Part shown: positions 1 through 64,000 of the stretch, piece after piece
How the letters are laid out: each line of letters begins with the position of its first letter
Numbering within the stretch: position 1 is the first letter of the stretch
Assembly (NCBI GenBank): GCA_964035545.1
Contig: OZ037773.1
Coordinates: 525,751 to 589,750, forward strand
DNA: 64,000 nucleotides
Reading direction: 5' to 3'
DNA from: Bugula neritina
Lineage: Eukaryota; Animalia; Bryozoa
The notes under the pieces: generated by a model
What the model was told of the DNA's origin: nothing
The model's input: only the letters and a program-made list of their open reading frames with translations
The model's database searches: none
Made by a program: the position numbers and the translations under genes

Positions 1-396
1 TTTCCTAAAAGAACAAATCATCATTTGAAAATATGAATCAATGTTTATGAATACCGACTATGTACATCTTATCCGAAAGCCTAGAATGATATAAAAATAA
101 CTGTGAAATACACATGCAAACAATAATCTGAGGCACAAGATATGTGCAAGTGAGAGTTACCCCCCCCTCCCTTAAGAGTGCCAATGGCGTACAGGTGAGT
201 CATAAGTGACAACTATGAGCAGCTGTTTTGTAGTAAATATTCCTACACTGCACAATCAATATAGTGCAACATGCAAGCGTGAACACAACTCCTAAACCAA
301 GTTCAGTCACCCGGAAAGACTCGTAATAAAGGCAACGTTTCGCACATTACTCCTGCATCTTCGAACATATCTAACTCAAAGTTGGTTGCACGAAGG

Positions 397-3300
397 TCAA
401 GGGCTGATACTTTTGTCAGACACACTCTCGCATGTCTGGGTGGTGCTAATTCTGTCGTATCTGTATTTGGGTGCCACCGGAGTAGATAGGATCTGAGATA
501 TCTCCGCTGGCATGAATGCCCATGGGACAGTCTTACTGCTAGAGAGACGACATCGCTTCCCACTTGGACAGAACACTTCATTTTTCACACCTTCAAGAAC
601 AAAGAGCATGTTTCATTATCGTATGGAGCTGAAAACTGTAAAGGTGGGCAACATATGAATGGAATTCATAAGATATCTCACTCCCATCATTAGTATTATT
701 TGAAAACTTCAACACACTGAATGTACATAAGCTTTAAATTTCTATCAACATCTTCAAAGATTACGCATGGTTTTATTACAGTCTATAAAGAGAAGACAAT
801 GGCACCAGAAAATCTACATTCACTGTAAATCTAAATCGGCTTAAAAATAATCCAATAATCCAGCCATCAAGTCTATTAAATTGCGACCAAATGAATTTCT
901 GTTGAATTTCCTGAAATGATATTTAACTTTAAGAGGAAAGATTTAATCATTCACCTCTACAGTTGCTAAAAGTATACTTCTATCATATTAACATATATAA
1001 TTATTATAAATTTATGTATTATTATAAATATATTATCATATTCAAATATATATTATAAAATTTAAACCTCAAATATAACTGAAAAAAATATTGTAGAAAA
1101 ATATACGTTCTGTGTTTCTTTTTTTTAACTACTAGAGATAAGACAGCAGACCTAGAAAGAGAAACTAGCAAAGTGAAACTACACAGATTCATTTCCTGTA
1201 ACTACTTTCACTTCATAGAGATGTTCACCTTGCTGTTTGATGCTGTCCTTTGAGCAGGGAAAGCAGAACTTGTGTTCCTGTACAGCCGGACACTGTACGA
1301 AATGAGTGTCTTCTAACTGAGAGCAACATAAGAAGCACTTCATCACGTCGTAGTTTGGCGGGGTGGTGCTCGACTGTCTCTGAATATTGTGAGGTGATCG
1401 CTAAAAGGTTCAAGTAAAACTGAGGCTATCAACGACGAAAATAAACTTGTAAAATTCTAACAACCCAAAGAGCAATAAAACCCTAATTTTTCCCAAGTTT
1501 GTTAATTAGTTTTTCCGAAGAAGTCATTTCAAATTCTATTTGCACACAAGCTTTAAATTTTCAGTTGAAGAGAAAAAGAGAAAATAGTAACAGAAATGCC
1601 ATCTTAAAAAAATTGAAGGAAATCAACCAACATTGATAATAGTTTAAAAAACACAACACTTAGTAAACCGAAATAGTCGTGTAGCTGTGGTAGTAGCACT
1701 AGTACTACTAATAGTAGCACTAGTAATACCAGCAGAACTACTACTAGTATTAGCACTACTACTATTAGTAGCGCTACTACTAGTAGTAGTGCTACTAATA
1801 CTAGTAGTAGAAGAGTAACTCACTTGAGGGGAAGAGCCAGTAATATTGGTTGGAGTGGGAGGTGCCAGTGAACTTGTGGAATTCACTGCAAAAATAAATT
1901 GAGTGTAACATTGTTAGTTAGCATGCATGAGTTACTAACACAATTGTAAAATACAGGGTGAGGCCACGCCCCACCCACACCGCTTGCCAAGTGCAGTGAA
2001 AGAATGAATCATAACAATTAGGCTATTGTACGTTCTATATAATACGTATGCATAGATAATCATACAATGAAGGTTCAAACTGTAAAGAAATTAGCTCAGA
2101 AACTGGAAAAGTTAAGGATACAGTTCAACAGGTAGAATTACACAAAAACTTTGAGACATAAAAATGCAAGTTTATCAAACAGATGTGAATATTTGTAATC
2201 GCATGATGAGGGGAGTATCTTTCAGTGGAAATGAATGGAATGTAAAATGATGACACAACTTCCAATAGCTGTGAATATACCCCAGTTAGACTTGAATATA
2301 CCCCAGTTAGACTTGAATATACGAAATCTCTGGTTAAAGCACATACTAAGAGGTTTAGACAAAGATTTTAAATCTCAGTATTTTAATGTTATGCAACGCA
2401 CAGAAACTATACATAAAGCATGAATCACAGTAAAGAATTAGCCCCTCCCTCTTGCAGTCAGTTGGCAGCGCTGACTCACCACCAGTTAGGTATGAGGAAG
2501 AAAGAATTTCTAGATATGCCTTTGCATAGCACAGTACTGACATATTTTTACATTAATTTATTTCTTCTTCAAATAGACTTAGATCAACAACTTACGTGGA
2601 CTTTTCATGGGGTGGTTGGTGGGACTGGGCATAGCTAAGGTCAGGCTGTTAGGTCGTCTCGCTGCTGGCGAATCAGCGTTTAGCCTCTTGGCAGGTGGGT
2701 GCCCCAAGATATCCGGCTCTGAGGGTAGTCTCCTCTTGGTGCTCATTGGAGAGGGGGGCATGTGTCTCGTGGTGTTGTTGTTGGAGTCTCCAAGGCCATT
2801 TGCTTTCGTCACTTCATTGGAGCCGTTGATAGTGAACTTCGGTAGAGTTGGGAAGTTGGGATCCACTCTGGGTATTGGCAGCAGCTCATCTTTTATTACC
2901 TCCTGCAACAAAAACTACTACGTTACCTGTGCTTCACTCCTTTATAGAATAACATAAACAATTCAAGTATTTCCCATTTCATATTGGGCTTCAATATCAC
3001 TTTACTTAATCATTTCTGGGCTGAAGTTAAGCTTTAGATATGTAAAGTTAAGCTCTAGGTGAGTCACTGCAGACTGTATAATGAATCACAATATCGCATT
3101 AATACTACATTAACAGTGAGCAAACCATGCACTGCTTGGGAACAGCTTTTAGTGTGTCTGCCACTGAACTGGTAAGGAGAGCCGCTAGTCACTATGACTC
3201 ATCTCAATGATTTTGATTCACTAATAGATCGAAGTAGTTTCATGTAGTGACATATATAGTCACAAATAGTGACAAATATTCACAGGTATTCACATGCAGT

Positions 3301-6300
3301 TACAGATAGTGACAGGTGGTCCCAGGTACTGACAGGTGGTCACAGATAGTGACAGGTGGTCACAGATAGTGACAGGTATTCAGGTGGTGCCAAGTGGTCA
3401 CAGGTACTGACAGGTGGTAACACATAGTGACAGGTAGATTACCTTGAAGGACCGCACATTCTCGGGGAGCAAGTCACCAATAAGCCGCCAGTCTCCTTTG
3501 TCTGGCTGCAGCTCGTACTCGAGATATTTGAACCCCGAAGAGAGTGGACGACTCATTTCCTTCAGAGAATTCTTGCACATCTGTTTGGCCACTCCAGACG
3601 CTGATGTGTAAACCTGAGAGAAAGTAATAGACTCGAGGGTAAATATATTGAAAATTAAATAAAGACTTTAAAAAATAATTGTACCAGGAAATAAAGCTGG
3701 CAAAGCCAAGCAAGTAACTATGTACATATATATATACAGTATATATATATGTATGTACGTAACATAATAACTGCATATATTTCTGTATATATGTATATGT
3801 ATGTGTATATGTTTAATAATAACAAAGAATTATAACTATAACAATATCTGTAGGAATATCTCAATATAATTACTATTCTTTCTCAAAATGGCATGACATA
3901 ACTTCCTCTCTTTTTACCCCCTCCCCCCACTCCCCTCATCTCCCCCTTCCCCACCATCATGGAGAGAGTTCAACCTAGCGTTACTTTCTCAACATATCAA
4001 CTGGAGTTGTCTACCGACACAATAACGGCAAACACTGTGTACGGAATGAAATTCTTGTGGTGGATTGTGTGATGCGTATCTTCCAGCTGCCACACCCAGC
4101 TAAATCTTAAAGAAAACCCAAGATTGAGAATTAATTATTCCCTTAGGGATTAGAGTGAGGTGGAAGTGTTTAACGGTGCAGAGTGATAAATTACAGACGA
4201 GTTGAGACTTGTCACACTGATAAAAGTTGGCACTGAGACAGTTAATTGTCAAAACTTGACTTTTAAAAACAATAATTTTCATAAAATAATGGAAGTTACC
4301 TTTAAATACGTAGAACAAAACTTAAACATAATGGCAGAATATTTAAGGTTTAGTGATTTTCTACCAACACTGCCTAGAAAAAAGCTGTTTATTTATTTTC
4401 GTGCAGTTTCCCAGACAAATTTTAATAGCCATGGTTATTAATCTACGTAGTTGCGTTCCTCTAGTCACTCACTCTATGTAATATAGCGCAGGTGCTTGCT
4501 GGTCACAGGGAAAATTGAATTTAAATAGAGACAAACTGCATCTTAAATTTGTGTCCGTACATAACACAAACTATATGAACAGCCCTGACTATAGAGTAGC
4601 AGTGACTTTGTGAACACTCGCTAAGACTAAGAATTTCACCTGACGTCAGGGAGCCAATAAGATTTGAGATAACATCTAACTATTCGGAAGGAATGCGATA
4701 CATAATTGAGTAGAATTTCTACATTTTAGATTACTTTAATGTTAAGGAGGCTGACTCATCTGATGCTTGTTCACAAATGGTTACCACAGCAACAGAAATA
4801 ACTTCATAAGAATTGTACATCCTTTTTCTTAACTGTTAGACTTACTTAATGAGACCTTGTTATTGCTTGTCACCATGTAACTTACTCTAGCAACCAGTTC
4901 CTAGTAGGTATTCTATATACTATACATATATACCTGGCCAGTTCCTAGGGGGTATTCTATATACTATACATATATACCTGGCCAGTTCCTAGGGGGTATT
5001 CTATATACTATACTTATATACCTGGCCAGTTCCTAGGGGGTATTCTATATACTATACTTATATACCTGGCCAGTTCCTAGGAGGTATTCTATATACTATA
5101 CTTATATACCTGGCCAGTTCCTAGGGGGTATTCTATATACTATACTTATATACCTGGCCAGTTCCTAGGGGGTATTCTATATACTATACATATATACCTG
5201 GCCAGTTCCTAGGGGGTATTCTATATACTATACTTATATACCTGGCCATTTCCTAGGGGATATTCTATATACTATACATATATACCTGGCCAGTTCCTAG
5301 GGGATATTCTATATACTATACATATATACCTGGCCAGTTCCTAGGGGGTATTCTATATACTATACATATATACCTGGCCAGTTCCAAGGGGGTATTCTAT
5401 ATACAGCTTCAGGTCATAGTCTGTTCCCGTCTTCAAACTGGCGTCAACAGCAAACACTCTGCCTCTCTCTGAGTGAGACTTCTTGAAGCGAACTTGAAAC
5501 GGAGTGCACATGGCCAGGGTCTGTAGCGCCTGCACCACGTGTGGAGGCTGCAGAGTTAAAGAGACAGTTTTATCATGCTTTCAGATGGCAGATTGTGTTA
5601 CAGCCATTATAGTACCACTAACAATGAGGTAAACCTTACAGAAACACAAAAAGGACACACCAGTAGATATACTGCAATCAAGTGTTGAAATACTATGAAC
5701 TGAATTTTGTGTCTTGAACTAAGAAAGTGGGTTAAATGCATAAAACCATCTTTATAAGTCAAGGTTACATTTTTCACCACTAAAGAGTTTTGTTTCATCA
5801 TCACAGCTATATAACATAATGCAGTCTGTGCACTCAGACTAGACACCAACCTTGCTAGTATAGTCTAAGTTCAGGGGTGTAGCCAGGGGTCTGTACTCCT
5901 CGATGGGGGTGCCAGGGGAGGATGAACCCTCACTGCGTGCTGCAGAAACATTAGAAGTGGGCTTAGGTTGCTGCGTCTGACCCCATGTTGTGGCGGCAGC
6001 GATACGAGCAGCTATCATACCTATAAAACATAAACATGATTGATTCTGGCCACTATCTGCAATGTGGGTAACTGCAACACTCCAGGGTTGTCTGCTCTTA
6101 TATGAAATGGAACGTGTTATACTGAATATGAATCAATATTCATTGTATGATATTGGGAGTTTCTCAAAGAAGTATTAGTCTATCAATACTATGTTATTAC
6201 TACTTTCTACAAACTTGTCATAATGCATACAGCTATAGCATTCATATGAACATGTTGCTATACAGACATCACCTATATTATTATATTGTAGATGGTTGTT

Positions 6301-9300
6301 TTAACGAACAAACAATTTACAATTCTTACATAAAGTCATATTTCATTCGATATCATATTACAATTTCAACCTGTCACAACTGGTAGAATCATAAAAAGCA
6401 GACAATGATAATAATTGAATACAAATTCCATCCATCTCATTATAATTATAGTAACAAAAGGTTCAGTCGGTGTGATCAGTATGAGTCATAATGACTGACA
6501 GAATTTGAATTAAACTGGAGTTATGAGGGTCAGGAGGAAACGCTGGGCTTCAATTTTCTTTATCTCTGACAGTAATCCATCACTGAGAATTATTTTCTTC
6601 TAACTTAATTACCATATGTTCACCAAGAGGCCTGGTTTCATCAATGAAATAATTACTGGGTTATTTCAGCTCTGTATATGAGTGATAATTAATAATCTGC
6701 CATCTAGTTCAGTTTCAAAGTTTGATAAGGCACTTACTCTAAACTGTAGGCAGAGATTTACAATAGAACTATAATGGGTAGATGATCAATTAATAAAATT
6801 GCTTTCCAAAAATATTAAGCTCACTTTTGAGCCTTGACAAGTATTGTAGCTGCAGTACTATGAAAAACCATCGTAAAGTACTAGCAAACTTGGGTTAGAT
6901 GAATTGTATGGCTTCTGTAGGTAAATAAGTTCTGAAGATCTACATAAGATAAAAACAATTTATCAAAAAAACCTTCCAAAAGATTTACCAAGCAGTTTCA
7001 GATATACCTTTTAAAATCAGAGCAGAGTGGTTGAAAAATACCATAAATTGAAATTTGGAGTTTTCGAAAATAATTTGAACCATGAAGTTCAGTTTCAGCC
7101 TGTTTAGGAAATTAGTGTTATTTGTGAGAGATGTGATTCCATGGTTTATAAAACCAAATTAGGTCAAAACAACAGCCAGTAGAGTGAGTCACGGTTAGAA
7201 AACAAACAGGAATGATTGAGTGGAATTCTAAAAGCTATTGTCAACATGCTTTGCTGATAAGTAAATACTAAAAAATATAACACAAAACATGATTCACATG
7301 TGAATGAGGAATTAACCTGTGTGCCTAGCACCAAGGTTACTTGTTTACGAGAGGTTAAGGTTGGGTGCCAACGCTGGGCACAGGAGTAACTGTTGCGTAA
7401 CCAAGCTGAGGGTATGATTTGTTTGTTTGAATTATGATAGTGCGAGATATTCCGGCATATCATGTACTGCACTAACCCCCATCTTGAACATGACTGACCG
7501 GGCTTTGAGTAACAATGAGCAGCAAACTAAGAGCTTGCTTGGCTAAAAAGTATTCCAACCCTAACTACCTCCTCTGTACTTTAGAGCTGCCAATTCTTGT
7601 GCAAAACTCATAGACTGAAAAGAGGAAATTATGTAAGCCCTTGTTTTTGACAGTATCAGAAAACTAAATTAACCTAAAATGATATAGTTTGGGCCAGAAA
7701 TAGAAATGGCAGTTTGCTAATTCATTACGAGTGGAGCGTAGGCGACATAACCACTTGACGTAAACAGAAAATCAGCAAACTAAATAACGTTTAACTTTCT
7801 AACAACCTTGGATTATGGAGGTCACGCTGGCAACATTTGCTGAAAAATAGCGCACACCTTTATTGAGAAGATGCTGGCGTATTGAAGCATAACTTCGGAA
7901 TGTTGAGAGGAAGAGGAAAGTAGTATATGGAATACTCCCCTACCCTGTGTCCCCTACTCTGTATCCCCTACCCTATATTCCCTACCCTATGTCCCCTACT
8001 CTGTATCCCCTACTCTGTGTCCCCTACTCTATGTCCCCTACTCTGTATCCCCTACCCTATATCCCCTACCCTATGTCCCCTACCCTATGTCCCCTACCCT
8101 GTATCCCTTACTCTGTGTCCCCTACCCTGTGTCCTCTACCCTGTGTCCCCTACCCTGTGTCCCCTACTCTGTGTCCCCTACCTTGTATCCCCTACCTTGT
8201 ATCCCCTACCCTGTATCCCCTACCCTGTGTCCCCTACCCTGTGTCCCCTACCCTGTATCCCCTACCCTGTGTCCCCTACCCTGTGTCCCCTACTCTGTGT
8301 TATCTATTCTGCCACATAAGCATAATAATAATGTGTTGGGCAGGTAAAAACAATTATCACAGCAGGTAAAATGTCTATTGATTGGACACTTCAGTCAACT
8401 GCTGGACAAAAAGTGGACCATGAATCATACAGATAACTTTCACAGCATCAATCACTAGCACAACCATCACTGCAACTACTAACACTATATAACTAGCACT
8501 ACCATCACTGCAACTACTAACACTATATAACTAGCACTACCATCACTGCAACTACTAACACTATATAACTAGCACTACCATCACTGTAACTACTAACACT
8601 ATATAACTAGCACTACCATCACTGCAACTACTAACACTATATCACTAGCACTACCATCACTGCAACTACTAACACTATATAACTAGCACTACCATCACTG
8701 CAACTACTAACACTATATCACTAGCACTACCATCACTGCAACTACTAACACTATATCACTAGCACTACCATCACTACAACTACTAACACTATATAACTAG
8801 CACTACCATCACTGCAACTACTAACACTATATCACTAGCACTACCATCACTGCAACTACTAACACTATATAACTAGCACTACCATCACTGCAACTACTAA
8901 CACTATAATCACTATACAATATACTAACACTATCACTTGTACTACCATCACTAGTACTAATATCGCTACTAACACCATGTCACTATATAACTGCAACAGT
9001 TTATAGACTTGTGTCAGGAAGTAGCAACTCTGTAATATCTTTAGCCAGTCAGTCAAATAGTAGAACTGAATCTCTTCATTCATGATTCAAACAGCCAGCA
9101 TAAAAACAGCTTCTGATGTCAGCTATTGGCATCAACACAAATTATACACACAGTATACACACAGTATACACACAGTATACACACACAGTATACACACAGT
9201 ATACACACAGTACACACACAGTATACACACACAGTACACACACAGTACACACACAGTATACACACAGTATACACACAGTATACACACAGTACACACACAG

Positions 9301-12300
9301 TACACACACAGTACACACACAGTACACACACAGTACACACACAGTATACACACAGTACACACACAGTATACACACAGTATACACACACAGTATACACACA
9401 GTATACACACAGTACACACACAGTATACACACACAGTACACACACAGTATACACACAGTACACACACAGTATACACACACAGTACACACACAGTATACAC
9501 ACAGTACACACACAGTATACACACACAGTACACACACAGTATACACACAGTACACACACAGTATACACACAGTACACACAGTATACACACAGTATACACA
9601 CAGTATACACACAGTATACATACAGTATACACACAGTATACACACAGTACACACACAGTATACACGCAGTATACACACAGTACACACTGCTGACCTAGTA
9701 TTACATCATCACACAAACTACTGGTGCACGGGTGAGCTATGGACAGTTAGTAAATCATTAAATAATGTAAACAGTTGTGAGGTCAATTTACCTTTAGATC
9801 TAGTTGGCAAACTGCCCAGCAAAGTTCACCTTGATTACGTGATTCAGTATTAGCATGAAAACATTGCAGTACAATGATTATAGTTACTGCTGATCCCCAT
9901 AAAACCAGGGGGGAGGGTGGAAGCCATTCTGAGTTAACATTGAGGCTACTTGTTGCTATAAGCTCAGCAAATGCCCATATATGAGTATCCAACAGCACAC
10001 TTCCTGTGTGAATCATAGCCTCTTTGAAATGAGACACAAAGGCAACCATATAGCAGGTGTAATGGCTCTACATCTCTCCTATATTCTCACTACTATGCCA
10101 CCCCAGTTCCAGGCTCCTTGAAATGCTGTCATGACATTACGTAATACTGCATAGTACTGACTCATTGATTTCTGCTACTGAAGGCACTTCTCAATATATT
10201 ATTATATTAAGAAAGCCTGTCGTCACACAGTCAACTGAGGTCTATTGGGGATGGTTTTCCAGCATCCCACCAAAAACCTGAAGATTCAACATCTCCGGCA
10301 GAATTGAAGAATGATTAGGAGGAACCGTTGCTGATTTGACACATCGGCAGCCTATAGCAGCAGCTAGGCAAGAGGGTGATTACGACATGGTACAAACTAC
10401 ACAGTCAACATAATTATATTAGCAGAAGTTTTCATTTACTCAATGAATATTCATATAGTAATGTGCCAGAGTGATGAGTTGGGTTGATCTTTGCTTTGGA
10501 TCCAGGGTCATGGCTGAGTTGTGATATGAGAATATAATTTCTTCTCAAAACTTTGGTGCCACAGGCTATGAATCCAACTCACCTTGGCCTTTCCATCATT
10601 TAAATAGAGAATTTTAATACTACTTGATAATTAAACTGTCTCTCTAATTGCTGTGATTATAGAATTAACTGAAGATTAGCTGCAGTCACATTTGTGTGAT
10701 ATTTGTCTATCATACTAGCTGCAGTCAGTAGGTGTGCTTTGCAGTAGAATGTAGAGGCTTTATTTTCCTCTTCATTAGTAGACAATAGACTGAGTATATG
10801 CATGAATAGAGCATGATTCATAGCCTAGTACATTCTATTAGCTGCAGGACAGTACTCAATCGGACAGGTGGATGTGAGTGAGTGAGTGAGTGAGTGAGTG
10901 AGTGAGTGAGTGAGTGAGTGGGTGAGTGACTGAGTGAGTGAGTGAATGAGTGTGTGAGTGACTAAGTGAGTGAGTGAGTGAGTGAGTGTGTGAGCAGGAG
11001 AGTAAGCGTGTGAGTTAGTGAGAGAAAGAGTGTGGGTGAGTGAGTAACTGAGCGAGAGGGCGAGTGTGTGAGTGACTAAGTGAGTGAGTGAGTGAGTGAG
11101 TGTGTGAGCAGGAGAGTAAGCGTGTGAGTTAGTGAGAGAAAGAGTGTGGGTGAGTGAGTAACTGAGCGAGAGGGCGAGTGTGTGAGTGAGTGAGCTAGTT
11201 GGTGAGTGGGTGTGGAGTTATTTTTTGTCAAAACCATTTCAAAAACTAAACAAATTTTTAATGTATATTCAAACTTCGCCATCTGAAAATAGAATCCCGC
11301 AATACTTGCACATATTTTAAATTATGCCCAAAAAGCTAGTAACAAAAAACAAAAAAACACTCATCACAAGGCACTGAACTAATATTCTTGCAACACGCCA
11401 TCAAAGGTGGAAGTGATTCAGACACCATTTCATCCCATCAACATACCAACTAGCCTTCCCAAAACAGGATGCTTTACATTGTATCACAAGCTATCTGCTA
11501 TTCTCTGGTATAACTAACAATACAAGGCTTCTGAGTAAACATCTTATCTGAAGACATTAGAGTTAGGAACTAGTAGCAGAGGAAATATCTGAAAACCAGC
11601 ACTGTAGCATCTCTAGAATTGCATAACCTAAACTTTTGGGGTATATTGCAACAAACATACATCACTGCATTGCAAGTCTATAAATATCTTCTTTTTACCT
11701 GCAGACTAATACTTGCATGGTTAGTAGTCATGCCCGGCAAGCCTAGATATCAAACAATCTTGCAGGTTGAGTGATGCATGTCAAAACTTTCATAGGAACA
11801 GGTTAGCCAACACCATCACTTCCTAATTAAAACTCAACTAGAAGAGAAGATCTAACTATAATATTATTTTAATTTTCAAAAAAAAGAGATAAACTTGGAT
11901 ATGTTGCAATTTTGTAAGTGTTTTACCACCTAGTGAACTTTAGATGGGATGTTGTATTTTTTATAACCCGTCACGCAGTTATAAAAACTAGAGTCAGAAA
12001 GAATTCCTTGTCAGAGTGCCAGTCATGTGGGGAACATCCTGTTTAGAGGAGAGCATGAACATTGAGCATATCTGATGAATCAACAGCATGGCTCACTACT
12101 CTATAGCCTTAGCTCACTACTCTATAGCCTTAGCTCACTACTCTGTAGCCTTAGCTCACTCCTCTGTAGCCTTAGCTCACTACTCTGTAGCCTTAGCTCA
12201 CTACTCTGTAGCCTTAGCTCACTCCTCTGTAGCCTTAGCTCACTATTCTGTAGCCTTAGCTCACTACTCTGTAGCCTTAGCTCACTACTCTATAGCCTTA

Positions 12301-13782
12301 GCTCACTACTCTATAACCTTAGCTCTTTACTACATAGCCCTAGCACCTGGTAAATATGGCCAATATTGAGTCTTTACTTAACCCCCCCTCCTGTTTTATA
12401 TACGTATATAGCTTAGACATAGCTCTGTTATGGGTTGGCGTACCAGCAGTCACACAGCCTGTGTCATTCTGTCTGAAGAATGGATATCATGTTCATAGAG
12501 AGTCAAGATTGGCCAATAAACAGACTTTATGTCTGGTTTCCAAAGAATTCAGACGCTAAGGTCAGAGTCTCACGAAGTCTGGAGTAAAATACAGGAGAAT
12601 TCCCCATCCCACCCTACTTTGCAGCCACTAAGGCGAAGAACTAAAACTCTCTGCAATAGAAAAGGTGTTCACCAGAGGTTAAATCTCTCTCACTCAAGTA
12701 GACTTCTACAGATATATTTCCTACAAGAGCTACAAAAGATGGTGGGAGAAGTTGTAGGAAAATGTTTTTTGTACTCTCGCTTTTCAGATGTGTGTTGATT
12801 GAAGTAAGGTATATCAACAATGCTATATTTCTTTGGATACTACCACATATGCCTTGTACATTCACACATCACCAATACTCACGTGGGCGGCCTTTCATAG
12901 CATTTCCATACGGAATCAATGCTTTGCCCAGTGTGATCGGTGGTTTTGCAGAGCCTGCATGCCAACTTGGGTGACTATTCAAATGATTCAGCAAAAGCAT
13001 GCTGACAACCTCGGTCACTCAGCATCATAATTGACAGCATTTGTGTCTCTTGCTGACAAGTTGAATTGCAAACATTTTATGCTATTATGTAGTAGGAACA
13101 TGTACCTTGACCACCTCATACCCATGTGTATGCCTATGACCACAAGCCAACTACATGAATTTAAAACCTTAAAAAATTAGCTTCTATATATGGTGAGTCA
13201 GAAAATAGTGGTATGGTACCAACCTTGTCGGTAAGCTAGACTGGCAGCAGGGGACATTAGTGATGCTGTTCCATTAGCTGCCCCTGAAGTCCCGGACAGC
13301 ATGGAATGTGCAGCTACTCCACCAAAACCTCTAGTGGCGGCAGCAAAGTCCATAAAGTTAGCTGGAGGAACTCCCGGGCTGGGCTTAGCCTCTCGGTGGA
13401 AGGGTAGGGCGGCTGGTGAAGGCATTGTGTCTTTGAGAAAGGACAACTCCTGTACATTGCTAGGTAGTTTGTCTTGTGGAGTCAATGGAGGCTTAGCAGG
13501 AGAGTGGGTCGAACTTTTGTATAAACGTCCTGCTGGTTTTGGGATTGAAGTGTCATTGGATAAGCATAGGTTAGATTTTATTTGTTTGACCTCCTCAATA
13601 ATAATGTCAATACGATCACTGCCTTCATAGTTGACGCATCCTCGGCATACAGTCTCCGAGAAATCTCTCAGTAGTGTCCATGGCATTCGTGGAAGGTCGC
13701 ACAAAAAACATTGTTCCCGGTTTGCTGGTTGGGCCAAAGTAGCTACTGCTCCTCTGGTTGACGAACTTTTATATGCTGACAT
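397..13782 (-). CDS. IRF2BP: Interferon regulatory factor 2-binding protein (IRF2BP1/2/L family, Drosophila Pits-like), 8 coding exons, about 602 aa
   Basis: Exons (minus): 13224-13782, 5851-6020, 5374-5547, 3443-3613, 2596-2902, 1824-1885, 1229-1400, 397-590. All introns are GT-AG with matching phases; 1809 nt in total. Motifs: N-terminal C4 zinc finger ([14 protein letters not shown]...[14 protein letters not shown]); middle domain (GRVFAVDA...[23 protein letters not shown]...[11 protein letters not shown]...[12 protein letters not shown]); C-terminal C3HC4 RING ([37 protein letters not shown]...VFCPSGKRC...VPWAFM). Confidence 0.95.
1680..1812. repeat. Degenerate (ACT/AGT)n trinucleotide tract
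   Basis: Runs of gtagtagcactagtactacta in IRF2BP intron 6, starting about 12 nt past the donor at 1823. Confidence 0.75.
3255..3436. repeat. Minisatellite, unit about 20 bp (cacagatagtgacaggtggt)
   Basis: Degenerate tandem copies abutting the IRF2BP exon 4 donor (3442). Confidence 0.8.
4893..5402. repeat. 44-bp minisatellite, about 11 copies, built from the IRF2BP exon 3 end plus its splice donor
   Basis: Unit tatacatatatacctggccagttcctagggggtattctatatac; period 44 (4921 to 4965). The terminal copy is the coding sequence IEYPLGTGQ|gtatat. Confidence 0.95.
7936..8300. repeat. 14-bp minisatellite (tgtcccctaccctg)n
   Basis: About 26 copies; accounts for ORFs 7927, 7947 and 8087. Confidence 0.95.
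8455..8990. repeat. 38-bp minisatellite (ctagcactaccatcactgcaactactaacactatataa)n
   Basis: About 12 near-perfect copies, decaying on the right. Confidence 0.95.
9142..9688. repeat. 11-bp minisatellite (acacacagtat)n
   Basis: About 50 copies; produces the [11 protein letters not shown] and CVYCVYTV ORFs in all six frames. Confidence 0.95.
10874..11210. repeat. (GAGT)n microsatellite with an internal block duplication
   Basis: gagtgagtgagt run. The block beginning gtgtgtgagcaggagagtaagcg and ending gagggcgagtgtgtgag occurs twice. Confidence 0.9.
12088..12345. repeat. 21-bp minisatellite (gctcactactctgtagcctta)n
   Basis: About 12 copies; accounts for ORFs 12075 and 12088. Confidence 0.95.
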
Positions 13783-13989
13783 GTTGATATCTCTACAGTC
13801 AGAAGAGTTAGATTATAAATATTTAAAAAAAACAAACCTAAAACATAGTGCAACTGCAAAGATATTGGTAGAGATTGAGGATATTCAAATTGAAATCCAA
13901 CTCACCAAAATTTTCCTACTTCTAGTACAAGTCCGCTCGCTTCAGAATTTCGTCAATCTGATTTGCTAAAATGACAAGAAACTGCACTG

Positions 13990-14620
13990 AGTTCAAGTTG
14001 AAGTTGTGAGTCGGCCTGAATCTCAATCTCGTCGGACTACACTATTAGTATTAGTATTACTAAAACTTTGCGGCTGCGTAGTAAACTCTAAATTTCACTC
14101 CAGTTGCACGTGCTAGTTTTGACTTAGAGCAACATGTTAGTAGATCAGAGTTTGCGCCGGGTTAGTTGCATAATATAATGATTAACTGCTCACCAACTCA
14201 AACTGCCTGTAGGCGTAGCGAAGCCAGGGTTTATTCCGATCGCCTGCAACAACGGTGACTGCAGTGGTTGTAATTATAACACCAGCATTACGCTCATACT
14301 ACATTTACAACTTTCAGTAATCGTTGTGAATAATAATCTTTTCTGATTGGCTAAGTGAGCCATTAATGAGTAATGACTACGCGGTGCTATTATTATCGCA
14401 TTCTATCCATGTCTACCTTACATTATTGTGCCTCGCAGTATGACGCACAGCCGTAACCCATGCGCCGCCATTACTTGACGTTAACACGGGCTGTATACAA
14501 GTTTCTCGCTATCATTAAAACACATTTAGAAATCGTGGCATTTTAATTATAATACATGGTGTAGTCGCCGATGGCAACAATCAATAGCATCGAGCACGGG
14601 CTTCGGTGTATAAAGAGGAC
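13990..14620 (-). promoter_or_regulatory. Likely IRF2BP promoter/5' region
   Basis: Locally CpG-rich stretch upstream of the ATG. Contains a CCAAT box (ctgattggct, about 14343), CRE half-sites (tgacg at about 14441 and 14476) and a YY1-like cgccgccat (about 14464). TSS not determinable. Confidence 0.5.
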
Positions 14621-15082
14621 AACTTCAAAGTTATTTTTCTTGGATAAGTTAGGGTATCAAAATCTTGGCATAAAAAAGCTTGCCAGTTGATATTTCAATA
14701 TGAGAGTATTATAGCTATAGTGTCGTTTTGTGACGATTTGTATTGTTTACACATGTCAGTACTAATTGGTTATGAAGGTTTAAAATAATATGATAGTTAT
14801 ATTCACTATACTCTATAGTAATACAGCATAATACTATTATATTATGGGTCTTGAGAACTAGTCTGAGCAGAGAATGCATTATAGAAAATTAGGTGTTGTT
14901 ATTTGTCTTTTATTCCAGATAAAGAGAAAGATTGTCTCTTTAAGTGGAATTAGTGTTTGCACCAGAAAAACAAATATTAGCACAATAATATTCTACACTG
15001 TGAGATGCTGTATATACATTTATTATTTACATATTAGCAAAAAATAGACACACAGCTAAAATAAAAGCACAGAAAAATTTGA

Positions 15083-16764
15083 TTATTCCTCATCTGATGC
15101 ACAACAGCAGCAAAAAACCCTCTGCAAGAACTTCATTCGTCTTGTTGAATTGCCATTAGTGACCTCTAGCTCTTGCCACTATTTCTTCTACAACAGAGAG
15201 GGTTGTTAGAGTTGCTTACAGTACAGCATACATCAGGCAACAAAGGCCAATCATTATCTAACAACAGGGTACTGTTTAATCTTCAGATGCTAAAAAGAGG
15301 CCCAATATTAGCTTTATTTATCTATTTTGAACACTAACTCACTATCATTATATACATTAGTATTGACTTCCTCTCCAGCTTCTTTGACTTTGTTTCCTTC
15401 TACCAACTCAGATCTATTGACCATCTCCGTCATTTTATAGCTTTTCTTACTTTTCACAATTCCACTGAACTCTTCTTTCAGTGCTTTGTTATCACCAGTC
15501 ATGTTCCCAAAAATTTCTTTTTGTTCAGTGTTTGCTTTTTCAGCCCATTTTCTGGAAGTTCTTCCTTATTTATATTCTCAGTTTCTCTTTTGTTGTTTTC
15601 CATCTCATAAGGAGATCTTTCTCTACCATCTCATTAGCTATTTCTATCTTTCCTTTTATTTCTTTGTCATTAATTTGTTCATATTTCCCCCTTTTACCAA
15701 TTCAGTTTTCTCTATATGCTTGAAACTTCATCTTTATCTTCGACTCCTTTATTTTCATCAATTTCTCGTTGCATGGTTTTTTGGTTTTCAACAGGCCTAT
15801 TTTCTAATTTTGCTTTGTTTTCTTCCTTTGGTACTTCCGCCTCAACTCTACCTTCAGTCTTCTCTTTGAAACTAGCTTGTCCCCGTCACCACTTTCCTCA
15901 AACTTATGACTTTCTTTCTCCACTACATTTTTTCCGTGCCATCTCGGCCAGTTTGTGATTTGTCCTTCGAAAAATATTATTATAATTAGACTTGGCTTAT
16001 ATCTGCCTAGCTGAAGTTGCAAAGCTACATGTTTGCTTACAGTAACAACTTTTTATAGTTAAACCATGCAGCAAGAGAGAAGTGAAAGACTACTTTTAAA
16101 ACTATCTATAAAGTATTTTATTAGTAGATAGAAGAAGCAATTGTAGCTTAGTAGTTAAGGCCTATAAAGTTGACACACATCGTGGGGTTCATGCCCTAGT
16201 CATTGGTAATGTTGGCAAGAGCGTCTGGTCAGAGTAACTCCTGAGCTACAGTAGAAGCCCTCAGACTATCTAACCAGCATGGTTTGAGGCTTACCCAGCT
16301 TAAAAACTCTTCCAACAATGAAGGCTTTTCACAGGAATAGATACTTTTAAACAATTAAAAATGAGTTTTATTGAAAGATATGATTAATAAACTGTGGAAT
16401 ACTAAAACTCCATGACTTAGACTCAGGAGCTTACAAAAGTTCTGCCAATGTTGCTCTTCCTAATGCTACCAACGATTATTAAAAATCTCCAGCCCAATGC
16501 ATCATGCTGATTTGTTGCACCTATCTACTGAAACTAAGTTGTTTCTCAAATAACATTAAAATTAGATATTATAAGTATTACATGGTCATAGAAACCTATT
16601 GAGTTCAGTTATCTCACAAAATATACTTAAACTTACGAGTTCTCAACACTCTATACACTGCTCATCTTCCTAATCAACTAGTAGATGCAAAAAGGCAATA
16701 AAAATATGCATATCCTATGCAATAAAGGGATACTGAAATAAATAATTTAGCTTAGTACCTCCAT
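15083..16764 (-). pseudogene. Decayed multi-exon gene for a Glu/Lys-rich protein ending in a Cys cluster (or a lncRNA derived from it)
   Basis: caaaATGGAG|gtacta at 16764-16759. AG/GT-bounded exon-like blocks at 16637-16677, 16435-16527, about 15343-15964 and 15083-15187. The purine-rich block reads DKSQTGRDGTEK / NVVEKESHKFEESGDGDKLVSK / EKTEGRVEAEVPKEENKAKLENRPVENQKTMQREIDENKGVEDKDEV across frameshifts and stops. The last block reads ...NSTRRMKFLQRVFCCCCASDEE*. Confidence 0.55.
16141..16330 (+). mobile_element. Degenerate tRNA-derived SINE
   Basis: A-box-like tagcttagtagt (about 16144) and B-box-like ggttcatgccc (about 16186), followed by ggcaagagcgtctggtc, which resembles SINE central domains. 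Right boundary approximate. Confidence 0.4.
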
Positions 16765-17454
16765 TTTGTTTAACTTAATAAATCTGTTGATTGTGACAAT
16801 AGTTTGATTGTTGGGAAAAATGTACAAACAACCATAATAGGAAATTTACTGTCTTATTGTTGCAACTAACCTCTACATGTAATTTTGTATATATTTCTTA
16901 TATGTTATATATTTAATACTGCAATGATTGTTGCAATTGCCAAGGATATCATTTTTCTTTTACTTTAAGTAAGAAGTTGTGTTCTCTAAAAATAATATTG
17001 CCCAATGCTTAACTTTATGCTTTTGAGTTGCCACTCATAAAGAAAAGTGTATTTTATTGAAAACGTGTTGAATTTGCTCTAAATGTCAGAGCCTTGATAG
17101 AATATATATATATAAGATATTTTTTTATATAAACAATTATTTTGCATGAATACACACCAAAAATTGTATCTAAGCTTGCCAACATAATAGCTTCCTATAA
17201 GGTAATTAGTTCAATATGGATTCCATTTTTAGCATACTTTTGAAATGTATTATACTTATTTAAATTAAAATTTTTATGTATATATGAGCCTTGCATATAA
17301 AAAAGATGTTAAAATATCATAATATGTCATATTTTATAATAAATGTTTTATTGTTATATTATATCATGTCACATGCTTGTGCATGGGTCACAGCAGTTTC
17401 ATGCAAAACTACAAGAGTTGAATTCTGCCATATTTGCTTTTTGCCTGCTTCCAG

Positions 17455-18680
17455 AGTGGAGATATGTGAGTATAGTATAATAACCTAGATAGTACAGAGT
17501 AGAGAGTATAGTATAATAACCTAGATAGTACAGAGTAGAGAGTATAGTATAATAACCTAGATAGTACAGAGTAGAGAGTATAGTATAAAAACCTAGATAG
17601 TACAGAGTAGAGAGTATTGTATAATAACCTAGATAGTACAGAGTAGAGAGTATAGTATAATAACCTAGATAGTACAGAGTAGAGAGTATAGTATAATAAC
17701 CTAGATAGTACAGAGTAGAGAGTATAGTATAATAACCTAGATAGTACAGAGTAGAGAGTATAGTATAATAACCTAGATAGTACAGAGTAGAGAGTATAGT
17801 ATAATAACCTAGATAGTACAGAGTAGAGAGTATAGTATAATAACCTAGATAGTACAGAGTAGAGAGTATAGTATAATAACCTAGATAGTACAGAGTAGAG
17901 AGTATAGTATAATAACCTAGATAGTACAGAGTAGAGAGTATAGTATAATAACCTAGATAGTACAGAGTAGAGAGTATAGTATAATAACCTAGATAGTACA
18001 GAGTATAGAGTATAGTATAATAACCTAGATAGTACAGAGTAGTGAGTATAGTATAATAATCTAGATAGTACAGAGTAGAGAGTATAGTATAATAACCTAG
18101 ATAGTACAGAGTAGAGAGTATAGTATAATAACCTAGATAGTACAGAGTAGAGAGTATAGTATAATAACCTAGATAGTACAGAGTAGAGAGTATAGTATAA
18201 TAACCTAGATAGTACAGAGTAGAGAGTATAGTATAATAACCTAGATAGTACAGAGTAGAGAGTATAGTATAATAACCTAGATAGTACAGAGTAGAGAGTA
18301 TAGTATAATAACCTAGATAGTACAGAGTAGAGAGTATAGTATAATAACCTAGATAGTACAGAGTAGAGAGTATTGTATAATAACCTAGATGGTACAGAGT
18401 AGAGAGTATAGTACAATAACCTAGATAGTACAGAGTAGAGAGTATAGTATAATAACCTAGATAGTACAGAGTAGAGAGTATAGTATAAAAACCTAGATAG
18501 TACAGAGTAGAGAGTATAGTATAATAACCTAGATAGTACAGAGTAGAGAGTATAGTATAATAACCTAGATAGTACAGAGTAGAGAGTATAGTATAATAAC
18601 CTAGATAGTACAGAGTAGAAAGTATAGTATAATAACCTAGATAGTACAGTGTAGAGATAGGTGAGTATGGTATAATAACC
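17455..18680. repeat. 36-bp minisatellite (agagtagagagtatagtataataacctagatagtac)n
   Basis: About 33 highly homogeneous copies; accounts for the 335-aa ORF 17409-18416. Confidence 0.97.
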
Positions 18681-19657
18681 TTAAATTATTATTTTGTAGA
18701 AACATGCTGCTTGTGTATGCTATTGAGCCTGAGCCTTTTTCTGAAATATAATAAAAAGTTGTCTTCTCTCTACATAATACCCAAATTGTGGAGTCATCAC
18801 ATATATAGAGAGGACAACTTCTTAAACTTCCATATAGAAGCACATGACCCCCATACATGGACAAGGTGTAATATTCTATATCAAACACCATGCACTGTGA
18901 GAGATTCTGTGCCTATAGATTGTAGAAGTCATGATGGTCATGGTACCAGATACGGTCTAAGATTGTTGTCACAGTGTTTAATGCTAAATTACTAGACAAC
19001 TTTCAGGTAAGCATGTTATACAGAGTATGTTGTACACTGTATAATTGTATATAATGGTATATTGTATAGATAACTGCATATTATTGTATTATGTATATAC
19101 ATTGTATATTATAATGTATATTGCACACTGTATGTATATTGTATACTCTAAAGTTGTATATATTATATATTGAATATTATATTCTCACCTATTTCTGCTT
19201 TGTCCTGTTCGGGTAGCGGAATATTGAATATTATATACTGAATGTACTGTATATAGTGCATTGCATACTGTATATTATAGAACATATAATATATAAATTG
19301 GTATGTTCACTGTGTTGTATGCTGCATACTGTATATATTGTAGGTTGTATATCATAGACTTTTTGTAAAGAATTGAATTTTCAAAAGGCACCCGAATAGC
19401 TCTAAATCAGTTTTGCCAATATGCTAATATCGGAGGTACTTTTACCCTGCACTGGCCTACCAATAAAAGGTTTTGACTTGATAACTTCATCTAGTATAGA
19501 GAGTAATTCCACGCTACACAAGAGCTAGCATCTTATGCACACATCACATAATAAGGACTGTTTTGATGCCAACTTTTAGGTATATAACGTGTCTTTGTCT
19601 ATGGATACACAACAATTAGATTGAGGGGATCTCAGCAGGTGCCGTATACAGCTATGA

Positions 19658-20110
19658 AGGTGTCAACTTGTGTATCACCAGGTGTCAACTTGTGTATCAC
19701 CAGGTATCAACTTGTGTATCACCAGGTAGCAACTTGTATATATACCAGGTGTCAACTTGTGTATCACCAGGTGTCAACCTTGTGTATTACCAGGTAGCAA
19801 CTTGTGTATTACCAGGTAGCAACTTGTGTATATACCAGGTGTCAACTTGTGTATCACCAGGTGTCAACTTGTGTTTCACCAGGTAGCAACTTGTGTATCA
19901 CCAGGTGTCAACCTTGTGTATCACCAGGTGTCAACTTGTAAATCATCAGGTAGCAACTTGTGTATCACCAGGTAGCAACTTGTATATATATACCAGGTGT
20001 CAACTTGTGTATCACCAGGTATCAACTTGTGTATCACCAGGTAGCAACTTGTATATATACCAGGTGTCAACTTGTGTATCACCAGGTGTCAACTTGTATA
20101 TTACCAGGTA
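19658..20110. repeat. 22-bp minisatellite (caggtgtcaacttgtgtatcac)n
   Basis: About 20 copies. Confidence 0.95.
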
Positions 20111-23100
20111 ACAGGTAGTATATGAAAATTGTCATGAATGAAATGTGTGATAAACTACTCTTTTAAGCTGTGCAGTGTTAATGTGGACCATGTTGTACCT
20201 GAGTAACCTACCGAAGGTGCTAAGATTTGGACTACAAACGAGCTCAGACACTATGGATTAATGTGCGGAACAACAGTAGAGTTAGCTGCCGTCTGCTATA
20301 ACTGAAAATAAATCAGTTGGAAAACGCAGATCCTTGATTTGCCGGCAAAGCTCACAAACTAATGCAGGGAAATCAATAAATTATAGATTAGGTATACCGG
20401 AGATGATGTTTTGAAGTTATGGTTACAATGTTTAGGCTGAACAATCGCCTAGCGAAACTGATCCATTTGTTGTATGTTTGAACGATGCTAAATTACAATA
20501 AAATAATGAATTCTATGTATGCATTAATTATTGAGTTAGTTTGGTTAGCTGGCCGAATGCTTGCCCAACACTTGAATGCACATTAAATGTGAGAAAAGCT
20601 TTTACGGTAAAACAATAAAGAGAGAAAACTTTGGTCTAGATTACAGTCATTCAATAAAATTTATTTGCCGGCAAAATAACTATTATAATCAGTGTACATT
20701 GTGCAACCAACTATAGACTATAGAAACATGGCTGTACGTCATCTTTAACGGCTAGTAGAAGGATTGGTGGCTGTCAGTTGATCACCATCACCTACCTTAA
20801 AACCCACATGAAATGTTCTACTGCTTTTTTGTGAGGTTACAATGAGTGCAGTTCTGGACATATTATTATGTTCGATAAAAATAAATATGAACCTGATTTT
20901 CAAAACAATATGTTTAAAATTATGATTATCTTGGGTTGCTGGATTCCTACTAATACAAGCAGCAGCAGAGTTAATTTTTGATGATGTGAATTACAAGATT
21001 GACTCACTTCTCTGGGCACTAACAGCATAAATTAATGTGCAAATCAGTCGGCAAGTCTGTAGAAAAGCTGAAATACAAATTCTACTCTTGAAAATCGTTC
21101 AACAGATCTGCAACTTTTACCATATAGCACATGTGGACGCTACCAGGGTTCAAGTGGATCACGGCACATCTTCGAACTTTATGTTTTGAATCATTTCAGC
21201 TAATTAACCTCTGCACCAATATAATACTGTTTGTGCAAATGTACATCAAATTTCTAGGGTGGCTTTGTTTTAAATAATATGTTCAATGACTCAATTGATG
21301 CATCCACTCTCCCCCTTTTTACACATGGAGCACCAATGCTGGTATTGCGCATCCCGTTTCACTGGACACTGTAAATATTGCATTAGCCCTGAATGTGATA
21401 GGTTATTTACTCAGTGTCTGCTATATTTCTCCCTGCAGTGTTTCCCATATGCACCAGGTTTGTTTGTGCTCCATGGCGATGGGGAAATGCACACAAACAC
21501 GCGATAACACTGCATTTAGGCATTTCTACCTTAACTACTGTAACTATTCAAATAAGATCTAAGATATACTTCACATGAAGCACTCTTAGTACTAGTATAA
21601 TATATATAAGTTATAAAAGTGTTATATATATATACTCGTATTTCAAATTTAGACATAATTTTTCAAAGTATAATAATACTACAATATTTATTAACAGAGT
21701 TTATGTGATTATAATCTAAAGGACTGGTATATTATACATTCTGAGAGGCACACAAAGCCAATAATAGGGTATGTACAGTAGTGTCATCGATATAATCTGC
21801 TATTGTTGGTGATTATTTAAAGCTGGCTGATCTAACAGAAAGATTTACTTTTCGCCGAGTGCTCTTTCAGCCCTGACTCACTCAATTGTTGTGAAACATC
21901 ACAGAGTATAGCCACACAGTTGTGGCACATCACAGAATATAGCCACGGAGTTGTGGAAATTGCTGAACCTACAGGACAAGCTGTGACTGCCTCTTTCAGG
22001 TAAAGCATTGTGTCTGATTTACTCTATCAGATGACATCAACAGTCTTTAGACTTTACTTTATTTTAAGTATAACTTGACTTTGGAACTGGCACATGATTT
22101 CATAATTTATTATTATTTAACAGAAGTATATCAAATTATTAGTTATATATATAATATTATATTCTATCGACTATAGTACTTACTTAGTAGGCTACTATAT
22201 ACTATCTTATACATATTATAGTTTATATAGGCTAATATCATGGGTGACAGCAAGCACTTTGCTGTTGGTGTCACTTTAGGTGTGTCATTTATACTTAGTT
22301 TAGATTGGATAAGAGTCTGTACACGCTTACATATATAGTATAGTTGTATCATAGGTGCTATACTTAGCATCATAATCATATAACATGCTTTAGTGAAAAA
22401 ATTCACTTCAAGTTGACCAGTTGCATGCAGAACTTTTAAAGTTGAAGATATTATTATAAGTTTGATGTTTGCTATTTTAGAAATAAGTTATGTGATGCTA
22501 GTCTGAAAATCTGCTAAACTAGCAACTAGCTTCTATAAGCAAATAGCAACTAGCAACTAGCTTCTATAAGCAAATAGCAACTAGCAACTAGTAACTGGCA
22601 ACTAGCAACTAGTACAGCACTGCATTCAAATACTTTGTCAGCTATTATAAAGCAAGGTTATTCAGCATAAAACACCTTTATTCAAGTGAAATTAGAAACA
22701 GAATAATGTATTTTATGATGAAATAGAGCTATTGAGGGCAAAGGAGGAAGTTTTATGTAATTATTAGTGCATTAGGTTATTTCATAATCAAGGTTAGAGT
22801 TTGATTAGACATTACTCATCAGAAATATGGGTGTTATCATTATTGCCCTTAGTCACTGTGACTAGCAGTTTACACTCATCTAACATATTAGTGTCCATAG
22901 TTTTCATAAATTATCATTTGCTGATTCATTAAAATTTGTTTTTAAAAGATAATTTGTTGACTGAATCCTGGGAAAAGTTTAATCTTAATTTTGTTTTTAT
23001 TTTTTTGAGAAATCGTCTCACTAGCTCAAACACAGACTATACCTAAGGTCTATAATTACCTTCAAGGCCAAAGAGTATTAATCCCGGAGAGTGAGTACGC

Positions 23101-23189
23101 ATACGACAAAAACCATACCTAAATTTTGATTTTAGACCTTATGGCTTGACTAAAATTAGACTGGATAGTTGGAATGTTTTGTCTTTGAT

Positions 23190-23268
23190 GTGTGTCTTGA
23201 GTTTGTCTTGAGTGTGTCTTGAGTTTGTCTTGAGTTTGTCTTGAGTTTGTCTTGAGTTTGTCTTGAGT
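23190..23268. repeat. 10-bp tandem repeat (tgtcttgagt)n
   Basis: About 7-8 copies. Confidence 0.9.
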
Positions 23269-26200
23269 GCGATTCACTACTGTTGATTGCACATAGAAAT
23301 GTGTTCTGTATGGGTGGACTTGTTTGGGCAGGTTATGTAGCTGTGACAGTGAGATTTGAGCACTGAGTTCAGGGTGTATTGGCCAGTCTCCCAGGTTGTT
23401 GGCTCATAAAACAGAACATCCACAGGCTATGAGTTCAGTTTTTATTAGTTTCCAGGCTACAGTTTGAAGACTGTGTGAAATGAAAAACAATTGCTTTGTA
23501 ACTGACATAACTATTTGTAAGTGATTTGTTTTGAGGGGTTTAAATAGGTTAGGAACAGCAAGAAGGAAATTGTAATTTCTGCTAAATTCCTCATGCTCTA
23601 AGACATTTACATCACGGCATATTATAAAATTTTGATTTTATTTAGAAAACACTTCGTTGGCTGTAGGATTCAATAAATAAAAAACTTGCTCAAGATACAA
23701 AAAGGAATAAATAGAAAAAGACCTTGAAAATGCGTAACCTCGGGTCAGCACGAGACCTTTTTACATAAATCATTGAACTGTGTCTACCAAAAGAATCAAA
23801 CAATGCTGCCGAAATTATTGCATAACTCAAAGGTACCATCCATAATAATAATATTTAGATTGAGTTTTTGTGCTTGTCGGATATAGGTGATTGTTCAGAT
23901 ATCAATATTCAGATTTGCACCTTTAGTCCGTAATGATTCGTTGTGTATGTGCAGCGCACTGTACCGTGCCTACATTGATGCTAATAATATAATTGCAAGC
24001 TCCATATCAATTGGAATGTGGGTTACACCATTTCACGCATCAATGAACCCGTTGCGTAGTACCGGTGACGTCAATTATAAACATAATAATATAATGTTCG
24101 CATTAGAATATTCTCGCGCAGTACGTAGGCCTGCTGTAGATCATCGTCTGTAGAATTATACATTGTATTTCAGTATTGATCTACGAAATAATCAATATAC
24201 TAGCAAATGCCGAGAACAAAGTTGAAGTGTTACTGCACAGCCTCTATTATTTGCAGCATCGCTTATTTTAAGTACAGCTGTGTGACTAACAAACGTTAAT
24301 AAACATGGCATTCTTGTTGCTCTGTAGTTGCTCAGAAACTTAATCATACAAATTTTCAGCCTCATATTGAAAATTTGAATCAAAGGAATGTGGTAGATGT
24401 ACATCCTATTTGTAATTAGCAATTGATTCGTAATTTGACTACAATAGTATTAAAATATTACAGTATATTATTATTTATATAATATTATATATGACATTAT
24501 AAGTTGACTATTGGGTGAGGGGCTTAATGTAACCGGCATTGGTGATGTCAGGAAATCATCAAATCATAATTTCATCTGTGCTACAGCCCTAAGTCCCTGT
24601 AATAAATAGGCGAGGTGGGGGGGGGGGTTCTTTTAAGGGTGGAAATGTCAAGATAGCATGAGTTCAACAAGTATTGAGCATAACTGTTACCAGACTTTGT
24701 AAGTGAATCTTGTTTTACTCTGGTGTACTGTCTAGAAAACCAGTAATACCTCATATGTCTTGGTTTATATACAGGCTGCTTAGTGTACTATAGTGGTCCC
24801 TAACAAACCAAAGAGGTGGGTCAAGCTGGGGCACTGCTGGGTTCATTCGCTATGAACAATTCTCAGCTCTATAGTGGCATGTGGTGATACAGCAGAATTT
24901 TTATGACTGTGTGAAATAACCACACATCCTTGAGAGTAAACCTTTCCTAAGTTACACAGCAGCAGCAACAGCAGCATTAATCCCTTAATTTTACTCTCTT
25001 GCATAATATTTAAAACAATTAATACGGTGTATACAGAGTGTCTATATATTATTATGAGTAGTTTTCACATTGAAGAATATAACGTAGCAAACTAAAGTGG
25101 AATTTTTGTATACTGAGTACAATTATGGTAAATTATTAAAATTACCCTTACCTAGCCATAATTAGAACTAACCTTATGCGATTTTCAACTGAGCTTTGTG
25201 ATCTGGCGTACACACATAGCTATCAGTTGGTATGTTACAGTATATATACTGCAGGCTCACTTGAAAGTATATTTTTACTGCAACGTTGTGCAGTTATTAC
25301 GCTGCGTTAGGTAATATCTAAAGTCTAAAGGCTGTTGAACCAAATTGCTACACAATTTCTTTTCCAAAGATTTAATTAATAAACTGGCAATCTAGCTTAG
25401 CCAACACTTGGTTAGTAATATAGTATTAGAGAGACAGCTGTTGGTAGAAGCAGGTTAGATTCGGAGTTATTAGTGAGTATATGCTTGTTTAGTATAATAG
25501 ATAGAGGGAATTTATGTAGAGTGTAGGTTTACATAGAAGGGGTTGTTTGAAGTTTTAGTGTTATACTGTCAAAATATACTGTCTGTCTGTTACTATTATT
25601 ATTGCCATGGTTACTATTACCATAATTACTATTACTACAGTTATTATATTACTATATTCACTATTAGTATAGTCACTATTACTAAAGTTAATATTACTAG
25701 TAGACAGTAGTTACTATCATTATTAGTCACTATTGCTAGAATGTTGCTATTGCTAGTGTAGTCCCTATTGCTAGAACTATTGCTATAGTTACTATTACTA
25801 CAGTTACTATTACTACTGTCACTATATTACTATAGTAGCTAGTAGCTACTATTACTATAGCTATACTATTACTATATATATTGACCATTACAATAATCAC
25901 TATTGCTACAATCACGACGGTAGAATGTCTCCTGCTTTTAAGAAAAGACACTTTCAAGGAGTGAAACACTGCATAGCCTTGCCGTGATCTTTATGTAACC
26001 TTTTTGGTACTTCATTGGCTAGTCAACTCAGCTTTGGTTTTACTGGACTTTTTAAAGTAGAGTTTTTCTCAACTCCTACAATCAGCGAAATTACGTGTAG
26101 ATATTTGAGATTTAACCTGAATTCCTGAGTTAATTCTCTATATCTGCACCTAATTCTTCTGTAACTACATCAAACTCAGACTATATATTACCTAATTCTT

Positions 26201-27946
26201 TTGTTACAACCCAAGAGCTGTAGACTGTGGGAAGAAAGTTGATGACTCATACTAACAGAGTTATTACAGATACAGCTATACAGGTAGGTGAAGAGATTAT
26301 ACAATATTTACATATGTAAATACTACAATAGTCTCAATAGTATTCAATTATCTCCCCTGCCACTCCCAGACAGAGGCTGTTTCTAGGACTTTGATTGCTT
26401 GTAGACAAGCTCAACTCATAGAAACAAAATATTTGTCAGCAAATATGTATTCACTGATTTTCTGATAAATTTAATCAGCAAGTCAAACACAAGTTGCTGA
26501 ATTCATGTAGACAATCCAATCAGCATCTGATTGGTTGTCTTTGTTCGTGGCAAGTGATGATTATATTTTCAATAAAATTAATGGAAGCAAATCCTTCAGT
26601 TATCCTTAGAACTGTTGAATTGAGAAACATTTTATTAAATGGATTTTACAATGATTGTGGTTTCCATCACCCTGCATGGTAGAGTTAATCTTATATTATA
26701 CTATACAATATTGAATAATTGTACAATAATTCCTGCATCCAAACATATGAATGTATATTTATCACTACTTCTACTAAACATAATGGGTGTAATTATTTGT
26801 GAATAACTAATTTGAGAAGGTTTTATGAACCTAAGAGTATAAGTTATTTTGATATTACAAGAACATGCTAGCTGTAATTTACTATTGAGAAATGAATTAT
26901 TACTTATAACAATTTCATTGTTGTATAACTTAGTTTTATAAATGCTTAAGTTTTATCATACAGTATTATGATAAAATATGAAGTTTGCATACAACTGAAA
27001 TTCAGTAAGAATATGATTACTGTAGAGTTTTATAATATAATTATGTATTAACCTACTTCTCTTTTGTATATATTCTATAAAAAATTCCGGCTTCAAATTT
27101 ACATATTACTGTTCATACTTTTGACTGTAAAAGATTAATATTCTTATATAATATAATCAAATATACTTTTAATGTATAACATAATAATATAAACATGATA
27201 TATACAACAACTATTTCTGTACAAGAATATAATATAAAGATTCTGTCAAAAGGTATTTAAATAAATGGTGCAATAATAAAATATAATTACAGTTAAAAGA
27301 AGAAAGTATATACATTGGCAGCTTATAATATGTTTCTACTTTTATGGTGAAAATTGAGAAAAAATAAATATTGCAATGTTTTTATTATAATTTCAAAACC
27401 ATGAAACATAATTGAGAGTTTCGCTAGATGTAGTGACAGCACCTATGTGACGGCTGCAGCTGATTGGCTGTAAGAAAAGCTCCAGACGAGCACTAGCTAT
27501 TCCATGATAACCAGTGTTGCTGGAGTGAGTTGAGCTCAAGAGAAAATCTATCAGAGAAAGGAGGTATATTTCAGTGAGAAGTCATTGAACTTTGACCTGC
27601 TTTGCAGCGCAAGACATCAATCAATATCTTACTCACTAATCTAACTGAGTTGAATTTATAAATGAACTAAACTTCATTTTACTGCTTAGATATGGGTTTA
27701 AGTATATAACTGGCTAATAGAATAGAACAAACAGATACACCTAAATCCCATTGGTACCCTGAACTATATAATAATATCAAATCTGCAATAATTTTTTAAT
27801 TGCAAAATTAAAATTTTCACTAAAAGCATTATAGATCTTATATAATGCATGCAGCAACTATTTCATATTTTATATTTATTTGCAAAAATTGAAATAAATT
27901 TATATATTTGTAAAATATAATATAGCAAACATGCAATATCTAATTA

Positions 27947-28107
<161 letters not shown>

Positions 28108-29647
28108 CCAACATCACATAACACTTACTGCATTGAGTAACATATATGATATATTATTATTTTTAAATATATACATAAATGTACATAAGCCAGCATGTGC
28201 TTTGAATATTATATAGTGATATTTTATATTGGCATATAACATAGTGAAAAGTTTCTAGCTTCATGTTGTTTACATATTGTTAAACTTGTATAATATACAG
28301 TAAACTGCCTGCCCTTTCACATTGTATGTTCACTTTTCATTTCAAACTTTCTGATTGTCAGCTAAACACCACTTTATTATTTCATTGAAAGCTGAAATGA
28401 CTAAATTAAGTTAGTCACATTAAACTCTTGCATAAAGCAACTCCTAGTTGACACAGCACACAATTCACACTGTAGACAATTATACTTAGTAAACGTAATT
28501 CAAACATATACCTTCAGTATACACACACACATAGCTGGTACTTAAATGTTAAATATATAAAGAAGTTTAATAACTTGAGCATATATATTCTAAGTTAGCT
28601 ATTGTTAAAATCAATAGCTTGTCTGTATAGCACTGCACTGGATCAATATATGAACTGAATTAGGCATCAATTATTCAATATAATACTTATATATAACACA
28701 TTGCTTTATGCCTCTATTGGCTTTAGTATTCAAATATATTCTGAATTTTAGGATCGATCAGTGCATTATAGTCTTTCCTTTTACAGTTTTTGAACAATAT
28801 ATTCTGAGCTGTACATCTCCAGCACCATTTTATTTACTTCTAAATAGAGGACAACTCTCAACACTTTCTATATACCTTGTAATATCTTCCTAAATAATAT
28901 CCTAACCAGTGGGAATAGTCAAGCATAGCTAGTGGTTAAATTCATGCTCTGTTTCCTCTCTATTCATCATATAGAACATAATATGGTCTCTGTTTTAAAG
29001 ATGTAATCGTTGGGCATTGAAACATGCTAAGAGGATTTACCACAAAATAAATGATGTGTATATATTATTATGGTGAATAGTATTAATATAATAGATGTTG
29101 GCATTTAGACTTATCTCCTCTTTTATGTTTACTATTCTTTTTAGTTGAAATCTATTGCTCTTCTTGACATTGCCAGTTTGTAGTAGTTAATTTCTACATA
29201 ACTTGGGACATGTACTCAGCTATTTTTACAAAATTGACTATAACCATAATTTTATGGTTATAGTCAATGAATAAAAAGTTCTAGTTCAGAGGTTATAGTT
29301 CAACATTTGCCTAATTATGCACTACATTTTCAATAGATTTCTGATATTATGTTTAACTCTTCAGTTTGTCCTTATTTTTAAGAGATTTAAAGGATAAGGC
29401 ATATAAATCCATTAAATAATGGGTTCACCAAACTGTGCTCAACTGGTGAAAGACCTACTAACAAAATTATATCCAGCATTGTACAAGCTTAGCACTAGTA
29501 ATGTTACCAGAGTTGTATGCTCATGTATGAATTACATTTTTTAGGGACAATAACTCTAACTCAGGACCCACTATGAAAAAATAAACAATAAGATAATAAT
29601 AAATATATTCATAAGTAATAGCAATATAGGAGTGCAACTGTCTAGAG

Positions 29648-29939
29648 TAGTGGTGTCCAGCCTTTTTGGATTGAGGGCCACTGAAATAGAATTTTCTATT
29701 GTGCAAATTTTGCTTAGTCTGGGGGGCACAGCATCAGCAGTTTTCTAATTACTTTTATTTAAACTCCTATGAAATATTAAACACAATGAAGTCTCAATGA
29801 TTATATTGCATGTTTTAGCATACATAAAAAAAAGACATTTAAAAGGTGGTTTGCCCACTCTAATTCATATATGTACACAAAATAATTGTATCTGTTATGC
29901 CTTTGAGGGTCACATTAGTGTATAGGCTGGGCAGCCCTG
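29648..29939. mobile_element. hAT (Charlie-like) non-autonomous element / MITE
   Basis: Imperfect TIRs tagtggtgtccagcct ... aggctgggcagccctg. 8-bp flanks gtctagag / gtctagat match the NTCTAGAN target preference of Charlie elements. Confidence 0.7.
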
Positions 29940-31487
29940 GTCTAGATGTAGGAGGATACTACAGTTCATAGCTGGTGTTCTCAGTCAACCGCAGGTACGT
30001 TTCTCTCTGTTTTATAGAAATAATGTTATAGGCCTATACTAGCAGTTTTTGTATAATTGAATAGTAGTCAAAGTGATTGCCCAGGAGCTAGTAATTACCT
30101 AATCCCAGTTTAATTAGGCTACACTCAATAAATGCATGGTTTTAATTCCTTTTCCTCATGGGTTGATATGCATGTTTTCCATACAACTAACGGTTGCACT
30201 AAGAATTATGGCTACGCTTATCAACAGCATGATGTACTACACTCTACAGTACTTGTTATTTGTTAATATACAGTAAGCTAGTAAGAAAAAATACTCCATA
30301 TCATTTGTTATTAATTTCAACTACTGTAGTTCAAAGCCATATATATTAGTAATCCCAAAATAATAATCCAGTGATTATAAAGCAGTTTGTTGGGATTATC
30401 TGTTCAGAGAGGAAGAACCATAGGAAGGGGATAGTGTGCAGATAATGATCACACAGAGCATTGGTTTCTAAGACACAGTTTATTGACCTAGCTGCAAGCC
30501 TATTCTATTGCAAATTATGTTGCAAACTTTGAACATGAAGGTACTTGCAGGTGAAAAATGCTGAGTGGAATTAGTTACGACATCGCAAATAATTTGATAA
30601 TAATTTACATCAGTTCCACAGTGCTATATATTTACATAGAAATTGCTCCAGGGGCTCAACATACACTACCTTAGCACCTATAAGTTTGCCACACCAGATG
30701 TAATACTCTGCAGAATGTTTACCAACAGGAAATGATGTGAGGATCTGATTTCCAGACTGAGCACCAAAATGCTATACAACTAATTAGTATTTCAAAGAGA
30801 TTCTTCCACCATAACTTTGCAGTACAGGGAGATTATGAAATTACAGCAAAGACAATTACTTTCTGTAGGTTTGCTATTCCTCAGCCTGTACTGACCAGCC
30901 TTTGGTGCACAACACTAACCGATTATAGAGGTTGTATTATGGAGATTTGTCAGCATAAGACTAAGTCTGCTGCAGCTATAATCAGTTTAGCAGCAGTGGA
31001 GGCAGAGGTGAAAGTAGGTCATCAGCCTGCTGCCGGTAGATGTCATTAGCAGCAATGTATTGTTAGTGTCAACATTTCACAGTGAAGCTAGTATGCTGCT
31101 ATATAATATACTAACTCAGGTACAGTCTAATGTGCAGCCACTGTAGACAAATATGTGTCAATTACTTTCAGCTACAAGGCTTTCAGCTGCTAGAGAGAAA
31201 CATTTCATCTGTTAACTCAAGAAACTATATTTAGTAATGCAAATATAAGTGGTGACTTTATATAACAGCTCAAAGAAATATCTAAAATAAAACAGCTAAG
31301 CTATCCATGCAGGAAACAACAGGAAAATATGTGACAAATAGATATATATATATATTACATTTGTTACGCTACTACATAAGATGTGTAAACATTAAGTATA
31401 TATCTTATACATCCAGAGCTCTGTAAAATCAGCTGGGAATTGACAAGAAGGTTAGTTGAACAAAGATCTGTAGCTTGACTGAAGGGG

Positions 31488-33345
31488 TTAGTTACTCTGG
31501 CCATGACACTTGTACTTCCAGATGAAGAATGAGGAGACGTTCAGGATTGCCATAAACACAAGAAAGCCAACAACGTACACAGCATCCAGTCTGTAGGGAT
31601 AATCCTTCAGCACTGAAATTATACAACATAGTCTAGAGCTGAAATGTTCCCTAATTTCAACTCATTTAAACCTGAAAAGTTGGTGAAACATCAGTTGGCA
31701 TAAATGACAACTTTATTTTAGGCTTTTACTAAAAAAACTCCAAATAAAATGTTTAACACACTGATTAGATGAGCAACAACAAACTAATATGATACTATTG
31801 GCTAGTATTCCAAATAACAAGGTGAAAGGCATTTACTAATATTTCCTATAAAACTATAAAGTTTATAATCACCATCCCTGTGAGAAAGGATTTTTGTTAA
31901 ATCAAGCTAAAGACTTATTCAGATGGGGCACAAGAGAATTTAGAGAATATTGATATTAGAACACAGGCCAAGACAAAACTATTCAAACATTAAGAGAACC
32001 AATAAGACTATGTGCAACACAGCAAAATAACATTTTAAACAATGAAGATATGCTCAAACAAATGATTGTGAGAACAGTTACCAACAATTGGCATTACACT
32101 GATTGAATTTATTTGTAAACTATATACTGATAATGTTAACTGTAAGTTTTTGGAGGCTTTTTCAAGGTGAAATTTAATTTTGATACAAGTCAGCCTGTGT
32201 CTAGACAGGGAAAGTAAATCAAGGAAATATCTGAGCTGAATGACTATGAGTTTTATCACATTGTCCTTGTGCTTGTGTGAGGGCATGGGGTTAGGATTTG
32301 AATTTTTTGAATTGTTCAAATTGAAAGCCCATCTAATATACCATCATAACTAATTTGAAAACATCTTTGATCCAGCAAAATGAAAATCCATTAATTTTTA
32401 GCAAAGGTTCAAATTAAAGCAAAATTTAATACAATTACAAGTACATACTAGTAAATCTTACCAATTAATATTATCGTAATTATTGGACTTAGTATTATAA
32501 TTAAAGTATGAGTATGAGTACCAGTATCATTATCAATTTGAGTATCTCTCTTATCCGTTATCACTATATTTTTTATCACTAGCATGACTAATCACTATCA
32601 GTATCAGTAATGAGTTTGAGCTGATGGTCAATGATGGTAGTACTAGTAACACTAACATATTGATATAGGTCATACCCACTGTTATGAGATAATAAATTTA
32701 TTAAAATTAAATGACAGTTAAGAAATTGTACCCATAGTCACTATCATAGATGACAATGTGAGTGTATCATCATCACTATCAGCATGAGCATCACTATGAC
32801 TCTCAATGTCGGTGTAACTTGACCTGTATTAGATGTGACAATCACTATGAGTATGAGTAAGAAAAAACCATAGTGATAGCAATATTTGATACGTGAGTGT
32901 CATATTTATCGTGAAAATTGAATATCAAACTCGGTCAGTCATTCACTTTCACATTGTCATAAATACAACTATGAATTAAGCACAAGCCCAAGGTGATTGT
33001 CATTACAGTTACACTTACTTAATACATTTGCCTTTGGCTTTGCGACGCTAACACTAACAGTAACAGTTAATTATCATAATAATGATAATCATAATGATAA
33101 TACTGTCACTGTTATACTCAATTTTTATCTTATAGTTCTACTCACTACTCAGTATTATTAGTACTACTACGGCTACTACTAGTACTACTGCAACTTCAAA
33201 TTCAAGTTCAACTTGAAGTTGAACTTCATTTTCAACTTGTGTCAAATTGAAATTAGCCTAAACACTTACCATGGCGAGCTGCATAACATCCTTGTTGCAA
33301 AAAGCATACCATGATTGAAAGCACAGTTAACATCTTAGTATACAT
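31488..33345 (-). CDS. 66-aa single-pass membrane microprotein with signal peptide (family not recognised)
   Basis: join(33270-33345, 31488-31612). Donor CATG|gtaagt, acceptor ataatttcag|TG, phase 1/1. Translation: MYTKMLTVLSIMVCFLQQGCYAARHVLKDYPYRLDAVYVVGFLVFMAILNVSSFFIWKYKCHGQSN*. It has a hydrophobic leader, a TM segment of about 22 aa and a basic stop-transfer WKYK. Confidence 0.75.
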
Positions 33346-33449
33346 CCTAAAGGTTTGACTTTGAGTGCTAACACAAGTAATTAGAAAATATCAAAATTTA
33401 GAAATGTTTTCTCACTATCAGCAACTGAAACTACAACCAAGACTGAAGC

Positions 33450-33861
33450 TTACGAACTCCGGCAAATCTAACAGTATTGTAATCTCGCAGGTACCGAATT
33501 GTCATCATATGATTTATATCACGCAGACTAGAGTCAACTCGGACTATTATCAAAACCGTGTTTCAGAAAGGATAACTTTAAAAAATAAAAATAGAACATC
33601 TCTGCTCTACACGTGATTACTTGTTAAATCTGGAGTTGTGCTTTCATTTCAGTACTCCGTTGCAACATGACCAACCATAACCTTGACCTTGACCAAAGCT
33701 TTGTCCAATCACACTCTAATAATCCAGCACTATTTTCAAATCAAACTCACTCTTCAATTTACTTGCGAAGTTAAAAATTATATATAATTTTAAGAGTTTG
33801 ATTTGTTTTTAACATTCCTTACGCAGCATTCTAATGTCTATTTTATAACACAACATTTAGA
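33450..33861. promoter_or_regulatory. Putative bidirectional promoter between the microprotein gene (-) and ARHGAP11-like (+)
   Basis: The divergent ATGs are about 517 bp apart. Contains an E-box cacgtg (33610), TGACCTTGACC (33684), CCAAT (33705) and a possible non-coding-exon donor on the minus strand (GTTC|gtaagc, 33453). Confidence 0.5.
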
Positions 33862-36800
33862 ATGTCTTATTTTTATAAATCAATTGATAAACAAGCAGTT
33901 AAAGGTTTTATTTGTGAGGATCTGCGAGTTTTTGGCATTAAAGTACCCAAATTAGAAAAGCTCGAGAAGAAATCTGTAGCTGAAAGTGAATATCAATCTC
34001 AATCTGGGTCTGATATTCATTCCGTAGATGCTAGAAAAACATCATCATCACACATACAAGTAAGAAAATTTTTTGATTGTAACGTTTGTGTTGAATGTGT
34101 GGCCATTGTGTATAGTATTTATTATGAAATACGTTATTGATTGCTGATTTAAATTATCGAGCAAACTGACTGACTGATTTAATTATTTGATAATAAAATA
34201 TTTATTAGAATGAAAAACAGCGTGGTGGTTTTGTATAATATGAAACGGAAGAGAAGGTAAACAAGTATACAGCGATTCTAGTAAAGCAATTAGTTAGCAT
34301 ATTGTCACGTGATTGTCATGAATGTGATTAGCGATAGGATCGCATGATTGTTTCTCAACACGCCCCCTCAAGCATGTGATTCGATAGCTAGTAGCTCCAG
34401 GGCAATTCTGTGATTGGTTTTAGGCAAGCTCTTAGTCATGACATTGGCGGGGTTCTGAGCTCCTCTGATGTGTTGGTATGCTATGGTGGTTTGCTCTCTG
34501 ACAATGTGGAATCTAATGTCAATGTGTTTGCTCCCCTGATGTAAGTATGGTTGTCCCTTAGTGAGGGCAATGGCTCCAAGGTTGTCAGTGAAAAGTGTGT
34601 TAGGGTTAGGCTGTTTCATCTTGAATGTTTTGCACAAAGTCTGTAGGAATAGCATCTTCTTTGTGGCTTCGGCTAATGCCATGTATTCGGCCTCGCATGA
34701 TGATAAGGCCACTGTGGGTTGTCGTCGGCTGTTCCAACTTATAGGGGCTCCACCCAGGGTGAATACATATCCTGTTGTTGATCTTCGTGTGGAGGTTTCT
34801 CCACCCCAATCTGCATCCACATAGCCCACTAGTTCTTGTTGATTGGGAGTGAATCTCAGATTAAATCCTTTTGTACCTTTAAGGTATCGTAGCAGCCGTT
34901 TCAAGGCAGCAATATGTGCAGGTCCAGGTCTTTCTAGGTGTTGGGAGAGCTTCCCAATGATCCATGCTAGGTCTGGACGTGTGGCGGTCATCAGGTATAT
35001 GAGAGAACCTATAACTTGTCTGTAGGGGTAGTCCTTTGAACGCTCATATTCGTCGTCTGTTGCTTTTTCTAGTTGTAAGTCCTTTTCAGCAGGAGTATAT
35101 ACAGGGTTGCAATCTGCCATATTGTAGGTGTTCAGCAGTGTGTCTATGTAGCGCTCCTGTGACATAGTGTACTGGTCCTCATGTCTCTTGAAGTCTATCC
35201 CCAGGAACCAGCTTAATTCTCCTCTATCATCCATGTTGAATTTTTGTTGCATCATAGATTTGGTTTGTGTGATTCTGTTGTCGTCTCGGCAGCAGAGAAG
35301 GATGTCATCAACCCAGAAAAGAATGATGATGTTGGCTGATTTATCTGAAGGGTCCTCTTTTGAGTATAGACAAGGGTCTCCAGCACCAGGTGTGAAGCCT
35401 TGCTCCTTGAGGAAAGTGGTCAGTGTTTGGTGCCAATTGCGTCCGCTTTGCTTGAGGCCATAAATGGATTTGTTGAGACGACAAGAAAGCTTCCCTTGTT
35501 TGTTGGTTTCTTCGTACCCTTCAGGCTGTTGTAGATAAATTTCCTTATCGATTGGTGCGTTTAGGTACGCTCCTTTAACATCTAGTTGATGTATTTTCAT
35601 GTTTTCATTTGCTGCTTTCTGTAACAGCAATCTGATGGATGTGAATCTGGTGGTTGGACTGTAAGTTTCTTCATAGTCAACTCCTTGTATTTGTGAAAAT
35701 CCTTTTGCTACATATCTAGCTTTATGTTGAGTTTCACCTGGCGTTTTTCCCTGTTTGAGGGTATAAACCCATCTGCCCTTGGTCTCTGTCCTGTCTTCAG
35801 GTAACGGCTGGATAGACCAGGTGTTTGAATCACGTAGGGTGTTTATTTCCTTGTCCATGGCTTTCTTCCAGGCTTCTTTATCTTTTGAATTTACAGCTTC
35901 TTGGTAGGACTGTGGTATGTTTGCCATCAGTGAGCAAGCATAGTCAGTGTCTTCTATGTCATAGTCCTGTAGGTATGTAGGAGGCTTTCGTTTCCGTTCC
36001 GATTTACGTGGTCCAGGTTGGTTGGTGGCCTTTGCCGGATCTGGTGCAGGTTCTTGTGGCATGGTATTCTGAGTACCATTTCTGCTGTTTAGTGCGGGTC
36101 CTTGTGGCATGACGTTCATTGCGTCATTTCCGCATATTTGTGCAGGTTCTTGTGGCATGGTATTCTGAGTACCATTTCTGCTGTTTTGTGCGGGTCCTTG
36201 TGGTATGACGTTCATTGCGTCATTTCCGCATATTTGTGCAGGTTCTTGTGGCATGGTATTCTGAGTACCATTTCTGCTGTTTTGTGCGGGTCCTTGTGGT
36301 ATGACGTTCATTGCGTCATTTCCGCATATTTGTGGTATGACATTTCTGGATGTAACAATTTTCTGATTAGGGGTAAGTATAAGGTAGCCTTGGGCCTTTG
36401 TGTTGACACCAAGATATATGCCGCTTTGTCCGCGGTCACTGAGTTTTAACTTATTTCCCTCTGAGTAGAATGTGCATTGGGATCCAAAATTGTGGATTTT
36501 CCTCATGTCGGGTAGCGTGCCTGTGAATAATTCATAGGCTGTCTTTCCCGTCCGTCTCTGGTAGCTTCGGTTTCTTAGGTACTTGGCATGGTCAGCGGCG
36601 AAACTCCAGAAAGTCTTGGGGAGATTTGAATCTTTGAGTAGGCATCGTGCTGTGTCCATTATGGTGCGCCAAGTCCTCTCTGATTTACCATTCTGGTAGG
36701 ATGAGTAGGGTGCTGTAGTGGTGTGTTTGATTCCCCTCTCGCGTAGCACGGCTTCAAATGGCTGTCCAAGGTACTCCATGCCGTTGTCAGTATGGATCTC

Positions 36801-39800
36801 CTTCACATCTCCTATAGGTGCCACATCTGCAATGAATTGCTTAAGTGCAGTGGTGGCATCACTTTTGTGGCGTATATTGTAGGTGAACAACATACTGGAA
36901 AATTCATCTATGAAGTTTATTATGTAGTTTTGTCCTCCTCTAGCAGTTGGTGTGATGGGTCCGCATAAGTGAGAGTGTACACGTTGTAGAGGCTGTGTAG
37001 CTAGTTCAGGTTTATCGTCTTGTTTGTGAGGTTGTTTGGTGATTTTACTTTCGTCACATGTCTTGCATGCAATTTTTAATTTTGCTCCAGTTATGGTCAT
37101 ACCTGTTGTCACTTTCTCCAGCTCAATTATGTCATTGGTGTTCATATGACCCAGTGCCCTGTGCCAATCGGGCAGCGATTTTGCGGTGTTTATTGAGTCA
37201 CCTGTATGGGTTGTCTTGAGGAAGTACAATCTGCCTTTGGGCATAATTGGAAAAGTTGTCTTGTCGACTGTCAGTATATTTTTCTCTCTAGAGAAATGTA
37301 CTTTTGCCCCTTTTTGTGTGGCGGCGTGGACTGAAAATAGGCTTGTTGGTATTGTTGGTGCTAGCAAAGCGTCTTTTAGATGAATCTGCTGCTCCATATT
37401 GTTGTCATCAGTAATAGTAAACTGTGCTGTGCCTTTGGCTACAGCCAGCTTGTTTGTTTTGCGACCATCTGCCATCTCTATGTAGTGGTTCTCAGGCGTG
37501 AAGCTCTTATCAAAACTAATGAAGTTGTTCTCATTGTTCACCAGATGACTTGTCGCTCCGCAGTCCACCATAAGCAACTGTCCTCCTTGAGATTTATTTT
37601 GTGTGGCTATGTTGCATTGGTTTGATGTATTCACAGTGAAGGCATATGTGGCATTTGCCGATGAAATTTCAGTTTTACTTGTCTTCTTCTTTGTCCAGCA
37701 AACTGATTCGATATGTCCAGCTTTCTTGCAGTAGTTACAAAATAGTTTGTGCTTTGAGTAACAATCTGTTGAAGAATGATTGCTTTTACCACAAGCAGTG
37801 CATTGTTTATCACGTTTGCTAGTGGGTTTGAAATTGTCTCTTCCTTTAAATACCATGGCTGTAGATTGAGAGCACCTTGCCGACTCAGTAAGGTCAAAGT
37901 TGGTTAGAGCTGCTTTGAACTCTGATAGGGTTTGGTTTTTGTCAAGTTGCGTATGTACTACAACAAAAGGCTGGTAGGATGTTGGTAATCCTTTCATAAT
38001 CATTGCGATCACCAAATTGTCACTAATATTTTCCCCAGCAGACTTGAGGCCTGCTGAGTAGTTCTCAGCACGAATCAGGTAATCTGTAATGTCTTCTGTA
38101 TCATTCATTTTTACAGTTGTAAGTTGTTCATAAAGAGTTAATACTCTAGGCTTTTGTGTACTTGCATAGTGTTCTTTTAGAATTTTGAATGCTTTTCTTC
38201 CATCGTCTTTGGCATCTCTCATCACAAGTTGAAGAGACTTTTCGTCTAAAACTTGTACAAGCTCAGCGTAAGCTCGCTTATTCTTTTTGTTGAAGTCAGC
38301 AGCGTTATCTTCTCCTTCTTCTTTGGGTAGAAGTGCGGTGTGTACTCCTTCATCTTGTGTGTACAAGTATGAAGTGAATCTTGTTTCCCAAATTGAGAAA
38401 TTGTTTGAATCACCATCAAAGAGAAGCCTGTGTTTGAAGCCACTGGGCCCATAACCTGTTGAATGTGTGGCCATTGTGTATAGTATTTATTATGAAATAC
38501 GTTATTGATTGCTGATTTAAATTATCGAGCAAATTGACTGACTGATTTAATTATTTGATAATAAAATATTTATTAGAATGAAAAACAGCGTGGTGGTTTT
38601 GTATAATATGAAACGGAAGAGAAGGTAAACAAGTATACAGCGATTCTAGTAAAGCAATTAGTTAGCATATTGTCACGTGATTGTCATGAATGTGATTAGC
38701 GATAGGATCGCATGATTGTTTCTCAACAGTTTGTAGTTATGTAACTTTTTCTTTAAGTTTATCTATTCAGATTTTAGTATAAATTTTTTAATCATCATAA
38801 TGATAATCAGATCATAATGAAATCGATATCATTATTAATAACTTAAAGTCAAACTATAAGTATAATAACTATAAGAATAATCACTATGATTAATACTATT
38901 ATCAAATTCAATATCATTATAATTGCCATTATAATCATTATTATTATAGTGATTATTATTATTATTATTTTGTAATTGATTATTGATATCGTAATATAGT
39001 CATATACTGTTAGTGTTACTGTTAGTGTTACTGTTAGTGATACTGTACTACGTCTACGACTACTGTATACCAATACAATTAAGAATTATTATCATTATGA
39101 TTATGACTAATTTAAATTACTACTAGTACTATTAGTACTATTAGTGCTAGTACTATTATTAGTGTTAAATTTGATATTACTATGAGTAGGACTATGACTA
39201 TGACTATTGGCAATCACAATAGAATGAGTATTACATTTACTATCACAGTATCACTATCAGTATGAATATGACTATGACAAAAATAAACTTTAGGGCGAGG
39301 CTAAAGTACAATACATTAAAGTGAAAATAATAAATGTTTTGATTTACTTTTCGTTGAGCATTAAATCGAAATTAATCATTAAATTAAAATTTAATAATTC
39401 ATTATCACAAATTTGTTATGATTCTCATTACGAATATCAATGCACTAGAAGTGAAAATAGAACTAAAGTAAATATCTATAAGTAACTGTAAAGTGTGATA
39501 CTTATTAATAGTGATAGTTATACTCATACTTATGCTAAGTTTTAATTTAATATTTTATAGTAATACTAATAGTAAATAAACATTAATAAGTTATGAATGT
39601 GTATATGTATTATATAAATATAGTTTGATGGTTATGATTATAATAATACTTTATTTATGTTTTTAATTAATAATATAATCATGATTATAATATTTATAAT
39701 CATGTTATCATTAAAATTATAATTACTTAGTAATGAATATATATGATAGTATTAGTATAAGTATATAATCATTACTTGCTATCTATAAATATATCCCACT

Positions 39801-42800
39801 ACCTGAACAGGACAAAGCCAAGATAGGCGAGGATATATAAATATAGCGACCTTTTTAATTTATTTAGCAAATTGAAATGTCAAAATTCACATTCGTAATT
39901 AGTATTCTTTTAAATACGAGTAAATTAAAAATAACTTTCCATTTGGCTTAAATTGTAAATACTAAATAGATTGAGTTTTTTATCTTATTTTCAATGATTA
40001 AATGATTTTTTCAATGATTAAATGAATTATCAAGTTTTATTGTGACTCTTATAATAGAGATAGTATACCAACAGTTTAGTAGTTCTTATTAATGTAATAC
40101 TTTATAACATAATTTAAGGGTATTAGTAAACTAGCTACTACCTCTTATTGACTAATAGGTTATTGTTATTTCTAATAGTAATAAATGTGTTCTCATATTC
40201 ATTCTGCATGTGGTTATAGTAATTACTATAACTAGAGCTGTTGCTAAAGTAAATATAGAGCTACTAAATATTACCATCGTATTCTACTATCTTGAGTGAT
40301 ACATTTAATAATGTATGAGTGTGACTAGTGAGTCTAGTGCTAGGTATACTCAAGTCTGATGATTTGAGACTGGTTTGTAAGCTTAGTTATTAGATCAGTA
40401 TATGAGTATATACATCAACATTGCTATAAGTAAGTATACATATAAATTAGTTAATGGCATGCTGCTGTTCTTTGTCATCTTGTTTAGAGATTAAATATGA
40501 TACTGAGGTGGAGTAAAATGAAAATGCTCAATTATTCAATTACATTTATATGTTTTTATACCCGAAAAACCCTTTAATTATAAAAGGTAATACCAGAAGG
40601 GTTTTCAAAGTTTTGCTTCAGGCATCTTTTATTGCATTTGCAAAACAATGACTCGTTCTTCTGAACATGGTGAATCAGGTGACGTCTAGTTGTGAAATAT
40701 TTGGCAATATTAGCTGTTAGCAGGTGATGCAGACCAACTTATCTTTAATAGTGATTGTCAATAAAAAGTAGCTTCAGTGTAGGAACATATGACCAGTATA
40801 GGCAGGATAGGTGTCAGAATCACTATGTTGCCCACCTTTGCATTATTTGAATAGATTTTTTATTTGATGTTTGTAAACAGTTGCATTGAATGAAGCCACA
40901 ATCATAAGTTCATGAAAACGGAAGCCACAAATTTCTCTTAGAGTGTCCATTTGCATAATACGAAGTCAGGGAAACCAGTGAAAGTAAACATTGATATTGA
41001 AGTTTGTTCATTTCATTTCTGGTTTTAATTAACATTAGCATGCAATTGATCATAATTTATATTCTCAATAAATATAGCATGTCTTATCTGATTTCACTCA
41101 ATTTACTTTATGGCTTTAGAAAAACCGGAATGGCCTTGTGTTTGGTGTGCCTCTGTCTTCTATGGACTCCATCGAGGATCCAAACATAGGACATGTACCA
41201 AAGTAAGTGTCTGCTGCTGCTGCTGCTGCTGTACTGCAACCCCTTTCGCTCATAGTTACTACATAAAGTGTGCAGAGTAATGAACTGAGCAGTAGTAAAG
41301 TTACTTGATTCAAAGCTGTGTCAATGTTGTACGGAATATGGAGTGACTGGACCGAGTAGCGTGGAGTTATGCATCCTTTACAATATAGAGTTGTTATCTT
41401 GAAGTGTCTTCTGCTAATTAAGAGTTATATTTTTATTGTAAAACACAAGAATCTCATGTTATAGGGAAGTATTGGTTTTTTTTGGGTATTTCTGTCCTTG
41501 GACGTTTTTCAGACTGAAGGTTGGAATCAGTTATCTGCAAGCTCTTTGATGGTACAAAAAGTGGACTCTCAGGTGTATCATGTATCAACATGTGTTTTAT
41601 TTATCAACATGCATATTTTAATACTAAACAGGTTTTTGGCCAACATAAGGCAGTACCTGTCTGCCCACCTGGATAAAGAAGGACTGTTCCGGAAGACAGG
41701 CTCTGTGGCGCGTCAAAAGGATCTGGTTGTGAGTTGTCTCCCCTTGTCTAGTCAATGTTATTGTGTGTAGCTGCTATGTACTTGATAATAGTGGCTAAGG
41801 CAGTCCATGTCAAACAGCTTTAGTACTTATAAATTTATCTATTGTTTTTCAAATTGTTTTAATAAACCTTACCAGTTGATGCTATAGTCTATTATATTAC
41901 ATTGTATTATAAGATTAATAGTCATCTAATATTAGTAATTTTGTAATATAGCGTGTTATGGGTTTTGTTAGCATTTTTGCGTTTCTATGTTGTTTCTACT
42001 GTTGCGTATGTTATAGCAATATATAGAGGAGAGCGAGGGAAAAATCAGAGAGGACTCTCAGGTGTATGATGTCACCAGCGTCATTAAACAGTTCTTCAGA
42101 GAATTGCCTGAACCCCTAATTCCTTACATCCTGCAGGTGCTGTCTTTGTCTTGAATCTCCCACCCAATTAGTTTTCATATGCTCTTGTAAACGTTTCAAC
42201 AGTTGCAATTACACGGGTGTTACTTGTGCAGTGATTAGGTGTAAGCAGCAGTAAGTCACCATCTGTTTCTCTGCAACTCTCTCTTTAGCCAAACACTCAA
42301 GTAGAGCATCATACATTCAAGAGTTTAACCTGTAGAGCTCTGTCAACCATTCTATCATTACTAGAGTCTGACTAGAGCTCTGTGACTTGAAATAATCCAT
42401 CTGTTAGATATATGTAATGATGAAAGCATTAACATCAGCTTCCTTCATGAAGTGGTGATCCGCTGTATCGTGTTGAATAGTTTCTCTAGCTTCTGACATC
42501 AGTGGAATGAATGTGGAAAACCGCTTGGTCAACAACTTATAGTTGGGGAAAGGGACGACAACTCCAAACAGAAATAAAACTAATCATTGTGATACTAGTA
42601 CTTATACTTGTGTGCCTCTTAATGTAACAGTGAGAGTTGTGCTGCAGTGGACATGATTTCTCTGCAGGAAGCGTTTGTGCAGGCCGCCCAGCTGTCGTCT
42701 GCAGACAGCAAGGTCTACTCTCTCAACTTGCTCTGTCTGCTGCTACCCCCTTCCCATCTCTCTGTGTTCCGCTATGTTCTGGAGATACTCTCTGACGTGT

Positions 42801-45800
42801 CCAGCAACTGGCAGGTACTGAGCACTGTGATGTCATTTTCTCTCTTCAGCTGATTCTTTCATCTGTTGTTCAAGTTTTGTTATAGATTCAAGTCTGTTGG
42901 TGTCTTTATAGTAATATGACAATGGAGATGTTGAGTCACCACTCTGTGTCCACCAGAGTCGTGACTCAACACGCAGAATACACAACTGCTGAGGATAGGC
43001 AATAAGTTCTTATAGCTTGAGGGAATGTTGTATCTTGTGCTTTTCAGCAAGTGAAAATAATTGTCACCTAAACAGTTGAATGAGTAGAATTGTTGTCGTT
43101 TAAATTCAGGTGAATAAGATGACGGCCCACAACATAGCTGTGTGTCTCACTCCTAACCTTTACCACTCCAAACCCAACTGTAAGCAGATCCAGTTGCAGA
43201 CAGAGACTGTGGAGATCTGTATCGACAACGTCATCAACATAGGTCAGCATTTCCTCTCGTCACTCCCTGTATCATTACACCACTGTGTACCTTAGCAACT
43301 ACCCCCTGTATCATTACACTACTGTATACCTTAGCAACTACCCCCTGTATCATTACACCACTGTGTACCTTAGCAACTACCTCCTGTATCATTACACCAC
43401 TGTATACCTTAGCAACTACCCCCTGTATCATTACACTACTGTATAGCTTAGCAACTACCCCCTGTATCATTACACCACTGTATAGCTTAGCAACTACCCC
43501 CTGTGTCATTACACCACTGTATAGCTTAGCAACTACCCCCTGTATCATTACACCACTGTATACCTTAGCAACTACCCCCTGTATCATTACACCACTGTGT
43601 GTCTGTGTGAACTACTACAGTGAAATAGCTTGACTTAGATGTATACTAGATAAACCGTTTTCCTGTAGCATGTGGTACTCAAACATGAGTTTGTCTTTTA
43701 CTTTTCATAGTAGTTTGAAGGGAGTAACCCCCACTGTCATACTACAGTGAAGTGACCCCCACTGTAGTATGATTACAGTGGGGGTTACTTATAACCAACA
43801 AGATGGACCAATTGACAAACCCCACACTCCCTGCTGGGATTTAAACCCCTGACCCAGTGCCTACGTGGTCAACACTTGATATTCTCTGGTTGTTCTCATG
43901 TTGATAAGATTTGTCTCCCCACTGTGTATGTTATGGTATACTAACAGGAGTTGTTCCCCCGTCGATTATGGAGAAAGTTGTGATGCTGAAGTCACTGGAA
44001 GACCACCAGCTGAGTAACTCGTCTGCTTTGGACCAATCAGCAGGAAGTGGTTCCGTGTCACTTCGGCGGAAGAAGCGTAGCGGGTCTCTTCAGGGTAAAC
44101 CTACACTAGACTATATTGTATATACTATACACTAGACTATATTGTATATACTATACACTAGACTATATTGTATATACTATACACTAGACTATATTGTATA
44201 TACTATACACTAGACTATATTGTATATACTATACACTAGACTATATTGTATATACTATATACTAGACTATATTGTATATACTATACACTAGACTATACTA
44301 GACTATACACTAGACTATACTAGACTATATAGTATATACTATACACTAGACTATATTGTATATACTATACACTAGACTATATAGTATATACTATACACTA
44401 GACTATATTGTATATACTATACACTAGACTATATTGTATATACTATACACTAGACTATATTGTATATACTATACACTAGACTATATTGTATATACTATAC
44501 ACTAGACTATATTGTATATACTATACACTAGACTATATTGTATATACTATACACTAGACTATATTGTATATACTATACACTAGACTATATTGTATATACT
44601 ATACACTAGACTATATTGTATATACTATACACTAGACTATATAGTATATACTATACACTAGACTATATTGTATATACTATACACTAGACTATATTGTATA
44701 TACTATACACTAGACTATATTGTATATACTATACACTAGACTATATTGTATATACTATACACTAGACTATATTGTATATACTATACACTAGACTATATTG
44801 TATATACTATACACTAGACTATATTGTATATACTATACACTAGACTATATTGTATATACTATACACTAGACTATATTGTATATACTATACACTAGACTAT
44901 ATTGTATATACTATACACTAGACTATATTGTATATACTATATACTAGACTATATTGTATATACTATACACTAGACTATATTGTATATACTATACACTAGA
45001 CTATATTGTATATACTATATTATTCACTATACTATTCACTATACTATATACTATCCCACTCTACTTAGCACTATACTATGCACTACACACTATACTACAC
45101 TATACACTACAGACTATACTATATGGTGTGTATTATACTGTAGATTATATGGTATATTATACTTGATAATGTTTCTGCTCTGTGTTATCACAAGATGTAA
45201 TTTATTATCTTGACAAACATTACCAAATAACAAGTAACTAACTTATCCCAACATCCTGCGAGAGTTAATATTCCCCTGCTATGAGTTGTGTCTGTTGTTG
45301 CCGTAGGGCTGAAGGATACAGGTATTTATACAGCATCAGCTGCTCCTACTAATATTACACTTCACTAGATATACTGCATTAGCTTGTCAACACTTCATAC
45401 AGGCTGGCAGGTGCTGACAGGTGGTTCTGTTTGTAGTCTAGAATATTTCATAAACTTCTTTGAGTTTTCAACTGATTCCAGTTTTGGATCTGAGTAGGAT
45501 ACAGGGTAGTATACTAAGTAATGTACTGATTGATATAACACCAACTCATTATCTACATCAAGCTAATCTTAGTCCTTTTGAAGTTGTGCTCTCATATTGC
45601 AATTCAAAATTGTAATAACGATCTGCTTTCATGAATTTCTTGCTACAAAATTTTCACCTCACTACATTGCAGTCCTATGTAATCCGGGATATTTATAGTT
45701 CGAAGTTGTCCCCGCCTATTGAAATGCAGAGAGAGCTTTGTTAACTTGCAGATGTTAACTCATCAGCAGTCTAATAAAACTTGTCTTATTGTTCTAATAA

Positions 45801-48800
45801 GTTGAAATATTGTTTCAATTTCTGTTTTATTTATCTTTTTATTGGATGTTTCTAACTGTAAGAACTGTGGACAACTCTGTACTTTCAACATGTACATTAA
45901 GATGTAACTAATAGTATATTGGTAGTGTGTGTATTTCTAGTATACTAACAAACATGATGAATAATATATACACATATCCACATATATAATGATATTCTTT
46001 CGACGTTTTATTTCCTCTGTTATATAATTCCGCTATATTTTACTTGCTTGTGTTGACAGGGCTTGTGGGTAGCATACGGAGGAGTGTATCCAAGCTGAAA
46101 AACAAGACGTCGCGTCGTTCCTCGTCCGTGCCAACAGATCTTGACAAGCTGCAACATGTGTTTGATGATGCGATGCCACACCATGTGCCTTCAGGTGCTG
46201 CCGATGGCAAAACGGACAGTGGTAACTGCGCAACGCCTCTGATTATGCACAGATTCCAGAATAGAGATTGTGTCGGCATTTCTGCAGACAAACGGTCAGT
46301 CTTTTTGTGTGTCTCTCTGCACGAGTTTGTCTGTCCGTGTGTCTCTCTGCATGAGTCTGTCCGTGTGTCGCAGTGCACAGGTGCAGTTGGACGCAGGCAA
46401 ATATCAATGTATTGTAATACCTTTTTGTAGGAGAGCCATGATGGGCAGGTCCGGGCTGCAGGGACTCCCCCCGTTAGGGATCAATGTCTCCTCCCAAGAC
46501 TCAGGCTAGTATTACTGAGTATTTGCTATGTCGCCCAGCTTACAGTGTGTTATAGTAACGTAGTATTACTTACCACTACAGTATATGTATGATATTGTAG
46601 TAGTCACATACGACAGTATATGCCAACCAGCGCACACCAATGAGCTCTCACTCAACTCTCCTAAAACAGATGCCAGTAGAATCACCACACCAACGAAGAG
46701 GTCATCTTGGAGCGGCCTAAGGAGTCCTTTTTCTAAGCGAAAGAGGTTGTTGTTTATTAAATGCTTCTTTTCCAAGTTTATTATTCGACTTGGCGGAGTA
46801 GAAGCCTTTCTCATTCAATTAGTTTGTTGTTTACTTGCTGTCTGTCTGTGTGTCCAGGAGTGCGTCTGCTGGCCCCACTTTCTCGCCCAACGCATCCAAG
46901 CTGTCCAAATCATCCAGCAAGACTAAGAAACTCATCCGAAGACTTAGCGGGGGTAAAAGAAAGACTCCGGTAAGTACAGCTTCCCGCTATTGTGGTACTC
47001 GGGCCTCTCGGTGTTACCCTGTTTCCTCAAAGGTCTGTTTGTTGTGCAAAATATTTTAAAGCTGAATACCTTTCTCAGTTGCAATTGTTTGCCTCACTAG
47101 GATTATTGGGAGTTGTTTCATCTTCCTGGTGTTTTCTGAGTGAAAGTTTATGTGAGTGATTTTCGTCAAGTATGCATCGTGGTAGATGGAGCTTTTCAAT
47201 AATATTTTCCCCTCATACGTCGCAGAACCTCATCTCATAAGAGCTCTTTGTGCTAGGTTGAATCAGTAACTTCCTTTTCCTCTCACCACCATATCCTGGG
47301 CGGGTGGTGGGAGTAACTCCCCTTTTAGTGTAAATATTTCTAATTGACATGATATCCCAATAAGTGTTTCTCAAAGTGATGTGTCTCACTCAATTTGACT
47401 TAAACTCACCATATGACAGCCTGTGTAACTTCTCTCTTTCTCATTTAGCCTGTGTACCTTCTCTCTTTCTCATTTAGCCTGTGTACCTTCTCTCTTTCTC
47501 ATTTAGCCTGTGTACCTTTTCTCTTTCTCATTTAGCCTGTGTACCTTCTCTCTTTCTCATTTAGCCTGTGTACTTTCTCTCTCTCATTTAGCCTGTGTAC
47601 CTTCTCTCTTTCTCATATCTTACTGACAAGGTATATTACTTCTGTCTTCAAAACTCACTCTTTCCTGTTCAACTGTTTGATTCTGTTTTATATTTCTTAC
47701 TAGGTTTTCAATGTTCAACAAAACTGTCAAAGTTTTTTTAAAAAATGTTTCAAGTTTGAGTTTTTATAGATAGTATTCCAGTCTGGAAATATTTCAACTG
47801 AACACCATACCGTGAAGTTAACCTCTAACTTGTACACTCTGACTCGACATATAATTCTCCTTTATGTTATACTCAATTGATATATGTCTAATGTCTTAAG
47901 GATATGATTGGGCAAAGACTGGCGTTTGACAATGAAGATGATGTGGCAGACGTAAGACAAAGGATGCCGTCTGCGCCTCCAGCTTTCAGGATTAACTCAG
48001 GTGACCTGTGCTAGAATGTAGCGTTGTTGAGTAACACTATGTATAGTATTGTTATTACAGAGTGGCACTCTATGTAGTATTCTTGTTTTAAAGTAACACA
48101 TTCTGTCCTGATTGAAAAGCTTTCCTGAAAACTGTTAATTTCTAAATTTTAATGTAGTCTAATCCCAAATTATGCATTTTACACTTGAGAGATCTGGTAA
48201 CTGCACTGTAGCTCCTCCTTAGCCACTGTGTATACGTACTTGTTAATCAGTCGCATCTAGTATAGTATATACACTTGCACTCTTGTAGACTGTGGTGTTA
48301 GAGACAATGCGAGGTGTGAGGAATTGTCTCCTCCTGGCGGAGAACAGGTTCGTACTGATAACTCTTACTGCTAGGATTAGAGCATTCTGTTTATCCATCT
48401 GCCCATAGAGCGTTGAGACTTATGCAGTAGAATACTTTGTGTCAAATACCAAAACTGCAACTTTCTGTGCTAGTAAATGGCTTTAATTTTGCTTGTTTAT
48501 GAGTGGAGGGGGGTTAGAATGCCAGAATGCTAGAATCCCCCACTCCCTCGTAAGTTAGCTGTGACTCTGTATTACAGGAGTTGAAGGTGGAGCATGTATC
48601 AAGAAGCAGAAGTAAGAGATCTCGTTCAGTGAGAGCTCGAGCTAGGTCAGCTGATACAAGGTAACGATATGACATGTGTGCTAAGGGAATACCGCTCCTC
48701 ACAGACACATCGCTAGCGTGTAATACAATATCTATTGCATGTTGCTCAGTCTACTTTGAGATGATATTATTCTGATTATCCAGTGTTCTTGTTCAACGCA

Positions 48801-51800
48801 GGCACATATTGAGGAGAGGCAGACCAAACCACCCCACCGCAGGCCTGACTAAAGCTCGGCTACAGGCACTGGAGGCTTCTACTCCTCGCAATTCCGTCAG
48901 CAGTCTTCAGTCCTACATTGAACATGGTAGGTGTCTGTCTGAATGGATTCTAGTGTAGCTGGAACACAATGCTTTTATTTTCCTGGTTTTCAGTCAAGCA
49001 TCCAATTTGGGGAACCATTTCTCCTGTAGATAGCAAAGCCTAGCAATGGGTAAACATCAACTCCTGTTGATCGATTTTTAGTTGCAGAGCCATGAAATAG
49101 CTTGTAGATGTACAAATTGTAAGTTTTGTTTGGCTTCAGTTGAATTTATAGTAATATGGGTGAGGTGATAGTGGAGAATAACTTGCAATAGCAGAGTGGA
49201 AAATGAAAGGCTCAAGACAAGCTCACACTGGAAGATGAAAGGCTCAAGACAAGCTCACACTGGAAGATGAAAGGCTAAAGACAAGCTCACACTGGAAGAT
49301 GAAAGGCTAAAGACAAGCTCACACTGGAAGATGAAAGGCTAAAGACAAGCTCACACTGGAAGATGAAAGGCTAAAGACAAGCTCACACTGGAAGATAAAG
49401 GCTGAAGACAAGCTCACATTTGCAGAAGTGTTCCAGACTGTCATTTTATTCTCATCATTCTCATTTCTGTAGATGCTGTCATTGCTGCCGGTGTTGATCC
49501 ACTGCCTCAGTCCACCGAACCAAATGAAGCTCAAGACTGGGTCGAATGCGGAGTTGCGGAACCAGTCTACAAGAATGTGAGGCGCCATCGCCAACATCTG
49601 GTGGGTTTATTTGTTGTGTGGACAGAACCTGCAACTGTATGACTCATCATGCTCTAGCACTACTTAGCCTTAACTCACTTCTTCCTCTGGTATCCTGGGA
49701 ATTTATTGAAACCCAAAATTATACATGGACTTATCATGCAACATCTTATATATACACTGTAATATGTAATATATCATACACTATACTATACACTGTATTA
49801 TGCACGGTTTATAATATATCGGGCACTATATTTATACACTGGATTATGCACTCTATTGTCCACTATATCCTGTAATATATTGCACACTGTATGTGCAGGT
49901 CAGAGAAGACTCTTTTGACACACGGATGCAGGTGGTTGCCGGTGCCCACTCTTCTCTCTTCAAAGATCTCACTCACAACAAACCAGTACAGCGGGCTTCC
50001 ACCTCTTCTGTGTCAGGGGGAGCTACAGGAAGTAAGTAACTACTGCACATGCTCTGTAATGTATTTGAGGTTCATCATCATTTGTTTTAAAAATTTGCAA
50101 TATTCTATTTCTCACCTGTTGGTACTTGGTTATGTCTGTCACCTGTTGACACTTGGTTTTGTCTGTCAACTGTTGACACTTGGTTATAACACAGTCTCCA
50201 CTCACTAGCTCTGAAGCTTTTTTATAAGTATGTTATTATATATATTTATATGTATAATATTCTAGTGTATGTTGAACAAATCTGTTATTAACACACATCT
50301 ACCATAAAACACTTTGCTTAGAGCCTCCCAGACCAGAGAAGATGATTCCTGTAAAGAAACACAGTTCCGATGCTAAGCTCACCCTTACTCGGGCGTCAGC
50401 CACCACCCTTAAATCAGCTGAGGCAACTACCAGGTCCTTGTCTAAGTTAGAGGGAATCAGGTGCGTATTTACATCAGTGTCCTGAGTACATATTTCTAAG
50501 CCAGATGTTCAGTTGTCTGTTAGCTGGTTGAAGAGCTCTTTCGAGTCATGGTTGATTTTCTTCTTGGCTATTTTTGGCCAACATCATGGCTACTGTGACT
50601 TGCTAGGCCTACTCTTGTGTTATTAGAGCTTTTTATTGGCCATTTTTTGTCTATTAATTCTCATTCGGAATTATGTCCCCTGTTGAACCTAATCTCTGGT
50701 GTCAAATAGTGTGTTTCTCTTACTCAAGTTTACAGCTCTCTGGGCTGATATATTGATTGTGTTTTGTGCCATCATATAACATTTTATTATGAATCATTAC
50801 TGTGTATATACAATAGCTATGCTCTAACAATAATGGGATAATGTCTTGCAGTAGGTTCTAACAACTCATGCATTTTACTTTCATCCGCCAATAGCTTAGG
50901 ATACGTGCAACTGACTACATGATACTGTTGGTTGGTTTTAGCCCCATCTCTAACCTGGAAACAGAAGCTAGTTTATCCACCCCTGTCTCTAACCTGGAAA
51001 CAAACACTGATTTATCCACCCCTGTCTCTGACGAAGTCACGAGGAATGACCCTGTCTCAGCTGAGTGCAGTTATGAGAAGGTCAAGGACACAAGTGAACA
51101 ACCAAATGTTTCCCAGAATGCACTGCATAAATTAGTGGTACGTTTTCTAAGGCTGGTAATGTGTGGATTAGAGATGTGTATGTATATGAAGTAGTACTAG
51201 CAGTAGTAGTAGTAGTACTAGCAGTAGCAGTAGTAGTTTTAGCAGTAGCAGTGGTAGTAGTAGTAGTAGGAGTAGCGGTAGAGGTAGTAGTAGCGGTAGG
51301 TTAAGTAGTAGTTTCATGATATATCATACTACTAAGGTGCAGCTCTAGCTGTATTGAGAGTAAAGAGAAGTCAAGTAGAAGTCAAGTAGTGCAAGTGGAT
51401 TTAACCATATTTAATGACTGGATATGTTACCAGTGCTGTTGTGATGCTGTTATTCTGTTGCAGAGATTTTATTGGTCACCACCATGAAGTAAAACTTATT
51501 TATTTCCTAGGTCAAAGGTGCATCGGTTCATAAAATGACACATGCTGACAGTTTAGCTGACCTTCATGATGTGCGCCGGGTTCAAGATGTCAAGAGGTCA
51601 CTCAATCGACCCCAATTTCCTGAGCGGTCAGCCAGGTCACTGAGGCAAGCCCCTGTGAGGATACCCACTGTGTTTGCTAAGGGAGATCCCCGGGCTATGA
51701 GGTGAGAGAGAGGCTGTGAGGTGTGAGGCTGTGAGGTGAGAGGGAGGCTGTGAGGTGAGAGAGAGGCTGTGAGGTTAGAGAGAGGCTGTGAGGTGAGAGA

Positions 51801-53680
51801 GAGGCTGTGAGGTGAGAGAGAGGTTGTGAGGTGAGAGAGAGGTTGTGAGGTGAGAGAGAGGCTGTGAGGTGAGAGAGAGGCTGTGAGGTGATGGAGAGGC
51901 TGCGAGGTGAGAGAGAGGCTGTGAGGTTAGAGAGAGAGAGAGGCTGTGAGGTGAGAGAGAGGCTGTGAGGTGAGAGAGAGGCTGTGAGGTGAGAGAGAGG
52001 CTGTGAGGTTAGAGAGAGGCTGTGAGATGTATTCTGTTCACTGTAAGAGATATTGAAATATATGATACGCTGTAGAATTGATGCACTGGTCAATCTGACT
52101 GCAGGTACAAGATGGCTGCCGACGCTGTTCGTAGGCGGAGCTCCCAGGGAGCAGCAGACGGAGCGGAGAACAGGAGGAAGGTGTCACCTGCTGTTAACAA
52201 GCAGACGTCAGGTATGTGCTTAAGTTGCTCTTAAATGACTTGACTTGAAGCAGTCATCTATGCTGTGGTAGCTCTCCTGTCATTTGTCTGTTTGTCTGTA
52301 ATATTGCTTTAAAGAGTGTAGAAGAGATGCAATGAGTTTGTATTCATGGCTTAGGACAGTTTAAGTTTAATCCTAGACTTTGTTGACATAATAGTCAGTG
52401 TGAGCACTCCAGCAATGTTGCTGTAGATGAAACCAGCAGTGTGTGGATAAGATTCACCTGCCCAGTTAAATATAAGTATACGTTGAGTGACTCACAGACC
52501 ACGTTCTACGGAGTTAAGCATGTTTTCTCATTATGTAACTATGGTCGTTGTTTATACCAATAACATTTGACTTCCTATTGGTTGCTTAGCTTGCCCATGG
52601 CTTGACTTTAACGGCTAGATAACTTATTGCTCTCGGGATATGTTGATTAGGAATAACTTAAATGGAAACAAATAGAGACAGCAAAAATAACTTGCAATGT
52701 GTTTATGTATTTAGGTGTTGCCATGGAGACAAACAATTTAATACAAGCTTGTCTTTCGCCTCCCCTAAGAACAGTTGCCAAGACTGAGCCCTATATTCCT
52801 ATCTCAACAAATATAGTGAGAGGAGTGCTAGACAGCCCCTCCAAGGTTTGTTGGAATTAATGTTTCATTTGAACTGTGTTTGAGTGGTAACTTTTGTAGC
52901 CGAATCCCTCAGGAATTGTACAAAAGAAGCATTGCTTTTTATTGAGTTTGCATTTACAGGCTGTAATTTTTGTGGCCGTTGACTCATCAGGGATTTTAGT
53001 TCAGTTATTTTCTAGTGCACCTGTACTGATAGTCATTGGTGTGTTTTATTACATGACGCCTGTTAGGGCTGTCATTAGATATATGTTTTATTACAAGACA
53101 CCTGTTAAGGTTTTCATAAGTTGAATCAACTTCAGACGCATTTTATTTTCAATATAATGGATTCTTTGGCAACAGATTCAGTCTACTAGTGTATAAGTGA
53201 GAAATTCTCCGTTGTGCTCCAACAAGGCACACAACGCATTGCTTATTAAAGTTATATACCATTACCGCTGCTACGTTTATACATATTTAAAATAATATTT
53301 GTGTAATATTTTCTCATTTCTGGTTATAAAATATGCAATGTTATGTATATTATGTTATATGTAATAGTATATATTATGTAATATTATGTTATGTTTTTTA
53401 CTTTGCTGACTATATGTTGTAGCTAATGAGCCCCCAGTTCTCCAGCTGTAGGTCTCCTCTGAGGGAGCACTCACCCAACATCCCCCCTCCCTCAGCCCTA
53501 AACAGTATACCCAAGATAAAGTCGGCCATGTTGCCAGTTAACAACATAAAGATAGCTCCGCACACCTCCTCAGCTCCTTCTCAGTCGCCAAAGTCACACA
53601 AATCATCAGCCCCTAGATACACCCCCTACTCTAAGGAAAATTGCATCCGGCCTCCCAGGGCTAAACCTTCTGCATTGTGA
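33862..53680 (+). CDS. ARHGAP11A: Rho GTPase-activating protein 11A-like, 23 coding exons, about 1036 aa
   Basis: Exons: 33862-34059, 41120-41202, 41632-41728, 42017-42136, 42668-42814, 43110-43242, 43948-44094, 46060-46294, 46431-46504, 46631-46745, 46858-46969, 47901-48000, 48289-48347, 48578-48660, 48802-48926, 49473-49600, 49899-50031, 50322-50460, 50942-51137, 51511-51701, 52105-52211, 52715-52845, 53423-53680. Total 3111 nt with all phases consistent. N-terminal LRVFGIKV resembles ARHGAP11A. RhoGAP motifs: VFGVPL, EGLFRKTGS (Arg finger), IKQFFRELPEPLIP, NKMTAHNIAVCLTPNL. A long Ser/Pro/Arg-rich tail follows; tail exons are less certain than the GAP domain. Confidence 0.88.
34089..34360 (-). 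repeat. 3' LTR of the copia element
   Basis: tgttgaatgtg...tttctcaaca; identical to 38457-38728 except for one C/T difference (34166). Confidence 0.97.
34368..38474 (-). CDS. Copia gag-pol polyprotein (Gag-PR-IN-RT-RNase H), 1368 aa
   Basis: Two CCHC knuckles (CTACGKSNHSSTDC, CNYCKKAGHIESVC); protease VDCGATSH; IN HHCC (WHRALGH...CKTC) and core HTDNGMEY...NGKSER; RT KARYVAKGF, QLDVKGAYLN, SIYGLKQSGRNW, WVDD; RNase H YVDADWGG, EAEY, TDN, SKHIDIR. IN precedes RT, the copia order. Confidence 0.97.
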   Translation of the reverse strand: MATHSTGYGPSGFKHRLLFDGDSNNFSIWETRFTSYLYTQDEGVHTALLPKEEGEDNAADFNKKNKRAYAELVQVLDEKSLQLVMRDAKDDGRKAFKILKEHYASTQKPRVLTLYEQLTTVKMNDTEDITDYLIRAENYSAGLKSAGENISDNLVIAMIMKGLPTSYQPFVVVHTQLDKNQTLSEFKAALTNFDLTESARCSQSTAMVFKGRDNFKPTSKRDKQCTACGKSNHSSTDCYSKHKLFCNYCKKAGHIESVCWTKKKTSKTEISSANATYAFTVNTSNQCNIATQNKSQGGQLLMVDCGATSHLVNNENNFISFDKSFTPENHYIEMADGRKTNKLAVAKGTAQFTITDDNNMEQQIHLKDALLAPTIPTSLFSVHAATQKGAKVHFSREKNILTVDKTTFPIMPKGRLYFLKTTHTGDSINTAKSLPDWHRALGHMNTNDIIELEKVTTGMTITGAKLKIACKTCDESKITKQPHKQDDKPELATQPLQRVHSHLCGPITPTARGGQNYIINFIDEFSSMLFTYNIRHKSDATTALKQFIADVAPIGDVKEIHTDNGMEYLGQPFEAVLRERGIKHTTTAPYSSYQNGKSERTWRTIMDTARCLLKDSNLPKTFWSFAADHAKYLRNRSYQRRTGKTAYELFTGTLPDMRKIHNFGSQCTFYSEGNKLKLSDRGQSGIYLGVNTKAQGYLILTPNQKIVTSRNVIPQICGNDAMNVIPQGPAQNSRNGTQNTMPQEPAQICGNDAMNVIPQGPAQNSRNGTQNTMPQEPAQICGNDAMNVMPQGPALNSRNGTQNTMPQEPAPDPAKATNQPGPRKSERKRKPPTYLQDYDIEDTDYACSLMANIPQSYQEAVNSKDKEAWKKAMDKEINTLRDSNTWSIQPLPEDRTETKGRWVYTLKQGKTPGETQHKARYVAKGFSQIQGVDYEETYSPTTRFTSIRLLLQKAANENMKIHQLDVKGAYLNAPIDKEIYLQQPEGYEETNKQGKLSCRLNKSIYGLKQSGRNWHQTLTTFLKEQGFTPGAGDPCLYSKEDPSDKSANIIILFWVDDILLCCRDDNRITQTKSMMQQKFNMDDRGELSWFLGIDFKRHEDQYTMSQERYIDTLLNTYNMADCNPVYTPAEKDLQLEKATDDEYERSKDYPYRQVIGSLIYLMTATRPDLAWIIGKLSQHLERPGPAHIAALKRLLRYLKGTKGFNLRFTPNQQELVGYVDADWGGETSTRRSTTGYVFTLGGAPISWNSRRQPTVALSSCEAEYMALAEATKKMLFLQTLCKTFKMKQPNPNTLFTDNLGAIALTKGQPYLHQGSKHIDIRFHIVREQTTIAYQHIRGAQNPANVMTKSLPKTNHRIALELLAIESHA
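38457..38728 (-). repeat. 5' LTR of the copia element
   Basis: Adjacent to the PBS; contains the gag ATG (38474). Confidence 0.97.
43265..43600. repeat. 39-bp minisatellite (ccctgtatcattacaccactgtataccttagcaactacc)n
   Basis: About 8.5 copies starting about 22 nt after the exon 6 donor; accounts for ORF 43234-43587. Confidence 0.95.
44102..45020. repeat. 26-bp minisatellite (tacactagactatattgtatatacta)n
   Basis: About 35 copies starting 7 nt after the exon 7 donor. Confidence 0.97.
47418..47615. repeat. 29-bp minisatellite (tagcctgtgtaccttctctctttctcatt)n
   Basis: About 7 copies. Confidence 0.93.
49198..49420. repeat. 32-bp minisatellite (gaagatgaaaggctaaagacaagctcacactg)n
   Basis: About 7 copies ending about 50 nt before the exon 16 acceptor. 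Confidence 0.93.
51694..52026. repeat. 19-bp minisatellite (gctgtgaggtgagagagag)n, built from the ARHGAP11 exon 20 donor
   Basis: About 17 copies; the first unit is the real junction GCTATGAG|gtgaga. Confidence 0.95.
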
Positions 53681-53751
53681 CACTGAAAGCTGTGAGGGGA
53701 CAAATCCTATTGACTATGTTTGCATTGATGAACTTAGTTTTAGACTCTCTA

Positions 53752-53910
53752 TTTATCCTTAGCCAATGATATCTGTTTAGGTATTATCCTTAGCCAATGA
53801 TATCTGTTTAGATATTATCCATAGCCAATGATATCTGTTTAGGTATTATCCTTAGCCAATGATATCTGTTTAGGTATTATCCTTAGCCAATGATATCTGT
53901 TAAGGTATTA
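53752..53910. repeat. 31-bp tandem repeat in the ARHGAP11 3' UTR (tattatccttagccaatgatatctgtttagg) x5
   Basis: Starts about 70 nt after the stop. Candidate poly(A) signals AATAAA at 53973 and 54204. Confidence 0.9.
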
Positions 53911-55787
53911 GAATGTGAAACTTAAGTTCCGAGACAATCTTGTTCTTAGATCTTTAATACAACTTTAATGTAAATAAACTGCTTTAGTATAGATTTTAAG
54001 TTTATTATTTTTGTTGAGTGTTGAATTTTATCATGCATGGATTATTTTCAAGTTTGTAATTTTTCAGCAATTGCAGAATAACACTCTATGCTTAGCTTTG
54101 GTATTTAATGTTGGCCAGTTTTGGCCTCTGAAATTAGACAAAACATTTTAATTTTGAACACTTTATTATTTTATCTGTGCAATATTATTTTACACCAATT
54201 GCCAATAAACCTGAATGCAGTACATACTGTAAAAGTAAAAAGGTAATTTAAATGATTTTCAATATGAAAAGTTGTCTTACATAGATAGTAACACAGTAAT
54301 GCTTTTCCTTTAAAATATAGATCCTTGCACACTCCTAGCTGGAACTTAAAAGAACTTCATTACACAATTAATTGAAGTTGTATAATATAACATCTACATC
54401 AATAACAAATTTTGCCTTTAACAAAAATGCTTTGCTAATGTCACATCGTTCAACTACATTTGACATAATTTAATTATTTTTTTCAAAAATAACAGTTTGA
54501 GAAAGTAATGAAATTATATAAGAAAATGTGTTGTATATTTTTCACTAAAACAACTGCTAGAATAAAAACAATATCACATGATACATCCAAGGTACAATGG
54601 TCAATTACCTGAAATTCTGGTACAAGTTATATTTTTGCTTATATTACACAAATTTATTACATGCAATTTAATCATACACGCACGCACACACGCACGCACA
54701 CACGCACTTTATATTGCTATCCGCACAAGATCCGCCTATGGACGAGTTGTCTCGGCTGTTGTCATTGCCCATTGGCCAACAACACAACACAACAAAATAA
54801 ATTACATTTACTGTGTGCAGGTGCACTTCTCGGCACTACTGATGTTTTTTCAAGGTTACTGCAGTAACCTTTTAAATAACATCAGTGCCTACCTCTACTA
54901 GTGCTAGTTGGTAACCAGGAAGTTAGATTGTGTAGTCACTACATAAATATCAACATGTATGTGGTATTCCATTGTATATCGTAGCTTTAGTCATAATTTA
55001 TTGATTATATAATTGTAAACACATGCACTTGTTCTTGTACTTGGCGTTGACGCTGCCGTTGTACTTAAGTTGAAGTATAAGATTGATTAACTATTACAAT
55101 ATGAATATGAATAACATCAACTATAAGTTTTACTCTAAGTTAATTAGTATTAGTATTACTGTATTACTAATAGTAATAGTAATAATAATGTTAATAATAT
55201 TACTATTAGTATATCACTACCAGTAAAACCTAAGTTTTAAGTTTAAGACTAAGTGTATTCATATTCATATTGAACATTGATAATGATATCATATTTATTG
55301 ATATCCACCATTACCATCACCATGAAGATGGCGTGATCAGTGTTGATACTTCAAATTTATAGCTGTCACTCACCAACCTCAGGCTCATGATCATGATGAT
55401 GATGTTCATAATCATAATGATGAAATCAAAGTGACCTTCAGTTTCACATTGACATTGGGATTATCATGATCAAAATTCACATTTACATGTACAGTGTACT
55501 ACTGCTACTAGTAGTAGTACTATTAGTATTAGTACTAGTATTACTAGTATTTACTATTTAGACATTCTATTGAGAGCTATTGACTATTCAAATTCTGTGT
55601 TCTTATTACTTTTGCTATTACTATTAGGTGCCATTTTCATAATAATTGTTTTGATTATCAATGGGATTATTTTTATTCATTTTGATTACGATAATTATAA
55701 TTATTAATTATTATCATTATGATTTATAACTAAAATGTAAAATGGAAACCCTGATTGAAAAACATTATTTTATTTCTCTATCTTAGA

Positions 55788-56452
55788 CAAGGCTGTCCAA
55801 AAGGCCACGCAAGACTGGATGGGGAGGGGGCAACGTAAATTTGTGTGGCCCTCAAAGGGGTAGCAAATTAAAACTATTTTAATAATTTTTCACGAGTCTG
55901 TGGCAACAGTAGCTAGATATTTAAAACACATTTTTTGGGGAAATTCTCATTTACAAGACAAACTTTTTTTAAAAGCACTCATTTTTATTTTGGTTGAGTC
56001 CAGCCCAAAAATAAGCTTTAGGTAACTTTCAGGCGGGTTTCATGCAGGCATAATGCTGAACAGTCAGTGCAGAAAATTGGTGCGGATTTGATCTAATTTA
56101 TAACTTGTTTAATTTATATGCAGGTCATAAAACATGAAGTCTGCAGTGATTATTGGGACTTGATTGTTGTAATTTTTGTAAATGTTCCATGAGGTGTAGA
56201 TAGTGGATTAGTTGTGAAGGCAACTTAGATTAATGTTTATTAAAACACTAATAGAAAGTAACTAGCCTAGTAGAGGGATGCCATGTAATCTTTTTAATAA
56301 CAGCGAAGTATAGCTAGGTCTTGAAAGATTTACGGAAAAATACGCAAGTTGATTATAATGCAGTAATGATTCCTAGAAATTCGGAATAATATAATTCATA
56401 AAGTACTGATGCCGTGGTCCCATTTCAAACTAATTTTGGTTGGACATCCATG
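55788..56452. mobile_element. Old hAT-like non-autonomous element
   Basis: Ends caaggctgtccaa ... ttggacatccatg are an imperfect inverted pair resembling the element at 29648. TSD not preserved. Confidence 0.35.
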
Positions 56453-57475
56453 GTTTAAGGCTTGCAGGATTCAAAAGTCCGTGGTTGTATCGTACATAAG
56501 TGTGTTTGACAGTGTGTATATTGCCATTTATTTTGAGTAAAGAATACTTCTGTTCAAGAAATTATAGAAAATGCCCTCACATTTATTTTTCATGAAGTTT
56601 TGTGCAGAAAACCTAAGGTCATTATTTAGAACTTGGTTTATTATCTTTTAAATTGAGTCACAGTTTTGTTTATCAAGAAATAAGAATAGGTTTGTATTCT
56701 CATTCTATGTGCAAGTTTAACTTCCAACATGTAGGCTGGGTTTGATGTTTAGTTCATATATTTACAGGCTATGCTCTACCAGCATATATAATGTATATAT
56801 AGTAAATATTTTATATAGTTAACTCTAAAGTTCAAACTGTATAGGAAGGTTTATAATATCTGCATCAATTGGCAGCCTACAGCTTTTTCAAATGTTCAGA
56901 TTGTAGTCACTTGATTTTATTTATAACCATTTATATCAACATCATCTGGGGTTACTGTAGAAACTGTTGTTATGCTTCATTGAAATCTGTACAACTAATC
57001 AAAAAGATATTCATCAATTTGAATGTTTGAAATAATCACAACAATTACAACATTTTTCTATCGTATAATAAATGCCAAAAGCTGCCAGCTATTGTTTGAG
57101 TTGTTGAAATTTGATCCCTCTGTTTTTTTCAAAGGTAGTTTTTGTACTGTTAGGTACAAATGTATCTGGCTTTTCTAGCGATCTAAGGATTTATCCCTTG
57201 AGGGTTTTTCCTGGTTAATAATTAATTATTTATCTGCAGCAGTGCTGTGTATATGGCTGCATTAGATTACATGTAGTATATCTATACTCATTGTTAGATA
57301 AATTGCTTCATTAGTTCTGACTTTTGCTAACAGAACCGTGGGCTGGCATTCAATCAGATATAATAATAATTTCTGATGGTTTTTCTAATCTCTATTGCCT
57401 AAACATTGTTACAAACGAGTATAGTTAGTTGGCTTTGACTTGATCTGTTTCAGTACTTTCTGTTGTATCCTGGCT

Positions 57476-57780
57476 AACCCCCTATTCACACTTACCGTAA
57501 CGTACGTCGTAACGTAAAATATCGGCCATTTTTAATGTGTCCGTGCTGAAGTTTTCAAAGTCCGCTATTAAGTACGATCTAGGACACTTCATTGGACAAT
57601 TATATCCAATGAAGTAACGCAAAAGTTTTTCTGTCTAATAGGAGTCCGCCATAACTTATTTGAATCAAGCAGTGTTTGATCCTAACGTACCGCAACGCCG
57701 TACAGGGAGCTCAGACATTTGTAAAAATGGCTGATATTTGCTGTTACGGCATACGGTACTGTAAGTGTGAATAGGGGGTT
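57476..57780. mobile_element. Palindromic MITE (about 305 bp)
   Basis: Perfect 20-bp TIR aaccccctattcacacttac / gtaagtgtgaatagggggtt. Sub-terminal inverted pair atatcggccattttta / taaaaatggctgatat. Internal hairpin ttcattgga...tccaatgaa. TSD unresolved. Confidence 0.85.
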
Positions 57781-58229
57781 CGTGTGTATATCTGTTTTAT
57801 TCATTATGTGAAAAGTTAATGCTCTCAGTTCTGTCATCATTTTTGAGTGCTATATCAGAATGTGCTTGATTATAAAGTAGTTAGTTATTAGAGTACTTAA
57901 GCGTTGCCAGTGAGCAATAAACCATTTACTCTTTCACATATATGCAATCCGCCTGGTTACACTTTCCTTTGAACTGGTTTATGCATCAGCTAATGATAAG
58001 TAGGGTAGGGTAGAATAAAGTTATAGGCTCTAAATGTGTCTCGGGTTTTATCAGCTTTGGTACAAAATGTCATCACCATGGATATTATCTCAACATGACT
58101 TGTTCCAACTGTTATCTGCAGCTTTATTCAGTTTGAAACAACAACTGTGCTTGATTTATTTTTGCTATGTTGACTCACGTGACTTTTTGAACTTCCTGGT
58201 TGCGTCAACAGCATAGAGATTGTCACATT

Positions 58230-58385
58230 CACTCACACACACATAAACACACACATGCACACATAAACACACACATGCACACATAAACACACATCACACA
58301 CACACACACACAACACACACACACACATAAACACACCACACACACACCACACTCACACAAACACACCACACCACACACCACTTCA
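58230..58385. repeat. Degenerate (CA)n microsatellite
   Basis: CA-rich run. Confidence 0.9.
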
Positions 58386-58990
58386 CTCATGAAAATAAGT
58401 TATCTTTACTTCTAATAGCCTGTGTGTGCTCTATTTCTTATGTAAATTTAGATAACGTAATGTATGCAGTCTCTTTATTATTGTTCAAAAGGAACTGCAT
58501 AATAGCTATTATGACTCTCAAGCTATCTTATCAATAAGGTTTTAGAGATAAACTATTCAGCCTTGAATAAAACACTTGATGGTGAATTGGTGTAGGAGGA
58601 AGTTTCTGTAGAACAGGGTGTGTTATAACAGCTAGGCAGTTCACTATTAGAGGGAAACTTTAGTACTCAGAGGTAATATTGTGTTGTAGCTCATCGGTGG
58701 TTCTACATCTCAACAGATTCAAGGGAAGCTTGCTCCTGGAGATGTGACTTGGTGTGTGGTACTAGTTACTGATATACTGGTTCATTGCTCATCGCCTGTG
58801 AGTTTAACCTTCAGGCTAATGTCTTTATTTACAAAGAAATTTTCAGGCTAATATCTACTTTTTTTATTAATTTCTTTAGTTGATCAAATTTATATAATTG
58901 AATTTTCCAGTAATTGCTGAATATGTGACAATAAATTATAGCATGGTGAAATTTAGTGTTTGTTTTAGAATTATCTCCCTTTTGCCAAGT

Positions 58991-61756
58991 ATGAGTCGGT
59001 TCAGCTTTTGCCCACTACTTGCCGTTACCTCCTTGCTGAGTTTATTCAGGTACTGTGCTATATTCTATGTGTTATGCTTCATACTCACATTTCTATATGA
59101 TGTATACACTCCCCTGTAGAGGTTGTTGAATATATGATGTATACACTCCACTGTAGAGGTTGTTGTATATATGATGTATACACTCCCCTGTAGAGGTTGT
59201 TGAATATATGATGTATACACTACACTGTAGAGGTTGTTGTATATATGATGTATACACTCCCCTGTAGAGGTTGTTGTATATATGATGTATACACTACAGC
59301 TGTGTTTCTATTACTGGCTGTGGTTTGTTCAATTTCTCAACGAAAAACTAGTTTATTACTTTCCTTGTACTGGGTCTGAATGATTGTCAAATGTGATACT
59401 TCTAGTAATAGTAGTAGTGTCACCAGTAGTACCACCAGTAGTACCACCAGTAGTACTGCCACTACTACTACTAGTATTATTACCACCACTAGTATTACTA
59501 CTGCCACTAGTACTAGTGGCAGTAGTAATAGTAGTAGCAGCAGTAGCAACAGCATCAGCTGTTAAGTGGTGGTAGTAGTACTACTACTGCTACTGCTACT
59601 GCTACTGCTACTGCTACTGCTACTACTACTACCACTAGTATTACTGCTACAACTAGGACTACTACTGCCACTAGTACTACTACTACCACTACTAGTATTA
59701 CTACTACTAGTAGTAGTAGCAGTAGCAGCAGCTTAGAATAGAGCAGTATATTAGAATAGTAATTCTCGCCCTTTGAACTACTTTGTAAAGGGCTGAAAAC
59801 CAGGCTACAATATAGTGAATTACATCTCTAAGCCTAGGGCCATACTGTGCGAAAATGTGAAAATTGAAACCACAAGTAGCACAGGTGTCCACTGTAGCAA
59901 AGGTGTCCACTGTAGCGTCAGTGAGATCGGAAAACTACTAGCTAATAATATTTGCGTTTACCTTTACTGCTCGCCTTGTTGCTATGGCTATAAATGCTGG
60001 ATAAATTAAGTTTTCATTTTTAAATCGCTTTCAATAAAACGCAATTTACTGGAATGTAGCACTAAAATAAAAGAATTGGGCTAAATAACTACCAGCCAAT
60101 TAGGTGGACAGAGACAAAGACGATTCGCACTTGCGTTCAGAATGCTGAGCGACAAGTGGGAACGTTTCTCAACGCATACAGTGGACACCTTTGCTACTCA
60201 TGGTTTAACTGTTTGCACAGTGTGGCCCTAGGCTAAGTGTTTAATTGCTTGCGTTTTGCAGCAACTTGTATAAGTTTTTGCTTTAATTGCCCCATATTTA
60301 GAAGATCAGGGTTAGGGTTTTAATTTTTATTCATTTCCTGTTCACAAGGTCAAGAGTTCACTGCTAGTTTCTCTTAAATACTCTTGTCAGAACAAGTTTT
60401 ACAACCAACTCATGTTTGGCATTGTATGTGAATGCATGCTGGTACGTGTATAATACACATGCCATATGTTAATACTGTCAAATTATGTGGGTTACAACGC
60501 CTTATCATACTTTAAAAATCTACTCTTATCAACATGTAATCTATTCCTTCTATTTCTAGCCTCTCATCTACTACTAACTAGTTTGCTCTGCAGCTTACAT
60601 ATATGATCCTTGTTTCAAGTACTTATAGAGTGATAATATCCTTGCTTGGTAATTGCATTCTATTTATATTTAATGAAGAAACTGTTGACTTTACTAGTTG
60701 TTTAATAAAGTGTAGCCTGTAGCAGGCTAGATAGATTGATAGTGGTTTCCATTCACTGCAGACCTGCTCAAATATAGTCAATGCTTTGCAATGTTTCAAG
60801 AGAGCCTGCAAACCAATTACCATTTACCTTCGACTTCCTTTACCCATACATTCATTATATCGTACACAATCCATGTTTCATCCCAAATACATTAGCCAGG
60901 TTCTTTATGTCTTGTACATTAGCTGTAATCTGCAGTATGTTGTTGTACATTAGCTGTAATCTGCAGTATGTTGTAGTACATTAGCTGTAATCTGCAGTAT
61001 GTTGTTGTACATTAGCTGTAATCTGCAGTATGTTGTAGTTTCTCTCAAAGTGTAGAAGTGGAGTTGGAAACAGGAGTTGTCACCTCTGTCGAGGCTACCT
61101 TCTACTCCAATTTACCTGGGGATACCTCCTACTTCATTGAAGCAGGTGGCATGCAGGTGTGTGATTATGTTTAATACACTTCCAGTTTAATTTTTAGATT
61201 AACTCTGTAATGTTTACAAAACTTTAAAGCTTTTAATTGGTTTGTGATTGATTAGTTAATTTGCTTCATGCTATAAATTGAACTTCACTAAGCAGCAGTT
61301 TCTCTATATTTCCTTTATAATAAATTTATTATACTAGTTTGACTATGAGAAGTTCCAAGTCACTACCTGTACTTGGTTTTGATAAAAACTGTTCCATGGT
61401 CAATAATATTTAAACTCTGCACGTTGGAAATCATATATGTGGTCACATGGGGGACTCTTGTATAGTATATTGAAAGGGTAACTCCAAATGTCTCTGTGAT
61501 GTTGCACAACTATGCGTTTTAATAGCGTACTAGAATTCAATGTGTAGAGATTAGGATACCTTTTGAAGTCAATCATCAATTTATGGTATTTACGGAAAGT
61601 TCTTTCTTAATGCTGTAATTCTGATGTATGCGTGTTTTCAGATAGATTCTACAAATCCATCACAGCTGTTGATAGCTGTGATGCCTCAGGTGTCTCTCAA
61701 GAAAACTGCTGCTATCTCTAATTTACCAATTGATGATGTGACTCAACCTCTTACAG
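58991..61756 (+). CDS. 5' part of an unidentified secreted/membrane protein gene (3 coding exons seen; continues beyond the window)
   Basis: join(58991-59049, 61039-61156, 61642-61756), GT-AG introns with phases 2/2 and 0/0. Translation: MSRFSFCPLLAVTSLLSLFSFSQSVEVELETGVVTSVEATFYSNLPGDTSYFIEAGGMQIDSTNPSQLLIAVMPQVSLKKTAAISNLPIDDVTQPLT... The N-terminus looks like a signal peptide. Confidence 0.7.
59094..59297. repeat. 37-bp minisatellite (tatatgatgtatacactcccctgtagaggttgttgaa)n
   Basis: About 5.5 copies starting 45 nt after the donor at 59050. Confidence 0.93.
59400..59732. repeat. Degenerate (AGT/ACT)n tract with strand switches
   Basis: Alternating gtagta and actact blocks. Confidence 0.85.
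59832..60233. mobile_element. PIF/Harbinger-like MITE (about 400 bp)
   Basis: TIR gcctagggccatactgtgc / gcacagtgtggccctaggc (1 mismatch), flanked by TAA on both sides. Internal inverted pair gtagcaaaggtgtccactg / cagtggacacctttgctac. Confidence 0.8.
60915..61038. repeat. 31-bp tandem repeat (acattagctgtaatctgcagtatgttgttgt) x4, ending at a splice acceptor
   Basis: The last unit ends gttgtag|TTTC, the acceptor of exon 61039. Confidence 0.9.
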
Positions 61757-62891
61757 GTTAGACATCAACTTTTTTAATTAATGAGAAAATCATCTTTCTG
61801 TATGATGGAGAGTTTTTCTGTCTCCGAGTCTCCTGAGTTATGCAGAAACAAAGGCATTAATATGGTCCTTTGCATTTTAGTGAGCACCGATAGCCCATGT
61901 AAGACTCAGCCAAATATCTCACCATTATAGAAAATTCTGCATACTCAAGTGCAAGCTGCAGCTTCTAAATAATACATGTGTAGCTTTTCCTAGGGGCATT
62001 ATTTAGCTTCAAACCTCAATTTTAGGACATTGAGTTTATTTTTTAATATTTTTAACTCTCGATGTTTGAAAATTTTGATTAAAATTACATGCCTGAAAGT
62101 ATACGGTTGAAAAGATGTACTGCTACTCCCGCTGTTGCTGGTATAACACACCATATTTTCTGCTTTGTTATAAGATAACGAGTTAATGATTGGGCGGTTT
62201 GGTGGTTCAGCAATTCTCATAAACTTGGTACACAACTCGTGCGTTAGTTGAGTGATATGTGCACTCGTTAACAGGTAGAAGAAATGCTACCTGGGCTATT
62301 GTTTAGAGCTAAATTATGAGTAAGAGATTTTAGATTTTCAGCTATGAGAATTTGTATAAGCAATGTGTATGAAGGTGGTTATGATCATGAAACCACACCC
62401 GTATTATACATACCGTATAGTTACGTCAGCTACTGAGCCTCTACCCTTATCAAACCTCATATTTACTAAAATTATTAGAGATAGATTAAAAGTTTGTGCT
62501 AGCCTGCAGAGCTGCGTATAACATAAAGTTATCTAGTTTATGCTGTTAATGCTGCTTAAGAAGTAAATGTTTTGTCATTTATAACAAACAATCTTTAAAA
62601 TATGGGATGATGAATTTATTCTACATCAACATTATAGAGCTAAAAAATTAGGTATTTCTAGTTACTTCTAGTTATATTATTACTAAAACAAATAGAAAAG
62701 TATTAATACAAAGATGCATTCACTACAAGTGATCCAGAAGCACATGGAGTCATAGAGGGTGTTGGTTTCACAAGCAAATGACATTATGGAAAGTAAAGCC
62801 AAGTCATTTAATCTTTTTCAATAACTTTTCTGCAATTTGAACCATGAATAATAATTCATCCTTGGTAAATACCCTTCATTCTTTTAGTTAT

Positions 62892-64000
<1,109 letters not shown>

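Follow-up and report, generated by a model that had tools for sequence, protein, structure and literature searches.

A predicted 66-residue membrane microprotein encoded head-to-head with a RhoGAP gene in Bugula-like bryozoans

The window, that is, the whole stretch of 64,000 nucleotides analyzed here, lies on contig C9 of the genome that was searched (G000, a 216-Mb assembly of 321 contigs). Two short minus-strand exons, read in the window sequence, join into a coding sequence of 201 nt for a microprotein of 66 aa, and a RhoGAP gene runs away from them on the opposite strand. The features of this part of the window are the following.

31488..31612, minus strand: exon 2 of the microprotein gene, 125 nt of coding sequence including TAA, with the motif D-Y-P-Y-R-L-D, a predicted membrane helix with an Asn, and the tail KYKCHGQSN
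31613..33269, minus strand: intron, phase 1, GT-AG, 1657 nt, AT-rich with simple repeats
33270..33345, minus strand: exon 1 of the microprotein gene, 76 nt of coding sequence, with the start codon, the predicted signal peptide MYTKMLTVLSIMVCFLQQGCYA, ARH, and the first base of a split Val codon
33346..33861, no strand: interval between the divergent start codons, 516 nt
33862-34059, plus strand: first coding exon of the RhoGAP (ARHGAP11-like) gene, donor gtaaga at 34060
34089..38728, minus strand: Copia-type LTR retrotransposon, 4.6 kb, in RhoGAP intron 1, 29 nt past the donor

The microprotein ATG is located at 33345 with an A at −3, and exon 1 ends as ATG/gtaagt at 33270/33269 (a slash within letters marks a splice or cleavage point). 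The acceptor of exon 2 is gtataatttcag/TG at 31613/31612, the exon following directly on tttcag; the split codon reads GTG (Val), and the TAA stop occupies 31490-31488. An earlier note on this DNA had described two in-phase minus-strand exons with strong splice sites, and their coordinates, phase, and 66-aa length read as it gave them. The open frames around exons 1 and 2 extend over 45 and 57 aa, respectively, and the exons are missing from the 60-aa list of open reading frames because neither frame reaches 60 aa. The nearest canonical AATAAA downstream of the stop is 1 kb away, a point against the gene model.

The choice of exon 1 was examined by listing every phase-1 candidate that runs from an ATG to a GT within 13 kb upstream of exon 2. 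The exon at 33345-33270 ranks at the top for donor match and hydrophobicity, and none of the other candidates is competitive. An upstream extension of exon 2 was rejected, as the residues before the acceptor differ between paralogues; it is also opposed by near-identical metagenome contigs of the paralogous (B) type described below, in which the pre-acceptor residues vary and the exon is invariant.

Homology searches of the microprotein gene were run exon by exon, with each exon used separately. Exon 2 has one other match genome-wide, on contig C3 (E 1.4e-7, 47% identity), and the acceptor of this paralogue, ttcaatttacag/TG, falls at the same codon position as in the window. We refer to the window gene as the A type and to the C3 paralogue as the B type. 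Between the two exon 2 sequences, the identities at the three codon positions are 0.71/0.71/0.29, with a pN of 0.33 and a saturated pS of 0.83; this pattern of substitutions marks selection acting at the protein level. A signal-like exon 1 lies 8.6 kb upstream of the paralogous exon 2, ending in ...GLAESKR with the phase-1 donor GAG/gtgaga. Profile searches with alignments A1 and A3, built from two and then five lineages, found no third family copy in the genome. When exon 1 of the window was searched against its own genome, it matched itself alone; the sequences of signal peptides change too quickly. The last 60 nt of the intron before exon 2 show 53% ungapped identity between the window (31553-31612) and L002:1433-1492, and the 3′ flank shows 35%. 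Either chance or a common branch-point or polypyrimidine context could explain the similarity at the intron end.

An orthologue of the C3 paralogue is already present in GenBank as KAF6023020.1 (EB796_018662, UniRef A0A7J7J9W9), a 69-aa hypothetical protein of B. neritina, which joins the exon 1 predicted for the paralogue to the paralogous exon 2 via a Val codon. The B. neritina annotation behind this entry was made by AUGUSTUS with transcriptome hints (PMC7576161). At the DNA level, the C3 locus is about 89% identical to B. neritina GCA_010799875.2, so that the searched genome belongs to a bryozoan near to this assembly but distinct from it, and not to human. KAF6023020.1 shares with the window protein the two exons, the phase-1 intron, a signal-like exon 1 ending 4 residues past a predicted Ala cleavage site, and the invariant D-P-R, GFL, M, N, and F-WK-K-G columns. 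Conversely, its exon 2 is only 47% identical to that of the window, its exon 1 can barely be aligned, and its tail has a Leu in place of the Cys. Nor is the genomic setting the same: its gene stands divergent to striatin, with an AMP-binding-domain gene nested in the intron of 8.6-8.7 kb.

An exhaustive HMMER scan of 1.84 billion representative proteins, with a profile built from exon 2 of the window and of the C3 paralogue, gave three matches at E < 0.001.

P0001: 69 aa, 94 bits; KAF6023020.1
P0002 and its cluster-mates: 63-64 aa, 67 bits; ORFs called in prokaryotic style on metagenome contigs from ENA
P0003: 560 aa, 43.8 bits, E 1.6e-6; repeat-rich, matching profile positions 15-38 only

P0003 was judged not to belong to the family. 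The ORFs of the P0002 type span the intron end and exon 2 of a second taxon; from contig to contig, the intronic portion differs and the exon portion does not. In this taxon, an exon 1 ending in ...SVAESKR/G lies 8.2 kb upstream of exon 2, and a gene with an AMP-binding domain is found upstream in the opposite orientation, an arrangement shared with the C3 locus. The contigs share this synteny and the exon 1 and are therefore B-type orthologues. The earlier note had called the gene hidden. This holds for the A type, whose protein did not turn up among the 1.84 billion representatives or in the other protein collections as searched, in which records of very close genomes may be missing, but not wholly for the family, since the orthologue of its paralogue had been deposited.

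Two observations were made on the surroundings of the B type. Its intron (8.2-8.7 kb) encloses a whole opposite-strand gene with an NPF-repeat N-terminus followed by AMP-binding-domain exons (L006:2700-9057, equivalent to G000 C3:4610300-4616656, and also L011, L014, and L015), an arrangement kept in B. neritina and the second taxon. In addition, it is divergent from the striatin gene at a distance of about 2.9 kb (L004:5481-5753, L011:1-2383). As the A type faces a RhoGAP gene and the B type faces striatin, both members stand head-to-head with an unrelated regulator gene.

The significance of the gene model was further examined in orthologues of the A type. A scan with the family alignment identified six metagenome contigs with an exon 2 at 65-69% aa identity to that of the window. 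In two contig groups, representing two taxa, the two exons, the phase-1 GT-AG intron, the position of the stop, and the divergent RhoGAP neighbour are all retained. In both groups, an AG acceptor stands two bases ahead of the first whole codon, and the protein ends in ...WKYKCHG(T/RS)N. Their first exons are as follows.

L020 exon 1, 6944-7016: MYAQIVAVFTIILGFIQSGCDAKR, donor GTA/gtaagt, phase 1, intron of 387 nt
L024 exon 1, 444-516: MFTKLLAFLSIVLCLFQESEATRH, donor ACA/gtaagt, phase 1, intron of 1741 nt

Exon 1 of L024 matches that of the window nearly position by position. At the DNA level, exon 2 alone aligns between the window and the A-type contigs, and the introns and flanks do not. For exon 2 of the window and L020, codon-position identity is 0.74/0.90/0.44, with a pN of 0.17 and a pS of 0.80; for exon 1 of the same pair, the values are 0.50/0.92/0.42, 0.32, and 0.65. 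The exon 1 pattern is as expected if hydrophobicity is kept rather than the exact sequence. In each of the six gene models, the intron is GT-AG and phase 1, and the coding length is divisible by three. The comparative check of selection and frame that the earlier note had proposed therefore favors a coding gene: synonymous sites are saturated while the amino acids are kept, and the six models contain no length-breaking change. The hosts of the metagenome contigs are presumably related bryozoans, as judged from synteny, and a literature search on the sample and locus accessions found nothing. Some of the samples hold both A-type and B-type contigs, so that the duplication predates the split of these taxa.

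These comparisons bear on whether the two exons could be open frames paired by chance through splice-like sites rather than a gene. Both frames are short, the region is AT-rich with plentiful GT and AG dinucleotides, and the gene call is based on sequence comparison instead of direct expression, all of which would suit such a pairing. However, chance does not account for exons, intron phase, stop position, and neighbour being kept across taxa whose synonymous sites are saturated, nor for a paralogue with an annotated spliced orthologue, and we consider this explanation extremely improbable. By conservation, the two exons almost certainly represent a genuine protein-coding gene; the ranking of exon 1 and the paralogue and orthologue matches to exon 2, as sequence comparisons, far exceed chance. 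Genes this short routinely escape annotation, and a splice-aware reading combined with cross-species comparison recovers such a gene with high confidence from sequence alone.

The neighbouring gene is a RhoGAP gene, as its exons at 42017-42136 and 42623-42820 match Pfam PF00620 with 31.7 and 27.5 bits, compared with a gathering score of 24.5 bits. It may be ARHGAP11, given the N-terminal RhoGAP layout of that protein. Its first exon in the window aligns over 36 aa with a minus-strand exon of L020, at 61% identity and with an E of 3e-16. The distance between the two start codons is 516 nt (window), 438 nt (L020), or 376 nt (L024), and the genes are head-to-head in all three lineages. The suggested synteny check thus came out in favor of the divergent pairing. 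As for the earlier claim of a head-to-head arrangement with ARHGAP11, the divergent RhoGAP neighbour, its domain, and the pairing in L020 and L024 are confirmed, but the name itself is tentative. The 516-nt interval is probably a shared bidirectional promoter region, and the conserved pairing offers a simple handle on the regulation of the microprotein gene.

The Copia-type element in RhoGAP intron 1 has 100% identical LTRs of 272 nt (TG...CA), an intact gag-pol frame of 1368 aa, and a 5-bp target duplication, GTTTG. An exact look-up of the frame gave no record. The insertion is recent and does not separate the two promoters. The coding frame of the element holds five overlapping 99-nt copies at a spacing of 48 nt (36044-36334).

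Signal cleavage and topology of the product were read by the −3/−1 rule and by charge counting, and were compared over five lineages. In these lineages, exon 1 encodes a hydrophobic core of 12-16 residues with Ala at −1 and C/C/S/G/S at −3 (CYA/A, CDA/K, SEA/T, GLA/E, SVA/E). The first Met is conserved across the family, and the second Met of the window protein is not. The amino acid identity of exon 1 is 10-13/24, and its second codon positions are 0.79-0.92 identical. The junction table places the intron 3-5 codons past the predicted cleavage site in 6/6 models. The small −3/−1 residues that the earlier note had seen in the window protein are consequently a pattern of 5/5 lineages on this rule-based reading. 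From this pattern, a cleaved signal peptide and a type I orientation appear quite likely. If the N-terminal segment remained uncleaved, the 66-aa product would form a hairpin of two helices whose ends are both cytosolic. The first segment of the B type, with 15-16 hydrophobic residues, could indeed span the membrane. However, the h-region of the window protein comprises only about 12 residues, and signal peptides typically behave as this segment does across the five lineages, keeping small −3/−1 residues as the remainder drifts. A hairpin is therefore improbable in our view.

The part of the protein encoded by exon 2 was compared in alignment A3, which contains seven exon 2 sequences from five lineages. 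Its invariant columns are D3, P5, R7, Y12, G15, F16, L17, M20, N24, F29, W31, K32, K34, and G37. The predicted ectodomain reads L-K-D-Y-P-Y-R-L-D in the window, with a family consensus of D-[YFW]-P-x-R-x-[DH], and carries a net positive charge, which speaks against the type I orientation. The short ectodomain suggested from the window alone has thus gained an invariant D-x-P-x-R in five lineages. An invariant ectodomain motif, together with the dibasic K-R directly past the predicted cleavage site of the B type, could point to a membrane-tethered precursor from which the short ectodomain is released as a signalling peptide. This appears far-fetched: the A type shows R-H, or K-R in other registers, a processing site is missing between motif and helix, and the constraint on helix and tail equals that on the ectodomain.

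Within the predicted helix, the polar Asn noted in the window is central and invariant across the five lineages. Conservation along the helix has a period of about 4 residues, with a peak at 90 degrees that was matched by 71/10,000 shuffles, which places the conserved residues on one helix face. From this conservation, we infer a helix-packing interface. It is conceivable that the interface serves self-association, with a homo-oligomer that either forms a small pore or channel or serves as a scaffold in the membrane. A polar Asn drives self-association of model membrane helices, the mid-helix Asn is invariant here, and the small residues G15, A/G21, and S/A/G27 lie on the conserved face with a period of about 4. 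However, the D-x-P-x-R of the ectodomain and the WK-K-G of the tail are as conserved as the helix, which better fits a structured partner, and we regard self-association as unlikely, albeit the more plausible of these alternatives.

The tail proposed earlier was basic, with a potentially palmitoylated Cys. Its basic character stands, as W-K-x-K, but the Cys is found in 4/5 lineages, and in G000 and B. neritina the B type has Leu at this position. Palmitoylation therefore cannot be essential to the whole family.

We searched for known relatives of the family. A word-index protein search with exon 2 gave no candidate. Pfam searches with each exon and with all family members gave nothing above threshold, the sub-threshold membrane-helix noise consisting of YqfD (16.8 bits), FXYD (14 bits, one lineage), and OppC_N. 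In the ESM Atlas, the orthologue of the paralogue matched generic bacterial helices only, with scores ≤0.85. The earlier impression of an unrecognised family is sustained, with no named relative found in Pfam, PDB sequences, the ESM Atlas, or the HMMER scan. By these searches, this is a new small family, so far seen only in Bugula-like bryozoans, whose B-type member had already been deposited. Bryozoa, a phylum in which functional genomics is very sparse, thus gain a conserved membrane microprotein family that is constrained throughout.

The FXYD proteins (phospholemman, the Na,K-ATPase gamma subunit) deserve particular attention. Their general plan agrees with the layout predicted for the window protein, being small, type I, and single-pass, some with a cleaved signal peptide. 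Both have an acidic/aromatic/Pro motif in the short ectodomain just before the helix, conserved small residues along the helix, and a tail that is basic and carries a juxtamembrane Cys. In contrast, the F-x-Y-D motif is missing from the present family, and neither the central Asn nor the W-K-x-K tail is a trait of FXYD proteins. Where the FXYD pattern has two conserved helix glycines and a border Ser, the family has one invariant Gly (G15), A/G or S/A/G at the second position, and W-K at the border. The window exon did not match FXYD PF02038 at E up to 10, and the best score of any family member was 14 bits (E 0.033, only in the B type of the second species), compared with a gathering score of 26.9 bits. 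PF02038 searched over the whole genome selects neither family gene, and no FXYD chain was among the matches of PDB sequence searches. Membership in the FXYD family was rejected on these grounds. FXYD may still be the best working analogy for the mode of action.

Phospholamban, sarcolipin, sarcolamban, and DWORF are of similar size, and they regulate a P-type ATPase through lateral packing of a single helix. A functionally important Asn is likewise present in phospholamban and sarcolipin. These tail-anchored pump regulators differ from the window protein in having no signal peptide, a cytosolic N-terminus, a C-terminal helix, and almost no luminal tail, and sequence searches detected no similarity to them.

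We propose the following mechanism. The signal peptide of exon 1 would direct the product into the secretory pathway, and cleavage after Cys-Tyr-Ala would leave a type I single-pass membrane protein of about 44 residues. Around 14 residues with the D-x-P-x-R motif would be exposed outside the cell or in the lumen, followed by one membrane helix with the invariant mid-membrane Asn and a conserved stripe every four residues, and by a basic cytosolic tail of 9 residues with the juxtamembrane Cys. Nearly all of the mature peptide is constrained, along one helix face, so that packing against a larger membrane protein is the most likely role. The peptide could pack beside a multi-pass pump, transporter, channel, or receptor as an accessory or regulatory subunit of the FXYD kind. 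This subunit role, drawn by analogy, is tentative, and we rate it somewhat below an even chance. The A type of the window and the B type of contig C3 arose by a duplication before the sampled Bugula-like taxa split, and the A type has stayed head-to-head with the RhoGAP gene, with which it probably has a promoter region in common. Overall, a real gene whose signal-peptide-bearing type I product serves as an accessory subunit, in a two-member family, appears to be the best explanation of these sequence patterns, with a probability of roughly 0.6. As a concrete candidate for such a small subunit with a regulatory role, the microprotein makes a search for its partner possible.

More speculatively, the family might be the bryozoan counterpart of FXYD-type regulators, either extremely diverged or independently invented, that tunes a P-type ATPase or ion transporter, with the A copy co-regulated with a cell-cycle RhoGAP via the conserved bidirectional promoter. 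We consider this analogy a long shot; if true, it would place the principle of signal-peptide-bearing single-pass regulation outside vertebrates.

Several further features are present in the window. Long minisatellite arrays at 7927-8369, 9082-9853, 17409-18416, 43184-43630, and 51695-52093 give rise to spurious open frames in multiple phases, and the array at 43184-43630 sits within an intron of the RhoGAP gene. On the minus strand, 13198-13782 holds an N-terminal zinc-finger exon of an IRF2BP-like gene. Also on the minus strand, an open frame at 63318-63851, beside a TA/TATATA microsatellite, resembles the endonuclease part of a non-LTR (LINE-type) retrotransposon.
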